Of a stretch of DNA of 64,000 bases, positions 1 through 64,000 are shown one piece after another. This DNA is from an uncultured Brevinematales bacterium (GTDB lineage: Bacteria; Spirochaetota; Brevinematia; Brevinematales; JAOACQ01). The stretch is taken from NCBI GenBank assembly GCA_964533855.1, contig CAZHNM010000011.1:6293-70292 (forward strand), in the 5' to 3' direction. The notes beneath the pieces were generated by a model, which was not told the DNA's origin, made no database searches, and saw only the letters and a list, made by a program, of their open reading frames with translations. The number at the start of each line of letters is the position of its first letter. Positions within the stretch are counted from its first letter, which is position 1. The position numbers were made by a program, and so were the translations under genes.

Positions 1-1
1 G

Positions 2-313
2 CTTTATGGCCTTGGTTTTTATACATTTTACACAGGAATGAACTCAGCGATGAATTCAAGCGGAAGCTCTCAACCAACGACATCTCCCTTCACATGGTTT
101 TTAATTGACATTGGAGCCGGCCTTGTTGTTAATATTGCCGGTGTGTTGATCGGTTCGGCAATTTATCCTTCTCGTGATGATTACAACGCCTTTATCAATA
201 AGCATAACAGGCTTGATCCGGATCATCCTCTGAAGATGGAAAAGATAACCATTCAATTAGGTTTTTTCCCTGCCCCTGACGGCGGAAATTTCGGTCTTGC
301 CTGCAGGTTTTAA
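2..313 (+). CDS. 3' end of a CDS entering from upstream of the window (hypothetical, one hydrophobic segment)
   Basis: The frame is open from base 2 with no stop, so listed ORF 38..313 is only the tail. Hydrophobic stretch FLIDIGAGLVVNIAGVLIGSAIY. A hairpin terminator follows. Confidence 0.4.
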   Translation, partial: LYGLGFYTFYTGMNSAMNSSGSSQPTTSPFTWFLIDIGAGLVVNIAGVLIGSAIYPSRDDYNAFINKHNRLDPDHPLKMEKITIQLGFFPAPDGGNFGLACRF

Positions 314-340
314 AATTGATAGATTGTTCCGTGTTCTTAA

Positions 341-388
341 AGGCCCTATGATAGTTTCATTTACGAGACCATAGGGCCTCTTTTTTTT
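341..388 (+). terminator. Rho-independent terminator
   Basis: Inverted repeat aggccctatg (341-350) / catagggcct (370-379), followed by a T8 run (381-388). Confidence 0.7.
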
Positions 389-420
389 CCTTACCCCTTA
401 ATTTAGTTGAAACACCTTGC

Positions 421-452
421 TTGACAATATTATAGTTGTGTGATACAATTGT
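421..452 (+). promoter_or_regulatory. Sigma70-type promoter of the regulator-hgcAB unit with an overlapping palindrome
   Basis: TTGACA (421-426), 17-nt spacer, TACAAT (444-449), with TG at 441-442 (extended -10). The 8-bp palindrome ACAATTGT (445-452) overlaps the -10. GGAG RBS at 474-477 precedes ATG 485. Confidence 0.65.
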
Positions 453-484
453 TGTATTAAACATTCAATAATCGGAGTAACCTG

Positions 485-931
485 ATGGATGAATTGGAGA
501 TCAGGGATTTTAGAAACGCAATCCGTGTAATCGAAAGGGAAGTGGAAAGGCAGTTTTCATCGAGCGATTGCTGCTGCGGAGTGACGGTGGGCCAATGCCA
601 CATGCTGATGGAACTTGAATCAAGGGGTGAAATGACAATAAAAGATCTTTCCCTGGCCCTGGAACTGGATAAAAGCACCCTGAGCAGGACAGCGGACGAA
701 TTATTTAAGTCTGGACTTATTGAAAGATCCGAAAATCAGAAAGACAGGAGATATACAAATATCCGGCTGACTGAACAGGGACGGAAAATTTCCGGTTCAA
801 TCAATGACATATGGAATAAAGTATATATCGATATCTTTAAATTTATACCTGGAGACAAACACTCCCCGGTTATTGAATCTTTCAAACTATTCGCGGTTGC
901 ACTGAGGAAAAACCATGAGAGAGGGGAATAA
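485..931 (+). CDS. MarR-family winged-HTH transcriptional regulator with an N-terminal Cys cluster (C29-C30-C31, C38)
   Basis: MarR-like wHTH signature (TIKDLSLALELDKSTLSRTADELFKSGLIERSENQKDRRYTNIRLTEQG). CCC codons at 569..577. Stop TAA overlaps the hgcA ATG by 1 nt (TAATG at 929-933). Confidence 0.8.
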   Translation: MDELEIRDFRNAIRVIEREVERQFSSSDCCCGVTVGQCHMLMELESRGEMTIKDLSLALELDKSTLSRTADELFKSGLIERSENQKDRRYTNIRLTEQGRKISGSINDIWNKVYIDIFKFIPGDKHSPVIESFKLFAVALRKNHERGE

Positions 932-1938
932 TGGAATATACTGAAATATCCGGCAGTAAAATTCCTTTAATATCGGCTAAACTTACCCTGGCAGACCTGC
1001 TTGGCGGCCTTATGGTCAGATTCGATATCAACAGAAATAATTATAAGGTCAGACCCGGGCTTTACGGGATCGGAAAACCCGGCCAGGACTCACCTGTTTT
1101 AGTCACGGCAAATTATAAGCTATCTTTTGATATCGTAAGAAAAAATCTCGAAGGTTTAAACGCCTGGCTGATAGTCCTCGATACAAAAGGCATCAATGTC
1201 TGGTGCGCCGCCGGAAAGGGGACTTTTGGAACTATTGAATTAGTCAAAAGGATTATTGAATCCGGGCTTGAAAAGATCGTATCTCACAGGACGGTCATAT
1301 TGCCCCAGCTTGGAGCTGTCGGCGTATCCGCTTATAAAGCCCGGATGATGACTAAGTTTAAAATCGTTTACGGCCCTGTCAGGGCGTGTGACATAAAAAA
1401 ATTCATTGCCGGCGGCATGGAAAAAGATGCCGGGATGAGCGAAGTGAGTTTTAACTGGAGGGACAGGCTTGCCGTAGCTCCGGTCGAACTGGTCCAGAGT
1501 TCGGCTCTGATAGCCGCGCTCATTATCCTGGGTGCTGTTTTCAGCCTGCCGTTCGACAAATCATATGCAGCCAGGCTGGCTCCATTGATGATCCAGTATA
1601 TCGCGGCAGTCCTCGCGGGGGTTTTTGTTTTTCCCCTTTTGCTGCCATATCTGCCCTTCAGAGCATTTTCTTTGAAAGGCGGAGTCCTGGGAATTCTCTA
1701 TTGCTTATTAATAGCATTTATATGCCATATATCTTTTTACGGGTCCCTGATAATGTCGTTTATAACGATCCCTGTAATATCATTTATAGCCATGAATTTC
1801 ACAGGTTCATCGACATTTACCAGCCAGGCCGGCGCAACACTTGAAGTAAAGAGATCCATTCCGGTAATGGCAGTTGTTTTTATTGCCGGAATATCGTTGA
1901 ATATCTTAAAAACTTTAAATATTTTAGGAGGGCATTAA
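931..1938 (+). CDS. hgcA: Mercury methylation corrinoid protein HgcA
   Basis: Contains the HgcA cap-helix motif N(V/I)WCA(A/G)GK as GINVWCAAGKG (Cys92 codon at 1204-1206). N-terminal soluble domain plus a C-terminal half with several hydrophobic helices. 335 aa. Followed by an hgcB-like ferredoxin. Confidence 0.85.
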   Translation: MEYTEISGSKIPLISAKLTLADLLGGLMVRFDINRNNYKVRPGLYGIGKPGQDSPVLVTANYKLSFDIVRKNLEGLNAWLIVLDTKGINVWCAAGKGTFGTIELVKRIIESGLEKIVSHRTVILPQLGAVGVSAYKARMMTKFKIVYGPVRACDIKKFIAGGMEKDAGMSEVSFNWRDRLAVAPVELVQSSALIAALIILGAVFSLPFDKSYAARLAPLMIQYIAAVLAGVFVFPLLLPYLPFRAFSLKGGVLGILYCLLIAFICHISFYGSLIMSFITIPVISFIAMNFTGSSTFTSQAGATLEVKRSIPVMAVVFIAGISLNILKTLNILGGH

Positions 1939-2042
1939 TACAAACGGCTATTACGGGACTCTTTCAATTGATAATAAGAATATTATTTTAATGGAATGGA
2001 TCAATGAATATTGATATTACAGGGAGCTTTAAGGAGGTGACA

Positions 2043-2318
2043 GTGGTCTGGAAATATATTAAAAATGGTGAAAGTCTTTTAATCGATGCTGATAAGTGCA
2101 CAGGTTGCGGTACCTGTTTAGAGGTTTGCCCGCATAGTGTTTTCATATTAAAGTATAAAAAGGCATTAATAAATTTAAGAGATGCCTGCATGGAATGCGG
2201 TGCCTGCAAGCTTAATTGCCCTGCAGGAGCTATCGAGGTTAATTCGGGTGTCGGATGTGCAGCAGCGGTTATAGGCGGTATGCTCGGTAAAAAGGCGCCC
2301 GACTGCGGCTGCTGTTAA
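2043..2318 (+). CDS. hgcB: Mercury methylation ferredoxin HgcB (2x[4Fe-4S])
   Basis: Two CX2CX2CX3CP motifs (CTGCGTCLEVCP, CMECGACKLNCP) and a C-terminal Cys-rich tail (DCGCC). The ORF is open from ATG 2004, but in-frame GTG 2043 sits 5 nt after AAGGAGG (2031-2037) and gives about 91 aa, typical of HgcB. Confidence 0.8.
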   Translation: MVWKYIKNGESLLIDADKCTGCGTCLEVCPHSVFILKYKKALINLRDACMECGACKLNCPAGAIEVNSGVGCAAAVIGGMLGKKAPDCGCC

Positions 2319-2324
2319 AACAAG

Positions 2325-2639
2325 ATGCTAAACGGAAGATATTGGTTAATATTTTTATTTTTATTTTTTTTCAGTTGCGGTTATTCAACAGGTCAACTGA
2401 TTTTTACGAATACATACATGTATGAAAAGCCGGATGACGGTTCAAAGATCGTTGCATCGATAAAACCCGGCACAATAGCAGACTCAAAGGGACCGATCCT
2501 TGCATCGGGAAGTAATCCGGAAGGCTGGCAGAAAATTTCATCGGCAGGTAAAACGGGATGGTGTCATGCGGAGAGTTTGCTCTCAGATCAGATCGATATA
2601 AACGATTTTACGTACGGGAAAAAGCTCGCCGGAATATAG
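2325..2639 (+). CDS. Putative lipoprotein with a bacterial SH3-like domain
   Basis: Signal/lipobox-like N-terminus (LIFLFLFFFSCG). SH3b-like ending (GWQKISSAGKTGWCHAESL). Starts 6 nt after the hgcB stop. Confidence 0.5.
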   Translation: MLNGRYWLIFLFLFFFSCGYSTGQLIFTNTYMYEKPDDGSKIVASIKPGTIADSKGPILASGSNPEGWQKISSAGKTGWCHAESLLSDQIDINDFTYGKKLAGI

Positions 2640-3298
2640 CCAGGCTGTCGATAAAAAAAACCTTAATCAGTGTCCTTTACGATGTCAGCAAGTATTCAGG
2701 AAACCCCTCTGGTTACGCCAAACAATACATCTACATGATCAGGGATGACGGTAGACTTGCCCTGATGAAAGATTTCATCTCCCAATATTATCATTTTGGA
2801 GTGCCGAACTTCGAATTTAATAAAATGTCCTGGCCGGAAACTGATATCATAGATATTTCCTACGGCTTCCAGAGGACAGGCGGATTGGCACACAACGGAG
2901 ACGGCGGCCTTATCCTGGAATATAAACTGGATAAAACAGGGATGGAATTTTTCTTATCTGATGTAAAAAGCAATATAAAAGACTCCGAAAGCAACACAGT
3001 CATCACAAACAGGGAGTCCCTTGTGGAAATTTTCCCTGAATTATCGGATATCTCGAATAAGTGCACCCGGATGAACACCTTTAAAACGAATGCGACATGC
3101 TATGTCTCTGCGCCGTCCGGCCTATATCTCCGAAAATCACCGGAGACAGGCGATAATAAAATATTCCTGATCCCTTTCAATTCGATAGTTATTATAACCG
3201 GAAAGAGCTATAACATTTATACTAACGATGGTATAACAAACTACTGGTACAGGGTTAATTATCACGGCCGGGAAGGCTGGACATTCGGGGGATATTAA
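2558..3298 (+). CDS. Hypothetical protein with a C-terminal SH3b-like domain (start uncertain)
   Basis: C-terminal NYWYRVNYHGREGWTFGGY. The first 82 nt overlap the preceding ORF in another frame. The next in-frame ATG is at 2735, so either the start is internal or the two ORFs are one frameshifted gene. Confidence 0.45.
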   Translation: MVSCGEFALRSDRYKRFYVREKARRNIARLSIKKTLISVLYDVSKYSGNPSGYAKQYIYMIRDDGRLALMKDFISQYYHFGVPNFEFNKMSWPETDIIDISYGFQRTGGLAHNGDGGLILEYKLDKTGMEFFLSDVKSNIKDSESNTVITNRESLVEIFPELSDISNKCTRMNTFKTNATCYVSAPSGLYLRKSPETGDNKIFLIPFNSIVIITGKSYNIYTNDGITNYWYRVNYHGREGWTFGGY

Positions 3299-3387
3299 AA
3301 GAAGAGCTATAACCTTGAATTTATTTTCATCGTTCCTTACAACATTCAGGTGTGTTATTTCAGGCTTATTGAAACCCGGAAAGTCAG

Positions 3388-3407
3388 CAGGCATTGCCTG
3401 ATTTTTT
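3388..3407 (+). terminator. Weak hairpin terminator
   Basis: caggc-att-gcctg stem-loop (3388-3400), followed by a T6 run (3402-3407). Confidence 0.4.
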
Positions 3408-3482
3408 GTGTTTATTCATCCTTTTGAATAAAATAATTGAATATTTTCCATTGATAATAAAATAAGTTCATAGGATGATTTA

Positions 3483-4217
3483 ATGATAGAAAAAAATTAT
3501 TGGCTTTCCGATGCCGGCAAAGACCAGATTGCTTTTTATTTAGAGGAATCGGATGAATTTTTAGTGGAAAGAAAAACCGCTCTGGAATTGATGTTATCGA
3601 TAGCAGGCTGGAATTTTAAAGGAAGGAATAATCTAAAGCTTTTAGATCTTGGCTGCGGAAGTGGCGTAGTTTCTAAAATATTTGCATCAGTCAACCCGGA
3701 ATTTCATTTTACTCTATTAGATGGATCGCAGGATATGCTTGAAGCCGCGGCAAAGAATATGAAGAGTTTTCATTGTGACTATATTCAAACATCCTTTGAG
3801 AAATGGATAGCCGAAGATGCGAACGATCAGAGTTTTGATTTTATTTATTCTGGTATGGCCATTCATCACTTAGATTATACACAAAAACAGCTTCTCTATG
3901 GACGTGTTTATAGGGAACTTCAATTTGGCGGACTATTCCTCAATTATGATGTGGTATTGCCTGCATCCGAACAGTCGGAAAAATGGCAGTTCCAGATGTG
4001 GCGGGACTGGATTAACAATAATATAGAAAAACTCGGGAAATCCGAATTTATTGGTAAACACAATAATATGCCGGAAGAAACTTATAAAATGAAAGCGGAA
4101 AACAAACCTTCCCTATTAAGGGACAATCTAGATATGCTTGAAAAATCAGGGTTTCGTGATGTGGATGTATTCATGAAACATGGGATTTTCGTTTTATACG
4201 GCGGGACAAAACCCTGA
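3483..4217 (+). CDS. Class I SAM-dependent methyltransferase
   Basis: Motif I LLDLGCGSGVVS plus post-I/II pattern (FDFIYSGMAIHHL). 244 aa, TGA stop. Confidence 0.8.
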   Translation: MIEKNYWLSDAGKDQIAFYLEESDEFLVERKTALELMLSIAGWNFKGRNNLKLLDLGCGSGVVSKIFASVNPEFHFTLLDGSQDMLEAAAKNMKSFHCDYIQTSFEKWIAEDANDQSFDFIYSGMAIHHLDYTQKQLLYGRVYRELQFGGLFLNYDVVLPASEQSEKWQFQMWRDWINNNIEKLGKSEFIGKHNNMPEETYKMKAENKPSLLRDNLDMLEKSGFRDVDVFMKHGIFVLYGGTKP

Positions 4218-4266
4218 AACCCTGAATCCTTGGCAATTCTAACACCAACCTGCTCCCCGGTCCATC

Positions 4267-5064
4267 TCATGTGGTCAGACTGTCGACATAGGCGAAGACC
4301 CGATCTTGGTCGGCTTCAACACGAGCCCCGCGAGAGGGTATTGCTGATTTTCGGCCCACCGTCTGATAGAGCGCTGTGCCGGGATCCATGATTACGGCTG
4401 CAAGTGAAGCTCCCGCTGCTTGGGTGCTTTGGAATACCGTAGCCCTGAGTAATTTCAGGATCCAGGAGGGAACTTGGTTGGCGGGAACGACCATCTTCGG
4501 ATGAAAAGCCCGGACCAGGATGCCGTCGGAAGCCCATCTTCGCGCCATGGATAGTGTGAACATTAGAAAGGCCCGCTTGGCCTGAGGGTAGTCAGCCTGG
4601 TTAAGAGAGCCGGTCTCCAGGGCGGCAACGGCAAATTCCCCCCTGGACTCTCCAATTGAGCTTGTATTCACAACCACTGCTCCTGGCGGCAGGACTGGAC
4701 GTAGCCTGAGGCAAATCTGTGCCGGTGCCAGGAAGTTGACTCTCCGGTTCAGAGACCGGCCTTCTGCATCGGCCTGCTTCGAGGGGAATACCGCTCCTGC
4801 GTTATTGACCAGGGCGTCCACCCGGGGATATCGTGCCTTTACCGTTTCAACAAAGTTTTGGGTTGACTCCGGATTGGACAGATCCCCCGGGATCAGATCG
4901 ACTTTGAGGCCGGGATGCTCCCCGGCGAGCCTATTAGCCAGACTCATGCCCCGTTCGGGGGTCCTGACCATCAGGACGAGAGTATCGGCGGAAGCCGCCA
5001 GATATCGGGCTGCCTCCAATCCGAAACCATGAGTAGCGCCAGTCATTACGATCGTAGGTTTCAT
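4267..5064 (-). CDS. Short-chain dehydrogenase/reductase (SDR) family oxidoreductase
   Basis: N-terminal Rossmann motif TGATHGFGLEAARYL, NNAG motif (LVNNAGAV) and YxxxK-like YPQAK. Markedly GC-richer than both flanks. Confidence 0.85.
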   Translation of the reverse strand: MKPTIVMTGATHGFGLEAARYLAASADTLVLMVRTPERGMSLANRLAGEHPGLKVDLIPGDLSNPESTQNFVETVKARYPRVDALVNNAGAVFPSKQADAEGRSLNRRVNFLAPAQICLRLRPVLPPGAVVVNTSSIGESRGEFAVAALETGSLNQADYPQAKRAFLMFTLSMARRWASDGILVRAFHPKMVVPANQVPSWILKLLRATVFQSTQAAGASLAAVIMDPGTALYQTVGRKSAIPSRGARVEADQDRVFAYVDSLTT

Positions 5065-5135
5065 ACCATACCCCGTTCAGAATTTTAGTAGCGAGCAAAT
5101 TTTTAGCTAAAATATAGCTTAAAAGGAGCTTGGGA

Positions 5136-5306
5136 ATGGGTCAAAGAAATAGTGCAAAAAGAAAGGCAGAATTGGTATTAAGAGTTCTTCGTGGTGAATC
5201 TCTTGAAGAAGTTAGTCGCTCAGAAAATGTCACAATCGCTGATTTAACCGAGTGGCGGGAATCCTGTAAAGGGGAATCAGCGCGGAGTATCTTTAGACAG
5301 CGTTGA
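5136..5306 (+). mobile_element. Remnant of an IS3-family OrfA-type transposase HTH (56-aa ORF, no catalytic part)
   Basis: ORF found by hand and absent from the track (<60 aa). AAGGAG RBS at 5123-5128, ATG 5136. The peptide MGQRNSAKRKAELVLRVLRGESLEEVSRSENVTIADLTEWRE matches the IS3 OrfA pattern (K..valeaLRGE.t..ELa...gV....i..W). No OrfB/DDE part follows. Confidence 0.4.
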
Positions 5307-5316
5307 GTTATTTTTC

Positions 5317-5688
5317 TCATTTTATTTTTTCACTTAAAAATATTTCGTTGCCTTCCGTATCATTTATAACCGCATAATAATATCCTGGAATTTCCTTTTT
5401 TGGAATAAAAACTTTGCCGCCTTCGGCCAGTACTTTTTTTAAGGCGTCATCAAGATCGGGAACTCTTATATCGATTCTTGTCGATGTTATTGTTTTATCC
5501 TTGAATTGAATTGCCCCGTTAATTTCTCCCGGATTCAGAGATTGTCTTTTATCATCGGATTTCGTTGTAAGGGCCCAATAAAATGAACGATAAGATGAAT
5601 CGATATCCCATCCGAATACTCTTTCATAAAAACTTTCGGCCCTCTTCATATCATTTGCCGGTAATTCAAAACGGACGGCTGGATTCAT
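5317..5688 (-). CDS. VOC (glyoxalase/bleomycin-resistance/dioxygenase) family protein
   Basis: 123 aa. N-terminal FELPANDMKRAESFYERVFGW and C-terminal DTEGNEIFL are typical VOC beta-alpha-beta-beta-beta module signatures. Confidence 0.7.
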   Translation of the reverse strand: MNPAVRFELPANDMKRAESFYERVFGWDIDSSYRSFYWALTTKSDDKRQSLNPGEINGAIQFKDKTITSTRIDIRVPDLDDALKKVLAEGGKVFIPKKEIPGYYYAVINDTEGNEIFLSEKIK

Positions 5689-5757
5689 TGAAAACCTCCT
5701 TATTATTTTTTTATCGAGATAAATAATGGCACAAAAAATTAATACCGAAGAAGATTA

Positions 5758-7182
5758 CTACTCCGGAAAGGCGGCGGGAAATTCCATGCCGATGCCGGTA
5801 TCCCGGGTCGAACTGTCACTGCTATCAAAAGACATAAGGTTGACAATGGTTTCTGCTTTTCGCGGCTCAGTAATCAGCTTGTGAATTTTCCCCCATTCCC
5901 GCCGCAACATCTCCGGCCCGGATTTAACAATTCTTTGAAAAGCTTGAGCGGCACTCTTACGGATCTCGAAATCGTAATCCTCCAAACGGCGTATCAAAAT
6001 TGTCAGGGCATCCGTATTACCGGCTATAATCAATCGTTCAAAATCTTCTTTTTCACCCCGGATGATATTTTCCCATTGCGGCTCTCCGCAAAGTGCCAGG
6101 GCTTTCGAACAGGCTAAACGGATCTGAGGAAGAGGATTTGCGAGTTTTTCCTTTAGAACGGGAAGAGCCCGGGTGTCTCCGGTCCGTCCCAGGATTTCCA
6201 GGATAAAAACTGTTAATTCAGGTTTGTAGGAATCGAGAAGCGGCGCCAGCATATCGCGTGACCAGTTTAGAGGCACCAGCCTGTTTAAAGCGGATGCGAT
6301 TTTTTCCTGTAATTCATCGGGATATTTCATCAGGGCCTTGATCAGCCAGGGTACGGCCCGTGAATTCTGAATGCGTTCCAGAGACTCCAGAGCATTCAGA
6401 CGCAGGTCAGTATCCTTTCCCAGAAGCGCATCACCGATAACATCAATGGCCCTGGGGTCCCCCAAAGCGCACAAGGTTCTGACAATGGATGGTACGTCGT
6501 CCTTTTCTGCTATGGAAAGCGCCGTCAGCATGGGTTCGACAGCTTGAGTTCCGAATGCTATGCATTCAGAGTATTGTTTTTTTGCCAGGCAGGCAAAAAC
6601 TTGTTCTTCGGTGCTTTGAGGATGCCAATTCAGTGCTTCCATCATATTTATCAGATTGGGGGTCTTATAAGCCCTTCCATTTTTTACTTCAGCGGCAAAC
6701 CAGTTTATAACAACGTTTTTCATGGAAATCAGAACAGGTAAAATTGAATCTCTAAATTCCTGTTTTTGGAAAAATTCCGCTAAAACCGGAACGGCCTGCG
6801 GACCGATCTGTTCCATGTACCGGATATTTTCAGGGTAAATACCGGATTGCGAGATTATGTTTCTGGCCAGGTCCTGCAGAGCCTTTATACTTTTTACCCT
6901 GAGCTGCGGCTGTTTTTCCATCTTTTGCAGGGCCGGGATGATCAAGGGGTCAGGTACACTGGAAAATAGAGAAATAATTTTTTCCTTAAGTTCGAGGCTG
7001 CCTTGATCGAGGGATTCCAGAAGGGCCTGGATGACTTTCGGCTGATCGGTGAAATACGACAGGACCGTTACCGCCGTACACTGCAGATTAATATCATTGC
7101 CCTTAAGAGCATGGATCAGTTTGTCAACTTTACCCTTTTTTCTCCATTCCCAAAGTTCGTTTTCCCTGGTCTGTAAGGACAT
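5758..7182 (-). CDS. HEAT/armadillo-type repeat protein
   Basis: 474 aa with repeated about 30-aa alpha-helical units containing (D/N)xR(A/V)(I/V)P(x)L(I/L)xAL-type motifs (DTRALPVLKEKL, NSRAVPWLIKAL, DPRAIDVIGDAL). Confidence 0.7.
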   Translation of the reverse strand: MSLQTRENELWEWRKKGKVDKLIHALKGNDINLQCTAVTVLSYFTDQPKVIQALLESLDQGSLELKEKIISLFSSVPDPLIIPALQKMEKQPQLRVKSIKALQDLARNIISQSGIYPENIRYMEQIGPQAVPVLAEFFQKQEFRDSILPVLISMKNVVINWFAAEVKNGRAYKTPNLINMMEALNWHPQSTEEQVFACLAKKQYSECIAFGTQAVEPMLTALSIAEKDDVPSIVRTLCALGDPRAIDVIGDALLGKDTDLRLNALESLERIQNSRAVPWLIKALMKYPDELQEKIASALNRLVPLNWSRDMLAPLLDSYKPELTVFILEILGRTGDTRALPVLKEKLANPLPQIRLACSKALALCGEPQWENIIRGEKEDFERLIIAGNTDALTILIRRLEDYDFEIRKSAAQAFQRIVKSGPEMLRREWGKIHKLITEPRKAETIVNLMSFDSSDSSTRDTGIGMEFPAAFPE

Positions 7183-7345
7183 AGACTCCTCCGTATTTGG
7201 CCGCTGCTATAGCAATTATAACACGGCCAAAATATCGTGGCAAATAAAATTTTTATGTCTCTTGAGTCCTTTCACTGCTGCCGGGGCAGGACAATCTGCA
7301 ATTGACTAAAATATCCTGAAATGTTATCATGATAAAATAATAAAG

Positions 7346-7846
7346 ATGGAGGGTTATATGTTAAAAATTGTCTTGAAATCAGCCATGGTTTTCGTGCTTT
7401 TTGCGGGTTTGGCCGCCTTTGTGTCATGTTCTAACCAGCCCGGAGCAAGCGCTAAAGTTGTTGCAACTGAAAAATGGAGCGCCGAATGTGAGGGATCTGC
7501 AACGGATATGGCGTATTTTACTCTGACCAAATATGATAACGGTTCGATCAGTGCTGCCGGCTCCTGGACAAATACGGACACTCCATATGAAACCATCTTT
7601 GACAATAATTCGAGCGGGTCGTGAAGCGTCAGCGGTACATCCATCACTGTGACTCTCAGCGGCACCGCTGATTGCCCCTCTATACCGTCGACTTCGCCTT
7701 ATACGATGGTTTTAAAGGGCATAACAGGCACAGGGAGCGCCGCCGGCACATTTACAATAACCTTTAATAATTCTGCATGGACCCCTTTTAACGGTTCAAG
7801 TACATGGAACGGTACGAGGACAAGCGGAAGCGGGATTACCGAGTAG
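7346..7846 (+). pseudogene. Putative lipoprotein interrupted by a single in-frame TGA (7622-7624)
   Basis: Lipobox LAAFVSC at the N-terminus. ORFs 7346..7624 and 7649..7846 are in the same frame, separated only by one TGA inside a Ser/Gly-rich linker (NNSSGS*SVSGTS). Confidence 0.5.
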
Positions 7847-7991
7847 CGTCGATCCCAAAGTTAAAGATGCTTAATTGTGATCCCGCGAAGTGTCTTTTAA
7901 GCCACGAAGTTATACCGGTGGTACGCGCGGTTGACGGACGCGGGATGGATCAATAATCATTTTTTACAGATTGTTGTTTTAAGGAGTCCTT

Positions 7992-9452
7992 ATGCCGTTT
8001 TTTAATGAAATGCTGGGGGGGAAGCCCGATATTAAAAAAATGACATCCAGCCATAATATAAATGGATTATTCAGGGCGATGAGCTACAAAAAAGACAAAT
8101 ACGTGCAGCTGGATGCCGCGGTGGCGCTGGCGAATTTCGGCGATGCCCGCGCCGTTAAGACGCTGGCGGCTGTGCTTCATAGCTACGAAATGCAGCCCGA
8201 TACTCGCAGAATCGCCGCGGAGGCGATGGGAACTATCGGTGATGCTGATTGTATTAAGAATCTCATATATGTCCTCGACGGCTCGGCCCCTGTCGCCGAA
8301 GCAGCCGTCATGTCGCTTGGCAGGATAGGCGAGACGGCAGTGGACCCCCTTCTTGCCGCCCTTAAAAGCGGCAGAGAATTAGCAAGGGTAAGAGCCTCCA
8401 ACGCCCTGGAAAAGATAGGCGATACCCGCGCTATCAAGCCCCTGATCGCAGCTCTGGGCGATAGCGATAAATATGTCCGCAGAGCCGCCGCAGGCGCCCT
8501 GGGAAGTTTTAGCGATGCCAGCGCACTTGAACCGCTTATAGCCGCTTCGCAGGAAAATGACGAATATCTGCCTGAAATAGCCCGCAAATCTCTGGATAAA
8601 ATAGCCGTATCGGCTGTGGAAGAGCTGATTGCGATGCTTAAGGACGATAACATTATCCGGCGCAAATCCGCAGCCTCAATTTTGGCAAATGTCGGCGATG
8701 CAAGGGCTTTTGAGCCGTTCATGGCCGCACTCAACGATAGTAATGAGGATATTCGCCAGAAAGCCGCTTACGGATTGGGAAAGATCGGCGACGCACGCGC
8801 CGTGGAAGTGCTGATTGCACTTCTTAACGACAACGAGATGCGCGTTCGTCAATTTGCCGCTGGCTCTTTGGGCATGATCCGCGACCCCCGCGCTGTCGAA
8901 CCGCTGATTAACCTCCTTAAAGACAGTGAAGTATATGTACGCCGGGATGCTGCAGCTGCATTGGGAGATATCGGCGATGCCCGCGCGGTTAAACCTTTGA
9001 TCGCCGCCCTGAAGGATAGCGATGAATATATGCGAAAAGACGCGGCTGAGGCGTTGCAAAAAATCGGCGGCCCCGAAGTGGAAGAGGCGCTATCCGGGAT
9101 GAAATCTGAGCAGCTGGAAGAGAATAAGCGGAAATATCAAAAAGAGCAGCTGGATGAGCAAGAGAGATTAGGACGGGTGGCCTCTTCCCGGGAGGAAATA
9201 CGCAGGCTGACCGCAGAATTGAAGACGATAGGCGCGTCCGACGGATTCCTTTCATTAAAGTCGGGTGGAAATTTCAATTCGGACAGGCGCCATAGCCGTG
9301 CGCGGGAGATTGGAAACCGTCTCAATCAGATAGGCGGTTTGGCCTTGATGCAGGCTGTCGGTTTTGAAGTTGGCAATTATTTTGACCCGGGCTCGGGCCG
9401 GGGCCGGGAGCTTGAAGCCGCATGGGACGGAATCGGCGGCTGGAAAGGATGA
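7992..9452 (+). CDS. HEAT-repeat (PBS-lyase HEAT-like) protein with a C-terminal coiled-coil/unknown domain
   Basis: About 10 tandem units of GDxRAVxPLIxALxDxxxxVRxxAAxALGxI. AAGGAG RBS at 7981-7986. C-terminal about 120 aa are charged/coiled (EQLEENKRKYQKEQLDEQERL). Confidence 0.8.
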   Translation: MPFFNEMLGGKPDIKKMTSSHNINGLFRAMSYKKDKYVQLDAAVALANFGDARAVKTLAAVLHSYEMQPDTRRIAAEAMGTIGDADCIKNLIYVLDGSAPVAEAAVMSLGRIGETAVDPLLAALKSGRELARVRASNALEKIGDTRAIKPLIAALGDSDKYVRRAAAGALGSFSDASALEPLIAASQENDEYLPEIARKSLDKIAVSAVEELIAMLKDDNIIRRKSAASILANVGDARAFEPFMAALNDSNEDIRQKAAYGLGKIGDARAVEVLIALLNDNEMRVRQFAAGSLGMIRDPRAVEPLINLLKDSEVYVRRDAAAALGDIGDARAVKPLIAALKDSDEYMRKDAAEALQKIGGPEVEEALSGMKSEQLEENKRKYQKEQLDEQERLGRVASSREEIRRLTAELKTIGASDGFLSLKSGGNFNSDRRHSRAREIGNRLNQIGGLALMQAVGFEVGNYFDPGSGRGRELEAAWDGIGGWKG

Positions 9453-9504
9453 CGGTTATTTCAGCCGGGAGGGGTGGAAAAAGGAAAAAATTTTTCGAAT
9501 CAAT

Positions 9505-10995
9505 TTACAGAGCCGAGTAAGTTACCTTTAACTTGAGGTTTTGCCCCTCCGGAAGACAGACATATCCCTCTTTTGCGTTAAATCCTGTCCAGCTTTTCCC
9601 GTTGATCATGACGCTTTTTATGAAAACCCCGGGATATTCCGTCAGAACTACGTAGTGCCTGTCTCCAGCTCCGGACGATTTTATCCTGAAATACAGGGTC
9701 GCGTCCTTCTTTTCGATGTAAAGGCTGAGGTAAAGATAGTTGAATAGAGCATGCTCCATGGTATGATAGGCCGATTTATAAAGGTCGCCTTTTGTCCATT
9801 CCTGCCCGGCCCACCCGTCCCTTGTAACTTCGGGATAGCATTCGCCGTATTCATGGTCGACTATGTATTTATCCCAGAACCAGGCCGATTCCCTGAACCT
9901 GTCGAGGTATTCCTGTTTATGATCGTAACCGTAAAGGTTGAGCATGAGGTTGTCGCCTTCCTCCTGGGTCCACCAGTCCTTATTCTCAAAATTGACCCTG
10001 GCGTTTGTATAGTTGAACCTGAAGAACCACCCGTAATACCTTGAATCCCAGTTGTTCGAAATCTGGACCCTGGCGATCTCTTCAGCCGTGTCGGCGTATT
10101 TTTTTATATGGGTCAGGTTATAAGCCCTCATAAGAACCCAGCCGGCCTTGAGATTATGTCCCGTCCAGAGATTGGTTTCATAAGTGGCCCAGTTCATGTA
10201 GAACCTTTCCCCGACGAAACCTGTTTCCGGGTCTATCATGTGATCCTTTACAAGGTCGGCAATACGGGTGATGTCGTTCAAAAGCGACCTGTCCCTGACG
10301 GCGAGGTAGTAATAAATGAGGTATGCGGAACAGGTGTCCATCTGGGCGCTGAAGGATTTCATGGAAGTCGTCATCTGCCAGTTGGTGCTTACCTGTTCGT
10401 AATATCCCTTGTAAACCGGGTCCCACACATGCGCCTGTATCAGTTCATGAGTTTTCTTGACATAGGCAAGCGGCGCCGGATCTCCGGTGGCAAAATAATA
10501 AAAGACGGGGCCGAGATTGCAGTAGTCTTCATCGAACATATTCCTTTCGTCCGGGTCCTGGTTATCGGTATTTGTGGCGGGCTCGTTGTTTGTGCCGAGG
10601 TATGTAAACCACCCGCCGTTAATTTTATCCCAGCCGAAATTGGTCAGGAATTTCAAGGCATGGTCCGCATAATCGAGGTAGGAATCGTCGCCGCTTAGCA
10701 TGTATGCGGCCGAGAAGCCGTATATTATCCTGGAAGCCATTCTCGGATATTTTCCGTTTGTCCTGTCGGAAGTGCCGTCGCGCATTACATTGTTGAAAAA
10801 TCCCCCGTTGGTCATGTCTATGGTTTTTTCCCAGAAAGGAATAATGTCTTTTAATGCCTGGTTTTTCCAGTATAAAGGGTTCATGTATGTGTCAAGTTCT
10901 CCCGGCCCGGGGCGTCTGACCGGGGCGGTTAAAATAGAAAAAATTATATAAGACAGGCAAAGCAGGGCCATGATTAAAACAGCCTTTTTCTGCAT
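9505..10995 (-). CDS. AGE-family (N-acylglucosamine 2-epimerase-like, alpha/alpha-6 barrel) protein with a signal/anchor sequence
   Basis: ALKDIIPFWEKTIDMTNGGFFNNV...RMASRIIYGFSAAYMLSGDDSYLDYADHALKFL matches AGE/cellobiose-2-epimerase family N-terminal repeats. ATG 10995 is preceded by AAGGAG. The track start at 11010 is a TTG that contains that RBS. Confidence 0.7.
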   Translation of the reverse strand: MQKKAVLIMALLCLSYIIFSILTAPVRRPGPGELDTYMNPLYWKNQALKDIIPFWEKTIDMTNGGFFNNVMRDGTSDRTNGKYPRMASRIIYGFSAAYMLSGDDSYLDYADHALKFLTNFGWDKINGGWFTYLGTNNEPATNTDNQDPDERNMFDEDYCNLGPVFYYFATGDPAPLAYVKKTHELIQAHVWDPVYKGYYEQVSTNWQMTTSMKSFSAQMDTCSAYLIYYYLAVRDRSLLNDITRIADLVKDHMIDPETGFVGERFYMNWATYETNLWTGHNLKAGWVLMRAYNLTHIKKYADTAEEIARVQISNNWDSRYYGWFFRFNYTNARVNFENKDWWTQEEGDNLMLNLYGYDHKQEYLDRFRESAWFWDKYIVDHEYGECYPEVTRDGWAGQEWTKGDLYKSAYHTMEHALFNYLYLSLYIEKKDATLYFRIKSSGAGDRHYVVLTEYPGVFIKSVMINGKSWTGFNAKEGYVCLPEGQNLKLKVTYSAL

Positions 10996-11011
10996 CGGCA
11001 ACTCCTTCAAT

Positions 11012-11722
11012 TTAACTTTTAAGGCCGCCCGTGAAACCCTCGATAAACTGGCGGTGGAACCTGATGAACAGGATCAGGGGGATTATAATCGCGATAAGGC
11101 CCGTCGCGAGGCCCGGGCCGGAACCCCCTATGAGGTACAGCAAAGCCGGAAGCGTCATCAGGGCATTATCCCTCAGGACGACAACGGGTATTAAGAAGTC
11201 ATTCCAGACGATCCTGAACTGTATTATTGCTAATGCCGCGAGAGCCGGCCTTGACATGGGCAGGATGATATGCCACCATATCTGCAGGTGGCCTGCACCG
11301 TCCATCCTGGCGCTTTCGATGAAAGCCGCCGGTATTCTGATGAAATACTGCCTGAGGAGGAAGACCCCGAATCCCGACAGCGACGACTGGAGTATAAGGC
11401 CCGTCCATGAATTCAGGATATGCAGGTCGATGTAAACCTTGAAGATCGAAACAATCAGGGCGTTCATGGGGACCATCATAGTGGAGAGGGCCAGGATGAA
11501 GAAAAATTTCTTCCATGGGATCCTGATAAAAACAAGGGAGTAGGCGAAAAGGGAGCTTATCACAAGTGTCATCACTATTGTCAGCGACGTAATTACGGCG
11601 GAATTCAGGAGGTGCCCCCCGGCGTTATACTGCCTGAAACTGACCACGTATGAATAGTTTGTATAATTTATAAACGATTCCCATATGGGCTTCTGGAACA
11701 TCAGGGGCGGATTGTGGAGCAT
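11012..11722 (-). CDS. Carbohydrate ABC transporter permease (MalG/BPD_transp_1 type); annotated start truncates TM1
   Basis: EAA-loop-like region (IESARMDGAGHLQIWWHIILPMSRPAL). The in-frame sequence upstream of ATG 11722 (to the stop at 11882-11884) encodes GYKQVILCLLALVFAYPLIWLFDASFRPPLE, a typical MalG TM1, but has no ATG/GTG/TTG. Confidence 0.75.
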   Translation of the reverse strand: MLHNPPLMFQKPIWESFINYTNYSYVVSFRQYNAGGHLLNSAVITSLTIVMTLVISSLFAYSLVFIRIPWKKFFFILALSTMMVPMNALIVSIFKVYIDLHILNSWTGLILQSSLSGFGVFLLRQYFIRIPAAFIESARMDGAGHLQIWWHIILPMSRPALAALAIIQFRIVWNDFLIPVVVLRDNALMTLPALLYLIGGSGPGLATGLIAIIIPLILFIRFHRQFIEGFTGGLKS

Positions 11723-13080
11723 TTCAAGCGGCGGCCTGAAAGAGGCGTCGAAAAGCCATATGAGGGGGTACGCGAAGACAAGGGCCAGGAGGCAGAGGAT
11801 AACCTGCTTATAACCTGTCCTGTCCTGATGCGGGCCTTTACTTTGTAAACTATCCGGGGGAAGCCGGTGAGCTCTTCCTTTTTAAGGTCCTTGTGGGCCC
11901 TGTCCATAAACGGCTTCTCCAGCAGGTAGTATGAAAGCGTGGCAATGACGTATGAACAGGCTATCATTATCATGGATGTATAAGCCCATGGGACCCATTC
12001 CCTCATCCCGGATTCATAGTAAAAATTCTGGTAATAAAATAACAATAAATTGATAACAATAAAATGCCATATGTAAAGCCCGAAGGATATCTTCGCGGTA
12101 AACCGGAAAAACGGATTGTCAAGCCACCCCCCCATGAACTTCGAATGGGCGAGGGTTACGAGAAGCCCGGCTATGAGCGCGGTGAGGTAGGGGAAATAAA
12201 AGGGCTGACCCTGGAAACCCACAGAAAACTCCTTCTCATTCCTGACTGTCCAGAGAAAGAGAACTATGGCCAGGAGAAAAAGCATTGCCCCGATATCGAA
12301 AAGGCCTTTCTCCCGAAGTTTTTCCTTCATCTCCGATGGAGCTGCAAGCCGGACGGTAAAACCCGAGGCAAGCACCCCCATTATAAAGTGGGCGAAAAAA
12401 CCGACCGGATTGTAGTTGGGCATCCACCACTTCGATCCGCCGGTCATGCCGTAATGCCAGCTCCTGTATAAACCGTCGGGTGTGAAGAGAACATGGACAA
12501 GGCCGTTTGCGCAAAGCACCAATATCTGGGCCCCTGCCCAGAAAAGAATAGCTTTGGCGAAGGAGCGCTTTTTCCCCGTAAAGAAGAATAAAACCGCCAT
12601 AAAAACAGGAAGCAGGATATAGCAGAAAACCTCGAAACTGATCGACCACAGGGGGCTGTCAAGCTGGGATGGAAAAAGGGTCAAATAATGAAAACAGGAT
12701 GTGAAAGTCATCCCCGTGAAAAATTTCAGGAAAATATACTGTAAATTGGGAAGGAATATCACGCCCATGATAGTCGAGATTATCATGGCAAGGTAATAGC
12801 CCGGCATGATCCTCGCGGCGCGTTTTACAATATACTGTCTGGACCCCGGAAAATTCCCGCCTTCGAGGTACCGGACCCAGAACGGATATGAAAGAAGGTA
12901 GCCGCTCAGGACGAAGAAAAAGCTTACACCGCTGTTGCCTAACAGGAAAAATTTCTGTATCTCCTGAGCCCATACGGGCTGGTCGTATATTGCCAGCCTC
13001 TGGAATACATGATGAAAAATCACCAGCAGGCATGCTATAGCCCTTACACCGTCCGCCCCGGACATTTTGTTATTCTTCAT
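11701..13080 (-). CDS. Acyltransferase family 3 (OafA/YrhL-like) membrane O-acyltransferase
   Basis: N-terminal RAIACLLVIFHHVF motif, about 10 hydrophobic helices and a C-terminal SYYLLEKPFM motif. The last about 55 aa (GFPRIVYKV...STIRP) are read-through across the permease N-terminal coding region in another frame. Confidence 0.8.
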   Translation of the reverse strand: MKNNKMSGADGVRAIACLLVIFHHVFQRLAIYDQPVWAQEIQKFFLLGNSGVSFFFVLSGYLLSYPFWVRYLEGGNFPGSRQYIVKRAARIMPGYYLAMIISTIMGVIFLPNLQYIFLKFFTGMTFTSCFHYLTLFPSQLDSPLWSISFEVFCYILLPVFMAVLFFFTGKKRSFAKAILFWAGAQILVLCANGLVHVLFTPDGLYRSWHYGMTGGSKWWMPNYNPVGFFAHFIMGVLASGFTVRLAAPSEMKEKLREKGLFDIGAMLFLLAIVLFLWTVRNEKEFSVGFQGQPFYFPYLTALIAGLLVTLAHSKFMGGWLDNPFFRFTAKISFGLYIWHFIVINLLLFYYQNFYYESGMREWVPWAYTSMIMIACSYVIATLSYYLLEKPFMDRAHKDLKKEELTGFPRIVYKVKARIRTGQVISRLSSASWPLSSRTPSYGFSTPLSGRRLKCSTIRP

Positions 13081-13987
13081 GGGACTTTCCTAATCCGAAA
13101 ATGGGGAACTGGAGGAAGCTTACCCCCAGGATGATGAAAAATATCACGATCCCTGCTGCGGCCCCGATCGCGAGATCCATGTTGTGATTATACATCAGGT
13201 TGTAGAATATATAATTCATTACCGTCAATCCGCCCTTGCGGGGCCCGCGGGGGAAAATCACGAATGTCAGCTCGTTTATTAAAAAGCTCGAGACCATTGA
13301 AGTGACTATCACATAGGTCAGGGCCGGGCGCATCAGGGGGATTTTAATATGGAAAAGTATATGCCTGGGCCTGGCGCCGTCCATTCTAGCGGCCTCGTAG
13401 AGGTCCTGGTTTATAGACTGCAGGAATGCGAGGAAGAAAACGGATTCGAAGCCGACGTTCTGCCAGAAGGATACGAATACAACCATGAAAAACTCGAGGT
13501 CCCTGTCGGCCAGCCAGCGGAAATTATGGGGGAGGTGAAGGGTTCCCAGAAACCAGTTCATGAAATCGGGCCCCAAGCCGGTGGGATCGGGGGTAAAAAG
13601 CATCTGGAAGAGTATGCCTATTATCACGGTAGCCATCAGGCATGGAACAAAAAATGCGGCCTGGATAAGCCCCTGTATTTTTTTAAAAGGTATCGAATTG
13701 ATCCAGTTGGCAAGCAGGAAAGCCGCCGGAACCTGCGTCACAAGGCATGCCAGAACCATCAAAAATGTGTTTAGCAGTGTCAGTTTAAAAAATCCGTCCG
13801 AGAAAAGCCTGGAAAAATTGGCAAAGCCGATGTAGCTGCCGAAGCTGTATCCCCTGGCGTTGGACAGGCTGAGGATCACCCCGCTGATTAAAACGTATAT
13901 GACAAAGACAGCCATGAGTATGAAAAACGGTGTCATGAACAGAAATCCTGTAAATATTTCCTTGCGGGAAGCAGAACTTTTCTTCAC
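13070..13987 (-). CDS. Carbohydrate ABC transporter permease (MalF/UgpA type)
   Basis: 305 aa, 6 TM pattern, EAA loop (LYEAARMDGARPRHILFHIKIPLMRPAL). 11-nt overlap with the acyltransferase start. Confidence 0.85.
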   Translation of the reverse strand: MKKSSASRKEIFTGFLFMTPFFILMAVFVIYVLISGVILSLSNARGYSFGSYIGFANFSRLFSDGFFKLTLLNTFLMVLACLVTQVPAAFLLANWINSIPFKKIQGLIQAAFFVPCLMATVIIGILFQMLFTPDPTGLGPDFMNWFLGTLHLPHNFRWLADRDLEFFMVVFVSFWQNVGFESVFFLAFLQSINQDLYEAARMDGARPRHILFHIKIPLMRPALTYVIVTSMVSSFLINELTFVIFPRGPRKGGLTVMNYIFYNLMYNHNMDLAIGAAAGIVIFFIILGVSFLQFPIFGLGKSHEE

Positions 13988-14105
13988 ATTTATCCTCTTT
14001 ATAAGAAATTCTCCGGCAATATTCTAACAGCGATCCTGTTTATATACTAAACATTTTCAGGCTTAAAATTTACATTTTCCCGCTTTATTAATAAAATCAG
14101 ATATA

Positions 14106-14297
14106 ATGATTAATTTTAGCGCATTGAAAAAACGTTTAATCATCCCTGCCGTCATAGGTCTTCCGTTAGCCTGCGCCCTTTATTATTCTCTGAAATCATA
14201 CAGACCCGACCTGGTTATCCTCCCGAACAGCGGCGAATACATAATAGGGCCCAAGCAATTTTTCCTCCCAGGGCAATTCGGATATCCTCGGGTTTGA
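14106..14297 (+). pseudogene. N-terminal (membrane-anchor) fragment of the downstream AraC-family gene, separated by a frameshift
   Basis: The 63-aa ORF has a TM anchor (LIIPAVIGLPLACALYY). The frame of the AraC ORF is open back to 14248. Removing one T from the T5 run at 14259-14263 joins the two ORFs. Confidence 0.45.
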
Positions 14298-14403
14298 AAA
14301 CGACGGAAAAACTGTCAGCCTTGAGTACAGGCTTGAGAAAAATTACAACTCTTTCCCGTTCGTCGGAGTATGGATATTTCTTGCCAGGACGAAATTCCTC
14401 GAT

Positions 14404-15258
14404 TTGAGGGGATATGATTATCTGCGGGTCAGGGTCAAGGATTCGGGAAGCGGCAGCCTTCAGTTCAGTTTCTTTAATTTCGACGACAGGACTTCAAAGC
14501 AGTACGATAATCTCAGTTATGTCATCATGATGTATGAATGCATACTCGACAAAATGAAAAATGTCTACAATCTTTCCCTCAGTGATTTCCATATCCAGGC
14601 GTGGTGGTATTCCCATAACAACATCCATGACGGCTTTTCAAAATATTACGATTATTCGCGGATAATGATCCTTGAAATCCAGTCGGGGTACCAATCGCCC
14701 ATAGGCGTTAAAGCAGGTTTTACCATTAGCGGATTGACGGTTATCCAGGACCATCTTCTATTGTTCATCCATGTTTTCGGTTTGCTTGTTTTATATTATT
14801 TGCTTGCGGCATTTCCAGCTATTATTTTCCTGAAAAGAAAGGGATCGCCCGGGGCTTCAGCCGTAATTATTCCCTATGCAAAGGTTCCCGAAGGCTTGCT
14901 GCCGGGCAGGGCCTCAAACGGGGAAAAAGATAGAATAACCGGATATATCGCTCTCAATTACATGCAGCCGGAACTTTCTCAGTCAAGGATGGCCCTGGAA
15001 TTGGGCATAACTCCGGCAAGAATTGGAGATATCGTCAAGAAATCTTTCAATCTCAGCTTCAAACAGTATTTAAATCTTATCAGGATCGCCGAAGCAAAAC
15101 GGCTCCTGGGAGAGACGGATCTTGCGGTTTCTGATATTGCGTTCAACGTCGGATTCGGCAATATAACTCATTTCAACAGGACGTTCAGGGCTGCGGGGGG
15201 AAAAACGCCGAAGGAATTCAGGAAAAATTCCCCGGGCCGGGACAATAAAATTTATTAA
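14404..15258 (+). CDS. AraC-family transcriptional regulator with N-terminal extracytoplasmic/TM region
   Basis: C-terminal AraC HTH pair (LSQSRMALELGITPARIGDIVKKSF...DIAFNVGFGNITHFNRTFRAAGGKTPKEFR). One internal TM (LLLFIHVFGLLVLYYLLAAFPAIIF). The track start is a TTG. Confidence 0.8.
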   Translation: MRGYDYLRVRVKDSGSGSLQFSFFNFDDRTSKQYDNLSYVIMMYECILDKMKNVYNLSLSDFHIQAWWYSHNNIHDGFSKYYDYSRIMILEIQSGYQSPIGVKAGFTISGLTVIQDHLLLFIHVFGLLVLYYLLAAFPAIIFLKRKGSPGASAVIIPYAKVPEGLLPGRASNGEKDRITGYIALNYMQPELSQSRMALELGITPARIGDIVKKSFNLSFKQYLNLIRIAEAKRLLGETDLAVSDIAFNVGFGNITHFNRTFRAAGGKTPKEFRKNSPGRDNKIY

Positions 15259-15391
15259 AAAAATCCTACAACCTGCGAGACTCTTCGGTAAAAAGTGCCT
15301 GAAATTCAGGCAGAATTTGTCCGTATGATTAGAAATCAGGCGATTAATTTTCACTGCGGCCGGGCTTTTCAAAATCTTTTAATTCCAATTT

Positions 15392-15407
15392 ATGCAATTA
15401 ATTGCAT
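15392..15407. promoter_or_regulatory. Perfect 16-bp palindrome; candidate enhancer-binding-protein (NtrC-like) site upstream of amtB
   Basis: ATGCAATTAATTGCAT is a perfect palindrome (TGCA-N6-TGCA core), 37 nt upstream of the -24 element. Confidence 0.4.
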
Positions 15408-15443
15408 GAATTATTATCGGAACATGGCCGGAAGCTGTGATTA

Positions 15444-15459
15444 TGGCGAAGTATTTGCT
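15444..15459 (+). promoter_or_regulatory. Sigma54 (-24/-12) promoter for amtB-glnK
   Basis: TGGCGA-AGTAT-TTGCT matches TGGCAC-N5-TTGCW, with GG (15445-46) and GC (15457-58) at the canonical spacing. Located 30 nt upstream of ATG 15489, which has a GGGAGG RBS. Confidence 0.6.
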
Positions 15460-15488
15460 GCAAGTGGCGGAAGAAGGGAGGTATTACA

Positions 15489-16808
15489 ATGGTTAAAAAA
15501 CTGGTGTATTTAGTGTCTGCGGCGCTCATAATACCTGCGGCTGTTTTTGCCCAGGACAAAGGAGCCGCACAGGTCAATCCGGGCGACTGCGCCTGGCTTT
15601 TGACTTCAAGCGCCCTGGTTTTGCTGATGACTATGCCGGGCCTGGCGCTTTTTTACGGCGGTATGGTCAGGAAAAAGAACATACTCTCCACCATGTACTA
15701 TAGTTTCGCAGCTGCAGTTATTGTCAGCGCTCTATGGGTGATAGGCCAGTACAGCCTGTCGTTCGGAAAAGACATCGGCGGAATTATAGGCAGCATGGAC
15801 AAGTTTTTCTTCTACGGCATAACTAAAGACAGTGTTTCAGGCACGGTCCCGGAATTTGTCTTTTCCGCTTTCCAGATGATGTTCGCTATCATTACGGTCG
15901 CGCTGATATCGGGAGCATTGGTTGAAAGGCTTAATTTCGGGGCATGGGTTGTTTTTATCGTCCTGTGGACCCTCCTTGTTTACACGCCTCTTGCTCACTG
16001 GGTCTGGGGCGGCGGATGGCTTTCAAAACTCGGAGACCGCCTGGGCGCTCCCGGTCTGGGGACGCTTGACTTTGCCGGCGGACTCGTCGTCCATCTGTCA
16101 TCAGGAATTTCGGCTCTTGTGGCAGTTATTTATCTGGGAAGGAGATCCGATATCGACAGGGAACCGCCCAGGCCCAACAGCATTACGCTGACTTTTATCG
16201 GAGCCGGGCTCCTGTGGTTCGGCTGGTTCGGCTTTAACGCCGGCAGCGCTCTATCGAGCGGCGGGCAGGCCGGCAGCGCCTTCATGGCAACAAACACGGC
16301 AGCCGCATTCGGAGCCATCACATGGATGATCATCGAATGGATCAGGATTAAAAAGCCGAGCGTTATAGGCGGCACCAGCGGACTGGTGGCCGGCCTTGCG
16401 ACAATAACTCCTGCGGCCGGTTTTGTCGATATACCCGGGGCGATAATGATAGGCATATTAGCCGGAATATCGACGTATTTCTTCGTGGCTGTCGTCAAGA
16501 AGGCTCTCGGTTACGATGATTCACTTGACGCTTTCGGCATTCATGGGATAAGCGGCACATTCGGGATACTTCTTACAGGCCTTTTTGCAAACCCGATAGT
16601 CGGAGGAGCCGCAGGCCTGTTTTACGGAAAACCTGTCCAGTTCGTTATCCAGGTTATTGCCGTTCTTGCAGGCATTGTCCTGTCAGTGGCAGGGACCCTT
16701 ATTATCTTGATATTAATAGACAAGGTCTTTAGAATCAAATTGAGGGTTTCCGCGCAATCCGAAGCTTCCGGTCTCGACATGGCTCTGCATGGCGAATCAG
16801 AAGAATAA
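15489..16808 (+). CDS. amtB: Ammonium transporter (Amt family)
   Basis: 439 aa with a signal-like N-terminus. Amt signatures DFAGGLVVHLSSG and AFGIHGISGTFGILLTG. Followed directly by a P-II gene. Confidence 0.95.
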   Translation: MVKKLVYLVSAALIIPAAVFAQDKGAAQVNPGDCAWLLTSSALVLLMTMPGLALFYGGMVRKKNILSTMYYSFAAAVIVSALWVIGQYSLSFGKDIGGIIGSMDKFFFYGITKDSVSGTVPEFVFSAFQMMFAIITVALISGALVERLNFGAWVVFIVLWTLLVYTPLAHWVWGGGWLSKLGDRLGAPGLGTLDFAGGLVVHLSSGISALVAVIYLGRRSDIDREPPRPNSITLTFIGAGLLWFGWFGFNAGSALSSGGQAGSAFMATNTAAAFGAITWMIIEWIRIKKPSVIGGTSGLVAGLATITPAAGFVDIPGAIMIGILAGISTYFFVAVVKKALGYDDSLDAFGIHGISGTFGILLTGLFANPIVGGAAGLFYGKPVQFVIQVIAVLAGIVLSVAGTLIILILIDKVFRIKLRVSAQSEASGLDMALHGESEE

Positions 16809-16824
16809 TAATGAGGAGATTGAT

Positions 16825-17163
16825 ATGAAGAGGATTGAAGCTATCATAAGGCCTGAAAAGATGGACGCCGTAGTCGAGAAGCTGGGCGAACTCGGGTACC
16901 CTGGCCTGAATTACACGGAGGTCCAGGGCCATGGACGCCAGAAAGGCATGAAAGAGATTTTCAGGGGAAGGGAATACGATGTAAAGTTCGTGCCAAAAAT
17001 AAAAATTGAAATAGTTGTTAAGGACGACCAGGCCGATAAGATTCTCGAAGCTATAATAAAGGTTTCTCAGACGGGCCAGATCGGCGATGGAAAGATCTTT
17101 GTCAGTGAAGTCCTTGACGCGATAAGGGTAAGGACAGAAGAGCGCGGAGACGAAGTTTTGTAA
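16825..17163 (+). CDS. glnK: Nitrogen regulatory protein P-II
   Basis: MKRIEAIIRPEKMD...TEVQGHGRQKGMKEIFRGREY (T-loop with Tyr51) ...TGQIGDGKIFV. GGAG RBS upstream of ATG 16825. The track start at 16789 adds 12 unlikely residues. Confidence 0.95.
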   Translation: MKRIEAIIRPEKMDAVVEKLGELGYPGLNYTEVQGHGRQKGMKEIFRGREYDVKFVPKIKIEIVVKDDQADKILEAIIKVSQTGQIGDGKIFVSEVLDAIRVRTEERGDEVL

Positions 17164-17176
17164 ATAATGATACAAC

Positions 17177-17218
17177 CCCCGTCGCCCTTTCAGGGAGGCG
17201 GGGCTTTCTTTTTTTTTT
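17177..17218 (+). terminator. Rho-independent terminator after glnK
   Basis: ccccgtcgccct / agggaggcgggg imperfect 12-bp stem (10 pairs) with a ttc loop, followed by cttTCTTTTTTTTTT. Confidence 0.75.
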
Positions 17219-17273
17219 CATTTCGTTTATAATAAACCCCGAAAAATCATGATTATTGCAAGGAGCACAGAAG

Positions 17274-18335
17274 ATGCATCCGAAAGCCGCAGCGCTGGTT
17301 CAAAAATACAAAGACATGGGAGACAGGCTCGCCGCAATGCAGCCTACAGGGCAGGAATATATCAAACTTGCCAAAGACAGGGCCGAATTAGCTCCTTTTG
17401 CCGAAAAATACGACGAACTTGTAAGATTGGACAGGGAGATTACCGATAACCGGGAGATGATCGCCGGTTCAGATGATGAAGAAATTAAAAAAATGGCAAG
17501 GGAAGATATAGAAAATCTTGAAAAAAGAAAAAATGAGCTCGATAAAGAGATCATCAAGCTGCTTCTTCCCAAGGACGAGCTTGAAAAAAGGAACGTTATC
17601 GTAGAGATAAGGGCCGGAACGGGGGGGGACGAGGCAGCTTTGTTCGCGGGCGACCTTTTCAGGATGTACAGCCGTTACGCTGAATTGAAGCGCTGGAAAT
17701 TGGAAGTGATGGATTTTAATGATACGGGGCTGGGCGGCTACAAGGAAATTGTCTTTTCCCTGAAGGGCAAAGAGGTATACTCGAAAATGAAATTCGAAAG
17801 CGGGGTTCACAGGGTCCAGAGGACTCCCGAGACCGAAAGCGCCGGAAGGATCCACACATCGACCGCTTCTGTGGTGGTTCTGCCGGAGGCAACCGAGGTC
17901 GAAGTCAGGATAGACCCGTCCGACCTCAAGATAGACACTTACAGGGCCGGGGGCGCAGGGGGCCAGTATGTCAACAAAACGGAATCCGCGGTAAGGATAA
18001 CCCACATGCCTACCGGAACGGTTGTTGCATGCCAGGAGGAAAGGTCGCAGATCCAGAACAGGGCAAGCTGCCTGAGGATCCTCCGTACGAAGCTTCTCGA
18101 TCTCGAAGCGCAGAAGCAGACTGATTCCAACGAGGCGTTAAGAAGGAGTTCCATCCGCAGCGGCGACCGTTCGGAAAAAATCAGGACATATAACTTTCCC
18201 CAGAACAGGCTTACGGACCACAGGATAAACCTTACGCTTTATAAATTAGAAATGATAATGAACGGTGACTGCGATGAAATGATCAACGCCTGCCTGATAA
18301 ATGAGCAGGAAGAGATGCTCAAAGCCTTGGAGTAA
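17274..18335 (+). CDS. prfA: Peptide chain release factor 1
   Basis: GGQ motif ([21 protein letters not shown]) and an RF1-type PxT tripeptide context ([17 protein letters not shown]). AGGAG at 17261-65 precedes ATG 17274. The track start at 17256 is a TTG. Confidence 0.95.
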
Positions 18336-18396
18336 AACCGGTTTTAATAATTAAGAAAAGATGAGTTACTATTTTGAATGAATCGGGGCTTAAAAC

Positions 18397-20712
18397 ATGC
18401 CTGGTAAAAGCAGACTGAAAATCGGGGTTTTTATCGATTGGGTTTATTCCGAATTCCAGCAAAAACTCTTATACGGGATAATGGAATATTACAAGGGTCT
18501 GCCCGCGGATATATTTTGTTTCCCTACGGGCTCCCTCGAATGCCCGGATGCCTGGGATAGAAAGAAAAACATACTTTTCGATTTTGTCGGGGACGATAAT
18601 TTCGACGGCCTTATCATCCTGACCGATCCCCTGCAGTGCGTGGTAGGCAGGAATAAATTTTCAAGATTTTTGAAAAAATACGGGAATATTCCTATAGTCA
18701 GCATGGCATTACGCCTGGACGGACATTATTCCGTGGAGATCGACAACAGGTCGGGAATGATACCTCTCCTGGACCACCTGATAATTAAACATCACTTCGA
18801 AAGGATCGCTTTTATAACCGGCCCTGAAGGAAGCGTAGAGTCGGCGGACAGGCTATCGGCTTTCATGGAATATTTTAAATCACATAACCTCCCTGTAGAC
18901 CCCAATCTTATAGTGGTAGGCAATTTTACAGCCCCTTCGGGCAAACAGGCCGTCAAAACCCTTCTTGATGAAAGAAAAGTCACCTTCGATTGTATTTTCG
19001 CAAGTGATGACGAAATGGCTATCGGGGCTATCGAGGAGCTTTCTTCGAGGGGGATCCGGGTGCCCGGAGACGCTTTTATCGCAGGATTCGATGATGTAAG
19101 CGCAAGCCTGAACGCATCGCTGACAACAGTCAGACAGCCGATCTTTGAGCTCGGCAGGAAATCTGCTGAAATTTTATACGCAGTGCTTTCCGGTAAAAAA
19201 GTAGAAAGCAGGACTTTCCTGCCCACGGCCCTTGCCGTCAGGGAGAGCTGCGGCTGCAACCTCCAGCAGCTCCTGGACTCGTCCGTATGGAAAAAGGATA
19301 TGGAAATAACCGAGGATTTCTATGAAAGTTTTACAAAATACAGCGAGAAAATCATCAACGAAATGATCGCGGGCTGGCCGGTGGAAAAATATTTCGAATT
19401 AAAATCCGATCTTTTCCCCGGGCTTGACGCTTTATGCTCCGGACTTGCCGAAGCGGTCAGGGCCTCCAGGATGACAAAGATTGTCGAGGCATGGAGCGAC
19501 CTTGTTTTCCAGTGCTATTCGAGTAAAATGGATAATACTTTTATAAACGAGATAATTTCGGGTTTGAGGAGGAGCGCTCTGCGCTGCCGTCTTGACACAG
19601 CAGAGATGATCTTTATCGAGGATATTTTTCACTGGATGAGGATAAAGGCGCATGATATCGAGTATAAGGAATTAATCAACAGGGAGCACTTTTCGGTTCT
19701 GAATTTCGGGAAATTCACTGCGGCCAGCGTCAGCCTTTCCGATGCGACCACTCTCGAAGAGCTTATTATCGTCATCCATAATATCCTGGAAAAGCTCGAG
19801 ATGAAAACGTTTTTTTTATCTCTTTACGAGAAACCCGAAGATCCCGTCGATTCGTCAATGATGATCCTTGCCGTCGACAATAAAAAAAAGGTCGATCTCT
19901 CGGATATAAGAACGGTTTTTAAAACGAGGGCCCTCCTTCCCGTAAAAGTCTACCCGCCGGAAGGCAATAACCGTTTTATAGTCCAGGCTCTGCATCAGAA
20001 GAACGAACACATCGGTTTTGTCATCCTGGACCTCGAGGATTACATAGAAAAGGTAACCATTTATGACGAGCTGCTATTGAAGGTCAGTTCAACCATCAGG
20101 CTTATAATGCTTATTGATAAAATATCGGCTCAGGCGCTCTCTCTTCAGGATGAAGTTAAAGAGAGGAAAAAGGCCGAAAAGAAATTGAAAAGCGCGATGA
20201 CAAAGCTGGAAAAATATAACGAGATACTCCATGACATGTCCCTGAAGGATGAACTTACAGGGCTTTATAACAGAAGGGGCCTCAATACCATCGGGGGGCA
20301 GCATATCAATTACGCCAGAAGGCATAACAAGCCTTTTGTACTTTTTTATTTCGACCTTGACGGTCTCAAGGTCATCAACGATTCCTACGGGCATAAAGAA
20401 GGCGATTATGCCATCAAAAAAACGGCGCAGCTTCTTCAAAAGTCATTCAGGGCGATCGACGTCATTGCGAGAATCGGCGGGGATGAGTTTACAGTCCTTG
20501 CGATGGAATGCGGAATGGCCGAGGCCGAAAAACTCAACAAGAGGGTAAAGATACTCTTCCAGAATTTTAATTCCCTTTCCGAGAAGGTATACAAGCTTTC
20601 TATAAGCACGGGTATCATCCCTTCGATAGGCAGGGATGATCTCGATTTCGGCGAACTGATCGCCCTGGCCGACCTGAAACTCTACGAGGATAAAAACAAG
20701 AAAGATCAATAG
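18397..20712 (+). CDS. Diguanylate cyclase with an N-terminal LacI/PBP type-1 sugar-binding-like core (no HTH, no signal peptide)
   Basis: The N-terminal about 290 aa resemble LacI-family ligand-binding cores (ERIAFITGPEGSVESADRLSAFMEYF...IFASDDEMAIGAIEELSSRGIRVPGDAFIAGFDD). A coiled coil follows, then a GGDEF domain (RIGGDEFTVL). Confidence 0.85.
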   Translation: MPGKSRLKIGVFIDWVYSEFQQKLLYGIMEYYKGLPADIFCFPTGSLECPDAWDRKKNILFDFVGDDNFDGLIILTDPLQCVVGRNKFSRFLKKYGNIPIVSMALRLDGHYSVEIDNRSGMIPLLDHLIIKHHFERIAFITGPEGSVESADRLSAFMEYFKSHNLPVDPNLIVVGNFTAPSGKQAVKTLLDERKVTFDCIFASDDEMAIGAIEELSSRGIRVPGDAFIAGFDDVSASLNASLTTVRQPIFELGRKSAEILYAVLSGKKVESRTFLPTALAVRESCGCNLQQLLDSSVWKKDMEITEDFYESFTKYSEKIINEMIAGWPVEKYFELKSDLFPGLDALCSGLAEAVRASRMTKIVEAWSDLVFQCYSSKMDNTFINEIISGLRRSALRCRLDTAEMIFIEDIFHWMRIKAHDIEYKELINREHFSVLNFGKFTAASVSLSDATTLEELIIVIHNILEKLEMKTFFLSLYEKPEDPVDSSMMILAVDNKKKVDLSDIRTVFKTRALLPVKVYPPEGNNRFIVQALHQKNEHIGFVILDLEDYIEKVTIYDELLLKVSSTIRLIMLIDKISAQALSLQDEVKERKKAEKKLKSAMTKLEKYNEILHDMSLKDELTGLYNRRGLNTIGGQHINYARRHNKPFVLFYFDLDGLKVINDSYGHKEGDYAIKKTAQLLQKSFRAIDVIARIGGDEFTVLAMECGMAEAEKLNKRVKILFQNFNSLSEKVYKLSISTGIIPSIGRDDLDFGELIALADLKLYEDKNKKDQ

Positions 20713-20733
20713 CCTGTCAGGCTGTATGCGCGC

Positions 20734-20850
20734 TTTCACCTGCGTGGGATTAATAGCCTGTAACGGCAGGCAGCCTAACAGGCCGGGTTATCCCGCGCAG
20801 TTTCACTTGCGTGGGATTAATAGCCTGTAACGGCAGGCAGCCTAACAGGC
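20734..20850. repeat. Two direct copies (period 67 bp) of a 50-bp hairpin-containing element between convergent genes
   Basis: tttcacCtgcgtgggattaatagcctgtaacggcaggcagcctaacaggc at 20734-20783 and again at 20801-20850, with 1 mismatch. Each copy contains GCCTGT...ACAGGC. A reduced version (aatagcctgtcaggc) spans the upstream stop codon at 20708-20722. Confidence 0.85.
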
Positions 20851-21809
20851 TATAAACTTCCAACACGGGTCCCGGCTTCCGACGAGAGGACTAATGAATT
20901 GGCAAGGTTCGACAGCACCAGCCGTTTTTCGCTCCTGTTAATGATCAGGCAGCCCGAAACATTCGATAATTCGGCGCCGCCTTCGACGAAATTTCCATGC
21001 CGGTCCCTGTCGAGAGTTCCTAAGAGTGCGGCCGGCGTGTCGATTTCCGCCGGCATAAGCGCGGCGTCGACTGCCAATTTTTCCTCCATGCCTGAAATGA
21101 CATCCTCGAACCTGATAGAATTAAGCCTGGCGGCAGAGTCTCTCAGGAATGCCTTAAGCGATGATTTATCCTTCCAGCATTTTTCCAGTTCGATGAAATT
21201 TTCATGAAGAACCGCATTATCCCCGGACAGATATTCTTTAAATCTGTAAGAGTTAAGAGTGAAAACGGAACTTAGCGGCAGGAACGCCCCTGCCGGAGCT
21301 TTATCGGGTTTCGGAAGAAAATTTTTTATTGAGAATATTTCACTGAAACTGCTCCTGAATACCCTTTCTCCTAATTCGATGGAGAGCGGAGACGGCCTTT
21401 CCGCGGAAGTGAAGAAAGCTAACGTCTCGGAGCCGAGAGGCGTATTCAGGAACTCCCCTGCCTGTATGCAGAGGCCCGGAAGAGACTCCGGGTCAAGATA
21501 TGCCGGGGCGAACAAAGAGAGGGGAGAAAGTGAAAAAGAGCATGCAAATGCCGAGAAAATAAAAATTTTTGAAAATAATCCGGTCGATGGCAGGTTGAGG
21601 GTATCGGAATTTCCGCAAAGTTCTGAAAAAACCCTGTTCCCGCTGGGATCGATAACAAAAAGCGGGGAATCCTGGAAATGCTTTTTCCATACCGTGTAAT
21701 TTTTTTCATAGAGGCTCCTGCCGCCGGCGTCAATAAGTTCGACCGGTACGGGCCCTTTATATAAAGGCTCCATATCTACGGGAGCCGAGAGAAACAGGAC
21801 AATATTCAT
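20850..21809 (-). CDS. Hypothetical protein, weakly sugar-nucleotidyltransferase-like
   Basis: 319 aa. 4-nt overlap with miaA (same operon). AEIDTPAALLGTL resembles the W.DiGTP..ll motif of NTP_transferase enzymes, but the N-terminal G-x-G-t-R-l motif is absent. Confidence 0.4.
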   Translation of the reverse strand: MNIVLFLSAPVDMEPLYKGPVPVELIDAGGRSLYEKNYTVWKKHFQDSPLFVIDPSGNRVFSELCGNSDTLNLPSTGLFSKIFIFSAFACSFSLSPLSLFAPAYLDPESLPGLCIQAGEFLNTPLGSETLAFFTSAERPSPLSIELGERVFRSSFSEIFSIKNFLPKPDKAPAGAFLPLSSVFTLNSYRFKEYLSGDNAVLHENFIELEKCWKDKSSLKAFLRDSAARLNSIRFEDVISGMEEKLAVDAALMPAEIDTPAALLGTLDRDRHGNFVEGGAELSNVSGCLIINRSEKRLVLSNLANSLVLSSEAGTRVGSL

Positions 21810-22717
21810 AAAAAGCCCCTCACTGCCCCTTTTATCCCTTCGGCATCCAGGATATCGAACCAGTGAATATCGCCGTTCTTTTTAAACCAGGTCATCTGCC
21901 TCTTTGCATAGCGCCTTGTGTCCCTTTTAAGGAAAAACACAAATTCCTCGTATGTCCAGACGCCGGATAAATAATTCGAGGCATGCCTGTATCCTATGCT
22001 TGAAAGGGCGTAAGCCTCTTTGCCGAATTTGCTTATTATATCCTCGGTTTCCTTTAAGAGCCCTTCACCGATCATGAAGTCCACACGCTTTTCTATCCTG
22101 CCGTAAAGGGTCTGCCTGTCGCATATCAGCCCTATGATAAACCAGTTTAGCTCCAGTTTTTTATTCTCGCGGTGAAGTTCCGATATGGGCCTGCCAGTGG
22201 AGTAATAAACCTCGAGAGCGCGCACTATTCTCCTCGTGTCGCCGGATTTTATCTTTCCGGCGCTTTCAGGATCTCTCTGCACGAGTTCTTCGTAGAGGCT
22301 GTCTTCCTGCCTTGAAGCAAGGTCATCGCGTATTTTATCGGAGCGGCCAGGGCCGCTGAACAGGCCGTAATAAAGAGAATTAAAATACATTCCGGTTCCG
22401 CCGGCGACAATGGGCGTCTGTCCGGATGCAAGGACTTCAAGGATTTTGCTTTCGGCAAGACTTTTATACATGCCGGCGTCGATCCTGCAATCAGGCTCGA
22501 TTAAGTCGATAAGGTGGTATTTGATCTTTCCGGTTTCCGACTGGGACGGCTTGGCGGAGCCGATGTCAAGATGTTTGAAAATCTGGACAGAATCGCATGA
22601 AATTATCTCGCCGTTAAACTCCCGCGCAAGGCCGAGGGCGATGCCGGTCTTGCCGGAGGCTGTAGGACCTACAATGCCTATGATTTTGGGGGGAGCGTTT
22701 GCGCTCTTTATTGCCAT
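21806..22717 (-). CDS. miaA: tRNA dimethylallyltransferase
   Basis: P-loop GPTASGKTGIAL, then ISCDSVQIFKHLDIGSAKP and the overall MiaA pattern. 303 aa. Confidence 0.95.
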   Translation of the reverse strand: MAIKSANAPPKIIGIVGPTASGKTGIALGLAREFNGEIISCDSVQIFKHLDIGSAKPSQSETGKIKYHLIDLIEPDCRIDAGMYKSLAESKILEVLASGQTPIVAGGTGMYFNSLYYGLFSGPGRSDKIRDDLASRQEDSLYEELVQRDPESAGKIKSGDTRRIVRALEVYYSTGRPISELHRENKKLELNWFIIGLICDRQTLYGRIEKRVDFMIGEGLLKETEDIISKFGKEAYALSSIGYRHASNYLSGVWTYEEFVFFLKRDTRRYAKRQMTWFKKNGDIHWFDILDAEGIKGAVRGFL

Positions 22718-22775
22718 CCGCTTATTATAGTTTTTCAGGCCGTTTTAGTCAAAAACGTACCGGTCAATAGATACC

Positions 22776-22804
22776 TTGACATTTCAGGGCTTAAATAGTA
22801 AAAT
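22776..22804 (+). promoter_or_regulatory. Sigma70-type promoter
   Basis: TTGACA (22776-81), 17-nt spacer, TAAAAT (22799-804). AGGAGG RBS precedes ATG 22837. Confidence 0.55.
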
Positions 22805-22836
22805 GAAGCTGAACAGGGTCGAAGAAGGAGGAAGGG

Positions 22837-23316
22837 ATGTACCAGATTATTTTCATTGTAGTTTTCATAGCAATTATCGGTATTTGCGCTTATTCCGGAA
22901 CAAGACAGGGATTTTTCCGGTCGCTTAATTCTTTTTTAAGAATTGCGCTGCCGATGCTTTTATCAGGAATAATAGTTCTTATCGCAAGCCTCATTTCGAA
23001 GGAGAGGATCGGTCTTATCTCTTATATCATCGGGCTTATCGGGACAATTATTTTCTATCTTGTCCTCAGGAACGTGATAAAAGACCCGGATGCTTCCGTT
23101 AGAAACGCAGGGATAGTCGATTATTTCCTCGGTTTCATAGTCGGGGTTATGAGAGGATGGGTCATAGCGGGTTTCTTGGTAGTTTATATAGATTTTTTCT
23201 GCAAGTTGTTAAAAATGCAGACCAATCTTCAGAATATAATTGATAATCAGTCTCTCTTCATCGCGATTAAAACGCCGATTGACTGGATTTTATTCTTAAG
23301 TTTTATTAAATTATAA
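22837..23316 (+). CDS. Small integral membrane protein, CvpA-like
   Basis: 159 aa, 4 predicted TM helices. The N-terminal pattern (IIFIVVFIAIIGICAYSGTRQGFFRSLNSF) resembles CvpA-family proteins. Confidence 0.45.
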   Translation: MYQIIFIVVFIAIIGICAYSGTRQGFFRSLNSFLRIALPMLLSGIIVLIASLISKERIGLISYIIGLIGTIIFYLVLRNVIKDPDASVRNAGIVDYFLGFIVGVMRGWVIAGFLVVYIDFFCKLLKMQTNLQNIIDNQSLFIAIKTPIDWILFLSFIKL

Positions 23317-23415
23317 TTGTAATGACTGCCTGGGGTATGCGTGTAGAATAGGATATTTTCGAGTTCTATATCCATTCACCAGGGATTCCGATCTCTATAT
23401 GGAATTGCCTCTCCG

Positions 23416-23829
23416 ATGAAAGCGCTTCGGTGCATTCGTCAGGGAAACGGGAAGTATAGGTACGAATCCCGCCTTGATAAAGGGACCGAAAAGGTTTCTT
23501 ACGGTACCCCGGGTTTACTTTTTATAGGGGGTCTTATGGACCATACCTCGATAGCGAAGATGTATATCGATGCTATTAAAAATGACTCTATCGATTCTTC
23601 CACGCTTACGAAACTGCCGGAACTCGTATCATGCGGCGACTGGAGCAAGGTGGAGGTAATGGGCAGCGTTAATTTCACATCGGACAGGACAAAGATTTTA
23701 TACGACGGCATAATCGTGACTCATGGAGGCGGCCTTTATTACATGAGGAAAAAGATCTCCGACGCCCTTGGTTCTGTTGACAGGAGATTCAAAAGCGCCA
23801 GAAAAGTTATCAATGTAATTCACCAGTAA
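23416..23829 (+). CDS. Hypothetical protein
   Basis: 137-aa ORF with no competing ORF of comparable length. No recognisable motif. Confidence 0.4.
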   Translation: MKALRCIRQGNGKYRYESRLDKGTEKVSYGTPGLLFIGGLMDHTSIAKMYIDAIKNDSIDSSTLTKLPELVSCGDWSKVEVMGSVNFTSDRTKILYDGIIVTHGGGLYYMRKKISDALGSVDRRFKSARKVINVIHQ

Positions 23830-23833
23830 AAAT

Positions 23834-25174
23834 TCAGATACCAAGCAGATTGACAAGTTCCTTGAATTTTTTACCCCTTTCTTCGTAGTTCCTGAACATA
23901 TCGAAGCTTGCGCATCCCGGTGAAAGGATTACGACATCGCCGCAGGATGCTGCCGCATAAGCGTATTTGACTGCCTCGTCAAGGCTGTCAGCCCTGCAGC
24001 TGCCGGGAAAAGAAAGCTCTTTTTCCAGTTTTTCCGCAGCCTCTCCGATCAGGATAAGTTTCTTAATTTTCTTATGCGCAAGGCTCCGTAAATTTCTGAA
24101 AGAAAGTCCTTTATCCCGGCCGCCTGCAATCAGAACGACCGGCGAGTCAAAAGACAGCAGCGCTTTTTCGAGGGAGTTGGCCGTCGTAGATTTTGCGTCA
24201 TTATAGTATTCGACGCCGTTTATTTTTCTTACGAATTCAAGGCGGTGTTCAAGACCTGAAAAGCTATTCAATGTTTCCCTGATCGCATTATCGCCTGCCC
24301 CTGCGAAATCCGACATGAGAATTGCGGCCATGGCGTTTTCAACATTGTGGACGCCTTTGAGCTTTATATCTTCCCTGCCGATATACGGGGCTCCTTTAAA
24401 GTAAATTACTCCCCCCTTCATGTAAATATCCGCGCGGGAATTTTGAATGCTGAAAGTCGAAATGCGCGATAAGAGGCCCTTTTTCAGATAATTGAAATAA
24501 GGAGAATCGAGATTGAGTATTGCGATATCATCCTTTGTCTGGTTTGAAAATATATTTTTCTTTGCATTTACATACGAAGTCATCGAAATGTACCTGTCGA
24601 GGTGGTCCTGAGCGATATTAAGACATGCCGCGGCTGCGGGTCTGAATGTTTCTATTGTCTCAAGCTGAAAACTGGACAGCTCGAGGACGACAATGGAATC
24701 AGGGCCGGCTTTACCGTAATGCTCGAAAACGGGTATTCCGACATTGCCGCCGATAAAGGCTTTATGATCCTTTTTTACCATTTCAAAAACGAGGTTTGTT
24801 GTTGTCGTTTTGCCGTCGGTGCCGGTTATTCCTATATACCTGCTTTTATTGTTGTAAGTGTAGAATAATTCTATGTCGCCTATAACCGGGATTTTCCTTT
24901 TCCTCGCTTCAGCGACAAGCGGTATTGAAAGGGGTACGCCGGGGCTGGGCAATACCGTGCTTACGCTGTATTCATCGAGTATATCAGGGGTCTGGCGGCC
25001 TAACAGGTCAATCACATTTCCTGGTCCGGCTGCGGCGAGTTTTGATATAAGGGCCTTTTTTTCAGGGTCGGAAACGAGGTCGCAGATGATTATTTTTTCA
25101 CCCCTCGAGAGAAGCGCCCCTGCCATGGAAAAGGATGTCCGCCTGGTGAAACCTGCAAGAAGTAAATAGCTCAT
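23834..25174 (-). CDS. murD: UDP-N-acetylmuramoylalanine--D-glutamate ligase
   Basis: Mur ligase P-loop GITGTDGKTTT and a MurD-type C-terminal region (GLEHRLEFVRKINGVEYYNDAKSTT). ATG 25174 forms an ATGA overlap with the upstream gene's stop. The track start at 25201 is less likely. Confidence 0.9.
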   Translation of the reverse strand: MSYLLLAGFTRRTSFSMAGALLSRGEKIIICDLVSDPEKKALISKLAAAGPGNVIDLLGRQTPDILDEYSVSTVLPSPGVPLSIPLVAEARKRKIPVIGDIELFYTYNNKSRYIGITGTDGKTTTTNLVFEMVKKDHKAFIGGNVGIPVFEHYGKAGPDSIVVLELSSFQLETIETFRPAAAACLNIAQDHLDRYISMTSYVNAKKNIFSNQTKDDIAILNLDSPYFNYLKKGLLSRISTFSIQNSRADIYMKGGVIYFKGAPYIGREDIKLKGVHNVENAMAAILMSDFAGAGDNAIRETLNSFSGLEHRLEFVRKINGVEYYNDAKSTTANSLEKALLSFDSPVVLIAGGRDKGLSFRNLRSLAHKKIKKLILIGEAAEKLEKELSFPGSCRADSLDEAVKYAYAAASCGDVVILSPGCASFDMFRNYEERGKKFKELVNLLGI

Positions 25175-25677
25175 TTTGATTTTTTTGAAATAATCTTCCA
25201 CTTATTATCGATTTTTTTCAGAAGGTAGTCGGTAAAGACGGTTGTTTCATGCTTTTGATCCTTGACGCTCGACTTGATCATCGCTTTATCCGGGTCGCTT
25301 TCCAGCGGCTGAGTTTCAACTTTAAGGATCCACTTCACAGTCACCACCATCATCTGGTTTGTCACATTATTGGTATAATCCTCGATGCCGACTAACTCGA
25401 AGCTCGTTATCTTTGAGGCTTCCTTGAGAAGCGCGCCCCTTGTTTGGGCGTTGGTGGCGGCGTCAATCGTTTGAAGCGTCCTTTTTTTCTCCGCCATGTC
25501 GGTAAGACCAAGCATGTATTGATAATCGGAATTCATCAGCATCAGGCATGCGGAATTCACTACCGACTTCGGGTCGTTGTAGTCATAGCTGTACTTATTT
25601 TCATCCGCATGAAGAGCGTTCTGCAGGAAAATCGCGGCTAAAAACATCGAAAATATAAAAGAGAATTTTCTTAACAT
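25171..25677 (-). CDS. Secreted hypothetical protein (possibly NTF2-like fold)
   Basis: Signal peptide MLRKFSFIFSMFLAAIFLQNALHA starting at internal ATG 25677. C-terminal DNKWKIIS pattern. Translationally coupled to murD. Confidence 0.5.
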   Translation of the reverse strand: MLRKFSFIFSMFLAAIFLQNALHADENKYSYDYNDPKSVVNSACLMLMNSDYQYMLGLTDMAEKKRTLQTIDAATNAQTRGALLKEASKITSFELVGIEDYTNNVTNQMMVVTVKWILKVETQPLESDPDKAMIKSSVKDQKHETTVFTDYLLKKIDNKWKIISKKSK

Positions 25678-25808
25678 AGAATGACCTCTTGTCTGCACCC
25701 TGAGGTGAGTAATCATATTATACCATAATATCGTAAATTAGACAAAAAACTTGATTTTTTGGATTGCGGGTGTTAACCTATTTAACAAATTATTTTATGG
25801 AGTTATAA

Positions 25809-26516
25809 ATGGATAAAAAATTCTGGATGTATTTAACCGGGGCTTTGATCGCCGGTATCCTTGTTGGCGGCGGAGTCGTATATTTTGTATCAGGCGGACT
25901 TGGCGGAAATGGCATTCTATATATGTACCCTCCGAAATCAAGCCCGGATTGGCTGGCTAAAATAGATGATTATGTCATTACCAAGGCTGATTTTGAAGCC
26001 GGGTACCAGCAGGTTCTTTCCCAGATCCCTGAGGAAAAACGTCCTTTCATCAGGCCCGACATGAAGAAACAGTATTTCGAAAGCCTGTTGAAAGAGTATA
26101 TCCTCTGCATTAAAGCTCTTAATGACGGGATTCAGAAAACGCCTGAAAACCAGACCATTTTAAAGAGCTATGTGAGGCAGCTTCTTTCCAACATGTACCT
26201 CCAGAAGAATGCTCCTGCCGACAAATCGGTCTTTATGCCTTCTAAAATGGATGTCGATGCTTATTATGCCCAGAATAAAGCCGACCTCGACAAGTCGGGT
26301 ATGAAGAGCGACCAGCTTAAACAGTACATTGTACAGATGCTTGGCAGGCAGAAAGAACAGGCCTGGATCGAATCTTTAGTCACAACCGTTAAAGAATCCA
26401 TCAAGGTTGAAAGGAACAATGCCGGCCTTCTCCAGGAAGGAGTCTCAGCCGCAGACGCCCAGGCTCCCCAGCTCTTTCCCCAGCAGCCTGCAGTACAGGG
26501 ATCGACCAACAAGTAA
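25809..26516 (+). CDS. Membrane-anchored SurA-N-terminal-like chaperone domain protein (no PPIase domain)
   Basis: N-terminal TM (YLTGALIAGILVGGGVVYFV). ITKADFEAGYQQVLSQIP...QYFESLLKEYILCIKALNDGI resembles SurA_N/PpiD N-terminal regions. Confidence 0.45.
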   Translation: MDKKFWMYLTGALIAGILVGGGVVYFVSGGLGGNGILYMYPPKSSPDWLAKIDDYVITKADFEAGYQQVLSQIPEEKRPFIRPDMKKQYFESLLKEYILCIKALNDGIQKTPENQTILKSYVRQLLSNMYLQKNAPADKSVFMPSKMDVDAYYAQNKADLDKSGMKSDQLKQYIVQMLGRQKEQAWIESLVTTVKESIKVERNNAGLLQEGVSAADAQAPQLFPQQPAVQGSTNK

Positions 26517-26535
26517 AAATTCTAGTTATAATTTG

Positions 26536-26567
26536 TCCCCGTCCTGTAAAAAGGGCGGGGATTTTTT
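26536..26567 (+). terminator. Rho-independent terminator
   Basis: tccccgtcc (26536-44) / gggcgggga (26553-61) stem, followed by T6 (26562-67). Confidence 0.7.
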
Positions 26568-26614
26568 ATGGATGAGCCCGGCAGGTTTAAGCCGCAAGGC
26601 CGGCAGGGGGTTTT

Positions 26615-29600
26615 ATGGAATTCAGATCAGGCGACGAATCTGCGGTTTATTCTATCAACACCCCGATGATGGTGGAAGCCCCGGCGGGGAGCGGTAAAAC
26701 GACACTGCTTGTGGATAAGTATATAGCTATGCTTATCTACCTGACTGCTTTCCGGAATAAAAGCGCCTTCGACGCCGTGAAGGAAATAACGGCCCTGACG
26801 TTTACCAGGAAGGCTGCTGAAGAAATGAAGGACAGGATAAGGAAAAAGATAGGGGAAAATTTTACTCCGGCCTACCTTGATTATGCCGTCGGTATGATAA
26901 ATATTCATGAAACGGGAGGCTCTCCCGTTCCGTCAGAACCGGCCGGCATGACGGCTGCAATTCTTGCGCAGAAGGAAACGCTTTCAGGCGCCATTTCTTC
27001 GGCTTCCATCTCGACAATCCACTCTTTCGCGTTAAATATACTCAAAACCCATCCCGTAGAAACCATGCTCGATCCTGCTTCGTCTCCCCGCGGCGAAGAA
27101 ATATCCGGCGGCGATGTTTTTATTACCGCCAGGGACGCCCTTTATTCCTCCCTGAGAAAGCAGATAGACACCGGCAGCCCCGATCTTTCGGCCCTTATCG
27201 GGATCTTAGGGTTTGAGAAAACGGAAGAAATGCTTGAAGCCCTTCTGGTGGCCTCCGATTCATACGGTTATAACGCCGTCATGGAGATGGCTGCCGCAGG
27301 AGGCTACCTCGAATATAAAGATGGAATAAGCGAACGGGAATGGCTGTCGAAAAAGGTGAAGCCTGAACTCATGTCCCTTCTTTCAGGCCTCGCGGCCGTG
27401 AGGCCTGACGTCGGTAAGACAGGTCTTCCCGCCCTTGAAAAGACTATACAGAAGATAGAATCCGCAATCCTGAAAGACAGCGCACCTGATTTTTTCCATG
27501 CCGATTTTTATTACCCCGGCCGGAGCGGACCGGTAAAAACGGTTTCGGATGCCCTTTACGCGAGGGTCTATTCGGAAATGCACAGGTACGTTTTCCAGCA
27601 CCTGTGGAAGGTGTTCCGGCATGTTTTGGCCGGATACGGGAACCTGAAGAGGGAAAGAAAGGAGATCAGCTTCAGCGATATAGAGCTCATCCTTCTCGAG
27701 ACGCTCAAGAAGGATAGGATTTTTACTGCGGACGTTAAAAAAAACAAGAGCTATATCCTGATCGATGAATACCAGGATACAAGCGATGTTCAAAAAGAGA
27801 TTTTCGATGCCCTGATCTATGATGAAAAAGGCGGATTATCAATGATCCCCTTTATAGTGGGCGACCCGAAACAGTCTATTTACGGATTCAGGAACGCCAA
27901 TATTGAGATATTCGGGAAGACGAAGCAGGAATTATTAAAATTCCGGGAAAAGTATCAAACTCCGGTTTACCGCGAACTTGACAGGAATTTCAGGTCAGGC
28001 AAAAAACTTCTTGATGATTTTAACGAGATATTCGCCGATGTTTTTAATAATGAAAAAACGGAATACAGGCCGTCCGTGACCGCGGGCCCGGCCTGCTGCA
28101 GCGCCGGTACTGCCGGGACTGGCAGCATGGGTCCGCAGGGCGTTTATTTTGTCCGTTCAGAAGAAAGCCATGCCGATGAAATGATGGCTTCCGCCAGCCG
28201 TAAGGCGGCCTGTATCATTGCCGGTCTCGTCGGTTCTCACGGATACAGGCCCGGAGAAATATTGGTGCTCGTCCGCAAGAAGACCAGGCTGCCCCTTCTC
28301 CGTGAATGCTTCGATGACATACTCGGCCGGAGAGGGATACCCTATTTTCATGTCGACAGTTCGAACATCCTCGATACAAAGGAAATACAGGACATCATAA
28401 TATACCTCCAGGCCCTTGAAAACCCGCACAGCAATTATTATTTTCTTCCCCTCCTGAAGTCGCCGTTCTTCAGAAAGAGCGATCCTGAGATCATTTCCTT
28501 CCTGAGGGATGGCCAGAGCCTTTACGATGTTCTCAATTCAGCCGGAGCTTCAGCCGAAATGGATCTCTTCAACCGTATAAGGCTGAAAAAGAACCGCATC
28601 AGCATTTCCGACCTCGCCGGAGAAATAATCGAGAGAAGCGGGTATTTCTCGTTTTTAAGCTCCCTTCCTTGTAAAAAAGAGGCTACCACGAACGTTCTTG
28701 TCTTTACCGATTACCTGCGCAGATTGCAGGAAATGGAGATGTTCAATCTCACCGATCTTCTTTATTACATTCAGGAATACGGCGTGTCTCTTTCGAAGCC
28801 CCGGGTAATAGGCGAAAAAAGCGATGTCGTCAGGGTAATGACAGTCCATTCTTCAAAGGGCCTTGAATCGAGGGCTGTTATCTATCTTGCTTCATCTCCC
28901 GGCGAAGGTGATCCCGGCGCTGTAATATTTTCGGGGAGCGGATCGAAAGCCGGGATGGGAATGAAACTTGTTAAACCGGACACTAATTATTTCGCTCTTG
29001 CCGAAGATTTGAAGGATGCCGGGGCCAGGGAGGAAAAACGCCTTGCCTATGTTACTTTCACGAGGGCAAGGGAGCTCTTTTACTACATAGGCATTGACGG
29101 AAATGACGGATGGAAATCTTTTATCAATACAGACAAGGTCTTTGCCGCTAAAAGATGCGCTGTCATCGATGAGATCCTCCAGGATCCGGTCCTTCTCAAA
29201 GACGATAAAGAGACCGCCGTCCGGGCGGAAAAACAGTACAGGCTTCTCAAGAAAAAAACTGTTCAGGAGGATTATTCCTCCTTTCCGCGTGTTATAACTG
29301 TGACCCAGCTGCTCGATATGGAATTCCTTGAAAAAGCCTTCAAAATGAGATATATAGAAAAGTCCTTTCCAGTCGATGAAGCGCTCAGGGAGATAGCTTC
29401 TTCAGAAGAAATTACAGCCCGGGGAGCCGCCGCAGCCGAAGAAGGGACTTTTCTTCACAGGATATTTCAATCGGCTTCGAAAGAAAATTACAGGGAATTT
29501 ATTGACTCGGCCCTCTCTATGGAAAGCGGCGGGCTTGAAAAGGACAGGAATAAAATTATCGAAGCGGCAGGAAACTTTTACGGGAGCGGATTTTACAGCA

Positions 29601-29980
29601 AATATTACTGCGAAGGGTTCGAGCGCAAAACGGAATGGGAGATCAACTATAACTTCATGTTCGGGCAAAGGCCGGTCCTGATCAAGGCCGTGCTCGACCT
29701 GTACCTTCGGGGAAAGGATGGAGCGGGAATTATTGCCGATTTTAAGCTCAAATATAAGCCGGAGAGCGCGAGGTATGCAAGACAGCTCAACTATTACGCA
29801 TATTTTTTAAACGAGCTCGGCTATCCCGCAGACGAGCTTTATATTTACGATATCGGCGGGGGAGGGGAAGTCGCTGTTCCGAAAGAAACAGGTTCCATGG
29901 ATGAAATAATCCGTAAAAATCTCGAGCGCATCCGTGATGTTTACAAGATGTCTTTGTCCGGAAATATAATAACAATATAA
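26615..29980 (+). CDS. AddA-like UvrD/PcrA superfamily-1 helicase fused to a C-terminal PD-(D/E)xK nuclease
   Basis: Walker A APAGSGKTTL. SF1 motifs TFTRKAAEEM, ILIDEYQDTS, VGDPKQSIYGFRNA, VMTVHSSKGLE and YVTFTRARE. The C-terminal nuclease pattern is GTFLHRIFQ ... DLYLR...IIADFKLK ... QLNYYAYFL. 1121 aa. Confidence 0.85.
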   Translation: MEFRSGDESAVYSINTPMMVEAPAGSGKTTLLVDKYIAMLIYLTAFRNKSAFDAVKEITALTFTRKAAEEMKDRIRKKIGENFTPAYLDYAVGMINIHETGGSPVPSEPAGMTAAILAQKETLSGAISSASISTIHSFALNILKTHPVETMLDPASSPRGEEISGGDVFITARDALYSSLRKQIDTGSPDLSALIGILGFEKTEEMLEALLVASDSYGYNAVMEMAAAGGYLEYKDGISEREWLSKKVKPELMSLLSGLAAVRPDVGKTGLPALEKTIQKIESAILKDSAPDFFHADFYYPGRSGPVKTVSDALYARVYSEMHRYVFQHLWKVFRHVLAGYGNLKRERKEISFSDIELILLETLKKDRIFTADVKKNKSYILIDEYQDTSDVQKEIFDALIYDEKGGLSMIPFIVGDPKQSIYGFRNANIEIFGKTKQELLKFREKYQTPVYRELDRNFRSGKKLLDDFNEIFADVFNNEKTEYRPSVTAGPACCSAGTAGTGSMGPQGVYFVRSEESHADEMMASASRKAACIIAGLVGSHGYRPGEILVLVRKKTRLPLLRECFDDILGRRGIPYFHVDSSNILDTKEIQDIIIYLQALENPHSNYYFLPLLKSPFFRKSDPEIISFLRDGQSLYDVLNSAGASAEMDLFNRIRLKKNRISISDLAGEIIERSGYFSFLSSLPCKKEATTNVLVFTDYLRRLQEMEMFNLTDLLYYIQEYGVSLSKPRVIGEKSDVVRVMTVHSSKGLESRAVIYLASSPGEGDPGAVIFSGSGSKAGMGMKLVKPDTNYFALAEDLKDAGAREEKRLAYVTFTRARELFYYIGIDGNDGWKSFINTDKVFAAKRCAVIDEILQDPVLLKDDKETAVRAEKQYRLLKKKTVQEDYSSFPRVITVTQLLDMEFLEKAFKMRYIEKSFPVDEALREIASSEEITARGAAAAEEGTFLHRIFQSASKENYREFIDSALSMESGGLEKDRNKIIEAAGNFYGSGFYSKYYCEGFERKTEWEINYNFMFGQRPVLIKAVLDLYLRGKDGAGIIADFKLKYKPESARYARQLNYYAYFLNELGYPADELYIYDIGGGGEVAVPKETGSMDEIIRKNLERIRDVYKMSLSGNIITI

Positions 29981-29982
29981 TG

Positions 29983-30011
29983 TTGACAAAACGCCGTTTC
30001 GGATGTAAAAT
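29983..30011 (+). promoter_or_regulatory. Sigma70-type promoter between the helicase and the TrwB-like ATPase gene
   Basis: TTGACA (29983-88), 17-nt spacer, TAAAAT (30006-11), 20 nt upstream of ATG 30032. Confidence 0.55.
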
Positions 30012-30031
30012 TTCCTTATCCGGGGTGGCGT

Positions 30032-31369
30032 ATGGACAACAACGGGTTATTATACCGCGAACAATGGGTCAGGGGGACCCGTTTTATTTCCGAAGATGAT
30101 TACAATGAGCGTGTCCGGAGGGATATGAAAGCTTCAGGCCTGAAGGAACGCGCATTAATGATAGGCAGCTGCATGCTTGCCGCCGCCGCCGAGACCGAAC
30201 ATGTCTTTATAATCGGAAAACCCGGGGTCGGAAAATCCGTTCTCGCTTATTCCATAGTCGAACAGCTCATCGATAACGGAAGGAAAGCTGTGGTCTACGA
30301 TTTCAAAGGAGATTTCCTCTCGAAATTTTACGATGAAAAACATGACCTGATTTTTAATCCCCTCGACGAACGTTCTTTAAAATGGAACATAATCGATGAA
30401 ATCACCGGCGCAGGGGACTGCCTGAAAGTTTCCGCCGCCGCCAAAAGGATCTGCCATTCTCTCATACCGGAACCGCCCGAGGGAGGGAATGAAAAATTCT
30501 TCCGAGACGGGGCAAGGGCCGTTCTCAAGAGCATTTTTGAATATCTGATAAATAATTCTTCCCCGGAAGGATCCGGCAACAGGGGCCTGCTGGACCTGAT
30601 AAGCTCCCGGGCCGATGATTTGCTGCCGATAGTAATGTCTGTAAGCCCGATAGCCGCCAATTTCATTTCAATGCCCGGCTCAAACCAGACGGCTGGAGTG
30701 CTCGCTGTATTGTCCCAGTTTACGGAATCCCTTTTATGCATGAATTATCAGGATGGAAATTTCACGGTAAAAGACTGGATTTGCGACGGGAAACCCGGGA
30801 TTTTATATGTGACGGGCTTCGCCGACGTCAGGGACACCCTGAGGCCGGTCCTGTCCCTGCTCATCGATACGATCGCCTCCAGTCTTTTATCGCTGCCGGA
30901 TTCCCTGGACAGGAGGCTGTTTTTTATTCTTGACGAATTCGCAACCCTCCAGCGGCTCAATTCCCTGGTGGAATTGCTGACCCTTTCCAGGTCCAAGGGT
31001 GGGTCTGTCTGGCTGGCTACGCAGGATCTTTCACAGGTTGAGAATTTATACGGGACCCTGAAGAATTCCATAGTAAATGCCTGCGGGACAAAGGTTATTT
31101 TCGCAGTGGCCGATCCGAAAGACGCCGGGGAGTTTTCGGATTTCATATCCGAGGCCGAGTATCTTCTCGAAACGGTGCAGGACAGCGGAACGCCGGTAAA
31201 GGGCGGAGGCATATCGGACACCGACGGGCTGTCGAGGAACTACAGCAGGACTCTTGTTACAAAAAACGTCGTGCTCCCCTCGAATATAATGAATATGCCG
31301 AAATTCGGCTTTATTTTGAGGTCTTACCCTTATTCTTTCGTCAAATCGGGCTTGAGGCCGCCCCCGTGA
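30032..31369 (+). CDS. TrwB/TraD/VirD4-like (type IV coupling protein family, FtsK-HerA superfamily) ATPase lacking the N-terminal TM anchor
   Basis: VRGTRFIS...ETEHVFIIGKPGVGKSV (Walker A at 30215-30238), then VVYDFKGDFLSKFYDEKHDLIFNPLDERSLKWNI (TrwB_AAD_bind-like), and Walker B/sensor region RRLFFILDEFATLQRLNSLVELLTLSRSKGGSVWLATQDLSQVENLYG. No hydrophobic N-terminus. Confidence 0.7.
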   Translation: MDNNGLLYREQWVRGTRFISEDDYNERVRRDMKASGLKERALMIGSCMLAAAAETEHVFIIGKPGVGKSVLAYSIVEQLIDNGRKAVVYDFKGDFLSKFYDEKHDLIFNPLDERSLKWNIIDEITGAGDCLKVSAAAKRICHSLIPEPPEGGNEKFFRDGARAVLKSIFEYLINNSSPEGSGNRGLLDLISSRADDLLPIVMSVSPIAANFISMPGSNQTAGVLAVLSQFTESLLCMNYQDGNFTVKDWICDGKPGILYVTGFADVRDTLRPVLSLLIDTIASSLLSLPDSLDRRLFFILDEFATLQRLNSLVELLTLSRSKGGSVWLATQDLSQVENLYGTLKNSIVNACGTKVIFAVADPKDAGEFSDFISEAEYLLETVQDSGTPVKGGGISDTDGLSRNYSRTLVTKNVVLPSNIMNMPKFGFILRSYPYSFVKSGLRPPP

Positions 31370-32298
31370 AAATGCTGCATGCCATGACTTATTTCATTGA
31401 TAAGGCCGGCGCCGCCATCCATATATCCGGCGCAATTTATCTGGATCTGCTGAACAGGTCAATCCTTGCCGCCGTATCGGCAGCCATTTTTCTGTTTATC
31501 CAGAATTTCCAGTCGATAATGCGCAGAATGATGAGGAACACCCTCGACAGCTACCGTTATTCCGGGCTTCTCGCCTTCAAGGCCGTCTGGGATGAAATAG
31601 AAAATAAAACGGAAAGAGGGAAGCTCGGCCAGTATGCTCTCATCTGCATGGCAATAGATATTTTTGCGAGTTTCTCTCTCTTCCCGGTTTTAAGCACGGC
31701 GGGCGCATTCATGGCTGCGCCTTTCTTTTCCCTCTCCGCTTTCGCGATAGAGCTTCACCTGGTCTTTTCCTGGTTCTACAACAGCAAGCCTTTTCCCGTG
31801 GAAAGGAACAAAAACATCTCGAGGCCTGTTCTTGCCGTATTTTCCTTATCCTGCGCATTGTCAATAACTGTCTCAGGATGTTTTTACTTTAGCGAAGTCA
31901 AACGGCTGCCATGGCTTGAATACGGGCTTATTCTTGCGATAGTCAGCGCGGCGCTAACTCTTGTCTTGCTTTCGGGCTCCCTGTTCAATCCCGGAAGGGG
32001 GCTCAGGTTTGTAAAAAGAATAAATTTCGGCTTCGCGGTATCTTTTTATATCGTACCGGGCTTAACGGGTTTTCTTATGACGAATTCTTTGATTTTTGCA
32101 CGGGTTTTTATCCCGGCAGACAGGGTCTTGCATGAATTCATCAAAATACCTGAAATTATGCTGCCTGTCATATCGGTCTTGATGATAATGCTCTATAACG
32201 CATCGGGCAGCTACCTCGGGCACAGGCTTGTCGCGGCGGCGCCCTCCCGGGTTAAAACCTCCGAAGATCCGGCGGATCCGTTCAGGGGGAGCGAATAA
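31366..32298 (+). CDS. Polytopic membrane protein of unknown function, translationally coupled to the TrwB-like ATPase
   Basis: GTG start overlaps the ATPase TGA (GTGA at 31366-31369). 310 aa with about 7-8 hydrophobic helices. No recognisable family motif. Confidence 0.6.
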   Translation: MKMLHAMTYFIDKAGAAIHISGAIYLDLLNRSILAAVSAAIFLFIQNFQSIMRRMMRNTLDSYRYSGLLAFKAVWDEIENKTERGKLGQYALICMAIDIFASFSLFPVLSTAGAFMAAPFFSLSAFAIELHLVFSWFYNSKPFPVERNKNISRPVLAVFSLSCALSITVSGCFYFSEVKRLPWLEYGLILAIVSAALTLVLLSGSLFNPGRGLRFVKRINFGFAVSFYIVPGLTGFLMTNSLIFARVFIPADRVLHEFIKIPEIMLPVISVLMIMLYNASGSYLGHRLVAAAPSRVKTSEDPADPFRGSE

Positions 32299-32316
32299 GC
32301 GGTTTTAATGTCAGCC

Positions 32317-32368
32317 GGTAAAATCCAACTTTTCGGCGGATTTACAATCATGATATTTTTTGTATAAT
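32317..32368 (+). promoter_or_regulatory. Promoter plus operator-like inverted repeat (copy 1 of a shared element)
   Basis: AAATCC (32321-26)-N11-GGATTT (32338-43) overlaps the -35 TTTACA (32341-46). 16-nt spacer, then TATAAT (32363-68). 33/36 nt identical to 35660-35695. Confidence 0.6.
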
Positions 32369-32403
32369 ATCTTGCATTTTAAAACATAGAGGGCGGTGAT
32401 CGG

Positions 32404-33042
32404 ATGTCCTTAAGCAACGGATGGATTGTATATACCGATTGGACAAAACCTGCGGGACGGTTTATAAAACGATTCGCGACAACATGGATTGTTCCCCCTC
32501 CGCCGTTAAAAAAATCGGGCCAAAAAGTTTATCTTTTCAATGGAATTCAAAGCCCTGATAATATGATCTTACAGCCGGTGCTTCAGTGGGGAAATTCTGC
32601 TGTCGGAGGCGGTGATTTCTGGTCGGTCTCATGCTGGTACGCCGGCGGAGGCGGAGGGCCGGCAAATTACTCCAGGCTTGTGCCTGTAAATTCTTCACAA
32701 TCTCTCACGGGAGTCATCGAATTAGTTGATTGCGACAATATCGGGTTTTCCCCTGTTTTCAGCTATATGTGTTCTTTCGAAGGAATCGACGATACTAAAT
32801 TGATAAAGAATAGGATTCAAGAACTATCATTATGTTATGAAGTTCTTGAAGCATACGGATTGCAGGCTAAGGATAATTATCCTGCTTCTGATAAAACCGT
32901 CATGGGAGGCATTGAAATAATGCTTGACAACGGCGAAGCGGTTTTAAACTGGAAGGTGAATAATCGCATAACCGATTGCGGCCAGCATATTGATGTTGTA
33001 AGTAATAATTCACCTGGCGGCGAGGTTGATATATTTTATTGA
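32404..33042 (+). CDS. Leaderless eqolisin (peptidase G1)-like beta-sandwich protein
   Basis: Its pattern parallels scytalidoglutamic-peptidase-type proteins: SNGW..., ATTWIVPPPP (cf. sAtw.VP), VYLFNGIQ...MILQPVLQWG (cf. WVGIDG...ILQTG with the catalytic Gln), WSVSCWY, and CYEVLEAY...YP...V (cf. AEWIVED with the catalytic Glu). This is motif-level only. Confidence 0.4.
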   Translation: MSLSNGWIVYTDWTKPAGRFIKRFATTWIVPPPPLKKSGQKVYLFNGIQSPDNMILQPVLQWGNSAVGGGDFWSVSCWYAGGGGGPANYSRLVPVNSSQSLTGVIELVDCDNIGFSPVFSYMCSFEGIDDTKLIKNRIQELSLCYEVLEAYGLQAKDNYPASDKTVMGGIEIMLDNGEAVLNWKVNNRITDCGQHIDVVSNNSPGGEVDIFY

Positions 33043-33081
33043 AAACCGATGAAAACCATAAATATATCGGGAGGTATTTTT

Positions 33082-33582
33082 ATGAAAAGGTTATTGTCCG
33101 CTATGTTTTTAGTTGCATTTCTTTTTGGTATCGCAGGATCTTTCTACGGCATTCTGAACAGCGACAGTTCTCCCTTGATCCCCAATCCAAGCATACCTGC
33201 CGCCGCTCCGATAATTACCGTTCCCGTGCTTGATACCTCTTTAGGATTGGTAGGCCTTTCATATCTTCCTAATGTGAATGGAAGTCCTCAATTTTTCCCC
33301 AATTTCGGGCCTTTCTTCAGGTTATCCAGGAACTTTATCGGTTACCAGCAGTCGGACGGTAGCTGGAAATCTTATGTCGATATCGGGTGTATATTATTTG
33401 CCGACGGAACATCAAATCCGGCTATAAGCCAGGATACCATATACAATCTGGGCGCGGGTATCGGACTGGGCTTCCTTGACGATGCCGTTACGGTTTCCTT
33501 CGCTTTTATCTGGCTTTTTAATGGAAGCGTCAATATTCCCGCTTATTCTATTATCATAACCAGCACAGCATATAAATTTTAG
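33082..33582 (+). CDS. Small secreted, possibly outer-membrane beta-barrel-like protein
   Basis: Signal peptide MKRLLSAMFLVAFLFGIAGSFYG (internal ATG 33082). Alternating hydrophobic pattern and a C-terminal aromatic residue (TSTAYKF). Confidence 0.45.
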   Translation: MKRLLSAMFLVAFLFGIAGSFYGILNSDSSPLIPNPSIPAAAPIITVPVLDTSLGLVGLSYLPNVNGSPQFFPNFGPFFRLSRNFIGYQQSDGSWKSYVDIGCILFADGTSNPAISQDTIYNLGAGIGLGFLDDAVTVSFAFIWLFNGSVNIPAYSIIITSTAYKF

Positions 33583-33596
33583 CGGGGGGGTGAAAT

Positions 33597-34472
33597 ATGT
33601 TCGGATCCGTAATTCTTGAAATCGCGATCGGGGTAATTTTTATTTATCTGGCGCTAAGCCTGCTCTGCACTGCTATTAACGAAGGAATATCGGGCTTCTT
33701 TTCAATGAGGTCCAGGACTTTAAGCATTTGGCTGGAGAATTTTCTGGGCGACAGAGATTTAATTGCTAATTTCTACAATAACCCGCTTATCAGAAACCTT
33801 GTGCAAAAACCCGGCAAAAAACCGTCCTATATCCCTTCGAGTATCTTTTCGGCGACAATTTTAGATAATATCCTTAAAGTATATACCACGATTCCCGGCG
33901 TTACAGCCGACCTGGTAAATGCAATCGCAACATCTCCCATTCCTCAGAATCTTAAAGATACTCTTAGCACGCTTGCCAGGACCGCCGAGAATAAAATCGA
34001 AAACCTTAAAACAAGCCTTGAAAAATATTTCGACGACGCAATGGACAGGGTTTCAGGCTGGTATAAAAGGTATGTGAATAATATCATACTTGCAATTTCA
34101 ATAGTTATTTGCGGATCGATGAATATCGATACGATCGATATGGTAAAGGAACTAAGCAGCAATTCTAATATGCGCATTGCCTTATCGAGTTATGCGGTCC
34201 AGTCAGTGAGTACGGTGACAAATCAAAGCCAGGCTGTCGGACCGGTTTTGGATGTAATAAACGGCGTTGTTACAAATACTCAAATTCCATTCGGCTGGAA
34301 TAATTTATCAGCTGAAATACCGGCTAGATCGAACAATGAATGCTGGCTCTGGATTGAAAAAATTCTAGGCATCATCGTTTCGGCGATTGCCGTTTCGTTA
34401 GGCTCGCCGTTCTGGTTCAATATGCTGGAGCAGGCGATCAAATTAGCCGGTATCGAACCTAAAAAGGCTTAA
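33597..34472 (+). CDS. Integral membrane protein of unknown function
   Basis: 291 aa. N-terminal TM (VILEIAIGVIFIYLALSLLCTAI), central TM (IILAISIVICGSM) and C-terminal TM (ILGIIVSAIAVSLGSPFWF). GGGGG-rich RBS region upstream. Confidence 0.55.
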   Translation: MFGSVILEIAIGVIFIYLALSLLCTAINEGISGFFSMRSRTLSIWLENFLGDRDLIANFYNNPLIRNLVQKPGKKPSYIPSSIFSATILDNILKVYTTIPGVTADLVNAIATSPIPQNLKDTLSTLARTAENKIENLKTSLEKYFDDAMDRVSGWYKRYVNNIILAISIVICGSMNIDTIDMVKELSSNSNMRIALSSYAVQSVSTVTNQSQAVGPVLDVINGVVTNTQIPFGWNNLSAEIPARSNNECWLWIEKILGIIVSAIAVSLGSPFWFNMLEQAIKLAGIEPKKA

Positions 34473-34491
34473 AAAGACATAAGGAGTTTTT

Positions 34492-34578
34492 ATGCCGGAA
34501 ATTAAATTCTGGACTCTGAACGCCTCGGCACGGTGCATGACTGGCGGAACGGGTAATTTGTATAACCCTCAAAAGTAA
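34492..34578 (+). CDS. Candidate 28-aa small ORF (MPEIKFWTLNASARCMTGGTGNLYNPQK)
   Basis: Found by hand. Strong TAAGGAG RBS (34480-86) lies 5 nt before ATG 34492, 19 nt after the preceding stop. There is no homology evidence. Confidence 0.25.
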   Translation: MPEIKFWTLNASARCMTGGTGNLYNPQK

Positions 34579-34666
34579 AACAAGTTACAATTCTGATGAT
34601 CAAACACCGAAAATAACTTAGGGTAAGAGCAACCGCGGTCCTTTTTGAAATTACCCCGAGGGCATT

Positions 34667-35602
34667 TTGCAAAATATTATCCTCTTTTATTACATTTTAG
34701 CTTTTTCGATAGGTGTAGCCTCGATGCTTTTTGTCATGGTCGCCTGGATGAAATTTAAAAATTCCGTTTTAAAATATTATTTTATTTTTCTTCTTCTGTT
34801 CACGGTTTATCTCGTTATTAACCTTGTCAGGATTTATATAACTGAAATCTTGAATGAAAAAGAAATATGGATTAATATTTTTTCTTTTTCGGTATACTTC
34901 ATCTGGTATCCTTTCTTCCTTTACTTTGTTCCATACTTCTTCCATAAGCTGACCGAAGTTGATTATTCCGCGGCTAAAAAGGCCGCTTTTGCCGTCCTTG
35001 GGATCAGCTATCCTTTAATGCTGATTACGGCATTTTTAATCGGGAAAAATCCTGAGAACATCTATAGTATTATGAGGTTTGAAATGCGGACCACCGGCGG
35101 TATTCTTATCCTTTTTATAATCGCTTATATTACCATATTTATGATAAGAAGTTATATCCGCCTGGAAAACGAGATGGTAAAGAAAATACTAAAAATTTTC
35201 GCATTAATTACAATCGTTTTTATTCCCGGTTTTATCCTCGATTCAAAAATCGATTATTTCCAGTATCAGATAAAGATTTTTCCCGTCGGTTTTTTCTTTT
35301 CAGTAATCTATTATCTGGTCTTGAATGTAATCAGCATTTTCCTGCTCGCAAGGTATTTTTTATTAAAGATCAATCTTCTGGAAAACAAGCTCATAACCGA
35401 TAAATTTATTTCTAAATTTTCTATAACGGTAAGGGAAAAAGAGATCATGCTCCTCCTGATGGAAGGCTGTACTTATGATCAAATCAGCGCTAAATTATTC
35501 ATAGCGGTATCGACTGTTAAAAGCCATATCCATAATGTTTATCAAAAAACAGGCTCAAAGACCAAGACGCAATTCAAACAAATCATCTCGGGTGAATTCT
35601 GA
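34667..35602 (+). CDS. Membrane-embedded (about 7 TM) LuxR/FixJ-type HTH transcriptional regulator
   Basis: C-terminal LuxR-type HTH (TVREKEIMLLLMEGCTYDQISAKLFIAVSTVKSHIHNVYQKTGS), preceded by about 240 aa of hydrophobic helices. TTG start in the track. Confidence 0.75.
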   Translation: MQNIILFYYILAFSIGVASMLFVMVAWMKFKNSVLKYYFIFLLLFTVYLVINLVRIYITEILNEKEIWINIFSFSVYFIWYPFFLYFVPYFFHKLTEVDYSAAKKAAFAVLGISYPLMLITAFLIGKNPENIYSIMRFEMRTTGGILILFIIAYITIFMIRSYIRLENEMVKKILKIFALITIVFIPGFILDSKIDYFQYQIKIFPVGFFFSVIYYLVLNVISIFLLARYFLLKINLLENKLITDKFISKFSITVREKEIMLLLMEGCTYDQISAKLFIAVSTVKSHIHNVYQKTGSKTKTQFKQIISGEF

Positions 35603-35659
35603 AAAACTATTGATCCAAAACCATTAACTTTTCCTCAATCTATTGCAGCTGATGACATT

Positions 35660-35711
35660 GGGAAAATCCAACTTTTTGGTGGATTTACAATCATGCCGCC
35701 GCTTCCATAAT
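35660..35711 (+). promoter_or_regulatory. Promoter plus operator-like inverted repeat (copy 2 of the shared element)
   Basis: AAATCC (35664-69)-N11-GGATTT (35681-86) overlaps TTTACA (35684-89). 16-nt spacer, then CATAAT (35706-11). Partial third copy at 35721-30 (tttacaatca) and 35735-46 (gggaaaaatcca). Confidence 0.55.
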
Positions 35712-35791
35712 ATGATGCTTTTTACAATCAGGTCGGGAAAAATCCAGGAAAACCTGCTTGAAAAGTCAGCTGAAAATCGGAGGCCAATATT

Positions 35792-35941
35792 ATGAAAAGA
35801 CAAAAAAAAGCAGCGGTTGTCAGAGAAGGTTTTATGAAATCCGGACTTCTTAAAGAAGTCTCTTTCGGAAAAATTTTAGAGCCGATGAGTTTCTGTGTAA
35901 AATCCATAAATAAGAGAGTATTTCCCGTTCATCTCGGTTAA
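35792..35941 (+). CDS. Candidate 49-aa small ORF abutting the next gene
   Basis: Found by hand. GGAGG (35779-83) lies 8 nt before ATG 35792. Stop TAA at 35939-41 is immediately followed by ATG 35942. The peptide is basic: MKRQKKAAVVREGFMKSGLLKEV... Confidence 0.35.
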   Translation: MKRQKKAAVVREGFMKSGLLKEVSFGKILEPMSFCVKSINKRVFPVHLG

Positions 35942-37117
35942 ATGGTTAAGGAAAGGACCAATCCCTTTAAAATTCCTGGAATCCTTCCCAATTTCCTGTT
36001 TGAATTGAAAAAAAGTTTTATAAGTCTGATTTTGAGAAAATTAATATTTATTTACGGATTATTTTATTATTTAGTCTATAAAATGAAAACATTCCCGGTT
36101 ATTAAAACGCCGATCCAGTTTCCCATTGAAAAAATAATATATTTCTCTTTAATCCGGAATATGATGGGCACTATTCTCGGAGAAGGGGAAACAAAGGATA
36201 GCATAAAAAGAATGTGCGGGGTTTTCCTTTATTATCAAATTATTGAAAATAGCCTTTTAGACCTTGGAATCTACTGCCCTATATTATTCCTTAAATATAT
36301 CTTTTTTGTCTACCCCGAAAAAAAGCGCATGCTTTTGTCTCCGGGGTCCGGCAGGAAAACATTTTTATTTCATAATTTTATAGGCTCGAAATTCGGAGTC
36401 ATTTTACAAATTATTTCTTTTGCCGAAAAAGGGGAAAACGCATTGGTGCTTGTAGACACCGCGGCTCTATCTTCAGCGAGAATGATCTTAGAGAAGGTAT
36501 GCCCCGATGCGATCATATACGGCAATGGAAGAATCGATTTACGGATGGGATATTTCAGAAATTATATAAAAAACGACGATTGCTCGAAATCTATCATAAC
36601 CTTTATAGATATCCGGGATATCGGGAATTACCGGATCATTTTAAAAAAATTGAAAGAGCCGTCTTTTAATTGCGTTCTAATTCCCGAAACTCCCCTGCTG
36701 CGGCCGTCTCAAAACTTTTTTTCGGACCTTCTTGGAGCGCAAATAGCTTTTCCCGGCGCCATAAAAAAATTCATCCGGTTTTCCGATTCGATCGTTTCAA
36801 TAATCCCGGATTTCGGGAAAGGGCTGAATAATATTCAATTTCACTCTGAAATCGTAGAAAGATTTCATGATGATGAGACTGTCCTGAATCATATCGTGAA
36901 AAATTATGAAAGATTCGTTTTCATCAAGCCATATTTATTCATACCGTTTGAATATAATGAAATCTGGAAAGGACTTTTCAGCAGTCAAAATCTCGATAAG
37001 GATACCGTTGTCCAAACCCTGGTATGGGGGAAGAAGTGCCTTCTGTTATTATCGGACGGTAAAATGTTTTCCTGCCTGAAGAAAGACCTGAAATCCATCC
37101 TGAATTCCAATAGCTGA
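35942..37117 (+). CDS. Hypothetical protein (N-terminal hydrophobic region, AT-rich gene)
   Basis: 391-aa ORF with no competing long ORF. N-terminal TM-like segment (LIFIYGLFYYLVY). No recognisable motif. Confidence 0.5.
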   Translation: MVKERTNPFKIPGILPNFLFELKKSFISLILRKLIFIYGLFYYLVYKMKTFPVIKTPIQFPIEKIIYFSLIRNMMGTILGEGETKDSIKRMCGVFLYYQIIENSLLDLGIYCPILFLKYIFFVYPEKKRMLLSPGSGRKTFLFHNFIGSKFGVILQIISFAEKGENALVLVDTAALSSARMILEKVCPDAIIYGNGRIDLRMGYFRNYIKNDDCSKSIITFIDIRDIGNYRIILKKLKEPSFNCVLIPETPLLRPSQNFFSDLLGAQIAFPGAIKKFIRFSDSIVSIIPDFGKGLNNIQFHSEIVERFHDDETVLNHIVKNYERFVFIKPYLFIPFEYNEIWKGLFSSQNLDKDTVVQTLVWGKKCLLLLSDGKMFSCLKKDLKSILNSNS

Positions 37118-37146
37118 TAAAAATCTTTGTTTAAAAGAGGCTGCAA

Positions 37147-37875
37147 ATGGACGGTAAAACTTTGAAAGTGCTGATATACACACAATCGGACACCTTTGCC
37201 GATGCGCTATTTCATATGGGAATAACTTTATACCGTTCAAAAAATCCCGGTGACCTGATAGATAAAATTCAGAAGTATTTTCCTGAAATAGTCGTTTTAG
37301 ATTTCACTAATGAAGATTCTACTGCCACATTTAAATTAGTTAATCAAATAAAAGACCACCCCGATGAAAAAATCAAAAAAACGGCGATCATTCTTCTCTT
37401 CGGATCTATCGATATCGGGAATATTTCTTCGGCAATTCAGGCCGGCGTAGCAGGTTTTATAAAAATTAATGCCGCGGCAGATCTTATATATGATTATATT
37501 ACGACTCTTTATCAAAAGGTCAGGGATGTTCCGCCCGAAAGAAAATATGTCAGGATTCAAATCGACCCTAAAGAGAGGATCGGCGTCAGATTCTGGTCCC
37601 CGGTAAATTTAATTCTTATTGTAGGACGGATTAAAGATATAAGCTTCGGCGGGATCGCGGTGGAATTAGTCGGGACATATCCCGCGGATTCATTGGCAAT
37701 AGGGACAGAATTAAAATCAATGCAGTTTGTTTTAGACGGAAAATATGTATTTATCGATGGGGTAGTGGCGGCCTGCCTGGAAAAATTTTGCGCCATACAA
37801 TTCAGGGACATAACTCCGGAAATAAAGGAAATAATTTCCCGGTATATTTTTGAAAAAATATGCCTTTACGTATAA
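37147..37875 (+). CDS. Receiver-like domain fused to a PilZ (c-di-GMP-binding) domain
   Basis: N-terminal CheY-like pattern (LKVLIYTQSD...EIVVLDFTNED...). C-terminal PilZ motifs RKYVRIQ (RxxxR) and GRIKDISFGGIAV (D/NxSxxG). Confidence 0.7.
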   Translation: MDGKTLKVLIYTQSDTFADALFHMGITLYRSKNPGDLIDKIQKYFPEIVVLDFTNEDSTATFKLVNQIKDHPDEKIKKTAIILLFGSIDIGNISSAIQAGVAGFIKINAAADLIYDYITTLYQKVRDVPPERKYVRIQIDPKERIGVRFWSPVNLILIVGRIKDISFGGIAVELVGTYPADSLAIGTELKSMQFVLDGKYVFIDGVVAACLEKFCAIQFRDITPEIKEIISRYIFEKICLYV

Positions 37876-37906
37876 GCGGAAGGCTGGTTGCAGAGCTTTA
37901 AAAGTG

Positions 37907-38281
37907 TTATTTTTTTTTCCTGTTTTTCCAGTAGAGGTCTTCTTCGCGGAGATGATCGATAAGCACATTGAGCGGCCACCTGATATTCTCCGCAGTCAGC
38001 GCGCAGAATATCGGACGCCTGATTTCCGCCCCTCTAATCAGCTGAAGGGTTTTATGTATATCGTCGTCGCCGAACGATAGAAAGATCAGGATGGGAGGTT
38101 CGGCCTGTTCATAATCCCAATCAGTGCGCGCGAGGCAGTCTTTTAGGGTCAATTCCTCCCTGCCTGAAGCGCTCAGAAGCGCGACGTCCTTCTTAAGTCC
38201 GTCCCTGATAATACTATGAAGGCTTTCAGCGTCGTCCTTATTGTATCCGTAGAGCATAATGCCCAATTCATTTTTTAACAT
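37907..38281 (-). CDS. Hypothetical protein, DUF3783-like
   Basis: 124 aa. The pattern IMLYGYNKDDAESL...PILIFLSFGDDDIHKTLQLIRGAEIRRPIFCALTAENIRWPLNVLIDHLREE resembles DUF3783 members, recalled from memory only. Confidence 0.4.
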   Translation of the reverse strand: MLKNELGIMLYGYNKDDAESLHSIIRDGLKKDVALLSASGREELTLKDCLARTDWDYEQAEPPILIFLSFGDDDIHKTLQLIRGAEIRRPIFCALTAENIRWPLNVLIDHLREEDLYWKNRKKK

Positions 38282-38430
38282 ATAAAATTATTCTGGAAAG
38301 CTTGAAAAAAGTCAATTGAAATCCGAAATTGTAAATCCGGAATTGCTTCGGAGTGAGAGTTTCATCATCCCTTTTGACATTTTTACCTGCGGTTCTTAAA
38401 ATCAAGGCCATAGAAATCTACGGAGATATT

Positions 38431-39729
38431 ATGCGGGGACTTATCGATTGGATGGTGAAACGCAAAACCGCCCTTTTCCTGCTGCTTGGGATTTTCTTCG
38501 TCCTGGCCCTTGCCGGGAGGCTGATCGTCACTAAAAGCGTTATCGGCGGGGATGCGGTCAATTACTACAGCACCGTTCATGCATTTGTGATGAGCCACAA
38601 ATTAGACCTGAAGGCGGAGCTTGAGCATTATTATAACGAAAGATCGGGCTTCACAGGTAACAGGAAGCTCAGCGGCCCTCCCCATCCATCGTCCACGGGA
38701 TTGGTCCCTATTAATTACCCGATCGGACTGGCCCTAATGCTTGTCCCCTTCTTTTTTCTCGGCCACCTCGTTACCCTGGCGCTCAGCCCTTTCATACCCG
38801 GCCTCTCTCCTGACGGATACGGTCCGGTTTACCAGCTGCTGACCGGGCTTGGGAGCATGCTTTATGCATTCCTGGGCCTTTTTGCGATTTACCGTTTCGG
38901 CAGGAAACGTTACGCCGAAACATCCGTATTGCTCGCTGTAATGCTAACCTGCCTGGGTACCCCGCTGGTTTATTATATGACTATGGAACCTCTTTTATCC
39001 CATACAATGTCGGTTTTCAGCATATCCGTCTTCCTGGCCGTCTGGTATTCTAACAGGAACGATATGAAGCTTCAGCACTGGGTTATCCTGGGCCTCCTGG
39101 GCGGACTTGCCGGAATTACAAGATACCAGGACGGGCTGATAATAGTCATCCCCCCGGTCTATGCCCTGGTCAGTTTTATTAAAACGCGGCAGTGGAAGAA
39201 CCTTCAAATTCCAGGAGGGCTCGTATATGTTCTCATATTCGCGGCAGTCTATTCCCTCCAGCTCATTGTTAATAAAATAGATTACGGTTCTTTTTTTACA
39301 ACGAGTTATGCCTCCAATAAGGAAGGTTTTATATACTGGGCAAATCCGAAAATATTGTTCAGCCTGTTTTCACCCTATTGCGGGCTCTTAACCAGATCGC
39401 CCGTTGTATTGTTCTCTTTTATCGGGCTTTATTATTTATTTAAGAAAGACATGACCGCGGCCATCCTGCTTGCAGGTTTCTTCTTAGCCCAGCTCTACCT
39501 TGTCAGCAGCTGGTGGATACCATACCAGGGCGACACTTTCGGAAACCGTATGCTGCTCAATTGCGTGTTTATCTTTGCCGTCGGGATGATGGAGTTTTTT
39601 GACAGGATACATGAAAACAGGAAAGTCTTTAACCTGTGCCTGTCCTTAGCCCTTCTCATGGTGATTATCAATCTTGCCCTTGTCCCCCTGTATTGTTTCC
39701 GGCTGATCGGGAATTCCTACGCCCGCTAA
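38431..39729 (+). CDS. GT-C-type (ArnT/PMT-like) polytopic membrane glycosyltransferase candidate
   Basis: About 11-12 hydrophobic helices. TM1 (ALFLLLGIFFVLALAGRL) is followed by a loop with GGDAVNYYS. ATG 38431 is preferred over the GTG at 38353. Confidence 0.6.
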   Translation: MRGLIDWMVKRKTALFLLLGIFFVLALAGRLIVTKSVIGGDAVNYYSTVHAFVMSHKLDLKAELEHYYNERSGFTGNRKLSGPPHPSSTGLVPINYPIGLALMLVPFFFLGHLVTLALSPFIPGLSPDGYGPVYQLLTGLGSMLYAFLGLFAIYRFGRKRYAETSVLLAVMLTCLGTPLVYYMTMEPLLSHTMSVFSISVFLAVWYSNRNDMKLQHWVILGLLGGLAGITRYQDGLIIVIPPVYALVSFIKTRQWKNLQIPGGLVYVLIFAAVYSLQLIVNKIDYGSFFTTSYASNKEGFIYWANPKILFSLFSPYCGLLTRSPVVLFSFIGLYYLFKKDMTAAILLAGFFLAQLYLVSSWWIPYQGDTFGNRMLLNCVFIFAVGMMEFFDRIHENRKVFNLCLSLALLMVIINLALVPLYCFRLIGNSYAR

Positions 39730-39751
39730 AATTCAGACATAAGGATGTTTT

Positions 39752-40858
39752 ATGAAATTATCTATCGTGATCCCCGTTTATAATGAAAAAAATACCATAG
39801 AAGAGATCCTCAGGACGGTGGAGAAAGCTCCCCTGCCCGAAGGAATAAAGGAAAGAGAGATAATCGTTGTGGACGACTGTTCCAGGGACGGGACAAGGGA
39901 CTATCTCTCGACCCTGAAAAAGGCTCCCTTCAAAGTCCTGTTCCATGAGAAAAACACGGGCAAGGGCGGCGCTTTAAGAACGGGTTTCAGGAACGCTACG
40001 GGAGACATCGTCCTCATTCAGGATGCGGACCTGGAATACGATCCCAACGAGTACCCGAAGCTTTTGAAGCCGATCATAGAGGACAGGGCGGATGTTGTTT
40101 ACGGTTCGAGGTTTGTGGGCGACGAACCCCATCGCGTTCTTTATTTCTGGCATACTGTCGCCAATCAGCTCCTGACCCTGTTATCGAATATGTTCTCGGA
40201 TTTAAACCTGACGGATATGGAAACCTGCTACAAGGTATTCCGGAAAAATATAATAGACAGGTTCGACATAGAAGAAAACCGCTTCGGTTTCGAACCGGAA
40301 ATAACGGCGAAGATCGGAGAGCTTTCAAGGGAGGAAGACTGCCGCGTATATGAAGTAGGCATTTCTTATTACGGAAGGACCTACAAGGAAGGCAAAAAGA
40401 TAGGGATGAAAGACGCTTTCCGCACCTTCTGGTGCATCTTCAGCTACAATACATCCCATTTCGCCCACCTTGTGAAATACGGTTTTAACGGCCTGCTTGT
40501 GGCCCTGTCCCAGTTCGCGGTTATTGTCCTTCTCATAGACGGTTTAGGGTTCAAAACCGCTTTTCTTCAAAACATATCGAACGCCGTCAGCATCGAGGTT
40601 TCCATCATTGCAGGTTTTATACTGCATTCTATAGTGACATGGCGCTACAGGTATAAAAATGCCGGGGAGTTCATCACCAAATGCCTGCAGTTCCATCTTA
40701 TAACAGGCATTTCTTTTGTCGCAAGAGTGCTTTTGTTCAGTCTCCTTCTTAATATGGGAATGCACTACAAGCTCAATACGCTCATAGGCATAGGCGTGGC
40801 GATCCTGATGAATTTCATCGGGTATGACTTCCTGGTGTTTAAAAAGAAAACTATCTGA
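39752..40858 (+). CDS. Family-2 glycosyltransferase (polyprenyl-phosphate sugar synthase type) fused to a C-terminal GtrA-like 4-TM domain
   Basis: LSIVIPVYNEKNTIEEIL, VVDDCSRDGT and LIQDADLEYDP (DxD) are DPM1/GtrB-like. The C-terminal about 130 aa have 4 TM helices with the GtrA-like pattern (HLVKYGFNGLLVALSQFAV...). Confidence 0.85.
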   Translation: MKLSIVIPVYNEKNTIEEILRTVEKAPLPEGIKEREIIVVDDCSRDGTRDYLSTLKKAPFKVLFHEKNTGKGGALRTGFRNATGDIVLIQDADLEYDPNEYPKLLKPIIEDRADVVYGSRFVGDEPHRVLYFWHTVANQLLTLLSNMFSDLNLTDMETCYKVFRKNIIDRFDIEENRFGFEPEITAKIGELSREEDCRVYEVGISYYGRTYKEGKKIGMKDAFRTFWCIFSYNTSHFAHLVKYGFNGLLVALSQFAVIVLLIDGLGFKTAFLQNISNAVSIEVSIIAGFILHSIVTWRYRYKNAGEFITKCLQFHLITGISFVARVLLFSLLLNMGMHYKLNTLIGIGVAILMNFIGYDFLVFKKKTI

Positions 40859-42296
40859 GCCTGTAAAGCCCCATCCTGCCGTTGCCGAAGATTAGACGGG
40901 CCGGGCCAGTGTTCGTGTGATTGCCTTCTTTATCGATGATGTATATCAGAGCCGCCCCGGCTTTTTCATTCCACTGCCTGTGCAGTATCCTCCCCGCGAT
41001 AGCCTGGTACAGATAATGGTCGTCTCCCGCCCTGACCTCGAAAGGCCTGCCCGCGGCGTCATCGAGCATTGCATTTACGTAACCGTACCTCATCCCGATG
41101 CTTATAGGCGTTACAAGGTATGCGAAATAATAAAGCGTAAGGGCCGATCCTCCAATGATGAATGCTATCGACGCTCTCAGCAGCAGTCTGGCGTTTAAAC
41201 GCCTCAGAAGGACAAGCAAAGGGAAGAATGAAAAAGCGTAAGCCGAATAATAGTAGCTCGTAGGATAGGACGGCACCCTGAAGATCGTGAAGGAGAGGAT
41301 AAGGCTTGCCATTGTAAGAAAATATATTGTCAGAAGTCGCCTGTCCATATCATCCGGCAGACCTTTCCTTAAGAGGGCGGTGACGCAGAAAACCAGCGAC
41401 CATACCGCCAGGCCCAGGCTTGCGAGGTAAACGGCGGCCAGGGGCCATAAGGCATACCAGGGCAGCATGGAGAGGAAGCGCAGTCCGTCCGAAATATATC
41501 CGCTGATCATAAAATCGAGGCTCGGGAAAAGCAGCAGGTAAGAGAGGGCAGGGAAAGAAGCCCCTTTCTGTAAGGGTCCCGAAGAGAGCATGCCTAAAGT
41601 ATTGCTGAAATGGTTCCCGATCTCGCTGACAAGGTAAGGCACGTAAAGCAGGGCGGCCCCTGTTATCCCCAGCCAGAAAAAAGATCTGTTCCTGCCCCTG
41701 TAAAAAAATATAAAATATGCGGCCAATGTCAGCGGGATATAGAAGATGCTCGGAATGTGCACCTGCGCCATCAGCGCCGCGAGGGGAAGGATCAAAAATA
41801 ATAGCAGGGGTTTTTCATTGCCCGAAAAGACCTCCATGAGAATGGACGCGAGCACCATGGAAAGCATTATCTCGTAGCAGCCGTTTGTCATGCCCGCTTC
41901 GAAGAGGACAAACCTGGTGCTGAAAAGCAGGAGAGAGGCTATTGTAAAGGCGGCCCATTTTCCGTAATGCCTTTTTATCGTAAACAGGAAAAGAGCTGCA
42001 GCGCCGAGGATAAGAACAGCCGAGTAGATGTAAAACACCTGCGGAGAGGCGTTCAGCAGGGCGGGTATGGAAAGGAGCAGGTCATATCCGCCCCCGGGTA
42101 TTTTGACTGGCGACGAGCTCATATGGGGCCCCATAACCGGGAACCTCCCGGACGCGTAAATGTCCCTGGCCTCGAGAATATTGTCGACGTCATCCGACGA
42201 AAAATAAGCGTTGAACCATGTATAAGACCTTGTCCCCACGACAGCCGCAGCGAGCAGCAGGATCATGAGGAGCTCTTTTTTGAAAGTTTTTTTCAT
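40851..42296 (-). CDS. GT-C-like polytopic membrane protein, paralog A, with a C-terminal soluble domain
   Basis: TM1, then the acidic loop FSSDDVDNILEARDIY. At least 10 TM helices. About half the residues are identical by eye to 43699..45156. C-terminal GRPFEVR...NEKAGAALIYIIDK...NTGPARLIFGNGRMGLYRLR. Confidence 0.6.
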   Translation of the reverse strand: MKKTFKKELLMILLLAAAVVGTRSYTWFNAYFSSDDVDNILEARDIYASGRFPVMGPHMSSSPVKIPGGGYDLLLSIPALLNASPQVFYIYSAVLILGAAALFLFTIKRHYGKWAAFTIASLLLFSTRFVLFEAGMTNGCYEIMLSMVLASILMEVFSGNEKPLLLFLILPLAALMAQVHIPSIFYIPLTLAAYFIFFYRGRNRSFFWLGITGAALLYVPYLVSEIGNHFSNTLGMLSSGPLQKGASFPALSYLLLFPSLDFMISGYISDGLRFLSMLPWYALWPLAAVYLASLGLAVWSLVFCVTALLRKGLPDDMDRRLLTIYFLTMASLILSFTIFRVPSYPTSYYYSAYAFSFFPLLVLLRRLNARLLLRASIAFIIGGSALTLYYFAYLVTPISIGMRYGYVNAMLDDAAGRPFEVRAGDDHYLYQAIAGRILHRQWNEKAGAALIYIIDKEGNHTNTGPARLIFGNGRMGLYRLR

Positions 42297-42316
42297 ATGA
42301 CTTTCCTTTATAAGGT

Positions 42317-43702
42317 TTACTTTGTAGTTACCGGTTTTTTATTCAGGAGGGTTATATTGTATAACTCTCCGTTAACGGTAAAAGTGGTTACCGGATCCGA
42401 TGTATAATTTTTCTTCAGGTATTCGTTATAAGAACCGCGCAGCCCGGAATCGTTGTAATTATTCCTGAAAGTATCGTCCTCGATGTTGTACAGAGCCGGT
42501 GCGTTCGTATCGAACTCATGGGTGTCGGTCGAAGCGTAGAAATCCCGTCCGACAAAAGCGAACCAGTCGTCCGGGGTTCCGAGAACGGGGGTTGTGCCGC
42601 CCGGGATTGATGATTTCAGCATTGAAATCTTTTTATTGAAATCGAAAGTTCCGTTATGAAGCCAGGAGTATCCGTAATGAACCGAGACAAGAAGGAAAAG
42701 CGCAAGCGGGGCGGCCCTGCTCCATTTTGTCCCTTCGAGGCAGACAAATACCGTAAAGAGTAAAGACACGTAAAAATAAAGCATGTAATGATAATTGTCC
42801 CTGGGATTTATAAAGTTCACAAGGATGGAGAGAAGGAGTATATAAAGCGCGAACGGGTAATTTTTCCAGCCTTTTCTCCATAAGAAAACGGCTGTGCAGA
42901 GTACTAAAAATGCGAAAATGATAATATGGAGGCTGACCTTATTCTGGAAGAAATAATATCCGAGGACGGTGTATGTCCGCGTCGCGGAGGCCGCTTTGAG
43001 GCCTGCATAGAACTCATTCATGTAGGCCATATGGTTGAGCAGGAAATACACCGCCCCGGCCGCCGCTCCCGCAAGGAAAAGCCCTGCCGGGAGGATTTTT
43101 ATTTTTTTCAATCCGCCGCTGTAAACGATATAGGCGGCGATAAACACGAGGGCAAAGAGCCCCATCGGATGGTTTTCGAAAGCGATCAAGGTCAGAAGGC
43201 CCGACAGGAAAGGTTTATTATAAATGAAAAGCAGGAATGACAGCGTTATTATGAAAAATGTGAGGCTTTCGGGGCGGGCCAGGTTGGCTTCCCTGAAAAA
43301 CGGGTCGCACCAGAGGATCATCAGGGAGAATAAAACCGCGCTTTTTACCGTGAAATCGAGTTTCCTCGATATAAAATACCATGACAGGGCAGATGCGGCC
43401 ATAAAAAAGGTCGATATAAGGTGGGCGTTGTTCTTTGTCCATCCGGCAATATTGAGAATAAAAGAGTATACATAAGCCTGTGTCATGCCGAAGATATGCG
43501 GGCTGGCCAGTCCCCCGCCGAAAGTGACTGAGGGGTCTATATGCCTGACCATCATATTGTAAATGAACGAGAGGGTCCAGGCGTCGTCGACGTCCTCCTT
43601 TACGAAGCGAAGATGAAGCAGCACGTATGCGAGTATCACCGATACGGCGATACCGGTTATTATTATAAGATCGGCATCGATCCTTTTCCTTTTCATAATC
43701 AT
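42317..43702 (-). CDS. GT-C-like polytopic membrane protein
   Basis: TM1, then the acidic loop VKEDVDDAWTLSFIYNM. About 11 TM helices. Soluble C-terminal about 110 aa. ATGA overlap with the upstream paralog. Confidence 0.55.
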   Translation of the reverse strand: MIMKRKRIDADLIIITGIAVSVILAYVLLHLRFVKEDVDDAWTLSFIYNMMVRHIDPSVTFGGGLASPHIFGMTQAYVYSFILNIAGWTKNNAHLISTFFMAASALSWYFISRKLDFTVKSAVLFSLMILWCDPFFREANLARPESLTFFIITLSFLLFIYNKPFLSGLLTLIAFENHPMGLFALVFIAAYIVYSGGLKKIKILPAGLFLAGAAAGAVYFLLNHMAYMNEFYAGLKAASATRTYTVLGYYFFQNKVSLHIIIFAFLVLCTAVFLWRKGWKNYPFALYILLLSILVNFINPRDNYHYMLYFYVSLLFTVFVCLEGTKWSRAAPLALFLLVSVHYGYSWLHNGTFDFNKKISMLKSSIPGGTTPVLGTPDDWFAFVGRDFYASTDTHEFDTNAPALYNIEDDTFRNNYNDSGLRGSYNEYLKKNYTSDPVTTFTVNGELYNITLLNKKPVTTK

Positions 43703-45156
43703 CCCCTGATCCTGTACAGGGCCATCCTGTCGTCGCCGTAAATCCTGTCGGCAGGACCTGTATTAGTCAGATTGATTTTTTTATCTATAATGTATTTTAA
43801 AGGCGCGCCGTCTTTTTCATTCCACTCCCTGTGAAGGAGTTCTTTTGCGGTTATTTCATAAAAAACCTTTTTATATTCCGTCCTGACCTGGAAAGGCCTG
43901 CCCCTCGCGTCGTCGAGCAGGGCATTCACGTAGCCGTACTGCCTGGGGAGGCTTGACGGCCCGATAACGATCAGGAAATAATAAATCGCCAGCGCCGAAC
44001 CGGCAGCCGTGAAGATGACCGGGGGCGCATACTTTATATTATCGATAATTGCGGGGGCGCCTTCAAGCCTTCTTAAAAGCAGGAGGAGCGGGAAGAATGC
44101 GAAGCCGTATACCGGCAGGTAATAATGGGTCGGAAGCGAGGGTATTCTGAACGCCGTAAAGCCGAAAATAAGGCCCCCGATGACCAGGAAGAAAAATATC
44201 AATGCGCCCCTGTCCGTTTCATTCAATTTTTTAATCCTGAATAAAGCGGCAACGGAGTATACGGCGGCGGACACGCTGAGTATGAGGCTTGCGAAATAAA
44301 CCGCTCCCGCCGGCCAGGCCGCATACCATGGGACGAGCCCCAGAAAATTGGAGACTTCCGACATATATCCGTTCAAAACTATGTCGAGGGTAGGGAACAG
44401 CAGGAGGTACGACAGGACCGGGAAGGAAGCGCTTCCCGATTTCCCCATCGACAATATAGCGAGGGTGTTTTGAAAATGATTTCCGAGCTCGCTTAAGAGG
44501 TAGGGAACGTAAAGCAGGGCGGCTCCCGATATCCCCAGCCAGAAATATTTTTTATTCCGCCCCCTGTAAAAACAGAGGAAATAAACTGCGAGAATCAGGG
44601 GAAGGTAAAAAAATGCGGTGAAATGGAGCTGCGCCATCAGGGCGCTCAGGGGAAGGAGCAGGAACAATAACACGGGATTATCTTTCCCGGAAAACACCTC
44701 GAGCAGCATCGCCGCAAGGACAAGGGACAGCATCGCCGCGTAGTACGGGTTCCATGTCCCCGACTCCATCATCATGATCCTGGGGCTGAAGAGAAGAAGG
44801 GAAGCGGCGATAAACATTGCAGGCGGCCCGTAATGCTTGCGGACGGTATAGAGGAAGAATACGGCGGCGCACAGCATGAGAGCCGTCGAATAAAGGTCGA
44901 ATGCCAGAGGCGTATCGAAGAGCAGGGCCGGGATGGAAAGCAGAATATAATACCCTCCCCCCGGTATGCATGCGCTGTTCCCCGAGAGGTTCGGCCCCTT
45001 GAAGGGGATAACCGCATGGGCGTAAAGACTTTTAGCGTCCCTGATATGGTCGAAGTCATCCAGGAGAAAATAATCATTGAAGCATGTAAAGGACCTTGTA
45101 ATAATAAAAGCGGCGATAATAAAGAGAAGCAGCAATAGTTCCTTACGCTGCTTCAT
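43699..45156 (-). CDS. GT-C-like polytopic membrane protein, paralog B
   Basis: Start at ATG 45156 (MKQRKELLLLLFII). Acidic loop FLLDDFDHIRDAKSLY. C-terminal GRPFQVR...NEKDGAPLKYIIDK...NTGPADRIYGDDRMALYRIRG. The track start at 45243 adds a non-hydrophobic leader overlapping the upstream gene. Confidence 0.6.
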   Translation of the reverse strand: MKQRKELLLLLFIIAAFIITRSFTCFNDYFLLDDFDHIRDAKSLYAHAVIPFKGPNLSGNSACIPGGGYYILLSIPALLFDTPLAFDLYSTALMLCAAVFFLYTVRKHYGPPAMFIAASLLLFSPRIMMMESGTWNPYYAAMLSLVLAAMLLEVFSGKDNPVLLFLLLPLSALMAQLHFTAFFYLPLILAVYFLCFYRGRNKKYFWLGISGAALLYVPYLLSELGNHFQNTLAILSMGKSGSASFPVLSYLLLFPTLDIVLNGYMSEVSNFLGLVPWYAAWPAGAVYFASLILSVSAAVYSVAALFRIKKLNETDRGALIFFFLVIGGLIFGFTAFRIPSLPTHYYLPVYGFAFFPLLLLLRRLEGAPAIIDNIKYAPPVIFTAAGSALAIYYFLIVIGPSSLPRQYGYVNALLDDARGRPFQVRTEYKKVFYEITAKELLHREWNEKDGAPLKYIIDKKINLTNTGPADRIYGDDRMALYRIRG

Positions 45157-46351
45157 TGTTTTCCCCGATGACCGGCAATTTTTTGAAATTATCGTACAAT
45201 AGTTTAATAACTGCGATGAAAACCCCGAATGTGAGGAACTCATAATTCATTAATTTAGGGCCCCCGAGCGGGGAGAGATAGCATAAAAACGACGCTGCCC
45301 AGATAATGACAGGCAGGTAAAAATTTCGCGGTTTATAAAACAGGTATAATAAACCAAGGGCATCCGCGACATAAAAATAGCGTTCATGCATGCGCGGGAG
45401 GAAAAACGGAATTATCACGCTTAAAGTATATGCATATTCTATTACTATCGATTTTTCTTTTTCAAGGCCCCCGTCTTTCCATTTCCTGGCAAGCCAGGCG
45501 AAAACCAGCAGTCCCGTGAAAATAATTCCCGATATGAGGATCAAATCATATAGATCCCGGTTGAAAAACCACCTGTAATCCGACCACTGGTAAATATTCG
45601 GAAGCCCCATTTTTATATCGTATTTGTATTCGCTTATCTGGTTCCCGTAGATCCAGAACAGGCTGCTCAAAGGACGGCCGGCTAAAGCCGCCGGAATTAT
45701 CGTTAAAATGTAAACGCCGGGCAGGAATAAGAAATGCCATGTTTTCAAATACTTTTTCAGCCAGAATAGTATAAATAAGGGAAAAATAAATACAGCCTGC
45801 AATTTTATGGATAGGGCGACGGCGTAAGATAATATCGAAGACAACATTTTATTCTTCAGGAAGAAATAAATGGAAATGATGATAAATGTTGTGAATATTA
45901 TATCGCACTGGCCCCAGTAAGAGGAATTGACAACAACGGTAGGAATAAAAAGAAAGGAAACATAACCTATCGCGGGCAGGATGGAGCCTTTGCCGTATAA
46001 TTCTTTGAGGATCTTATAAATATAAAAAGCCCCTATGAAATCGAATAAAATTGACAGCATCTTGATCGCAATCATCGCCGGAATGGGCAGAGCTGTTATA
46101 ATTGAAATTCCATAAAGGTATAATGGGGTATAATCATAAAATGCCGATTTAAACGCCTGGATAAACCCCAGCTTCTTTATATGATCCGCCCAGGGCTGCA
46201 TTGAAACAACCATATCGTTGGAAATTCCGTTTATAAGGGCTATTCTTATCACTAAAGCCATTATCGAACCGGCTGTAAAAATCAATAATATCATGTTCTT
46301 TTGCATGAATATTTTAATTGAATTAAAAGCAACTAAAGTACCGATCCTCAT
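45143..46351 (-). CDS. Polytopic membrane glycosyltransferase candidate (GT87/DUF2029/PIG-V-like)
   Basis: TM1, then ISNDMVVSMQPWADHIKKLGF...FYDYTPLYLY, reminiscent of DUF2029/GT87 mannosyltransferases. About 11 TM helices. Confidence 0.55.
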   Translation of the reverse strand: MRIGTLVAFNSIKIFMQKNMILLIFTAGSIMALVIRIALINGISNDMVVSMQPWADHIKKLGFIQAFKSAFYDYTPLYLYGISIITALPIPAMIAIKMLSILFDFIGAFYIYKILKELYGKGSILPAIGYVSFLFIPTVVVNSSYWGQCDIIFTTFIIISIYFFLKNKMLSSILSYAVALSIKLQAVFIFPLFILFWLKKYLKTWHFLFLPGVYILTIIPAALAGRPLSSLFWIYGNQISEYKYDIKMGLPNIYQWSDYRWFFNRDLYDLILISGIIFTGLLVFAWLARKWKDGGLEKEKSIVIEYAYTLSVIIPFFLPRMHERYFYVADALGLLYLFYKPRNFYLPVIIWAASFLCYLSPLGGPKLMNYEFLTFGVFIAVIKLLYDNFKKLPVIGENNEAA

Positions 46352-46472
46352 CCCGTTATCCTTTTAAATCATTCGATCAGGGCAATATTATATTGGAAGG
46401 TCTCGAAATGTTCAAGAAAGAAATGGCAAATGCGTAATTGGATTTTTTAAGAGCGTCCTATTATAATTTGGT

Positions 46473-48167
46473 ATGTTTAAAAAGCCTGACTTCAGGAAAT
46501 TGACGCCTTACGCCATTGTCTGCGCGATGGCCCTGCTCGCCTGCATTGTCCCAGCGCTCCGTAACAGGTGGCCCGATAACCATGACGGCGACGCCGTATT
46601 TAAAAGCGTTACTGTATTCAAGGATATGGTTTTCCGTTTCCATGAATATTTCCCGGCCTGGACCGCCTACGGCAGCTACGGTCTGGGCTCTCCGATGCCC
46701 TTTTTTTACCATCACGTCTATTTTTACATTGCTTCATCCATAGACCTGATTTTCAATGATGTTATCGTTTCAGTTAAAATTTCGATATTTCTGCTTTTGA
46801 CAGCGGGCGGCACGGCTGTTTACATGACCGTGAAAAAGCTTTTTAACAGGACCTTCTACGGCATTGTCGCGGCAGGCCTTTTTATCTTCTCGAGTTATAC
46901 TTATACCCAGTGGCTTATAAGGGGAGCTTATGCCGAATTAACTGCTTCCGTTGTATTTGTCTGGATTCTGTTTATTTTCTCGAGGATCGGATCCAGATTC
47001 GCCTCCATCGATTTCCTGACCGCCGGGATCCTCTTTTCCATTTTACTCTATTCTCATAACCTGATCTTCCTCTTTGCACTTTTCTCCTTTGCCGTTTTTT
47101 TAGCAGTCCATATAAAAGAATGCCTCAGGGCCCCTTTTAAGCCCCTGCTTTCAGCCGTTTTCCCCGTAATTACTATCCTTCCTTATATTTTTCCGTACAT
47201 CGCCTTAAAAGGCCTCTTCGATATGGATCATCCGATTATGGCTTTTAAAATTAAAGATTCTTTTATCGAAATATACAGGTACTTTTTCGATAATCATTAC
47301 AACATGGGAGAGACATGGCTGAACCTTTCCCCCGAGATCGGGAGGTTCTTTTTCCTGCCCCTTGTTGTCCTCATTATAATATTCCTGGTCAGGAAGAGGC
47401 GCCTCCTGCCCGATCCGCCTGAAAGCGGAAATGAAATTCCTGTAAAAAAATACATGATCTTTGTTTTTATTATGCTTGTCTTTTACATTTTCCTCCAGCT
47501 TCCCGCTTCAATACCCTTTTATTACAGCTTCGTTTATTTCAAGTATCTGCAGTTTCCCTGGCGTCTTTTATGCATGATAACACCCCTGGCAATCATCCTT
47601 TTTATTTATTACTCGCACGCATCTGCCGCTCTTTTCAAAAAAATAAACGGTAAAAAAGCCGTAGATGCGGGCCTGGCCTTGATACTCCTTGTACAGGCAG
47701 TCTGGGTCGGCGGAAATTATCAGTTTTACAGGTACAGGGCGTTTTCCTCGGAAGAGCTGCATAAAAGGGTTTCAAGGGAGAACCTGGTTGCCAACTTCTA
47801 CTGGGGAGAATATATGCCTCCCGGATTCAGGCAGAAGAATATTTCGTCGCTTCTTGAAAACAGGGGCCTGAAAGTTATTTCATCGAGCGATCCCGGCCTC
47901 TTCTCGGAAATACGGGAATTCGATAAAATACATATAGAGCTCGCGCCGGGCGATGGGAAAGGGACTATCGTTCTTAACCAGATACGCAGCCCGTTCATAA
48001 CCCTGAAGTATTCCTCAAATATCAGCGTCTCAAACGGAGATTACCAGGAGGCCGTTTTTCACCAGGCCGGCGACGGGAAGCCCTCTTATATCGACATAGC
48101 AAAAACCTCACTTATCGGGCTTGACGCTTACTGCATCGGAGAAGAACTTGTGAAAGCGGGATTATAA
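46473..48167 (+). CDS. Large polytopic membrane protein, possibly GT-C-like, with a C-terminal soluble domain
   Basis: TM1, then the loop WPDNHDGDAVFKSVTVF. About 12 TM helices. The C-terminal about 170 aa are soluble. Transcribed divergently from the minus-strand GT-C operon. Confidence 0.55.
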   Translation: MFKKPDFRKLTPYAIVCAMALLACIVPALRNRWPDNHDGDAVFKSVTVFKDMVFRFHEYFPAWTAYGSYGLGSPMPFFYHHVYFYIASSIDLIFNDVIVSVKISIFLLLTAGGTAVYMTVKKLFNRTFYGIVAAGLFIFSSYTYTQWLIRGAYAELTASVVFVWILFIFSRIGSRFASIDFLTAGILFSILLYSHNLIFLFALFSFAVFLAVHIKECLRAPFKPLLSAVFPVITILPYIFPYIALKGLFDMDHPIMAFKIKDSFIEIYRYFFDNHYNMGETWLNLSPEIGRFFFLPLVVLIIIFLVRKRRLLPDPPESGNEIPVKKYMIFVFIMLVFYIFLQLPASIPFYYSFVYFKYLQFPWRLLCMITPLAIILFIYYSHASAALFKKINGKKAVDAGLALILLVQAVWVGGNYQFYRYRAFSSEELHKRVSRENLVANFYWGEYMPPGFRQKNISSLLENRGLKVISSSDPGLFSEIREFDKIHIELAPGDGKGTIVLNQIRSPFITLKYSSNISVSNGDYQEAVFHQAGDGKPSYIDIAKTSLIGLDAYCIGEELVKAGL

Positions 48168-48268
48168 TATCACCACGGCTCAATTATTATTATGGGGCGA
48201 TAGGAGGTGGACTATTTGGAGGAGCGTTCGGAGCATTTGCGGGCGCCGAGGCGGCGGCCGGGAATTTA

Positions 48269-49096
48269 GTGGCTGAATACGGGCTTTTGATTTGCGGTGG
48301 AGGCGGTGATATATATGTTACAGCGGATACTGTCAACCAGATGTTAAACAACGGTAATGGTGCTGCAGGCTTGTACCCTGAAGGCGGTTCTGGTCCCGGA
48401 GGGGACGAAGAGGGGAATAGCTCGGATCCCTCATTTGACGAATACACACAGCAGCAAGCATTGCAAGAGAGAATTGATGAAAAGGCGGAGGCAGGAGCTG
48501 AAGAAGATATGAACCAAATGAGCTTACAATATGTCGAATATGTCTATATGCAAAGCCATGCGCCGGATACATTACAGATGTTGAATAATTTAAAGGATTG
48601 CGGTACTAATTATTCTTCTACTGTAGATGGTATAAACTTTATCTTTCCTAAAAAAGAATTTAGCCCACCAGGTTCGACATTAACTCCTAGTCAGCCGACT
48701 CCTATCGATCAGGCTATTGAAAATTTAAATCCGCAAGCTCTTGACCTTTTGATAGATATGGCGACTCAAAATAATATATCGGATATAGAGATATCTAGTA
48801 TGTGGAGAAATGATCCCAAGAAATATGGAACTGATGACCCGCACAATGACGGTTATAGTGTTGATGTTTTAGCGGTGTGGTCAACCGGTACTCGATACTC
48901 TTTCAATAATCTTGCAAGCGATAATACTTTTCAAAATGGAATATATAATTGGCTTCAACCAAATTCCAGTGAACTTTTAGATCCATGGCAAATGTATTAT
49001 GGAAGCGGTAATCCTGTACCTAATTATAATAGAACACAAGTTGAAAAAGATCACCAATCCCATTTTCATATAACAGGTTGGATTCTATTATGGTGA
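48269..49096 (+). CDS. Putative LAS/M15-type zinc peptidase (peptidoglycan hydrolase-like) with a Gly-zipper N-terminal extension; start unresolved
   Basis: HNDGYSVD fits the M15 metal motif HxxGxAxD (A->S), and KDHQSHFHITG fits the terminal (D/E)xxH / HxH motif. The in-frame upstream sequence (from about 48191) encodes GAIGGGLFGGAFGAFAGAEAAAG but has no in-frame ATG. The track start is a GTG. Confidence 0.45.
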   Translation: MAEYGLLICGGGGDIYVTADTVNQMLNNGNGAAGLYPEGGSGPGGDEEGNSSDPSFDEYTQQQALQERIDEKAEAGAEEDMNQMSLQYVEYVYMQSHAPDTLQMLNNLKDCGTNYSSTVDGINFIFPKKEFSPPGSTLTPSQPTPIDQAIENLNPQALDLLIDMATQNNISDIEISSMWRNDPKKYGTDDPHNDGYSVDVLAVWSTGTRYSFNNLASDNTFQNGIYNWLQPNSSELLDPWQMYYGSGNPVPNYNRTQVEKDHQSHFHITGWILLW

Positions 49097-49123
49097 CAAG
49101 TATAATTTAATTAGGAGTTTTCA

Positions 49124-49963
49124 ATGTATAGATTTTTTTCATGTTTGACTATCATTAATATGTTTTTGTTTAGTGAATTATTTGCAAAAAGCTACAATTT
49201 TACTCTAACCTTAGAAAAAGATGTGAGTGTTTATCCAGCACCTGAATTTAGCCCGTCAAATTTAATAAAAATGGAAATTGGGCATATTATTATGATTATC
49301 TCTAATTCATTTAAACAGGTAACATTAAGCAACAAGACCGGCAATTGGTTGTTCATTGATGCTGGTTATTATAATAGCGGTGAGAATACTACAATAAAGG
49401 GGTGGGTGCCGAGTTTTTATATAGCGGAAAAGAAGGATTTTAAAAAAGTAACTAAATTTGGAGAATATGAACTTGAAGGCTGGGTTGGAGATTACAGATT
49501 TGATTACAAATTTAACAAAGATGGAACAGTTATAGATACATTGTATAAAGAGGGGATTTATGAAGCGACTATAAAATGTAATCTTTATTGTAAAGATAAA
49601 GTTTTATTTGTTGAAGTTCAATATAAAGGTGATGATTCATTTCAAATATTCTATTTAAACGAAACGGGTGATTTATTCCTTCAAGAAATGCCCATCAAAG
49701 CCAAACGCATCGATGTTGTACCTTTATTGAATACTAATAATTTATTCTATTCGATAACAGGTGACAATGTAAATGTGCGCGCGGATGCCTCGGTAGATGG
49801 CAAAATATTAACCCTGTTATCGAAAGGTGCACGAGTGAAGTTGATCAAGAGGTCAGATATAGAACTCTATATCGGTGATAAGAAGGGTCATTGGGCATAT
49901 ATAGAAACCGGTGTGATCAAGGGATGGGTCTTTGATTATTATCTCAAGGAAGAAGGGAATTAA
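49124..49963 (+). CDS. Secreted protein with a C-terminal bacterial SH3 domain
   Basis: Signal-like N-terminus (FFSCLTIINMFLFSELFA). C-terminal SH3b pattern (VNVRADASVDGKILTLLSKGARVKLIKRS...GHWAYIETGVIKGWVFDYYL). AGGAG RBS. Very AT-rich. Confidence 0.6.
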   Translation: MYRFFSCLTIINMFLFSELFAKSYNFTLTLEKDVSVYPAPEFSPSNLIKMEIGHIIMIISNSFKQVTLSNKTGNWLFIDAGYYNSGENTTIKGWVPSFYIAEKKDFKKVTKFGEYELEGWVGDYRFDYKFNKDGTVIDTLYKEGIYEATIKCNLYCKDKVLFVEVQYKGDDSFQIFYLNETGDLFLQEMPIKAKRIDVVPLLNTNNLFYSITGDNVNVRADASVDGKILTLLSKGARVKLIKRSDIELYIGDKKGHWAYIETGVIKGWVFDYYLKEEGN

Positions 49964-50265
49964 TTTAGTACTAATGTTAGAGTAAATTATTCTTTGTTCT
50001 GGTAGAATTTAAATTAAGGTCAAAAAATGATAACTTCTTGTAATGAGTTTCACCGGGACAGGTAATAAGGACAGGTTTGAGTATTGCCCCGAATGCGGAA
50101 AGGAATATTCGGCGGAATCGGCGATTCCTCCGAGGGTTAAACTGATAAATCGAAGATCCGGATGGCAAAACTTAATAGAAAATAATTAATGATATTTTAA
50201 TAAAAATGCACAGTGAATAAATAATTTCGATTAAATTAGTTGAAATTTTAATACAGGAGTTAAAT

Positions 50266-50757
50266 ATGAAGAAAAACTTTTTGTTTGCCGGAGTCATTAT
50301 CGCAATGTTATCAGGTTTTGCCTCAACAGGTTTCGGCGCTGCATGGACCCAGTGGATGAATTTTAATGGATGTGGAGGTCAGGGTAATGAAACTAATCCG
50401 GTTCAGTATGATTATTATTCTATTAATTATGATGTTAATTTAAAAAGTGCGTATATCGAAGTCGATTATTATGGCGGCAACGCTTCATCAGATACAGGCG
50501 GCTCTCAATCACGGACTTATAGACTGTATGAGAATACAAATCCAAAGTTATTTTCATATGTAAATAATATCCTCATGCTATGTTTGAATTCTGTTAACCA
50601 GATCGCTGAACCTGCCGCAAATAATGATGCTGATAATGATTCAGGATATATGTATTTTAGTTTTTTTACTGAAACAACTAATTCCACAGGAGGAGACGGC
50701 GTTTCTTACCGGGCTATACTGGGTATCAAGACAGGATCATTGAGACAGAAAAGTTAA
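50266..50757 (+). CDS. Secreted hypothetical protein
   Basis: Signal peptide MKKNFLFAGVIIAMLSGFASTGFGAA. AGGAG RBS at 50254-58. No recognisable domain. Confidence 0.45.
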   Translation: MKKNFLFAGVIIAMLSGFASTGFGAAWTQWMNFNGCGGQGNETNPVQYDYYSINYDVNLKSAYIEVDYYGGNASSDTGGSQSRTYRLYENTNPKLFSYVNNILMLCLNSVNQIAEPAANNDADNDSGYMYFSFFTETTNSTGGDGVSYRAILGIKTGSLRQKS

Positions 50758-50882
50758 ATGATGTGGAAAAAGGTGCATATTGCCGGTCTGTCTGATTGCC
50801 CCGTTGCTTGTCAGATTATCATATTTGATTTAAAATAAATCCTGTTTATCAAATTATAGAAGAATTGCAGGATTTAAGAAAT

Positions 50883-51842
50883 ATGAATAAAACCTTTAAA
50901 CTCTCGGTTATTGTTCCCGTCTATAACGAGGAAAAAAATATACCCGTCCTGCTCGAACGGCTTAAAAAAGTCATAGATACGATAGGCTGCGGTTATGAAA
51001 TAATATTTTCGATGGACCCATGCAAAGACAGGACCGGGGAATTGATTCTTGAAGCCAGGAAAAAGGACAATAATATAAAACTGATCAGGATGTCCCGGCG
51101 TTTCGGACAGCCTGCCAGCACGATAGCCGGGATACATTACTGCACGGGCGACGCCTGCGTCGTGATCGACGCGGACCTGCAGGACCCTCCCGAACTGATA
51201 AAAGATATGGTGGAGAAGTGGAAAGAGGGGTACCATGTCGTATATGCCCAGAGGAAAAGCAGGAAGGGAGAGACCTTCATCAAGAGGATCGTCGCATTTC
51301 TCGGGTATAAAATAATAAACAGGATCTCCGATGTCAATATTCCCAGGAACACCGGGGATTTCCGCCTGATGAGCAGGGAAGTGATAGACAACCTGAAGCT
51401 TTTGAAGGAAAACGACGCCTTCTTGAGGGGCCTTGTCGGCTACATCGGCTTCAACCAGATAGGCATACAATATGAAAGGGATTCGAGGCTCAGCGGAAAG
51501 GGCAAGTATAACAGGTTTTTCGGCTCCCTTAAAATAGGCCTGAACGGAATCCTCAGCTTTTCGAAATATCCCCTGGACCTTATATCGATCTCAGGCGTCA
51601 TAATCGCATGCTTGAGCTTTCTGCTCGGGATTTTTTACATAGTTTTCAGCCTGATGCATATCAGAATACCATGGGGTAATCCCACCCTCGTCATTTTAAT
51701 ATCGTTTTACAGCGGAATCCAGCTTTTGAGCCTGGGAATCATCGGGCAGTATCTCGCGAGAATGTTCGACGAGGTCAAAGGCAGGCCCGTCTTTATAGTC
51801 CAGGAAGCCCATGGATTTGAAATCAAAAATATTAATAAGTAA
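50883..51842 (+). CDS. Family-2 glycosyltransferase, polyprenyl-phosphate sugar synthase type (GtrB/ArnC/DPM1-like)
   Basis: LSVIVPVYNEEKNI, VIDADLQDPPELI (DxD...QDPP) and two C-terminal TM helices, as in GtrB/ArnC. ATG 50883 is preferred over the TTG at 50865. Confidence 0.85.
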   Translation: MNKTFKLSVIVPVYNEEKNIPVLLERLKKVIDTIGCGYEIIFSMDPCKDRTGELILEARKKDNNIKLIRMSRRFGQPASTIAGIHYCTGDACVVIDADLQDPPELIKDMVEKWKEGYHVVYAQRKSRKGETFIKRIVAFLGYKIINRISDVNIPRNTGDFRLMSREVIDNLKLLKENDAFLRGLVGYIGFNQIGIQYERDSRLSGKGKYNRFFGSLKIGLNGILSFSKYPLDLISISGVIIACLSFLLGIFYIVFSLMHIRIPWGNPTLVILISFYSGIQLLSLGIIGQYLARMFDEVKGRPVFIVQEAHGFEIKNINK

Positions 51843-51854
51843 CCCGCGGGTATT

Positions 51855-52298
51855 ATGAGAAAGAGATTATGGACATATTTAAAGGAATTATACTTTAAAA
51901 TAGAAATTTTTAAAAAAATAAAATTTTTATCGATAGGCGGCACGACCTATTTATTGAACATGTCCGCCGTTTATTTAACGCATGAAATTTTAAGGCTTGA
52001 CAGCAACACGTCTTTTACGATTTCGTATGTTATCGGGCTGATCTATCATTTTACACTCAACAAGATTTTTGTTTTCCAGGAAAAGAAATTATCGCGGCTT
52101 AAATACCAGATAATACAATATTTAATACTGTCCCTTATAAATTACCTGATCCAGCTTGGCGTCCTTAACCTTTTCCTCCTGCTGAAAGTCAGTATTTATA
52201 TAGGCGTTTCCGCAGGAATTGCGCTGACATTGACATTGACATATTTTATAATGAACAGTCTGATCTTCAAAAAAAACAAGGAATTGGAGTTAAAATGA
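51855..52298 (+). CDS. GtrA-family small membrane protein (putative polyprenyl-P-sugar flippase)
   Basis: 147 aa with 4 TM helices. KFLSIGGTTYLLNMSAVYLTHEIL pattern. Located directly after the GtrB-like GT2. ATGA overlap with the next gene. Confidence 0.7.
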   Translation: MRKRLWTYLKELYFKIEIFKKIKFLSIGGTTYLLNMSAVYLTHEILRLDSNTSFTISYVIGLIYHFTLNKIFVFQEKKLSRLKYQIIQYLILSLINYLIQLGVLNLFLLLKVSIYIGVSAGIALTLTLTYFIMNSLIFKKNKELELK

Positions 52299-53248
52299 AA
52301 TATTTTGTCACCGGCGGAGCCGGGTTTATCGGAAGCAGCATCACGGACAGGCTTCTTGCAGACGGCCACTCTGTGAGCGTTTACGATAATTTTTCCACGG
52401 GTCTCCCCGAGTTTTTAGTAAAAGCGAAAGAGAGCGGCAGTTTCAGGCTCTTCGATGGCGACCTGTTAGACCCCGAAAAGCTGTCCGGGGCGATGGAGGG
52501 TTGCGATTTTGTAATACATTTTGCGGCAAACGCGGACGTAAGGTTCGGGACCGAGCATCCGGGGAAAGACCTTAACCAGAACATCATAGCGACTTTTAAC
52601 GTCCTGGAGGCCATGAGGAAGAACGGCATCGGGAAAATCGCGTTTTCCTCCACGGGGTCCATATACGGCGAATCGAAGACGATTCCGACCCCTGAGAACG
52701 CACCTTTTCCTGTCCAGACATCCCTTTACGGAGCTTCCAAATTGTCGGGAGAGGGCCTGATACAGGCTTACTGCGAGGGTTTCGGATATAAAGCCTGGAT
52801 ATTCAGGTTCGTATCAATCCTCGGGGAAAGGTACACTCATGGCCATATTTTCGATTTTTACAGGATGCTGCTGAAAAATCCAGCCGAACTGAAAGTCCTC
52901 GGGAACGGCAGGCAGAGGAAATCATATTTATACATCCAGGACTGCATCGACGCGATCTTTTTCGCGCTTGAAAAAGCTGATGAAAAGGTTAATATTTTCA
53001 ATCTTGGGACCAACGAATACTGCGAGGTCAACAATTCGATCGGCTGGATATCTGAAAATCTCGGCCTTTCCCCCGAGCTCAAATATACGGGAGAAGACCG
53101 TGGCTGGATCGGGGATAATCCTTTTATATTCCTCGATTGCTCTAAAATCAACAAACTCGGCTGGACCCCGAAATTAACCATAAAGGAAGCCGTTATTAAG
53201 ACCCTCGAATATTTGAAGGAAAATAAATGGGTCCTGGAAAGGAGATAA
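52295..53248 (+). CDS. NAD-dependent epimerase/dehydratase (extended SDR)
   Basis: VTGGAGFIGSSI Rossmann motif, catalytic YGASKLSGE (YxxxK). 317 aa. Confidence 0.85.
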   Translation: MKYFVTGGAGFIGSSITDRLLADGHSVSVYDNFSTGLPEFLVKAKESGSFRLFDGDLLDPEKLSGAMEGCDFVIHFAANADVRFGTEHPGKDLNQNIIATFNVLEAMRKNGIGKIAFSSTGSIYGESKTIPTPENAPFPVQTSLYGASKLSGEGLIQAYCEGFGYKAWIFRFVSILGERYTHGHIFDFYRMLLKNPAELKVLGNGRQRKSYLYIQDCIDAIFFALEKADEKVNIFNLGTNEYCEVNNSIGWISENLGLSPELKYTGEDRGWIGDNPFIFLDCSKINKLGWTPKLTIKEAVIKTLEYLKENKWVLERR

Positions 53249-53252
53249 GTTC

Positions 53253-54086
53253 TTGGAATCTGTAATTGTTTTCGGCGGAAGCCTGGGAATAGGAAGGGCC
53301 GCAGCGAAGGATTTTTTAGAGAAGGGCTTCAAGGTTTCGGCTTTCGCAAGGAATATGCCGGGCCTCGAATCGCTGCGGGATGAAGCCCGTGAAAGCGGGA
53401 TGTTTATTAATATCATACGGGGCGACGTCGGAAATATGGATGAAGTCGCGGATGCCTTCGATTCCCATAAAAAAGCTTACGGCGAGTATCCCTCTTTCAC
53501 GATAAACGCCGCCGGCATCCAGGGGGCTCTCGGCCCCGCCTGGACATTGTCCCAGGAGGATTTCGAAGCTGTAATAAAAGTCAATCTCACGGGCTGCTTC
53601 AATGTTTCGAAGACAGCAGTTTCAGCCTTGATAGAGGAAAACCGGCCGGGTTCGATCATACATTTTTCGGGCGGAGGCTCATGCAACGCCCGGCCAAATT
53701 TTTCATCCTACGGAGTTTCAAAAACAGGGGTGCTCCGGCTTGTCGAAACTATCGCGGAAGAACTGAAGCTTGCCGGGTATGAAGATATCATTATCAACGC
53801 GGTTGCGCCCGGCGCCGTAAAAACAAGGATGACGGAAGAAGTGATCATTGCGGGCGAAAAGGCCGGCGGCAGCGCCCTCCTGGAGGCGGAGAAAACATCG
53901 GCCGGCGGCGGCACGGACCTGAAGGATGTCATAAAGCTTGTCGGCTTTTTATGCGATAGAAATCAGAACATGGGTATCAGCGGCCGGCTGATCCATTTCA
54001 GGGATGAATACGGGAAATTCGCCCTGGTGCACAGGGGCGCCGCTTACAGGCAGGCCGGGATGCTGCGGAGGATAAAATTAATTTAA
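53253..54086 (+). CDS. Classical SDR family oxidoreductase
   Basis: VFGGSLGIGRAAA (TGxxxGxG-like), YGVSKTGV (YxxxK), NAVAPGAV. TTG start. Confidence 0.8.
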   Translation: MESVIVFGGSLGIGRAAAKDFLEKGFKVSAFARNMPGLESLRDEARESGMFINIIRGDVGNMDEVADAFDSHKKAYGEYPSFTINAAGIQGALGPAWTLSQEDFEAVIKVNLTGCFNVSKTAVSALIEENRPGSIIHFSGGGSCNARPNFSSYGVSKTGVLRLVETIAEELKLAGYEDIIINAVAPGAVKTRMTEEVIIAGEKAGGSALLEAEKTSAGGGTDLKDVIKLVGFLCDRNQNMGISGRLIHFRDEYGKFALVHRGAAYRQAGMLRRIKLI

Positions 54087-54102
54087 ATTACGGGGTTGAC
54101 TG

Positions 54103-55089
54103 ATGAATATAGCTATAATCGGCTGCGGACTGATCGGGGAAAAAAGGGCGCGGGCGCTGGGAGCCATGGGCGGCGGCCATAAGCTCGTGATGGTTTCTGA
54201 CAGGGAAAGGGGAAGGGCTGAAAAAGTCGCCAGGATAAATAAAGAGAACGCCGCTATAGCTTCTTCATGGGAAGAAGCGGCAGCCTGCCCTGACGCGGAC
54301 CTGGTCATAGTTTCGACGTCCAACGATTCCCTGACTGCTGTCGGCATGTACGCGCTCAGGCATAACAAGCATGTCCTGATCGAGAAGCCGGGAGCCAGGA
54401 ATTCTTCCGAGATTGAACCTTTTTACATGGAAAGCCTCGAATCGGACAGGAAGGTGAAAGTCGGCTTCAACCTCCGTTATCATCCTGCAATGCTTAAGGC
54501 CAAGGAGATCGCCTCCTCGCCGGAATTCGGAAGCCTTATGTTCATCCGGGGGCGTTACGGTCATGGCGGCAGGATAGGCTATGACAAAGAATGGCGCGCA
54601 AATCCTGAAATATCGGGGGGCGGGGAGCTCATCGACCAGGGCGTCCACCTGATAGATCTATCCCGCCATTTTATGGGCGATTTTGAAAAGGTCGAGGGCT
54701 TTGCCGAGACATATTTCTGGGATATGAAAGTGGATGATAACGGGTTTATATCCCTGAGAAATCCCGGGAACCGGGCCGCATGGCTTCAGGTCAGCTGCAC
54801 GGAATGGAAGAATATGTTCTGCTTTGAAATATACGGGAAATACGGCAAATTGCAGATCGACGGGCTTGGAGGAAGCTACGGGCTTGAAAGGCTCTCCTAC
54901 TATAAAATGCTTCCCGAGATGGGGCCGCCGCAGACAACGATATGGGAGTATCCCGGCGGCGATCTTTCATGGGACCTCGAATTCAAAGATTTTATTTTTG
55001 CGATAGAGAATGACAGGCCTGTAAACGGAAGCCTTAATGACGCATTCGAGGCTTTGAAAATCGTCGATAAAATCTATGGGAGAATTTAA
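54103..55089 (+). CDS. Gfo/Idh/MocA family oxidoreductase
   Basis: N-terminal IAIIGCGLIGEKRA Rossmann motif and the EKP motif (HVLIEKPGA). 328 aa. Confidence 0.85.
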   Translation: MNIAIIGCGLIGEKRARALGAMGGGHKLVMVSDRERGRAEKVARINKENAAIASSWEEAAACPDADLVIVSTSNDSLTAVGMYALRHNKHVLIEKPGARNSSEIEPFYMESLESDRKVKVGFNLRYHPAMLKAKEIASSPEFGSLMFIRGRYGHGGRIGYDKEWRANPEISGGGELIDQGVHLIDLSRHFMGDFEKVEGFAETYFWDMKVDDNGFISLRNPGNRAAWLQVSCTEWKNMFCFEIYGKYGKLQIDGLGGSYGLERLSYYKMLPEMGPPQTTIWEYPGGDLSWDLEFKDFIFAIENDRPVNGSLNDAFEALKIVDKIYGRI

Positions 55090-56073
55090 ATGATAATAAC
55101 GAGAAGCCCTCTGCGTGTTACCCTGGGCGGCGGGGGGACAGACCTGGCCTCTTACTACAGGGATTTCGGCGGATTCGTGATCGCGGCGGCAATAGATAAA
55201 TACATCTATATCACCCTCCATAAGACTTTCCAGCCGGGATATATAATCAAGTATTCCCTGATGGAAAAAGTTATGGAGATATCCGAAATACAGCATCCCA
55301 TAATCAGGGAGTCCCTGAAGATGCTCGAATTCCAGGATAATTACCTGGAACTCACAAGCATGGCGGATATACCCTCGGGAACGGGGCTGGGCTCCTCGAG
55401 CTCTTTCACGACGGCCCTTCTCAAGGCTCTCCATATGTACAAGAGGGATTTTATACATCCGATGGAGCTCGCGCAGGAGGCCTGCGATATTGAAATCAAA
55501 AGGCTTGGTGAGCCTATCGGCAAACAGGACCAGTTCATTTCCGCGTACGGGGGGCTTACCTGCTTCGAGTTCAACGGGGACGGCAGCGTAAATTCCTACC
55601 CCCTGAGGATTGGCAAAGAGACATTATACGACCTCGAGGACAACCTCCTCCTGTTTTTTACGGGCTTTACGAGGAGCGCGTCTTCGATACTCAAGGACCA
55701 GAACGATAAAAGCAAGGATAATAACAAGGAAATGATAGAAAACCTTCATTTTGTAAAAGAATTAGGCCTGAAAAGCAAGGAAGTCCTCGAGAAGGGCGAT
55801 CTGCAAAAATTCGGCGAACTGCTCAACGTCCATTGGGAGCATAAGAAGAAGAGATCCGGGTCCATCTCGAATCCGAAGATAAACGAATGGTACGACTTAG
55901 CGATGAAAAACGGGGCCGTGGGCGGCAAGCTTATCGGAGCCGGCGGCGGCGGGTTTTTCATGTTCTACGCCCAGGATAAACTCAAGCTCAGGCACACGCT
56001 GATGAAGGCGGGCCTGGAGGAGATACGGTTCAGGTTCGACTTCGAGGGGACAAAGGTAGTAACGGAGTCATGA
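55090..56073 (+). CDS. hddA: GHMP kinase, D-glycero-alpha-D-manno-heptose 7-phosphate kinase type
   Basis: N-terminal MIITRSPLRVTLGGGGTDLASYY (HddA-like) and the GHMP motif PSGTGLGSSSSF. Flanked by gmhA/gmhB/hddC-type genes. Confidence 0.75.
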   Translation: MIITRSPLRVTLGGGGTDLASYYRDFGGFVIAAAIDKYIYITLHKTFQPGYIIKYSLMEKVMEISEIQHPIIRESLKMLEFQDNYLELTSMADIPSGTGLGSSSSFTTALLKALHMYKRDFIHPMELAQEACDIEIKRLGEPIGKQDQFISAYGGLTCFEFNGDGSVNSYPLRIGKETLYDLEDNLLLFFTGFTRSASSILKDQNDKSKDNNKEMIENLHFVKELGLKSKEVLEKGDLQKFGELLNVHWEHKKKRSGSISNPKINEWYDLAMKNGAVGGKLIGAGGGGFFMFYAQDKLKLRHTLMKAGLEEIRFRFDFEGTKVVTES

Positions 56074-56762
56074 TTACCGATATCGCGCTTTTAAGCGGAG
56101 GACTGGCAACCCGGCTTTACCCTGTAACCCGGGATATTCCCAAAGCGATGATAGATATAAACGGCAGGCCTTTTATCCATCACCAGCTGGAATTATTGAA
56201 GAGGAACGGGCTGGAAAAAGTAGTATTGTGCGTTGGATACCTCGGGGATATGATACGCGATTATGCCGGTGACGGGAAAAGTTTCGGGCTCGACATCAGG
56301 TATTCCTATGACGGGGACCGGCTTCTGGGAACGGGAGGCGCGATTAAAAAAGCCTTGAAAGAATTGTCGGGAGAGTTTTTTGTCATGTACGGGGATTCTT
56401 ATCTGCCGGTCGATTTCAGGGCGGTTTCAGAAAGCTTCTCGAAAGACGGGAAAAAGGCCCTGATGACTGTTATCAGGAATAACAACGAATGGGATAAAAG
56501 CAATGTAATTTTTGATAAAGGCGTCATTAAAGAGTATAATAAAAAGATCAGTCTTCCCGAAATGGAATATATAGATTACGGCCTGGGCATAATCAGGAAG
56601 TCCTGTTTCGACGGCCTTAAGGAAAACGAGGCCTGCGACCTGGCGGACATATACCGGGGCCTTGTATCGGAAAATGAGCTTGCGGGTTTCGAAGTAAATG
56701 AAAGGTTTTATGAGATCGGATCCTTTAAAGGAATCGAGGAAACGAAAGAATTTTTAAAATAA
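56070..56762 (+). CDS. hddC: Sugar-phosphate nucleotidyltransferase, D-glycero-alpha-D-manno-heptose 1-phosphate guanylyltransferase type
   Basis: LSGGLATRLYPVTRDIPKAMIDINGRPF (G-x-G-t-R-l motif). 230 aa. ATGA overlap with the kinase. Confidence 0.75.
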   Translation: MITDIALLSGGLATRLYPVTRDIPKAMIDINGRPFIHHQLELLKRNGLEKVVLCVGYLGDMIRDYAGDGKSFGLDIRYSYDGDRLLGTGGAIKKALKELSGEFFVMYGDSYLPVDFRAVSESFSKDGKKALMTVIRNNNEWDKSNVIFDKGVIKEYNKKISLPEMEYIDYGLGIIRKSCFDGLKENEACDLADIYRGLVSENELAGFEVNERFYEIGSFKGIEETKEFLK

Positions 56763-57379
56763 TGGCGGTGAATATGGATATCAGGACATACATGGAAGCG
56801 TACTTCGAAGGCGTAATTAAAATCGCGCAGACCATCGATAAGAACGCGGTGGAAAAAGCCGTGAAAGTCCTCCTCGGGATCAAGAACGGCGGGGGGAGGC
56901 TTTTTATCCTGGGGGTCGGCGGAAGCGCGGGCAATGCCGGGCATGCCGTTAACGATTTCAGGAAACTTGTCGGCCTTGAATCCTATGCTCCCACGGACAA
57001 TGTTTCCGAACTTACGGCCCGCACTAACGATGAAGGGTGGGATACCGTTTTCGAGAAGTGGCTCGAGGGAAGCAGGCTTAAACCGGCCGACGGGATACTT
57101 GTCATTTCGGTGGGCGGGGGAAACGAGGAAAAAAATATAAGCGTCAATATAGTCAAAGCCCTGAAATACGCAAAGGAAACCGGCTCGAAAATCATCGGCC
57201 TTGTCGGCCGTGACGGCGGTTTTACCGCGAAGGTGGCCGACGCGGCAGTGATCATCCCGGTTGTGCGCGATGACATGATCACACCCCTGACAGAGGCTTA
57301 CCATGCCGTTATATGGCACATGTTCGTTTCCCATCCGGAATTAAAAACTTCGAACGCTAAATGGGAGTCGACGAGATAA
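56762..57379 (+). CDS. gmhA: SIS-domain sedoheptulose 7-phosphate isomerase-like protein
   Basis: SIS motif LFILGVGGSAGNAGHAVNDF, about 200 aa. TAATG overlaps at both ends, with hddC and gmhB. Confidence 0.75.
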   Translation: MAVNMDIRTYMEAYFEGVIKIAQTIDKNAVEKAVKVLLGIKNGGGRLFILGVGGSAGNAGHAVNDFRKLVGLESYAPTDNVSELTARTNDEGWDTVFEKWLEGSRLKPADGILVISVGGGNEEKNISVNIVKALKYAKETGSKIIGLVGRDGGFTAKVADAAVIIPVVRDDMITPLTEAYHAVIWHMFVSHPELKTSNAKWESTR

Positions 57380-57960
57380 TGAATAAGGCTATCTTTCTCG
57401 ACAGGGACGGGGTTATAAACAGGCCCGTATTCTCGGGCATCAGAAGCGAATTCGAACCTCCCCACAGGGTTGAGGATTTAAGCCTCTATCCATGGACGCT
57501 TGAGAGTTTGAAAATCGCTCAGGATAACGGTTTTTTGCTATTTATAGTTTCGAACCAGCCCGATTATGCGAAGGGCAAGTGCAGCCTCGAAGATTTGATG
57601 GAGGTTCACAGCAGACTGGATGAAATATTCAGAGCGAACAATATAATATTCAGCGAATATTACTACTGCTATCATCATCCCAACGGTATCGTTGCCGGAT
57701 ATTCCCTGGCCTGCGAGTGCAGGAAGCCCGGGACGTATTTTCTGAAAAAAGCGGAAAAAGAGTATTCGATAGATATGAGCCGCTCATGGATGATCGGGGA
57801 CAGGGAAACGGATATCGCCTGCGGGAAAAGGGGCGGACTCAGGACTATCCTTGTCAAAAGCGAGGAGCAGGCTGCCGGGCAGACCCGCTCCGAAGAAGCC
57901 GATTTTAAAGCGGATAACCTCCTCGACAGCGTGAAACTTATAATAAATTACAAATTTTAA
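57379..57960 (+). CDS. gmhB: HAD-family D,D-heptose 1,7-bisphosphate phosphatase
   Basis: IFLDRDGVIN (DxDGT/V motif), Zn-finger insertion CYHHP...CECRKP, and GDRETDI. ATG 57379 overlaps the gmhA stop by 1 nt. Confidence 0.85.
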   Translation: MNKAIFLDRDGVINRPVFSGIRSEFEPPHRVEDLSLYPWTLESLKIAQDNGFLLFIVSNQPDYAKGKCSLEDLMEVHSRLDEIFRANNIIFSEYYYCYHHPNGIVAGYSLACECRKPGTYFLKKAEKEYSIDMSRSWMIGDRETDIACGKRGGLRTILVKSEEQAAGQTRSEEADFKADNLLDSVKLIINYKF

Positions 57961-57969
57961 AAATAAAGG

Positions 57970-58698
57970 ATGGAAAATATGTTTAAGACTTCCGACTTGA
58001 AGATCAAAATCTTTGCTGACGGCGCGAAACTTGAAGACATGCTTAAAGCCTATAAAGAAGGATGGGTAAGCGGTTTTACGACAAATCCGACCCTGATGAA
58101 GCAGGCCGGGGTAACCGATTACAAGGCCTTCGCCAGGGAGGTGCTCTCGAAGATCACCGATCTCCCGGTCTCTTTCGAGGTATTTTCCGACGATTTTGAA
58201 GATATGGAAATCCAGGCCAGGAAGATAGCCGGTTGGGGAAAAAATGTCAATGTAAAGATCCCCGTAACAAATACCAGGGGCGAGTCTTCGATCCCCCTCA
58301 TTAAAAAATTGAGCGGGAGCGGGATATCGCTTAACATAACGGCAATAATGACCATAGAACAGGTTGAAGAAGTCGCGAAGGCGATAAATCCCGGAATAAA
58401 AAATATCATTTCGATTTTCGCCGGAAGGATAGCGGACACCGGCCGCGACCCTGTCCCTATGATGAAGCGGGCCGTCGAAATCTGCAGGGGCAATACCAAT
58501 GCGCATATCCTCTGGGCAAGCCCCAGGGAGCTTTTGAATATAATACAGGCGGAAGAAGCCGGCTGCCATATCATCACGGTTGCGCCGGATATTTTGAAAA
58601 AGCTGCCGCTGATCGGCAAAGATCTCGGCGAATATTCGCTGGACACGGTGAAAATGTTTTACAGCGACGGGAAAAGCCAGGGATTCAGGATCGAGTGA
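57970..58698 (+). CDS. Transaldolase/fructose-6-phosphate aldolase family protein
   Basis: GFTTNPTLM motif and the Schiff-base Lys context NVNVKIPVT. 242 aa. Confidence 0.8.
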   Translation: MENMFKTSDLKIKIFADGAKLEDMLKAYKEGWVSGFTTNPTLMKQAGVTDYKAFAREVLSKITDLPVSFEVFSDDFEDMEIQARKIAGWGKNVNVKIPVTNTRGESSIPLIKKLSGSGISLNITAIMTIEQVEEVAKAINPGIKNIISIFAGRIADTGRDPVPMMKRAVEICRGNTNAHILWASPRELLNIIQAEEAGCHIITVAPDILKKLPLIGKDLGEYSLDTVKMFYSDGKSQGFRIE

Positions 58699-58804
58699 AC
58701 AGAATAGAGAACGGATATACCGGTTACTGCTATTTGATTTGAGAAAATTCTTCCCTCGTTTTATAATATCTATCTGTATTTTTTATGCCTTAGAGGAGTG
58801 CAAT

Positions 58805-59632
58805 ATGAAAACGATTGACGCATCGAACCTGCATTATAAAGAGCTGAACACGATGATCTTCGATTCGATCAAAGGCGGTGAAAAGCATATCGTTGTCAAT
58901 AATTGCCTGGGCCACAGGTATATAGGCGACGGCCTGTGCGGTGAAGACATCAAGATAGATATTAACGGAACTGCCGGCAACGACCTTGCGGCTTTCATGA
59001 ACGGGCCGACGATACATGTCCATGGCAACGCCCAGGACGGAATAGGCAATACGATGAACGCCGGGAAGGTGTTCGTCGACGGCGATGCGGGCGACGTCCT
59101 CTGCTACGGCATGAGGGGCGGCGAGGTCTATGTCAGGGGCAATGTAGGCTACCGCGTAGGAATACACATGAAAGAATACATGGATTTCATCCCCAAGGCC
59201 GTCATCGGGGGATGCGCAGGGGACTTTTTCGGGGAATATATGGCAGGGGGTTTCCTCGTCATTCTAGGCCTCGATGCGGGAGACAGGCCAATACTCGGGA
59301 AAAATATAGCCACCGGAATGCATGGCGGAAGGGTATATGTCCGCGGCACTGTGGATAAAACAAGAACGGATAAGGCGACCAGGCCGTCCGATATAGACGA
59401 TGAAGACATGAAGATCCTCAAGGCCCTTGTCGGAGAGTTCTGCTCGGCTTTCGGGCTGGACAGCGCTAAAATCCTCAAGGATAAATTCACGAAGCTTACA
59501 CCGTCGAGCAAGAGGCCTTACGGCAAGCATTACACGCCGTTCTGGCATACTATTACCGACAGGAAGATGGTTGTGCCGGGTTCGTACGAAGCCAACGGCT
59601 ATCCCGCCGTCAGGAACATAAGGGAAAGATAA
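58805..59632 (+). CDS. GXGXG-motif protein (glutamate synthase alpha-subunit C-terminal domain / GltB3-like)
   Basis: Repeated beta-helix G-rich turns (INGTAGNDLAAFMNGPTIHVHGNAQDGIGNTMNAGKVFVDGDAGD...GGEVYVRGNVGYRVG). GAGGAG RBS precedes ATG 58805. The track start is further upstream. Confidence 0.8.
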   Translation: MKTIDASNLHYKELNTMIFDSIKGGEKHIVVNNCLGHRYIGDGLCGEDIKIDINGTAGNDLAAFMNGPTIHVHGNAQDGIGNTMNAGKVFVDGDAGDVLCYGMRGGEVYVRGNVGYRVGIHMKEYMDFIPKAVIGGCAGDFFGEYMAGGFLVILGLDAGDRPILGKNIATGMHGGRVYVRGTVDKTRTDKATRPSDIDDEDMKILKALVGEFCSAFGLDSAKILKDKFTKLTPSSKRPYGKHYTPFWHTITDRKMVVPGSYEANGYPAVRNIRER

Positions 59633-59645
59633 ATTTCGGGAGGAA

Positions 59646-61163
59646 ATGATGCTCTATCAGCCGAATGTTACCAATTATTACGATTTCAGGGTTGTAAGAG
59701 ATCAGGATAGATGTATTAAATGCCAGGGCTGCGTGACTCAGTGTTCATACGGCTCAAACTTCTGGGACGGCGACAGGCAGAAGATCGACTCCATCCACAG
59801 CAAATGCGTAGGCTGCCACCGCTGCGAGGCTTTCTGCCCTACGGACGCCATCTCTATACAGCGCAACCCGTCCCAGTTCAGGGAAAACGGGTACTGGTCA
59901 AAGGGAGACATTAAAAACATTTACCTGAATGCAGAATCGGGAGCCATTGTAACGACAGGAATGGGCAACGATCTCAAGACGCAGCCCGTATATTTCGACA
60001 GGATACTCTTCGACGCCTGCCAGGTTACGAACCCGTCGATCGACCCCCTCAGGGAGCCGATGGAGCTGATAACATACATAGGCAACAGGGGAAGGGAGCT
60101 TTCCGGCACAAAAAAGAAAAATTCAGGCAAGAGGACCATAAGGCTCGATGTTCCGATAATGTTCGGCCCTATGTCATACGGCTCAATAAACCTCAACGTC
60201 CAGAAGGCCTTAGCCGCCACCGCGGAAGGGCATGGCACGCTCTGGAGCACGGGAGAAGGCGGGCTTCATAAGGATCTTTACAAGTACGGTCCTAACACGA
60301 TAGTCCAGGTGGCGTCCGGAAGGTTCGGCGTCCATGAAGAATACCTCAAGGCCGGCGCGATGATCGAGATCAAGATCGGACAGGGCGCCAAGCCCGGCAT
60401 CGGCGGGCATCTCCCCGGCGAAAAAGTCGTGGCGGATGTTTCAAGGACAAGGATGATCCCGCTAGGCAGCGACGCGATTTCGCCCGCCCCCCACCATGAT
60501 ATATATTCTATCGAGGACCTCAGGCAGCTTATATACGCCCTCAAAGAGGCGACAAGGTATGAAAAGCCTGTCGGAGTCAAGGTCTCTGCAGTGCATAATA
60601 TAGCCGCGATCGCTTCGGGGATCGCGAGAGCGGGAGCGGATATAATAGTGATCGACGGGTACCGCGGCGGCACAGGGGCTACCCCCCTTATCGTCCGCGA
60701 CCATACAGGCATACCAATAGAACTTGCGATAGCCGTTGTCGACGAGAGATTACGGGCGGAAGGGATCAGGGAAAACGTCGGATTGGTCGCCGCGGGCGGA
60801 ATCAGGAGCGCGGCGGATGTGCTGAAATCTATCGCTCTTGGCGCCGACGCCGTTTACATATCCACAGCCGCCCTGATATCCGTGGGCTGCACTCTCTGCC
60901 AGCAGTGCCATACAGGCCGCTGCGCATGGGGCATCACGACCAACGACCCGTATCTGGCGAAAAGGCAGAACCCGGAAATTGCGGCGGAATTAGTTTCCAA
61001 TCTTTTAGGCGCCTGGGAGATTGAAATGAGGGAAGTACTTGGAAGCATGGGCCTTAACGCCATTGAAAGTCTCAGGGGCAACAGGGAAAGGCTCCGCGCA
61101 GTGGGTATGACTGAAAGCGAAATGCAGGTCCTGGGCCTCAAGCAAGCCGGCCTGGGAATGTAG
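59646..61163 (+). CDS. Glutamate synthase FMN-binding domain protein (GltB2-like) with N-terminal 4Fe-4S ferredoxin motifs
   Basis: CIKCQGCVTQC and CVGCHRCEAFCP at the N-terminus. GltS_FMN signatures KIGQGAKPGIGGHLPG, ISPAPHHDIYSIEDL, VIDGYRGGTGATP and the 3Fe-4S-region-like CTLCQQCHTGRC. Confidence 0.85.
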   Translation: MMLYQPNVTNYYDFRVVRDQDRCIKCQGCVTQCSYGSNFWDGDRQKIDSIHSKCVGCHRCEAFCPTDAISIQRNPSQFRENGYWSKGDIKNIYLNAESGAIVTTGMGNDLKTQPVYFDRILFDACQVTNPSIDPLREPMELITYIGNRGRELSGTKKKNSGKRTIRLDVPIMFGPMSYGSINLNVQKALAATAEGHGTLWSTGEGGLHKDLYKYGPNTIVQVASGRFGVHEEYLKAGAMIEIKIGQGAKPGIGGHLPGEKVVADVSRTRMIPLGSDAISPAPHHDIYSIEDLRQLIYALKEATRYEKPVGVKVSAVHNIAAIASGIARAGADIIVIDGYRGGTGATPLIVRDHTGIPIELAIAVVDERLRAEGIRENVGLVAAGGIRSAADVLKSIALGADAVYISTAALISVGCTLCQQCHTGRCAWGITTNDPYLAKRQNPEIAAELVSNLLGAWEIEMREVLGSMGLNAIESLRGNRERLRAVGMTESEMQVLGLKQAGLGM

Positions 61164-61171
61164 GAGGAAAT

Positions 61172-61702
61172 GTGAAAAGAGTTTATCCTGTCGAGGATTT
61201 CTGCGTAGCTTGCCACCTCTGCGAAGTGGCATGCATTGTAGAGCATTCGAAATCAAAGAATTTATTTTACGCCTTTTCTGAAAAACCGAAGGTGAATTCT
61301 AAAATAGAAGTTGAAATGGAAGGCCCCCTTTCATTTTCCGCGAACTGCAGGATCTGCGAGCATGCGGAATGCGTCGAAGCATGCCCCGTCGCGGCAATGT
61401 GGCGCGACGACACAACCGGGCTTGTCAGGGTGGAAGATAAGCGCTGCATAGGCTGCTGGATGTGCATCATGGCATGCCCCCAGGGTTCGATCACGAACCG
61501 CCAGGACAGGGATGAAGGCCTCCGGGTCGCCGACAAGTGCGATCTCTGCGCCGGAAGGGACTCGGGCCCCGCCTGCGTCGAAGCATGCCCGAACAACGCC
61601 CTGCTCTATGAAGACAGGGATGAGTCGGCTAAAGACCTGCGCACAATGAAGGGATCGATGCATGTCTTTATAGAAAGCGACGATTCCGCGAACCAGGATT
61701 AA
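61172..61702 (+). CDS. 4Fe-4S dicluster (polyferredoxin-like) protein
   Basis: Four Cys clusters (CVACHLCEVAC; CRICEHAECVEACP; CIGCWMCIMACP; CDLCAGRDSGPACVEACP). AGGAGG RBS precedes GTG 61172. Confidence 0.8.
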   Translation: MKRVYPVEDFCVACHLCEVACIVEHSKSKNLFYAFSEKPKVNSKIEVEMEGPLSFSANCRICEHAECVEACPVAAMWRDDTTGLVRVEDKRCIGCWMCIMACPQGSITNRQDRDEGLRVADKCDLCAGRDSGPACVEACPNNALLYEDRDESAKDLRTMKGSMHVFIESDDSANQD

Positions 61703-61718
61703 CGGAGGAAAGACAGCA

Positions 61719-63008
61719 ATGAAATCGAAGTTTGTCAGCATAGGGTATTCCGCCGGTGCGATAGGCATGGTCGAGGCGATAAGAAAGGTGGATAAAAAAT
61801 CTAAAATACTCGCCCTAACAAAAGAAAATTTCACGGCATACGGCAGGCCCGCTATCGTGGATTACGCAATGGGCAAGATCGATGATGACGGGATAGCCTA
61901 CAAGGGTAAGGATTATTCCCGGATGCGCGGAGTAGACACGCTGCTCGGTAAAGAGGCTGTCAAAATCAATCCCGTTGAGCATACCGTCAAAACCTCCGAC
62001 GGAATGACGATAGAGTATGAAAAACTTCTCCTTAACATAGGCGGCAGACCCATAAGCCCGCCGATCCCCGGAAAGGAATTAAAAGGGGTCATGTATTTTT
62101 TCAACATAGAGGACGCAAGGCAGATGCGGCGGATGGTCCTAGAGAACGGCGCTAAAAGGGCTGTTGTAATAGGCGGAGGCCTGATAGGCCTGAAAGCCAC
62201 GGAGGCTCTTTCCCATCTCGGGGTTAGCGTGTCCATCGTCGAACTTGCGCCGGCGATACTTTCGAGAGGCCTGGATCCGGTAGGATCCGGTCTGATGACA
62301 AAAAAACTCTGCGAATTCGGGGTTAATATCTATACAGGCGACGAGGTCGTCGAGATCCTAGGAGATAAAAAGGTAAAATCCGTCAGGCTAAAGAGCGGTA
62401 TTGTTATAGAAACCGACATGGTATTCATATCGATAGGCGTTTACCCCGATACAAAACTCGCCGAGGAATGCGGCCTCAAGGTCTCGAAAGGCATCGAGGT
62501 CGACAGGAATATGAAAACAAGCGCAAAGGATATTTACGCGGCCGGCGACGCCGCCAAGGGCTATAACTTCGTAACAAAAGAAAATATGGTCATAGCCATC
62601 TGGCCGGTTGCCAGGAAGATGGGATACTTTGCCGGACTGTCGATGATGGGTATCGAATGCGAATACGACGGTTCCATACCGATGAATTCCCTCTATTTTG
62701 ACGATCTTTACACGATATCCTTCGGGGAGACCAATCCGCGCGATCCCTCGTCATACGAGATCCTCGAGAGATTTTACGACAGCCGCACTTACAGAAAGAT
62801 ATTTATCAAAGACGGCCTCATTGCAGGCGCGGTCTTCGTGGGAGATATATCGAGATCGGGAATCGTGAAAGGAATGATCTACGAAAAGATTCCTGTCGCC
62901 TCTTTCATGGACAAGCTGCTTCAAAAGGATTTCTCGTTTATAAACGCGCCTAAAAAATACAGGGACCTCATTTATACGAATCCCTTTATAGACCTGGAAG
63001 CCGTTTAA
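61719..63008 (+). CDS. FAD/NAD(P)-dependent pyridine nucleotide-disulfide-type oxidoreductase
   Basis: Two dinucleotide-binding motifs (IGYSAGAIG; VVIGGGLIGLKATEAL) and the IYAAGDAA motif. 429 aa. Confidence 0.85.
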   Translation: MKSKFVSIGYSAGAIGMVEAIRKVDKKSKILALTKENFTAYGRPAIVDYAMGKIDDDGIAYKGKDYSRMRGVDTLLGKEAVKINPVEHTVKTSDGMTIEYEKLLLNIGGRPISPPIPGKELKGVMYFFNIEDARQMRRMVLENGAKRAVVIGGGLIGLKATEALSHLGVSVSIVELAPAILSRGLDPVGSGLMTKKLCEFGVNIYTGDEVVEILGDKKVKSVRLKSGIVIETDMVFISIGVYPDTKLAEECGLKVSKGIEVDRNMKTSAKDIYAAGDAAKGYNFVTKENMVIAIWPVARKMGYFAGLSMMGIECEYDGSIPMNSLYFDDLYTISFGETNPRDPSSYEILERFYDSRTYRKIFIKDGLIAGAVFVGDISRSGIVKGMIYEKIPVASFMDKLLQKDFSFINAPKKYRDLIYTNPFIDLEAV

Positions 63009-63032
63009 TAAAAAGATTAACGGATGATAAAG

Positions 63033-63072
63033 AAAAGGGGCTGTCCCGAAAGGGATGGCCCCTTTTCCTTTT
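63033..63072. terminator. Bidirectional hairpin terminator between convergent genes
   Basis: aaggggctgtccc-gaaa-gggatggcccctt (11/13 paired), flanked by an A-run upstream and ttttcctttt downstream. Confidence 0.7.
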
Positions 63073-63080
63073 AAAGGATA

Positions 63081-63587
63081 TTATTTTTTGCTTTCTATGA
63101 ACTTGTTCAGGGATTCGACGAGGTCCTGGAGTTCATCGCCCTTTCTGAGGCGGAAACGCAGGGTCTTGATATCGATCTTGCCTGAAGCGGCTTCATCGAG
63201 GGTCCTCTTGATCCTGTAGACAGGGCCGGCCATTTTATGTGAAATAAACAGCCCGAAGAGAGCGATAACAAGTATAAAGATGATGCTCATGCCGACGAGA
63301 GGCTTTAAATAAATTTCAAATATATTCTCGGGTTTGCCCATATTGAAATATTTGTTCAGGATGACAGTATCCTTGGCCTTATCGGTATCCGATTCATTGT
63401 AAAGGGCCTGGAGTTTTTTACTGTCAGTCATGAAATACAGGCCTTTGTTATATCTGAAATTGTTTACTACACCGAGGGCCAGAATAGCGACAGCAAGGCT
63501 GATTATTATAAGGACTGAAAACCTGTAAATAAACCTTAACTGGAAAGGTTTGTCGATGAAGTATCTCCACCTGAATTTTTTATTCAC
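63081..63587 (-). CDS. Two-TM HAMP-domain protein (no output domain)
   Basis: TM1 (FSVLIIISLAVAILALGVV), periplasmic loop, TM2, then a HAMP-like segment (ISHKMAGPVYRIKRTLDEAASGKID...GDELQDLVESLNKFIE). 168 aa. Confidence 0.6.
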   Translation of the reverse strand: MNKKFRWRYFIDKPFQLRFIYRFSVLIIISLAVAILALGVVNNFRYNKGLYFMTDSKKLQALYNESDTDKAKDTVILNKYFNMGKPENIFEIYLKPLVGMSIIFILVIALFGLFISHKMAGPVYRIKRTLDEAASGKIDIKTLRFRLRKGDELQDLVESLNKFIESKK

Positions 63588-63786
63588 AAAAGCCTCCTAC
63601 TGATAATTTACCTTTTATGATCGGCATCGGGCCTTCAATAGTTTAAGCAGGGCCGGATATCCATTATTTTATCGTAATAAGCTGTTAAGTCAATACATGA
63701 AATGTAATTTCCAAATTTCGATAAATCTGCGGTATATTATATATAGCATTGCCGGCATTTCGATCCGGGAGGGGGAGGTGGAGGGT

Positions 63787-64000
63787 TGAATTTTTATTCT
63801 TTGCTTTCCGCAATAGCTTTTACAATTTATTTAGAGCTGTCCGTATTCGTGTTTTTAAGGTGCAAAAAATCCCTTGAGAATTTTCTCGCAGCAGTGACGT
63901 TCTTTATGCTGGGGATTGTTTCCCTCTGCCATGCATATATATACAGCGCTCCCGACGCCGGAGCAGCCCTTGTTTTCCTGCAGGCAGGCACCATATTTGT
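63787..64000 (+). CDS. 5' end of a membrane protein CDS running out of the window
   Basis: TTG 63787 is preceded by GGAGGTGGAGG. The frame is open to the window end and hydrophobic (LLSAIAFTIYLELSVFVFL...). It is not in the ORF track because it is truncated. Confidence 0.3.

Follow-up and report, generated by a model that had tools for sequence, protein, structure and literature searches.

The MarR-type protein AdMarR_ars (Achromobacter deleyi As-55) occupies its own promoter until As(III) or Sb(III) releases it and, as judged by mutagenesis, depends on Cys36, Cys37 and Cys157 for this response (Yu et al., 2021, bioRxiv 10.1101/2021.08.12.456183). The control of the mercury-methylation genes hgcAB, and their true function, are open questions in mercury biogeochemistry, and tests have so far been confined to one regulator, of the ArsR type, from a single Desulfovibrionales strain. 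That protein, the four-Cys ArsR/SmtB-type ArsR2 (DND132_1054), controls hgcAB in Pseudodesulfovibrio mercurii ND132, where the reported response is to arsenic and SAH (Gionfriddo et al., bioRxiv 10.1101/2022.10.17.512643). Two isolates have been noted to carry MarR genes ahead of hgcA (Zhang et al., 2023, PMC10349881), and an unnamed 'putative transcriptional regulator' was reported upstream of hgcAB in 112 genomes, one of them Opitutae (McDaniel et al., 2020, PMC7438021). Here, we describe a marR-hgcA-hgcB gene row in a 64,000-nucleotide stretch of DNA (the window) from a Spirochaetota/Brevinematales-like host, together with its relatives in other genomes. On balance, we think it probable that these genes form an autoregulated operon whose repressor is released by a thiophilic metal(loid).

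Results

All features mapped between 341 and 3410 lie on the plus strand of the window. The product of hgcA (931-1938; 335 aa) scored 393.9 bits against the NCBIfam HgcA_corrinoid profile NF040863 (cut-off 275) in a profile search, and its cap helix GINVWCAAGKG (1189-1221), which holds the cobalt-ligating Cys92 (codon 1204-1206), fits the pattern N(V/I)WCA(A/G)GK; the motif is common to all aligned linked HgcA homologues (57/57). Hydropathy shows a C-terminal membrane domain of about five hydrophobic or transmembrane segments at residues 190-328. These results bear out the first-pass annotation, which had seen an HgcA cap-helix motif on a corrinoid-domain protein with a transmembrane part, followed by a 2x[4Fe-4S] ferredoxin with the Cys tail of HgcB. 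The latter is encoded by hgcB (2043-2318; 91 aa), which matches NCBIfam HgcB_ferredoxin NF040864 at 110.5 bits (cut-off 99) and carries Cys19/22/25/29 and Cys49/52/55/59 (2x CX2CX2CX3C), an extra Cys72 and C-terminal Cys88/90/91 in a C-G-C-C tail. The hgcB start codon is most likely GTG 2043 rather than ATG 2004, given the spacing of the ribosome-binding site AAGGAGG (2031-2037, 5 nt upstream), the start of the NCBIfam profile match, which begins at residue 17 of the long ORF from ATG 2004, and the equivalent start codon of the homologue at locus L002; with this start, 104 nt separate the hgcA stop from hgcB.

An assignment of HgcA to the fused HgcAB-like proteins or the CFeSP paralogs was ruled out by scores below cut-off, at 198 bits against the non-methylating HgcAB_like fusion model (cut-off 285) and 77 bits against the CFeSP gamma model PRK04165 (cut-off 306). 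Judged by these profiles, the window genes are a bona fide hgcAB pair that groups with methylating HgcA/HgcB equivalogs, and their host is a putative Hg methylator; this assignment and the pair themselves are ordinary.

Six nucleotides past the hgcB stop lie two overlapping ORFs (2325-2639 and 2558-3298) with weak Pfam SH3_3 matches, which are possibly co-transcribed passengers outside the conserved unit; no SH3-type genes were found 3' of hgcB in the homologous loci L001 or L002. The transcription unit may end at a terminator-like hairpin with a T-run (3388-3410), the first non-coding one past the promoter in a consensus scan. The 64-kb window gave no match in Rfam and tRNA scans.

Directly upstream of hgcA is a regulator gene (485-931; 148 aa; Shine-Dalgarno GGAG 474-477) whose product matches Pfam MarR PF01047 at 52.4 bits (cut-off 24.6). 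Its AlphaFold2 model, computed as a monomer (pLDDT 90.9), has the canonical MarR topology, comprising helices a1-a6 plus a beta wing, and its top Foldseek matches are YusO, AdcR, PefR and MexR. The protein also matches 121 PDB MarR chains at E<=1e-3. The earlier description of this gene as a MarR-type winged-helix protein is therefore upheld, and we class it as a MarR_ars-like variant. Membership in ArsR/SmtB was rejected, with 19.1 bits against Pfam HTH_5 PF01022 (cut-off 22) and 17.6 bits against NCBIfam NF033788 (cut-off 55).

The intrinsic terminator of the gene upstream of the regulator (341-388; hairpin 341-379, U-tract 381-388) has an RNA fold of -21.6 kcal/mol (z = -5.7), a stability reached by none of 200 shuffles, and is predicted to shield the hgc unit against read-through. 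It is followed by a sigma-70-type promoter (421-449) with the -35 element TTGACA (421-426), a 17-nt spacer and a TG-extended -10 element TACAAT (444-449); at 11/12 consensus matches it is the best promoter-like site within positions 1-4400, and the near-consensus TTGACA-17-TACAAT of the first-pass annotation stands. Two palindromes overlap this promoter. Palindrome 1, GTTGTGTGATACAAT (435-449), agrees with GTTGTA-N3-TACAAC at 10/12 positions and its right half is the -10 element, while palindrome 2, GTTGTATTAAACATT (451-465), agrees at 9/12 positions, lies 16 nt downstream and overlies the likely transcription start; an inverted repeat (437-448/452-463) spans both. The palindrome ACAATTGT had earlier been singled out at the -10 element. 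A conserved palindromic operator is indeed found there, but ACAATTGT is only the junction of 435-449 and 451-465, and as the operator itself it was replaced by the two conserved 15-bp palindromes that flank this junction.

The same arrangement marks the family, whose operator is a tandem of 15-bp palindromes (GTTGTA-N3-TACAAC) at a spacing of 16 nt that overlaps the -10 element and the likely start. Of 62 upstream regions linked to hgcA, 49 hold a match of at least 10/12, compared with 6 of 4685 random 143-nt windows. A pair of sites spaced by exactly 16 nt occurs in 55 of 79 upstream regions of the family, compared with 2 of 4679 random windows. Among relatives, the first site begins 14 nt past the start of TTGAC in 45 cases, so that its right half is the -10 element. 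The operator was also found before family members that lack hgcA and before the C. felsineum ars-island gene. A search of the 64-kb window for a wider regulon yielded one extra operator match (42351, two mismatches), no more than chance would give (0.81 expected). We propose that two MarR dimers, one per 15-bp palindrome, would occupy the regulator's own promoter. As the -10 element and the likely start site lie within the palindromes, RNA polymerase would be kept out, and both the regulator and hgcAB would be repressed rather than activated.

This layout recurs in other genomes. Among the 80 most similar regulator loci in GTDB species representatives, hgcA lies directly downstream on the same strand in 63, a fraction that gives no estimate of the regulator's frequency among hgcAB loci, because the set was retrieved partly with a pattern containing the Cys motif and comprises only the matches most similar to the query. 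None of the 63 linked loci has a gene between regulator and hgcA, and hgcB then follows in all but two, both cut by contig ends; 2 of the 17 remaining loci are likewise interrupted by contig ends. The linked loci span at least seven phylum-level groups, with taxa given by record as Spirochaetota, Calditrichia, KSB1, delta-proteobacteria/Syntrophorhabdus, Bacillota, Wallbacteria, Opitutales and Cytophagia. Family members occur in soda-lake Syntrophomonadaceae MAGs (L017, L033), in Ca. Contubernalis (L088) and at an Opitutales locus (L060), and a homology search with a soda-lake Syntrophomonadaceae member returned Ca. Contubernalis alkalaceticus and MAGs only, and no Dethiobacter-named protein. 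Pairwise identities of regulator and HgcA are correlated (Spearman 0.26), a value reached in 0 of 999 Mantel permutations. The window arrangement is not a product of chance, as dozens of independent genomes have the gene order, Cys motif and operator in common.

The TAATG overlap of regulator and hgcA noted at first pass is present in the window (929-933), where the hgcA start ATG 931-933 overlaps the regulator stop TAA 929-931, but a stop/start overlap of this kind is found in just 15 of the 63 linked loci; overlaps or gaps of at most 30 nt account for 31 of the 63. From this layout, the regulator probably shares a transcription unit with hgcAB. An alternative is that the regulator controls only itself or acts elsewhere, with hgcAB effectively constitutive and the adjacency that of a hitch-hiking cassette. 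It is true that hgcAB is often called constitutively expressed, and that 29 of the 32 loci with a gap of about 40 nt or more have no second operator-like site before hgcA (a second operator or promoter at this position found no support, with a weak match in 3/32). The absent second operator, however, fits one promoter and a polycistronic transcript, about which the close spacing in 31/63 loci, the strong terminator before the promoter with none between the window genes, the order and strand conserved across phyla, and the co-variation of regulator and HgcA all agree. We therefore regard hitch-hiking as very improbable and keep to an operon with a shared, autoregulated promoter.

The regulator carries a Cys cluster, C29-C30-C31-G-V-T-V-G-Q-C38-H39 (569-601), where the alpha1-alpha2 loop leads into the first turn of alpha2. 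The CCC-x6-C motif of the first-pass annotation is found at the codons it gave for C29-C31 (569-577), with C38 at 596-598, although the AlphaFold2 model places the cluster about 14 residues ahead of the HTH and not adjoining the DNA-binding helix. Its emphasis on a Cys triad also needs narrowing, since the cluster is conserved in the family but CCC is confined to the small clade of the window protein: the family core is C30 and Q37-C38-H39 plus a neighbouring Cys, usually with a C-terminal Cys as well. Of the best 150 cluster representatives at 50% identity, 145 carry C30, 142 carry C38 and 135 carry H39, and the near-invariance of these residues also holds in an HMM search free of motif words, which marks the cluster, at the level of sequence, as a family-conserved feature and not Cys codons run together by chance. 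Of 123 members with the xCC motif, 118 have a C-terminal Cys, as do 120 of the 150 representatives, whereas the window protein has no Cys beyond residue 38, and its clade is a variant with the CCC triad and without the C-terminal Cys. The association of CCC with C-terminal Cys loss has p = 4e-6 in the redundant set, with few clades behind it, and at the level of 50%-identity representatives stands at just 4/10 versus 12/99. In the window clade, the third adjacent Cys, C29, apparently takes the place of the C-terminal Cys found in most relatives.

The metal sites of AdcR and ZitR draw on the alpha1-alpha2 loop together with the N-terminus of alpha2. By analogy, a Cys3His cluster might hold Zn(II) as a structural or co-repressor metal, or else Fe-S, with the metal form binding DNA and loss of the cofactor (by starvation, O2 or NO) inducing hgcAB. 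AdcR was the second-best structural match, the NCBIfam AdcR_fam_Zn_TF model matches the same region weakly, and the near-invariance of C30, C38 and H39 suits a Cys/His Zn site. That match, though, is at 30.3 bits far below the family cut-off of 175, the fourth ligand varies (C29, C31 or a C-terminal Cys), which suits the evolutionarily mobile S3 As(III) sites better than a fixed structural site, and the neighbouring genes are those of metalloid resistance, not of Zn or Fe homeostasis, so that a structural or starvation-sensing cofactor is quite improbable. The most reasonable reading of the cluster is, by analogy, a thiophilic-metal(loid) sensing site, because its relatives stand in arsenic gene clusters and the published MarR_ars subfamily responds to As(III) and Sb(III).

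Those relatives were found in the following settings. Family members without hgcA adjoin ArsM (366 bits), ArsN2 (140-160 bits, cut-off 125), C-GCAxxG-C-C genes and methyltransferases. The C. felsineum p337 row reads MarR, ArsN1-like GNAT, C-GCAxxG, ArsR, Acr3, ArsC, ArsD and ArsA, and a Deinococcus aetherius cluster holds ArsR, ArsC, an aquaporin, MarR and ArsN2. The arsN2-linked Deinococcus MarR, which served as a proxy for AdMarR_ars and was chosen by its fit to the published description, has CC, QC and C-terminal CGC placed as described for Cys36/37/157 of that protein; it shares 29% identity with the window regulator (E 3e-19), and the CC and QC residues align. No ars homologue was found in the 64 kb of the window itself, and most hgcA-linked loci show none within 6 kb.

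Since the regulated genes act on Hg, one might expect Hg(II) or methylmercury to be the inducer, in the manner of a MerR-like mercury sensor built on a MarR scaffold. Three to four thiolates would make an excellent Hg(II) site, and most family members carry a flexible, HgcB-like CC tail at the C-terminus. The members without hgcA nonetheless accompany arsenic genes, with no mer neighbours among those examined, and in ND132 the response was to arsenic and SAH. Expression of hgcAB and methylation are generally not known to be Hg-inducible. Mercury as the inducing ligand is, in our judgement, rather unlikely.

Cys-based redox sensing is widespread in the MarR family, and a thiol switch of the OhrR, MexR or HypR/QsrR type would release the repressor when oxidants or electrophiles form a disulfide or S-adduct, making redox stress the cue. 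MexR is among the structural neighbours, disulfides are possible between the vicinal or nearby Cys, and the recurrent partner C-GCAxxG-C-C is annotated as a 'putative redox-active protein'. Still, the relatives without hgcA adjoin ArsM, ArsN2 and ars islands and not peroxidase or quinone-detoxification genes, the related subfamily was shown to respond to As(III) and Sb(III) through its Cys, and the hosts are mostly MAGs of groups that we take to be anaerobes, which makes a redox cue unlikely.

For metal(loid) release, the preferred reading, soft ligands from C29/C30/C31, C38 and H39 at the alpha1-alpha2 junction would bind a thiophilic metal(loid), most probably As(III)/Sb(III) or an organoarsenical by analogy with MarR_ars and possibly Hg(II), and the ligand-bound regulator would leave the DNA and allow induction of hgcAB.

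Discussion

A broader reading, which we offer tentatively, is that a large, multi-phylum share of hgcAB belongs to the metalloid-responsive regulon of a MarR_ars-like clade, alongside C-GCAxxG-C-C, ArsM and ArsN, and that the native role of HgcAB is in arsenic or soft-metalloid chemistry. If true, the unrelated ArsR-type regulator of Desulfovibrionales would do the same job, and this convergence of two families would point to a selected role for HgcAB in such chemistry; HgcAB might move methyl groups to or from a metalloid, or protect against organoarsenicals, and mercury methylation would be a side reaction; arsenic exposure in the field would then gate methylmercury production. A second winged-helix family beside hgcAB, distinct from ArsR/SmtB, kept with these genes across many phyla and with relatives in arsenic gene clusters, lends independent support to the connection between arsenic and hgcAB. 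Because the same regulator and operator are found in dozens of species, and the nearest relatives would control arsenic-resistance genes, the question of what switches hgcAB on becomes testable with an operator of 45 bp, five residues that are candidate ligands and a natural variant whose ligand set seems to have been exchanged. Should this be confirmed, the regulator might serve as a marker for predicting when methylators in the environment turn on hgcAB.

Comparison with known systems

Like ArsR2 of ND132, the window regulator is a small, Cys-rich winged-helix protein encoded directly upstream of hgcAB. ArsR2 is co-transcribed with hgcAB and its arsenic link is experimental; the window protein belongs to another family with other Cys positions, and its family has a broader taxonomic range in our sample. 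AdcR and ZitR are MarR-family metal sensors and close structural neighbours of the window model, but they have His/Glu-rich Zn sites with the metal as co-repressor, and the window protein scores 30.3 against a cut-off of 175. The regulators reported by McDaniel et al. (PMC7438021) and Zhang et al. (PMC10349881) have the same position relative to hgcAB as the window family, and neither report names a subfamily, Cys motif or operator; matched by position and taxa, they probably belong to the same family. The first-pass annotation had called a MarR-type regulator of hgcA a different regulatory solution. It is different in being of the MarR fold and not ArsR, but a MarR gene upstream of hgcA has a precedent (PMC10349881) and the type resembles MarR_ars. 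MarR beside hgcA had been mentioned in passing, but its link to MarR_ars, its Cys pattern and its operator seem not to have been described before.

With MarR_ars, the window regulator shares the MarR fold, the autoregulatory layout of a regulator placed first in its operon, relatives that adjoin arsN, arsM and ars islands, and a vicinal C30-C31 before alpha2 that aligns with the CC of the Deinococcus proxy, AdMarR_ars itself being compared by description; the C-terminal Cys is kept in most hgcAB-linked relatives. The window protein differs in lacking an equivalent of Cys157, with a third adjacent Cys instead, and for want of this C-terminal Cys its site cannot match that of AdMarR_ars exactly. 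Its operon holds hgcAB, where those of MarR_ars hold arsV/arsN/arsP, and the near-invariant Q-C38-H39 of its family is not mentioned by Yu et al. The strictly conserved C38-H39 hints that the chemistry could be another one, for instance that of a Zn site of the Cys3His type, of a bound Fe-S cluster or of a thiol switch.

Genes and conservation of the hgc unit

The regulator, hgcA and hgcB form a conserved unit. Positions 1-3600 of the window were read with all ORFs listed, and the three genes lie on the same strand: the regulator (485-931; 148 aa; Pfam MarR 52.4 bits, cut-off 24.6), hgcA (931-1938; 335 aa; NCBIfam HgcA equivalog 393.9 bits, cut-off 275) and the ferredoxin ORF hgcB (ending at 2318; HgcB model 110.5 bits, cut-off 99). 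HgcA scores below the cut-off of the non-methylating HgcAB-like fusion model (198 against 285) and far under that of the CFeSP gamma model; being above the equivalog cut-off and under those of the paralogs, it does not group with the latter by profile score, and the first-pass annotation's call of a genuine hgcA is borne out. GINVWCAAGKG (Cys codon 1204-1206) is present in the protein, whose C-terminal part has about five hydrophobic segments, and HgcB carries two CX2CX2CX3C motifs, an extra Cys and a C-G-C-C tail. As that annotation had also read, the regulator stop and hgcA start overlap in TAATG (929-933), the hgcA ATG sharing the A of the preceding TAA. Translation of hgcB likely starts at GTG 2043, to judge from the AAGGAGG ahead of it; ATG 2004 is the less likely start, as the profile and the homologue in L002 both begin at GTG 2043 instead. 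At 104 nt (1939-2042), the window's hgcA-hgcB spacer is unusually long; of the two closest relatives, locus L001 has a 127-aa hydrophobic ORF between the genes (L001:7478-7861) and L002 a gap of 2 nt. The hgcAB pair itself is not new, and a putative methylator of Spirochaetota type is nothing unusual.

Two SH3-domain ORFs begin 6 nt past hgcB and are not conserved in L001 and L002. Their frames differ and their ends overlap (2325-2639 and 2558-3298), JGI gene calls here are shorter, and the pair could be two genes or a single lipoprotein gene (2325-3298) with a frameshift. A class I SAM methyltransferase gene lies downstream of the unit (3483-4217); its product matches the CpaM ('corrinoid protein-associated methyltransferase') model weakly and below threshold (42.6 bits, cut-off 180).

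Relatives of the regulator, which share the stretch C-C-G-V-T-V-x-Q-C-H in homology searches, were sought in one genome per GTDB species, yielding 146, and the analysis went on with the best 80; hgcA and hgcB near them were found by tblastn with the window HgcA and HgcB. Among these best 80 of 146 loci, hgcA is directly downstream of the regulator on the same strand in 63, a count that describes the regulator's near relatives, not hgcAB loci generally, because one of the two retrieval patterns includes the Cys motif and only the matches most similar to the query were retained. All but 2 of the hgcA-linked loci have hgcB after hgcA, and those 2 are cut by contig ends; similarly, in 2 of the 17 loci without hgcA the contig ends just after the regulator. 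Database records place the loci in Spirochaetota, Leptospirales, Calditrichia, KSB1, delta-proteobacteria, Syntrophorhabdus, Wallbacteria, Opitutales, Cytophagia and Bacillota/Clostridia/Syntrophomonadaceae. In our ORF calls, 15 of the 63 linked loci have regulator and hgcA overlapping, 16 have them at most 30 nt apart and the rest 40-240 nt apart; no gene lies between them in any. A rival reading is that this adjacency has no meaning; across locus pairs, regulator identity rises with HgcA identity, a weak but significant correlation (Spearman 0.26; 0/999 permutations), as expected if both genes travel together. The closed genome of Ca. Contubernalis alkalaceticus (CP054699.1) has the same regulator-hgcA layout, with an hgcA that looks truncated beside a transposase and may be disrupted; the order there (L088:3001-4972) is regulator, an overlapping 257-aa CdhD-domain ORF, a 198-aa ORF without domain match, and transposase. 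An exhaustive HMM search put the size of the family at 376 clusters (50% identity, E<=1e-30).

Promoter and operator

The terminator of the upstream gene, a strong hairpin with U8 (341-388; -21.6 kcal/mol, z = -5.7), is followed by TTGACA (421) and TACAAT (449) at 17-nt spacing with a TG extension. The near-consensus promoter claimed earlier matches at 11/12 positions and was the best promoter-like site of the first 4.4 kb in a scan. GGAG stands 7 nt ahead of the regulator ATG, and the scan found no intergenic terminator-like element after the promoter before 3388-3400.

Upstream regions of the family share the layout TTGACA, about 8 nt, (A)GTTGTA-TAA-TACAAY, T, GTTGTA-TAA-TACAAC. The 15-bp palindrome GTTGTA-N3-TACAAC occurs at >=10/12 positions in 49/62 hgcA-linked upstream regions and in 6/4685 random 143-nt windows of the same loci, and paired palindromes exactly 16 nt apart occur in 55/79 upstream regions vs 2/4679 random windows. 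Counted from the start of TTGACA, palindrome 1 most often begins at 14 nt, so that the -10 hexamer forms its right half. In the window, site 1 (GTTGTGTGATACAAT, 435-449) and site 2 (451-465) fit this architecture exactly relative to the TTGACA at 421, and an inverted repeat was also detected here. A palindromic region at the -10 had been proposed and is conserved, but the palindrome named, ACAATTGT (445-452), is only the junction of the two 15-bp sites. The same operator precedes family members without hgcAB and the homologue in the Clostridium felsineum ars island. A second operator is generally missing from the longer regulator-hgcA gaps, of which 3 in 32 hold a weak match; this fits a single promoter.

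An operator placed over the -10 and start site is the arrangement classically seen in repression by occlusion. In the best-supported mechanism, the apo-repressor would sit on the two tandem palindromes, covering these elements of its own promoter, and hold down the marR-hgcA-hgcB transcript. The operon architecture and its conservation are observed; DNA binding, the direction of control and the ligand of the window regulator are inferred. An autoregulated operon with a GTTGTA-N3-TACAAC operator is highly probable.

Cysteine site and candidate inducer

The regulator was modelled with AlphaFold2 (pLDDT 90.9) and shows canonical MarR topology. Model confidence is lowest for the alpha1-alpha2 loop (residues 26-34), where C29-C31 lie; the opening turn of alpha2 holds C38-H39. 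C38 and H39 each occur in 200 of 203 non-identical family members, and nearly all have Cys at position 30, with a second Cys at 31 (n=123), 29 (n=52) or both (n=12). The best 150 representatives at 50% identity in the HMM search have C30 in 145, C38 in 142, H39 in 135 and a C-terminal-tail Cys in 120. CCC together with loss of the C-terminal Cys marks the clade of the window regulator, L001, L002 and family members P0003 and P0005. The Cys cluster noticed in the first-pass annotation is therefore a conserved family site, since C30, C38 and H39 are family-wide, while its CCC triad is a variant of that broader site specific to the clade. The C-terminal Cys is absent from 7/12 CCC vs 5/123 xCC proteins (Fisher p = 4e-6), an enrichment that is weaker in a less redundant set (4/10 CCC vs 12/99). 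These sequence patterns may reflect a ligand swap at a metal site, with CCC taking over from the C-terminal Cys, but few lineages lie behind them.

The dimer interface and the DNA-binding lobes of MarR proteins are coupled through the alpha1-alpha2 junction. The repressor would be released when the thiolate cluster at this junction takes up a soft metal(loid). Rival readings take the cluster for a thiol-redox switch, or for a structural or co-repressor Zn or Fe-S site; structural neighbours of the regulator are ordinary MarR proteins, the metal sensor AdcR among them.

Gene context ties the family to arsenic. In loci without hgcA, the gene adjoining the regulator encodes ArsM in L014 (366 bits, cut-off 263) and ArsN2 in L013 and L054; in L074 and L080 ArsN2 is one gene further, past a C-GCAxxG-C-C gene (ArsN2 matches 140-160 bits, cut-off 125). 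The neighbour is a methyltransferase and/or C-GCAxxG-C-C gene in L027, L061, L070, L071, L072, L074 and L080. The best match among annotated plasmids, C. felsineum p337 (37% identity), has the order MarR, ArsN1-like GNAT, C-GCAxxG-C-C, ArsR, Acr3, ArsC, ArsD, ArsA, and its MarR carries C-S-G-V-T..Q-C-H and a C-terminal Cys. Deinococcus aetherius pDAETH-3 has ArsR, ArsC, aquaporin, MarR, ArsN2; this MarR (29% identity, E 3e-19) has CC 35-36 and Q-C 43-44, which align with window C30-C31 and Q37-C38, and a C-terminal C-G-C (157-159). In a rough neighbour-joining tree, C-GCAxxG/ArsN2-linked members cluster together next to the large hgcA-linked group, and a few ars-linked members fall among Bacillota hgcA-linked regulators.

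Hg(II) as the true inducer is the rival to arsenic. ArsC-like or Acr3-like genes lie within a few kb in a minority of hgcA-linked loci, and none was found in the 64-kb window. An As(III)/Sb(III)-type inducer has about an even chance, and the whole statement of autoregulated operon, operator and such an inducer is somewhat favoured.

Several side observations concern these neighbours. ArsC-like genes stand about 0.2-0.5 kb past hgcB on the opposite strand in L008, L011, L028 and L039, and Acr3-like genes occur at L045:1217-2242 and L076:9305-10459. C-GCAxxG-C-C genes (annotated 'putative redox-active') recur with the regulator family: directly 3' of hgcB in 8 hgcA-linked loci (L020:7807-8238, L055:5635-6066, L026, L036, L047, L052, L056, L058), just downstream of the regulator, directly or past a methyltransferase gene, in 7 hgcA-less loci (including L027:7298-7786, L061:7099-7548, L070:2346-2744 and L074:2898-3434), and inside the C. 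felsineum ars island (L083:4962-5393), between the ArsN1-like GNAT and arsR-acr3-arsC-arsD-arsA. This recurrence points to a role in metalloid or hgcAB-related chemistry. A Paraburkholderia plasmid (L090:2956-3957) encodes a distant relative (28% identity) that bears the annotation 'bifunctional HTH regulator/GNAT N-acetyltransferase' as one protein and is possibly a fusion of MarR-ArsN type.

Comparison with known systems

The interest of the conserved regulator-operator-hgcAB module lies in its breadth and precision, and it gives independent support for an arsenic-hgcAB link. In P. mercurii ND132, hgcAB is controlled by an ArsR-type regulator with four Cys, whose response is to arsenic and SAH (bioRxiv 10.1101/2022.10.17.512643), and an unnamed 'putative transcriptional regulator' was reported immediately upstream of hgcAB in 112 genomes (McDaniel et al., PMC7438021). 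Two isolates with a MarR gene ahead of hgcA have also been mentioned (Zhang et al., 2023; PMC10349881). Within incomplete full-text coverage of the literature, no report was found that joins the hgcAB-linked MarR to MarR_ars, the As(III)/Sb(III)-responsive MarR subfamily, or gives its Cys motif or operator. The Achromobacter member AdMarR_ars has conserved Cys36, Cys37 and Cys157 and binds its own and the arsV promoters. As(III)/Sb(III) releases it, and replacing any one of these Cys abolishes the response; the same study (Yu et al., 2021; bioRxiv 10.1101/2021.08.12.456183) also listed homologues upstream of arsN, among them genes of Deinococcus and Clostridium. The ars-linked members of our family and the Cys layout of the Deinococcus aetherius protein fit this subfamily, whereas the window regulator has neither a C-terminal Cys nor an ars context, two of the features by which the subfamily is defined, and is therefore not classed as a member. 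By analogy, it may work like a MarR_ars repressor.

Follow-up and report, generated by a model that had tools for sequence, protein, structure and literature searches.

The window analyzed here, a 64-kb stretch of DNA from an uncultured member of the Brevinematales (Spirochaetota), contains two copies of a noncoding element, each at the head of a gene cluster (unit A, 32404-34578, and unit B, 35792-37875), with a gene for a membrane-embedded LuxR-type regulator (7TM-LuxR) encoded between them. A TraD/TrwB-like gene is located just 5′ of the segment that runs from site A to site B. The phylogenetic footprint was drawn from two contigs approximately 86% identical to the window, L121 for site A and L128 for site B. 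The features of the locus are as follows.

32320-32350, forward strand: site A core, AAAATCCAACTTTTCGGCGGATTTACAATCA, which includes the AAATCC-N11-GGATTT dyad and the -35 hexamer
32341-32368, forward strand: promoter A, TTTACA-16-TATAAT, 11 of 12 consensus matches, -10 block conserved in L121
32404-33042, forward strand: unit A gene 1, product of 212 aa, a beta-sandwich protein of predicted glutamic-peptidase-like fold that lacks a signal peptide
33049-33582, forward strand: unit A gene 2, product of 177 aa whose N terminus carries a hydrophobic, signal-like segment
33597-34472, forward strand: unit A gene 3, product of 291 aa, a membrane protein having approximately three hydrophobic segments
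34492-34578, forward strand: putative gene for a 28-aa product, MPEIKFWTLNASARCMTGGTGNLYNPQK, with an AAGGAG Shine-Dalgarno sequence
34667-35602, forward strand: 7TM-LuxR regulator, 311 aa, with seven transmembrane (TM) helices and a GerE-type helix-turn-helix (HTH)
35663-35693, forward strand: site B core, AAAATCCAACTTTTTGGTGGATTTACAATCA, 31 nt, conserved
35684-35711, forward strand: promoter B, TTTACA-16-CATAAT, 10 of 12 consensus matches, -10 block identical in L128
35721-35746, forward strand: partial everted copy, TTTACAATCA ... GGGAAAAATCCA, 3′ of the -10 hexamer (about +3 to +29)
35792-35941, forward strand: unit B gene 1, a short ORF (49 aa) preceded by a GGAGG Shine-Dalgarno sequence
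35942-37117, forward strand: unit B gene 2, product of 391 aa that is the regulator's conserved partner
37147-37875, forward strand: unit B gene 3, product of 242 aa, REC-like in its N-terminal part and containing a PilZ domain
38315-38338, reverse strand: candidate third site, GGATTTACAAT-ttc-GGATTTCAAT, which runs into a -35 hexamer

The preliminary description of this DNA reported 33 of 36 identical positions between the elements at 32317-32352 and 35660-35695, and this count was reproduced. Within the window, the 31-nt core AAAATCCAACTTTTYGGYGGATTTACAATCA is present at 32320-32350 and 35663-35693 and nowhere else. The two are direct repeats, offset by 3343 bp, and unit A and the regulator gene lie between them. 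A degenerate 33-mer search allowing up to three mismatches returned two sites only in the window (expected number in 100 shuffles, 0), and the next-best window match to the core had nine mismatches, which is the level of shuffled sequence. Both copies carry the AAATCC-N11-GGATTT dyad, as had been claimed, with arms 17 bp apart from centre to centre (approximately 1.6 helical turns). This spacing is wider than that of typical dimer sites of the LuxR/NarL family, such as those of NarL, DosR, and ComA. The 11-nt "spacer" is as conserved as the arms, so the recognition unit is not simply the dyad that had been described. The core can also be read as an imperfect palindrome of about 25-31 bp, AAAATCCAAC-N5-GGYGGATTTA, of which AAATCC and GGATTT are the strongest arms.

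Each core copy holds the -35 hexamer of a near-consensus sigma70-type promoter, and the proposed TTTACA followed 16 nt downstream by TATAAT or CATAAT was present at both elements, as was the further similarity past the hexamers (ATAATAT..T.C.TTT). These promoters rank best (A) and sixth-best (B) among promoter-like sites in 31000-39000, with predicted starts near 32376 and 35718, respectively, and both lie directly 5′ of same-strand genes having Shine-Dalgarno sequences. Primary promoters in spirochaetes have been described as TTGACN / 16-18 bp / TANNNT (bioRxiv 10.64898/2026.02.09.704077). The core at site A spans about -56 to -26 relative to the predicted start. The rearranged partial copy noted previously at 35721-35746 also exists and is largely kept in L128, including the stretch GGTCGGGAAAAATCCAGGAAAACC; it may provide extra half-sites. 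The candidate third site precedes a DUF3783 gene (37907-38281, reverse strand) with the promoter TTGACT-17-AATAAT. An additional exact copy of its 11-mer is expected by chance 0.04-0.07 times, and we regard it only as a lead to a possible third operator.

Comparison with the two relatives separated the core from its surroundings, with 61 of 62 core positions identical versus 67 of 106 in the left flanks and -35/-10 spacers (Fisher p = 1.4e-8). At site A the core was identical to L121 at 30 of 31 positions in flanks of approximately 50% identity, and at site B it was identical to L128 at all 31, with a left flank of 69% identity. At core position 15, both species have C in site A and T in site B; the copies therefore diverged before the species split and have since been conserved independently, without gene conversion. 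On these alignments, the core is under purifying selection in each site and in each of the two species, between flanks that decay. The preliminary description had allowed that the motif might belong to a dispersed repeat at non-promoter sites, and in the sequence searchable it does not. No related core copies beyond chance singletons were found in scans of two public collections (genome_contigs and metagenome_contigs), no further copies were found in 133 fetched loci (1.03 Mb in total), and the element had no match among plasmids and phages. Of the host genome itself, 64 kb was scanned, together with short contigs from relatives. With two copies in 64 kb, both in promoters, a dispersed repeat or MITE was rejected as far as searchable, and sequence comparison confirms the element, to the same extent, as a selected, promoter-embedded cis-element.

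The membrane LuxR-type regulator described between the sites was borne out, with seven hydrophobic segments in the protein and seven long helices followed by an HTH in the AF2 model (pLDDT 93). The TM helices occupy residues 2-240 and are joined by a short linker to the GerE-type HTH at 245-310. The TTG start is backed by four differences to the relative, all of which are synonymous. The protein matched Pfam GerE (PF00196, E = 1.2e-11; score 44.5 bits, cutoff 23.5), and the modelled HTH superposed on the DNA-binding domains of GerE, LiaR, and NarL at 1.3-1.8 Å and, with DosR included, at 1.3-2.0 Å over 56-59 residues. By its C-terminal four-helix domain it is a member of the LuxR/FixJ/NarL (GerE) HTH superfamily, and, as modelled, it combines TM segments and a DNA-binding domain in one polypeptide, which is the definition of a transmembrane transcription regulator. 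It belongs to a sizeable uncharacterized family with 468 representatives at E ≤ 1e-10 and members of approximately 310 aa. PF00196 was matched in 40 of 40 aligned members; Pfam gives HTH families only, with no model for the sensor domain.

In unit A, the 212-aa product of gene 1 had no sequence-level match in Pfam or the PDB and has 53 homologs. Its AF2 model (pLDDT 94) gave scytalidoglutamic peptidase, SCP-B, YncM, and neprosin as top Foldseek matches (against the PDB, 2ifw at E = 6e-7, 1s2b at E = 2e-6, and neprosin at E = 1e-5; TM-scores 0.58-0.67). The model places it in the beta-sandwich fold of the glutamic peptidases (G1 eqolisins/neprosin-like), and among 31 homologs Q57 is invariant and E149 near-invariant. 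Its distant homologs are not beside 7TM-LuxRs and occur in unrelated contexts. Neither gene 2, which was found in L121/L122, nor gene 3 matched a known family. As a small correction to the preliminary description, the 28-aa ORF with which unit A ends lies at 34492-34578. This ORF is not retained 5′ of the regulator in L128, where a different gene lies directly 5′ of the regulator.

On the downstream side, the regulator gene, site B, and the recognition helix stay together in L128. Unit B encodes a 391-aa protein without a family match and a 242-aa protein with a Pfam PilZ domain (E = 5.9e-7), the motifs RKYVR (RxxxR) and DISFGG (DxSxxG) read from its translation, and weak REC similarity in its N-terminal part. 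In a more distant locus, L131, a family member 37% identical to the window regulator is followed in the same order by a short ORF, then a gene for a protein of about 390 aa, and then a gene for a REC-like protein. The 391-aa protein is 28% identical (E = 2e-38) to the 382-aa protein in this position, and the 49-aa ORF is replaced by a 59-aa ORF with no detectable sequence similarity. The promoter in front of the L131 module has a -35 hexamer directly adjoined by a different repeated word (AAAGTACT, three occurrences, all inside 40 nt, versus 0.42 expected in 17 kb). The recognition helix of the L131 regulator also differs from that of the window regulator, in line with the different DNA word. 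The link between the regulator gene and unit B is conserved in this distant member; family members at L132 and L133 precede unrelated genes. Of the earlier interpretation, the selected cis-element, the 7TM-LuxR, and the link to unit B all held, but the link between regulator and unit A was seen only in the window genome.

The explanation we favor, and consider probable, is that the element combines operator and promoter and is bound by the regulator encoded between its copies, which would co-regulate units A and B. The palindrome at about -56 to -26, with its centre near -44, would serve as an operator that takes in the -35 TTTACA. The 7TM-LuxR would act as a membrane-embedded one-component regulator, and we infer that a dimer binds both copies through the C-terminal GerE-type HTH when the seven-helix domain senses a membrane or extracytoplasmic cue. 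Its putative targets in unit A would be the genes for the glutamic-peptidase-like protein, for a product that is secreted or placed in the outer membrane, and for a membrane protein, together with the 28-aa ORF; those in unit B would be the 49-aa ORF and the genes for the 391-aa protein and a putative REC-like/PilZ c-di-GMP-binding protein. Since the terminator scan listed no terminator-like sites between 34472 and 35660, and so none that would part unit A from the regulator gene, promoter A probably also drives the regulator gene, which would close an autoregulatory loop. If the regulator is correctly assigned, activation seems somewhat more probable than repression by analogy, because the site position matches class-II LuxR/TraR sites and the characterized transmembrane LuxRs are activators. 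The near-consensus core promoters, the conserved block that covers the whole -35 hexamer plus 4 nt, and the half-site-like sequences at +3 to +29 of site B would fit repression equally.

It is also conceivable, although unlikely, that the element is a real selected promoter module recognized by something other than the 7TM-LuxR, either an unlinked transcription factor or RNA polymerase reading an UP-like or extended -35 element. The place of the regulator would then be coincidental for site A, and site B would be controlled via other bases. Arm spacing atypical for LuxR-type dimers, equal conservation of the entire 31-nt block, "spacer" included, and the lack of linkage between regulator and unit A in L128 all agree with such a recognizer. 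Spirochaetal RNA polymerase has in addition been found to show unusual behavior on upstream DNA (bioRxiv 10.64898/2026.02.09.704077). However, a general polymerase determinant would be common, and the element is at only two promoters in 64 kb. The continued adjacency of regulator gene and site B in L128, and the equivalent arrangement in L131 with its own word and recognition helix, also argue for the 7TM-LuxR as the binder.

A more elaborate version of regulation by the 7TM-LuxR, which we consider quite improbable, would make the locus a self-contained one-component peptide signalling circuit. Promoter A would drive a secreted 28-aa peptide (its ORF directly precedes the receptor gene), a glutamic-peptidase-like maturase, membrane/export proteins, and the 7TM-LuxR as receptor. 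The receptor would respond at the membrane to the mature peptide, act back on promoter A, and turn on unit B, where the PilZ protein would couple the decision to c-di-GMP. If true, this would be Agr-like logic compressed into a single receptor-regulator, and we know of no such system in Spirochaetota.

It is very unlikely that the copies are a neutral by-product of rearrangement, that is, duplication or insertion of an att-like or MITE-like 3.3-kb segment, with no regulatory role except carrying a promoter. Direct repeats bracketing unit A and the regulator, the TraD/TrwB-like gene upstream, and the altered context 5′ of the regulator in L128 could be read in this way. However, neither within the segment nor next to it is an integrase or transposase encoded, and each copy is in register with a -10 hexamer and a start codon. 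Selection on both cores amid decaying flanks, a site-specific C/T difference older than the species split, and the null results of the plasmid, phage, and copy searches are also against it. Least likely is an RNA hairpin (AAAUCCAAC / GGYGGAUUU) acting as terminator, attenuator, or processing site in read-through transcripts. The sequence does permit an imperfect inverted repeat of 9 bp around a 5-nt loop, and no terminators separate the upstream genes from the sites, but minimum-free-energy folds differ between copies and are no better than shuffled (z = -0.6, -0.7, and -1.8), and the element has no U-tract, no place in the terminator scan, and no Rfam match at E ≤ 1. The one stem position that varies goes from A-U to A.C, and no compensating change accompanies it. 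An intrinsic terminator or structured RNA element was therefore rejected.

Transmembrane LuxR-type one-component regulators are, to our knowledge, a class only recently recognized and characterized only in Coriobacteriia. The 10-12-TM LuxR-type regulators DadR, HcdR, and CadR of Eggerthella lenta belong to it, and the 12-TM LuxRs have been proven to be membrane-bound and to activate adjacent genes (PMC9734109). The window regulator is like these proteins in being a single polypeptide that joins a polytopic membrane domain at the N terminus to a LuxR/GerE HTH at the C terminus, in adjoining its putative targets as they adjoin the genes they control, and in belonging to a family diversified into many paralogs with differing neighboring cargo. 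It differs from them in its host phylum, Spirochaetota (Brevinematales), and in having seven helices, not 10-12; membership in the DadR family, which is defined by 10-12 N-terminal TM helices (PMC9734109), was rejected on the helix count.

Compared to other systems, the locus shares some features with each. Classical LuxR/TraR quorum-sensing activators bind a lux or tra box, a palindrome of approximately 20 bp centred at -42.5. Here, too, there is a GerE-type HTH and a dyad that overlaps the -35 region, centred at about -44 from the predicted start, but with 6-nt arms that stand 17 bp apart around an 11-nt spacer in a 31-nt conserved block, a near-consensus core promoter, and a 7TM domain in place of the autoinducer-binding domain. 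An AHL-type LuxR receptor was rejected, since Pfam gives HTH families only and the N-terminal 240 residues are TM helices. Transmembrane transcription regulators such as ToxR, CadC, and TcpP have been surveyed and reported as enriched in Spirochaetota (PMC10269533). Like them, the window regulator would be a one-component protein that controls transcription from the membrane; their well-studied members are single-pass with OmpR-type winged helices, whereas it is polytopic with a LuxR-type HTH. The 7TMR-DISM receptors (Pfam PF07695) also fuse a seven-helix sensor module to a cytoplasmic output domain, but the window protein has no extracellular DISM domain and its output is an HTH. It had no PF07695 match at E ≤ 1, so this class was rejected; among the family, one of 40 members had a weak match (E = 0.0038).

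We therefore assign the locus to a known general type, the transmembrane LuxR one-component regulator with a local regulon, here as a new family variant. Its logic is familiar and overturns nothing. It offers a compact (approximately 310 aa), confidently modelled seven-helix version from Spirochaetota, with two, possibly three, sharply defined candidate operators and a conserved downstream partner module in which a short ORF precedes the genes for the approximately 390-aa and REC-like proteins. We know of no ligand or target for the 7TM-LuxR family, and the 31-bp probe together with the 67-residue HTH provides a ready-made test system for its hundreds of members, whose sensor domain is without a Pfam model.

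Two copies of a promoter-operator element, site A (32317-32352) and site B (35660-35695), lie where the preliminary description had placed them and are identical at 33 of 36 positions. A degenerate 33-mer, allowed three mismatches at most, matched these sites alone in the 64-kb window and had 0 matches in 100 dinucleotide shuffles, and in a many-mismatch scan of the window with the 31-nt core, AAAATCCAACTTTTYGGYGGATTTACAATCA, the next-best site carried 9 mismatches, the level of shuffled sequence. Each copy contains the proposed promoter, TTTACA-16-TATAAT at site A (11/12 consensus match in the hexamers) and TTTACA-16-CATAAT at site B (10/12), and both rank among the best promoter-like sites of 31000-39000. 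The window lies on a metagenome contig of 117.9 kb (JGI 3300041809 Ga0455670_0001305), whose MiaA and other housekeeping proteins have identical counterparts at NCBI from a 'Brevinematales bacterium' MAG. The sigma70-type reading is legitimate because the host is, on this evidence, a spirochaete, and primary promoters of spirochaetes have been described as TTGACN, a 16-18 bp spacer and TANNNT (bioRxiv 10.64898/2026.02.09.704077). The similarity said to continue downstream does so, resuming at the -10 block as ATAATAT..T.C.TTT. With starts predicted near 32376 (site A) and 35718 (site B), the conserved block would span about -56 to -26, with the centre of the AAATCC/GGATTT dyad near -44. The genes around the two sites run in the following order:

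Upstream of site A, first gene: UvrD/AddA-like helicase-nuclease, 1121 aa
Upstream of site A, after the helicase-nuclease: TraD/TrwB-like ATPase
Between the TraD/TrwB-like ATPase and site A: polytopic membrane protein, 310 aa
32404-33042, right after site A: 212-aa protein, unit A gene 1
Unit A gene 2: 177-aa protein with a signal-like N-terminus
Unit A gene 3: 291-aa membrane protein
34492-34578, end of unit A: 28-aa ORF with a strong Shine-Dalgarno
34667-35602, plus strand, between the 28-aa ORF and site B: regulator gene
Right after site B: 49-aa ORF, unit B gene 1
Unit B gene 2: 391-aa protein
Unit B gene 3: 242-aa REC-like/PilZ protein
Beyond the PilZ gene, convergent with unit B: DUF3783 gene

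A window scan found no terminator-like sites in the gaps separating unit A, the regulator and site B. The helicase-nuclease, TraD/TrwB-like ATPase and 310-aa protein form a tight same-strand cluster (26615-32298) in a chromosomal context, which is kept in L121, a contig of a relative. The ATPase matches PADLOC mad8 (E = 2e-22), and the cluster could serve in defence or DNA translocation.

The gene between the sites encodes, as proposed, a seven-helix LuxR-type regulator (7TM-LuxR). Its sole Pfam match is the GerE/LuxR helix-turn-helix (HTH; E = 1.2e-11) and its hydropathy has seven segments. An AlphaFold2 model built on an alignment of 40 relatives (pLDDT 93, pTM 0.80) places seven long helices at residues 2-240, joined by a short and uncertain linker to an HTH of four helices, which superposes on GerE, LiaR, NarL, DosR and VpsT at 1.3-2 A. 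In a fold comparison, the 7TM part had just a generic, non-significant likeness to rhodopsins and GPCRs. The TTG start at 34667 is backed by four synonymous-only differences from L128, another relative's contig, upstream of the first ATG. A near-empty word-index search had made the regulator look like an orphan, a reading overturned by an exhaustive HMMER search, which uncovered a family of 468 representatives (E <= 1e-10); almost all are 300-320 aa long and align end to end, and one is annotated from a Spirochaetota MAG. The sensor domain of this family is without a Pfam model, with 1 of 40 members grazing 7TMR-DISM_7TM.

The preliminary description had joined both units into one regulon under this regulator. 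For unit B, the link with the regulator gene is conserved, and three lines of evidence, all of them indirect, favour a pairing of the regulator with the sites. L128 keeps the regulator gene together with site B, and the recognition helix is retained there. L131, an 89.7-kb contig, carries a family member with 37% identity, and behind it come a 59-aa ORF, a 382-aa protein (28% identity to the 391-aa protein of the window, E = 2e-38) and a REC-like protein. Directly next to the L131 promoter between regulator and module, TTGACT-17-CATAAT, stands the word AAAGTACT, with 3 occurrences in 17 kb, always inside 8962-9001 (0.42 expected). L131 and the window have the same architecture with a different repeat word and a different recognition helix (STVKSHIHNVYQK in the window regulator, QTVKNHIYNIYQK in the L131 member). 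In L132 (GCA_025457915.1, a Spirochaetota MAG), the interval that separates a 35%-identical 7TM-LuxR gene from a FecR-domain gene contains a tandem pair of 23-nt units (9010-9055), both with the palindrome GGGGG-N5-CCCCC; the pair is a candidate for another family-specific operator. A 30%-identical 7TM-LuxR paralog was also seen in L133 (8001-9800), where a TTGACA-17-TATAAT promoter and a tRNA gene cluster follow it directly; L133 comes from the same JGI sample, 3300035696, as L129 (99.8% identity to the window).

The part concerning unit A is different. In L128 (1-2062, compared with window 33597-34550), the regulator is directly preceded by another gene, a frameshifted ORF of ~530 aa, and homology with the window starts only ~115 nt before the regulator start, inside the 3' end of the 28-aa ORF. 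For the 212-aa protein, distant homologs occur in unrelated neighbourhoods, and the shared element is therefore the sole tie between the regulator and unit A. A wider link between peptidase-like genes and LuxR gained no support: in L126, the regulator-like neighbour of a distant homolog of the 212-aa protein is soluble, with repeated sigma70_r4 domains, and is not a TM-LuxR. The ~115-nt leader of the regulator gene is conserved between L128 and the window and may hold the regulator's own promoter. Within it, GTTACAATTCTGATGATC at 34585-34602 is similar to TTTACAATCATGAT in site A, a likeness that may be fortuitous or may mark a weak autoregulatory half-site. Judging from these sequence comparisons, the regulator is probably, with some reservation, the protein that binds the element.

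As for what would be bound, the AAATCC and GGATTT arms are in place as first described, but the 'spacer' between them is conserved as strongly as the arms, so that the recognition unit is larger than the 6-nt arms. The block is readable as a longer imperfect palindrome, AAAATCCAAC-N5-GGTGGATTTA. An arm spacing of 17 bp, as in the element, is atypical of LuxR/NarL-type dimers. Bound near -44, the regulator would activate transcription, a reading that we favour mildly. The lux and tra boxes of class-II LuxR-type activators are at -42.5, similar to the position of the dyad centre here. The transmembrane LuxRs characterised so far (DadR, HcdR and CadR) are activators of adjacent genes (PMC9734109). 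Three features would suit repression, whose probability is somewhat below even, just as well: the hexamers are near consensus, the conserved block takes in the entire -35 hexamer plus the next 4 nt, and at +3 to +29 site B carries more half-site-like sequences, which are kept in L128.

In relatives, the core is better conserved than its flanks and spacers. The footprint contigs come from other samples, are short and have about 86% identity to the window; L121/L122 extend from the TraD-like gene across unit A, whereas L128 carries the regulator gene together with site B. Between these contigs and the window, the core is identical at 30/31 positions at site A (left 21 nt, 52%; -35/-10 spacer, 50%) and at 31/31 at site B (left flank, 69%; spacer, 67%), while the -10 blocks are identical at 10/11 and 11/11, respectively. 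Pooled, this is 61/62 for the core versus 67/106 for flanks and spacers (Fisher p = 1.4e-8). Core position 15 is C in site A and T in site B in both species; the copies therefore parted before the species split and were kept independently, which rules out gene conversion or recent duplication as their source.

The possibility of a dispersed repeat had been raised with the element, and no such repeat was found in the window, public collections, fetched loci, plasmids or phages. A scan of genome_contigs and metagenome_contigs, neither of which holds the source contig, with AAAATCCA-N10-GGATTTACAA returned 57 and 55 singletons from unrelated taxa, none element-like beyond the fixed bases and at best 51/104 identical to the extended element, which is chance-like. 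No diverged copies occurred in 1.03 Mb of fetched loci. As far as searched, which for the host means the 64-kb window, the element is not a dispersed repeat, and the cis-element itself is solid. An RNA hairpin was rejected, as the fold was neither stable nor consistent and had no Rfam match, and a sigma54 reading fails on the GG/GC spacing, checked by eye.

The 11-mer GGATTTACAAT (right arm plus -35) has a third exact occurrence on the minus strand (38338-38328; chance expectation of one more copy, 0.04-0.07), followed by GGATTTCAAT and then by the TTGACT-17-AATAAT promoter of the DUF3783 gene. Its register relative to the promoter is unlike that of sites A and B, and we treat a third site as a lead only.

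Among the products of the two units, the 212-aa protein has a predicted beta-sandwich fold with scytalidoglutamic peptidase, SCP-B, YncM and neprosin as top PDB matches, and its homologs have one invariant Gln and one near-invariant Glu. It is glutamic-peptidase-like by predicted fold, with a putative catalytic role for the Gln and Glu. Most of the homologs P0018-P0069 carry an N-terminal extension of 50-150 residues that is probably a pro-region or signal; the window protein and a relative with 86% identity to it begin right at the conserved core. In contig L123, a homolog is preceded by YcaO and amidohydrolase genes. The last protein of unit B belongs to the PilZ proteins and carries the motifs RxxxR and DxSxxG. 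A word-index search found no homologs of the 391-aa protein, the sole known one being that near the L131 regulator, and the 49-aa (window) and 59-aa (L131) small ORFs are without sequence similarity. No unit A or B gene matched known defence families in PADLOC.

Elsewhere in the window, an ORF (931-1938, plus strand) matches HgcA, the corrinoid protein of mercury methylation, at 394 bits (curated cutoff 275), so the host Brevinematales MAG may be a mercury methylator. Two tandem 56-nt units (20728-20850; 67-nt period, 95% identical) lie just past the stop of a periplasmic-binding/GGDEF protein (18397-20712), each with AGCCTGT-N-ACAGGCT-type inverted repeats and no Rfam match. Neighbouring minus-strand genes for ~480-aa (40851-42296) and 514-aa (43699-45243) proteins share ~74% nucleotide identity over long stretches (40855-41744 versus 43706-44610) and are therefore tandem paralogs.

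Transmembrane one-component regulators are reported to be enriched in Spirochaetota (PMC10269533), and their LuxR-type branch has been characterised solely as 10-12-TM proteins in Coriobacteriia (PMC9734109). The window regulator differs from the latter in having seven helices and from autoinducer LuxRs in having no autoinducer domain, and by Pfam it is not a member of 7TMR-DISM. No paper describing such a seven-helix family of LuxR proteins from spirochaetes turned up in our literature search. By analogy, we read the system as a local operator under a regulator of this transmembrane one-component class.

Follow-up and report, generated by a model that had tools for sequence, protein, structure and literature searches.

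A probable orphan polymorphic-toxin cassette with a LAS/M15-like domain in a Brevinematales glycan-biosynthesis locus

Polymorphic toxin systems built on RHS/YD-repeat or PT-HINT proteins, with immunity genes downstream and with stand-alone cassettes among them, were catalogued by Zhang, Aravind et al. in 2012 (PMC3482391). In those systems and in the family described here alike, the toxin domain is the extreme C-terminus of the RHS or PT-HINT protein, the small gene directly downstream co-varies with it, and cassettes devoid of a delivery domain lie in arrays and mobile contexts. The first 300,000 characters of the catalogue do not contain the terms VanY, M15 or LAS, and the copy studied here differs from the systems it presents in having neither delivery domain nor start codon, and in standing alone in a glycan locus. 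A second point of comparison is given by the predicted peptidoglycan-hydrolase effectors of type VI secretion systems (T6SS), with their periplasmic immunity, which include “Peptidase M15-like” and “MepA-like” WHIX effectors (PMC12135965), and by the M15 domains of Neisseria T6SS toxin loci (PMC10210955). The likeness is that of a LAS-type cell-wall peptidase, here a putative one, used as an interbacterial toxin next to an immunity gene; the differences are a presumed delivery by Sec-exported RHS or PT-HINT proteins in Spirochaetota (we saw no T6SS marker), a different sequence family, and an immunity protein made of SH3b-type domains.

The copy lies in a stretch of 64 kb from an uncultured Brevinematales bacterium, which we call the window. 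The original prediction likened it to a horizontally acquired peptidoglycan-hydrolase toxin or lysin with an accessory or immunity partner, and the core of this interpretation is supported, in a sharper form. With a probability of about 0.7, we read it as a horizontally acquired polymorphic-toxin cassette in a glycan-biosynthesis locus, an orphan whose LAS-type toxin would be silent and whose immunity gene would be in use. Orphan modules of this kind, rhs-CT/rhsI and cdiA-CT/cdiI, are reportedly known in Enterobacteria from work of Poole et al. in 2011 and Koskiniemi et al. in 2014. In the classical case, the orphan is found directly 3' of a full-length rhs or cdiA gene and retains part of the core sequence, which serves for recombination. 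As in the Enterobacteria, the toxin tip of the window has no translation-initiation signals and is followed by an immunity gene, here a candidate, that has its own. Unlike them, the cassette has no rhs gene within the 64 kb, where neither RHS nor any other delivery domain was found, and no recognisable core remnant. The lack of an adjoining full-length gene or core counts against a classical orphan; recombination with an rhs gene nearby, by which such orphans usually come to be expressed, is thus not apparent in this locus.

The cassette is part of a 2.7-kb AT-rich block (48168..50864, 2697 bp, no strand assigned), inserted between the stop codon of a GT-C gene and a GT2 gene. The two flanking genes belong to the host: on the left, a GT-C-type membrane glycosyltransferase (46473..48167, + strand), whose orthologues in Spirochaetota and Brevinematales MAGs are 57-59% identical, and on the right, a GT2 glycosyltransferase (50883..51842, + strand; Glycos_transf_2, E 1.5e-31), followed by GtrA (51855-52298; GtrA, E 1.7e-14). 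The original prediction had described an AT-rich island within a glycan locus from hand counts of GC, which prove exact (16/60 at 48601-48660, 13/60 at 49141-49200 and 39/60 at 51121-51180). The whole block has a GC content of 0.364 (36.4%), against 0.462 (46.2%) for the window, and a scan in windows of 2.7 kb places it within the lowest 2%, with a minimum of 0.352 for the one starting at 48401. The GC3 values of its three main open frames, 0.33 for ORF1 (0.27 in its C-terminal domain), 0.31 for ORF2 and 0.305 for ORF3, contrast with 0.54-0.62 in the flanking genes (0.54 in the GT-C gene); only the opening 350 bp or so, with a GC content of 0.52, are not AT-rich, because of Gly and Ala codons. 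In the one relative available for a comparison of synteny, the Brevinematales MAG locus L007, the GT-C gene (2422-4110) is separated by a 146-bp gap from the GT2 gene (4257-5198; 82% identical to that of the window), and GtrA, epimerase, SDR and GFO follow: the order from GT-C to epimerase is the same, and the block is absent. The block is thus an insertion of foreign composition, as expected if it was acquired horizontally. We saw no flanking repeats, integrase or tRNA around it.

ORF1 (48125..49096, + strand) is an open frame of 324 codons without a start, which we read as the orphan C-terminal cassette of a polymorphic toxin; the chance of so many stop-free codons at its composition is about 5e-12. 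Its translation contains YYYGAIGGGLFGGAFGAFAGAEAAAGN and, further on, PHNDGYSVDV and DHQSHFHI. The glycine-zipper membrane segment that had been noticed upstream in frame is indeed there: GAIGGGLFGGAFGAFAGA (48194..48247, + strand) is hydrophobic and carries four GxxxG motifs in register. A Gly/Glu/Gln-rich linker, visible in the translation (48248..48532, + strand) and for which no homologues were found, leads to a toxin domain of about 187 amino acids with LAS/M15-like motifs (48533..49096, + strand). A word search of 5.8 billion proteins with ORF1 returned only ORF1 itself, and its C-terminal 190 residues have no match in Pfam, PHROG, NCBIfam or PDB.

An exhaustive phmmer search yields about 18 true relatives of the toxin domain, and their contexts bear out the suspicion that this is a toxin with homologues in polymorphic-toxin loci. 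Two RHS proteins end in the domain, at their extreme C-terminus: P0002, of 1104 aa (47% identity over 126 aa; RHS_repeat, E 7e-31), and P0022 (3655 aa, with DUF6531, RHS and YD-shell domains and an N-terminal signal peptide). It is also present in P0004, which has an RHS core end; in P0016, from a Leptospiraceae MAG, it follows a PT-HINT domain. Others have no delivery domain: P0003, with a non-ATG start and a frame open for 62 codons upstream, is flanked by integrases and group II intron genes, while P0009 and P0007 belong to cassette arrays that adjoin transposase fragments and NADase_transloc toxins. Since its relatives carry the domain at the ends of RHS and PT-HINT proteins or, for some of them, in start-less cassettes, the C-terminal domain of ORF1 is, judging by this homology, a polymorphic-toxin C-terminal domain. 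P0022 and P0004 also have similar Gly-rich hydrophobic segments after the end of the RHS core (DPxG), and the zipper has a weak but position-consistent match to residues 3084-3172 of P0022 (E 0.026, for a very small database). Systems of this kind are known; the families of the toxin and of its partner are both undescribed, and Pfam has no model for either.

The partner, ORF2 (49124..49963, + strand; 279 aa), has a ribosome-binding site AGGAG (49112..49116, + strand) 7 nt before its ATG. The signal peptide-like N-terminus, which is hydrophobic, and the C-terminal SH3b domain attributed to it are both present, separated by an N-terminal SH3b-like domain and a central beta-rich one; the C-terminal domain is an SH3_3 (residues 214-275, or 49763-49948; Pfam E 2e-8, 34.7 bits for a cut-off of 27), found in five of the six aligned family members. 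An accessory or immunity role had been proposed, and the neighbours of the relatives argue for it: an ORF2 homologue lies immediately 3' of the toxin gene in 7 of 8 other loci (L003, L011, L010, L012, L013, L005 and, weakly, L009), always with a signal-like N-terminus, while in L004 the downstream gene encodes an unrelated lipoprotein. The gene directly after P0002, in L003, is 46% identical to ORF2 (E 8e-51), and the partner in L011 40%. Identities to the window copy rank nearly the same for both proteins: for P0002, P0003, P0009, P0022 and P0020, they are 44%, 34%, 32%, 30% and 25% for the toxin (alignment A1), and 47%, 42%, 33%, 20% and 28% for the partner. The pairing of toxin and partner is conserved, and this adjacency of a signal-peptide homologue makes ORF2 a candidate for the cognate immunity protein. 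Secretion of the immunity protein agrees with a periplasmic site of action for the toxin.

What the toxin domain does is a more delicate question. M15, VanY and the Hedgehog N-terminal domain all belong to the LAS group. The original prediction called the domain M15-like on the strength of the motifs HNDGYSVD and DHQSHFH; the motifs stand, and formal membership does not follow from them. The family conserves R, H-x2-G-x3-D (H-x6-D), DPW and H-x2-H-x-H: in alignment A1, D111 (48863-48865), P151 (48983-48988 with W152), H177 (49061-49063) and H179 (49067-49069) are invariant, and R92 (48806-48808), H104 (48842-48844), G107, N164 and H174 (49052-49054) are at least 90% conserved, the proposed His/Asp/His set included. 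The pattern R...H-x2-G-x3-D...W...H is that of the T5 L-alanyl-D-glutamate endopeptidase (Peptidase_M15_4), VanY/VanX and the Hedgehog N-terminal domain, at nearly the same spacing: ORF1 reads P67 (25) R92 (12) H104 (7) D111 (41) W152 (27) H179, and the T5 endolysin family P18 (24) R42 (24) H66 (7) D73 (41) W114 (19) H133. The terminal H-x-H is shared with Hedgehog and M15A types; the domain differs in its loop from R to H, shorter by 12 residues than in T5, in an additional beta-hairpin/helix unit at the N-terminus and in having one more conserved histidine, the third (H174-x2-H177-x-H179). In an hhalign comparison, H104..D111 align with H66..D73, the zinc ligands of T5, and in a relaxed alignment H179 pairs with H133. 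The AlphaFold2 model (pLDDT 91.1, pTM 0.88) has a predicted order of helices and strands like that of the LAS/M15 group, and presumably the same as in the solved T5 endolysin structure.

The statistics are all below threshold. The two best Pfam matches of the family consensus, which both cover the H..G..D motif, are Peptidase_M15_4 (E 0.085) and Extensin-like_C (E 0.09), families that we take to belong to the LAS clan; the Pfam test of M15 similarity gives 13.9 bits for a cut-off of 25, hhalign to the T5 family an E of 0.074 with a probability below 1%, the A1 profile finds nothing among PDB sequences, and Foldseek against PDB has no LAS structure among the matches listed (best E 0.15, unrelated folds). 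Among the ten best matches of a BFVD structure search, nine have probabilities of 0.89-0.99 and the tenth 0.84 (E 0.014-0.15); all five that are named (Lysozyme, Tape measure protein, Peptidoglycan binding-like and LT_GEWL are the names) are cell-wall-lytic proteins of phages, virion proteins of lysin type or proteins with a peptidoglycan-binding domain. Conserved motifs and co-linear landmarks thus amount to a resemblance to LAS/M15, short of demonstrated membership, and a LAS-type zinc peptidase is the most likely identity.

In the orphan cassette reading, ORF1 would be the full C-terminal tip that follows the RHS core in full-length relatives, namely zipper, linker and toxin domain. The relatives, as Sec-exported RHS or PT-HINT proteins, presumably deliver this tip to a neighbouring cell and release it inside, which is how proteins of this type generally behave. 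There the domain would cut peptidoglycan peptides in the periplasm, with H104, D111 and H179 as probable metal ligands and R92 and H174/H177 assisting catalysis. ORF2, with its strong ribosome-binding site and signal peptide, would confer periplasmic immunity by binding the toxin. In the window, ORF1 would not be expressed, or would serve at most as a reservoir for recombination, and ORF2 would be the part in use, protecting the cell against relatives that fire the same toxin.

This reading is the most likely because the window copy lacks both a delivery domain and a usable start codon. The frame of ORF1 has no ATG, GTG or TTG until a GTG at 48269, where the JGI gene call begins (P0001, 275 aa). 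As the original prediction had remarked, there is no in-frame ATG, and an ATG at 48192 sits out of frame at a run of four G (48194-48197): it opens a mini-ORF of three codons, ATG GGG CGA TAG (ATGGGGCGATAG; 48192..48203, + strand), and one more G would yield MGAIGGG. A one-off assembly error is unlikely, because a contig from a sibling sample (L002) is identical over 48171-49563, G run included, with 0 mismatches, and one from an NCBI Brevinematales MAG (L014) over 48266-52680. It is conceivable, but we think unlikely, that ORF1 works on its own as a toxin or bacteriocin, whose zipper carries it into or across a membrane. Translation would pass from the ATG into the long frame when tRNA-Gly slips by -1 on the G run, or one gained G would switch the gene on by phase variation, or the GTG at 48269 would be the start. 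This ATG coincides with the head of the zipper, pairing would remain perfect after a slip on GGGG, the zero frame stops after three codons, the long frame retains all conserved residues, and ORF2 follows after 27 nt, as an immunity gene should. However, four G make a short run both for phase variation by slipped strands and for slippage to be efficient, no stimulatory element came to light, and no AGGAG-type site precedes this ATG or the other start candidates of ORF1, whereas ORF2 and ORF3 have one. The same run in a second assembly and start-less members elsewhere in the family also tell against this alternative; together with the missing ribosome-binding site of the ATG, they disfavour a single missing G, and an orphan cassette is a better fit than an error of sequencing or a mere frameshift mutation. 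The intact toxin frame, with every conserved residue kept, would also fit unconventional expression.

The toxin-immunity cassette might also be genuine and its domain not a LAS peptidase, but a new fold or another enzyme with chance His/Asp motifs. A confident model without a significant PDB match and the below-threshold outcome of every M15 sequence and profile test speak for this; five co-linear landmarks at near-identical spacing to T5, a pair of sub-threshold Pfam families that are both of the LAS clan, the phage cell-wall enzymes of BFVD and the secretion of the immunity protein make it rather improbable. Two further explanations have, in our opinion, very little chance of being correct. 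The position in a glycan locus, and the fact that SH3b domains commonly bind cell walls, would suit a housekeeping remodelling enzyme with a targeting partner, but the block is foreign and missing from L007, ORF1 has neither start codon nor signal peptide, and the location of the domain, mainly at RHS tips, besides PT-HINT toxins and mobile cassette arrays, refutes the idea in practice. A remnant of a prophage lysis cassette, endolysin plus accessory protein, would account for the weak BFVD matches and for a weak PHROG “amidase” match (E 0.0055) located in the SH3 part of ORF2. Against it, ORF1 matches nothing in PHROG and, by tblastn, nothing in 50,697 phage records and 72,556 plasmids, the surroundings of the block contain neither a holin nor an integrase nor any other phage gene, and the homologues are all RHS or PT-HINT toxins.

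Two smaller frames complete the block. A 48-aa ORF with a CPxCG zinc-ribbon-like motif (50043..50189, + strand) has sub-threshold matches to Pfam zinc ribbons (E 0.004); neither an Rfam match nor a significant RNA fold was seen, and it may or may not be a real gene. ORF3 (50266..50757, + strand; 163 aa) matches nothing in Pfam, PHROG or NCBIfam, and is absent near the toxin pairs of the other loci; it has a signal-like N-terminus, MKKNFLFAGVIIAMLSGFASTGFGAAW, an AGGAG before its ATG, and the composition of the island.

The stretch between the GT-C gene (46473-48167) and the GT2 gene (50883-51842) was described in the original prediction as an AT-rich block, on the strength of hand counts of 16/60, 13/60 and 39/60 G+C that are exact on recount. 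Computed over its 2697 bp (48168-50864), the G+C content of the block is 36.4%, compared to 46.2% window-wide. Only 2% of all 2.7-kb windows are this low in GC, and the minimum over the 64 kb begins at 48401. The third-position GC of the three island genes is between 0.27 and 0.33, and that of the genes on either side, between 0.54 and 0.62. The GC richness of the first 350 bp or so of the island is due solely to the Gly/Ala runs encoded there.

With the GT-C protein as query, three relatives are retrieved. In one of them, a locus from a Brevinematales MAG labeled L007, the GT-C gene is 59% identical to the one in the window, and GT2 is found 146 bp on. The gene order is the same as in the window, without any gene between GT-C and GT2, and the identities are 82% for GT2, 65% for GtrA, 81% for the epimerase, 68% for SDR and 74% for GFO. 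A block of host-like composition at the same position in relatives is thus not what we observe, since L007 has no block, and the acquired-island reading stands: the block is an acquired insertion, the synteny being that of one relative, L007. Direct and inverted repeats, promoters and terminators were searched for at the island ends, and none was found above chance; neither an integrase nor a tRNA was found there.

The first gene of the island, ORF1, is read on the forward strand in a frame that is open from 48125 to 49096, and ends with the toxin domain (48533-49096). Direct searches with ORF1 give no match in Pfam, PHROGs, NCBIfam or the PDB sequences, and a word-indexed search of 5.8 billion proteins returns only ORF1 itself. 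In the same kind of search, the profile of an 18-sequence alignment of the toxin domain, called A1, retrieves 3 proteins only, and the family consensus has no match in PHROGs and NCBIfam. When the C-terminal 209 residues of ORF1 are run exhaustively with HMMER against 1.84 billion representatives, 22 proteins are retrieved, three of which are low-complexity artefacts; about 18 cluster representatives of the toxin domain exist among the 1.84 billion.

Every true relative carries the domain at its very C-terminal end. Two of them are RHS proteins, P0002 (1104 aa, RHS_repeat E 7e-31, 47% identity over 126 aa) and P0022 (3655 aa, with a signal peptide, DUF6531 and a YD shell); in P0004 (621 aa) the end of the RHS core is present, and in P0016, a partial protein of 279 aa from a Leptospiraceae MAG, the domain comes after PT-HINT. 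The other relatives are short ORFs without a delivery region, and all members of the family with a named source belong to Spirochaetota (Brevinematales, Leptospiraceae). Polymorphic-toxin loci had been proposed as a place to look for homologues, and it is indeed at the tips of RHS and PT-HINT proteins that the domain is found. Such a distribution is the signature of polymorphic-toxin C-terminal domains and, judging from these sequence relatives, the C-terminal domain of ORF1 is one of them. Furthermore, P0022 and P0004 have a Gly-rich hydrophobic segment straight after the ‘DPxG’ end of RHS, and the glycine zipper of ORF1 has the same relative position: ORF1 looks like a complete tip, consisting of zipper, linker and toxin, severed exactly at the core/tip junction.

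The closest full-length relative, P0002, is found in locus L003, which covers 6001-9933 of a 2.74-Mb Spirochaetota MAG contig. An IS (rve) gene immediately precedes it, and the protein begins directly in RHS repeats; its N-terminus seems to have been truncated by the transposon. The GC of its toxin tip and immunity gene is 0.30, against 0.42 for the locus.

At eight other loci, the gene directly 3' of the toxin domain was compared with ORF2 (49124-49963, forward strand). After P0002, in L003, this gene is 46% identical to ORF2 (E 8e-51), and after P0003, in L011, 40% identical. Homologues of ORF2 also follow P0009 in L010, P0007 in L012, P0012 in L013 and P0020 in L005 (E 2e-15), a weak homologue follows P0022 in L009, and an unrelated lipoprotein follows P0016 in L004. 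An ORF2 homologue is therefore directly downstream in 7 of the 8 loci, and all seven have a signal-like N-terminus. The toxins P0002, P0003, P0009, P0022 and P0020 are respectively 44, 34, 32, 30 and 25% identical to the window copy, and their partners 47, 42, 33, 20 and 28% identical to ORF2. The two series are in almost the same order, and the two genes thus travel together.

The SH3b domain predicted in ORF2 is confirmed: SH3_3 (PF08239) matches residues 214-275 with 34.7 bits, the Pfam cut-off being 27, and is found in five of six members of the ORF2 family (best E 7.8e-16). The core of the family consists of an N-terminal SH3b-like domain and a beta-rich middle domain, with one or two extra C-terminal SH3_3 domains in ORF2 and in the proteins of L010, L012 and L013. 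A single-sequence structure prediction of ORF2 is unusable, with a pLDDT of 35. Given its position directly downstream of the toxin, and the rule for polymorphic toxin systems, ORF2 is a candidate immunity protein, which would bind and block the toxin. Since such an immunity protein is secreted, the toxin would be expected to act outside the cytoplasm. The layout first proposed for the island, an acquired toxin or lysin with an immunity partner, is thus sustained jointly by the gap in synteny, the composition, the RHS and PT-HINT tips and the recurrent ORF2 homologue, and its logic is that of polymorphic toxin systems and their orphan cassettes (PMC3482391).

The middle domain of ORF2 (residues 99-194) also has a sub-threshold Pfam match, with E 0.014, to BPTA, the Borrelia ‘persistence in ticks’ protein A. 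Toxin-immunity proteins may be distantly connected to this family of spirochete surface proteins.

We now turn to the beginning of ORF1. On translation, all the features reported for this gene are present. The frame reads YYYGAIGGGLFGGAFGAFAGAEAAAGN..., a glycine zipper with four GxxxG in register, and, further along, ...SSMWRNDPKKYGTDDPHNDGYSVDV... and ...DHQSHFHI.... There is no in-frame ATG: the first in-frame codon among ATG, GTG and TTG is the GTG at 48269. The ATG at 48192 is out of frame, in ATG GGG CGA TAG, and one added G would turn its reading into MGAIGGG. The motif AGGAG, which serves this host as ribosome-binding site, is found 7 nt before the ATG of ORF2, and also before the ATG of ORF3 (50266-50757, forward strand); none is found near the ATG at 48192 or the GTG at 48269. 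The window belongs to a JGI metagenome contig of 117.9 kb. A contig of 1393 bp from a sibling sample, L002, is identical to positions 48171-49563 with 0 mismatches, including the run of four Gs. A one-off assembly error at this run is thus unlikely, and we reject a sequencing error there, the second assembly being identical. A contig of 4415 bp, L014, is identical to positions 48266-52680; it comes from an NCBI MAG named ‘Brevinematales bacterium’ (GCA_049510425.1), in which the same three island proteins are present. The probability that 324 codons of AT-rich DNA are free of stops by chance is about 5e-12, and all the conserved residues are kept; the cassette is thus either recent or under selection. 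ORF1 itself is annotated as a ‘hypothetical protein’, called from an arbitrary GTG.

L002 and L014 are independent short contigs, and both start close to the island's left edge, on it or slightly within it: L002, 3 nt past the GT-C stop, and L014, at 48266, inside the zipper/linker region. Presence/absence variation of the island in the population, or a pre-toxin sequence that is repeated there, could account for both starts, as could chance. The break at 48266 is a possible hint that the zipper/linker is repeated elsewhere in the genome, chance being an equally good explanation.

No homology to RHS, HINT or other delivery regions was found in the 64-kb window. This, together with the missing start codon, leads us to class the copy in the window as an orphan cassette rather than as a complete toxin. 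Like orphan Rhs/CdiA modules, it has a toxin part without initiation signals and a partner, ORF2, with its own; no full-length rhs gene or core remnant was found in the window. Enterobacterial orphans usually adjoin a full-length rhs gene with which they share core sequence; the window cassette, in contrast, has no such neighbour within 64 kb. The picture is similar in other members: P0003 has a non-ATG call in a frame that stays open for 62 codons upstream, and is flanked by integrase and group II intron genes. P0009 and P0007 belong to one complete genome (CP073355.1), where they lie in cassette arrays that adjoin transposase fragments and NADase_transloc toxins. In this 2.5 Mb genome, the two toxin/SH3b-partner pairs are found around 1.64 Mb (L010) and 2.17 Mb (L012), with NADase_transloc in several of the neighbouring cassettes; L010 and L012 are typical polymorphic-toxin arrays.

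The toxin domain was predicted to be an M15-like peptidase, that is, a member of the LAS group of zinc peptidases. In the 18 sequences of A1, D111, P151, H177 and H179 are invariant, and R92, H104, G107, N164 and H174 are conserved in at least 90%; among these residues are two motifs of metal-binding type, H104-x6-D111 and H177-x-H179. As a control, we used an alignment, A2, of the family of the phage T5 endolysin (Pfam Peptidase_M15_4), obtained with a query that is 96% identical to a real endolysin. Its invariants include R42, H66, D73, W114, D130 and H133. With distances to the next landmark in parentheses, ORF1 reads P67 (25) R92 (12) H104 (7) D111 (41) W152 (27) H179, and the T5 endolysin reads P18 (24) R42 (24) H66 (7) D73 (41) W114 (19) H133: the landmarks are co-linear, and their spacing is almost the same.

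Comparing A1 to A2 with hhalign yields one alignment, with E 0.074 and a probability of 0.8%, in which H104..D111 of ORF1 pair with H66..D73, the zinc ligands of T5; under relaxed settings it extends over the whole domain and pairs H179 with H133. The family consensus scores below the gathering score with both Peptidase_M15_4 (13.9 bits, E 0.085, cut-off 25) and Extensin-like_C (13.3 bits, cut-off 25.4), the sole near-matches over the H..G..D motif among 24,736 Pfam models, and both, we assume, members of the LAS clan. Neither the A1 profile nor the consensus finds anything relevant in the PDB sequences. An AlphaFold2 model of the domain, computed on the 18-sequence alignment, has a pLDDT of 91.1 and a pTM of 0.88. 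Its elements are in the order helix-helix-strand(SxxR)-[His]-strand(Asp)-strand-helix-strand-strand(HxH), which is presumably that of the solved T5 enzyme. Among its best 10 matches in BFVD, with E between 0.014 and 0.15, nine have probabilities of 0.89-0.99, and the tenth 0.84; the five that are named are all phage cell-wall-lytic or virion lysin-type proteins, or have a peptidoglycan-binding domain. Foldseek against the PDB gives no significant match, and no LAS entry among the matches listed. None of the Pfam, hhalign, BFVD or Foldseek-PDB results is statistically significant for LAS/M15 similarity. The prediction thus holds for the conserved His/Asp/His residues, and for landmarks co-linear with those of T5, but not for a significant HMM or structural match. 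We put the probability that the toxin domain works like a LAS peptidase at roughly 0.7, and we call it a putative one, without filing it as a member of M15.

A real toxin with an activity other than that of a LAS enzyme is distinctly less probable, and would be compatible with the negative Foldseek-PDB result. A more radical alternative would be a new toxin fold, not a divergent M15, neutralised by a new class of SH3b-built immunity proteins, with a start-less gene whose expression might depend on the ribosome or polymerase slipping by -1 at ATGGGG, so that the cell-wall toxin would be made, and be lethal, in rare cells only. A model with a pLDDT of 91 and no significant PDB match makes a structurally new fold possible; the scenario as a whole is a long shot. 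It is also rather unlikely that the window copy is a functional toxin in its own right, translated from the GTG at 48269, or made at ATGGGG by slippage of -1 or in G5 phase variants. The idea draws its appeal from an ATG placed precisely at the zipper's head; however, a run of four Gs is short, it is unchanged in the second assembly, and there is no ribosome-binding site.

Two further explanations are very improbable. We reject a housekeeping wall enzyme because synteny, composition and the RHS context of the homologues all contradict it. The same three observations contradict a remnant of a prophage lysin, which we reject because ORF1 has no match in the PHROG, phage and plasmid collections, the last two searched with tblastn, and because no phage genes flank it.

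The putative LAS peptidase has precedents of a kind. The terms M15, VanY and LAS are absent from the examined text of the 2012 polymorphic-toxin catalogue (PMC3482391). However, later T6SS surveys predict ‘Peptidase M15-like’ and ‘MepA-like’ effectors (PMC12135965), so that the use of LAS-type wall peptidases as weapons is in itself a known idea. What is new is the toxin sequence family, previously undescribed, with its 18 or so representatives; the SH3b-built family of candidate immunity proteins, also previously undescribed; and the odd site of the start-less copy, inside a glycan locus. The catalogue of bacterial-warfare cassettes gains both a toxin domain family and an SH3b-based immunity family, in a pair compact enough for structural work. 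To our knowledge, interbacterial antagonism is little studied in Spirochaetota. If the peptidase reading is true, the family would tie M15/Hedgehog-type zinc peptidases to RHS-delivered toxins. What annotators should take from the window copy is that such cassettes can be inserted, without a start codon, well inside a surface-glycan locus.

The third gene of the island, ORF3, encodes 163 aa with a signal-like N-terminus, and has its own AGGAG and an island-like composition; no homologue was found in Pfam, PHROGs or NCBIfam, nor near the other toxin pairs. A 48-aa ORF at 50043-50189, where the island is locally richer in GC, contains a CPxCG zinc-ribbon-like motif. Its peptide weakly resembles its own opposite-strand translation and, unconvincingly, a stretch of L004, and it is doubtful as a real gene; as an RNA element, the region has no Rfam match and no stable fold, with a z-score of -0.37.

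A second low-GC block, at 33300-37900, lies upstream of the glycan genes, with 2.7-kb windows at 0.37-0.38 and a GC3 of 0.38-0.46. It contains a LuxR/GerE-type regulator (34667-35602) and a PilZ-domain protein (37147-37875), alongside unannotated proteins, and may be another acquired segment. The glycan locus at 38353-48167 has two GT2-GtrA units and, on both strands, five or six large multi-pass membrane proteins that are weakly PMT_2/GT-C-like or have no Pfam match. The locus is unusually rich in GT-C, and its gene order varies among three related MAGs.
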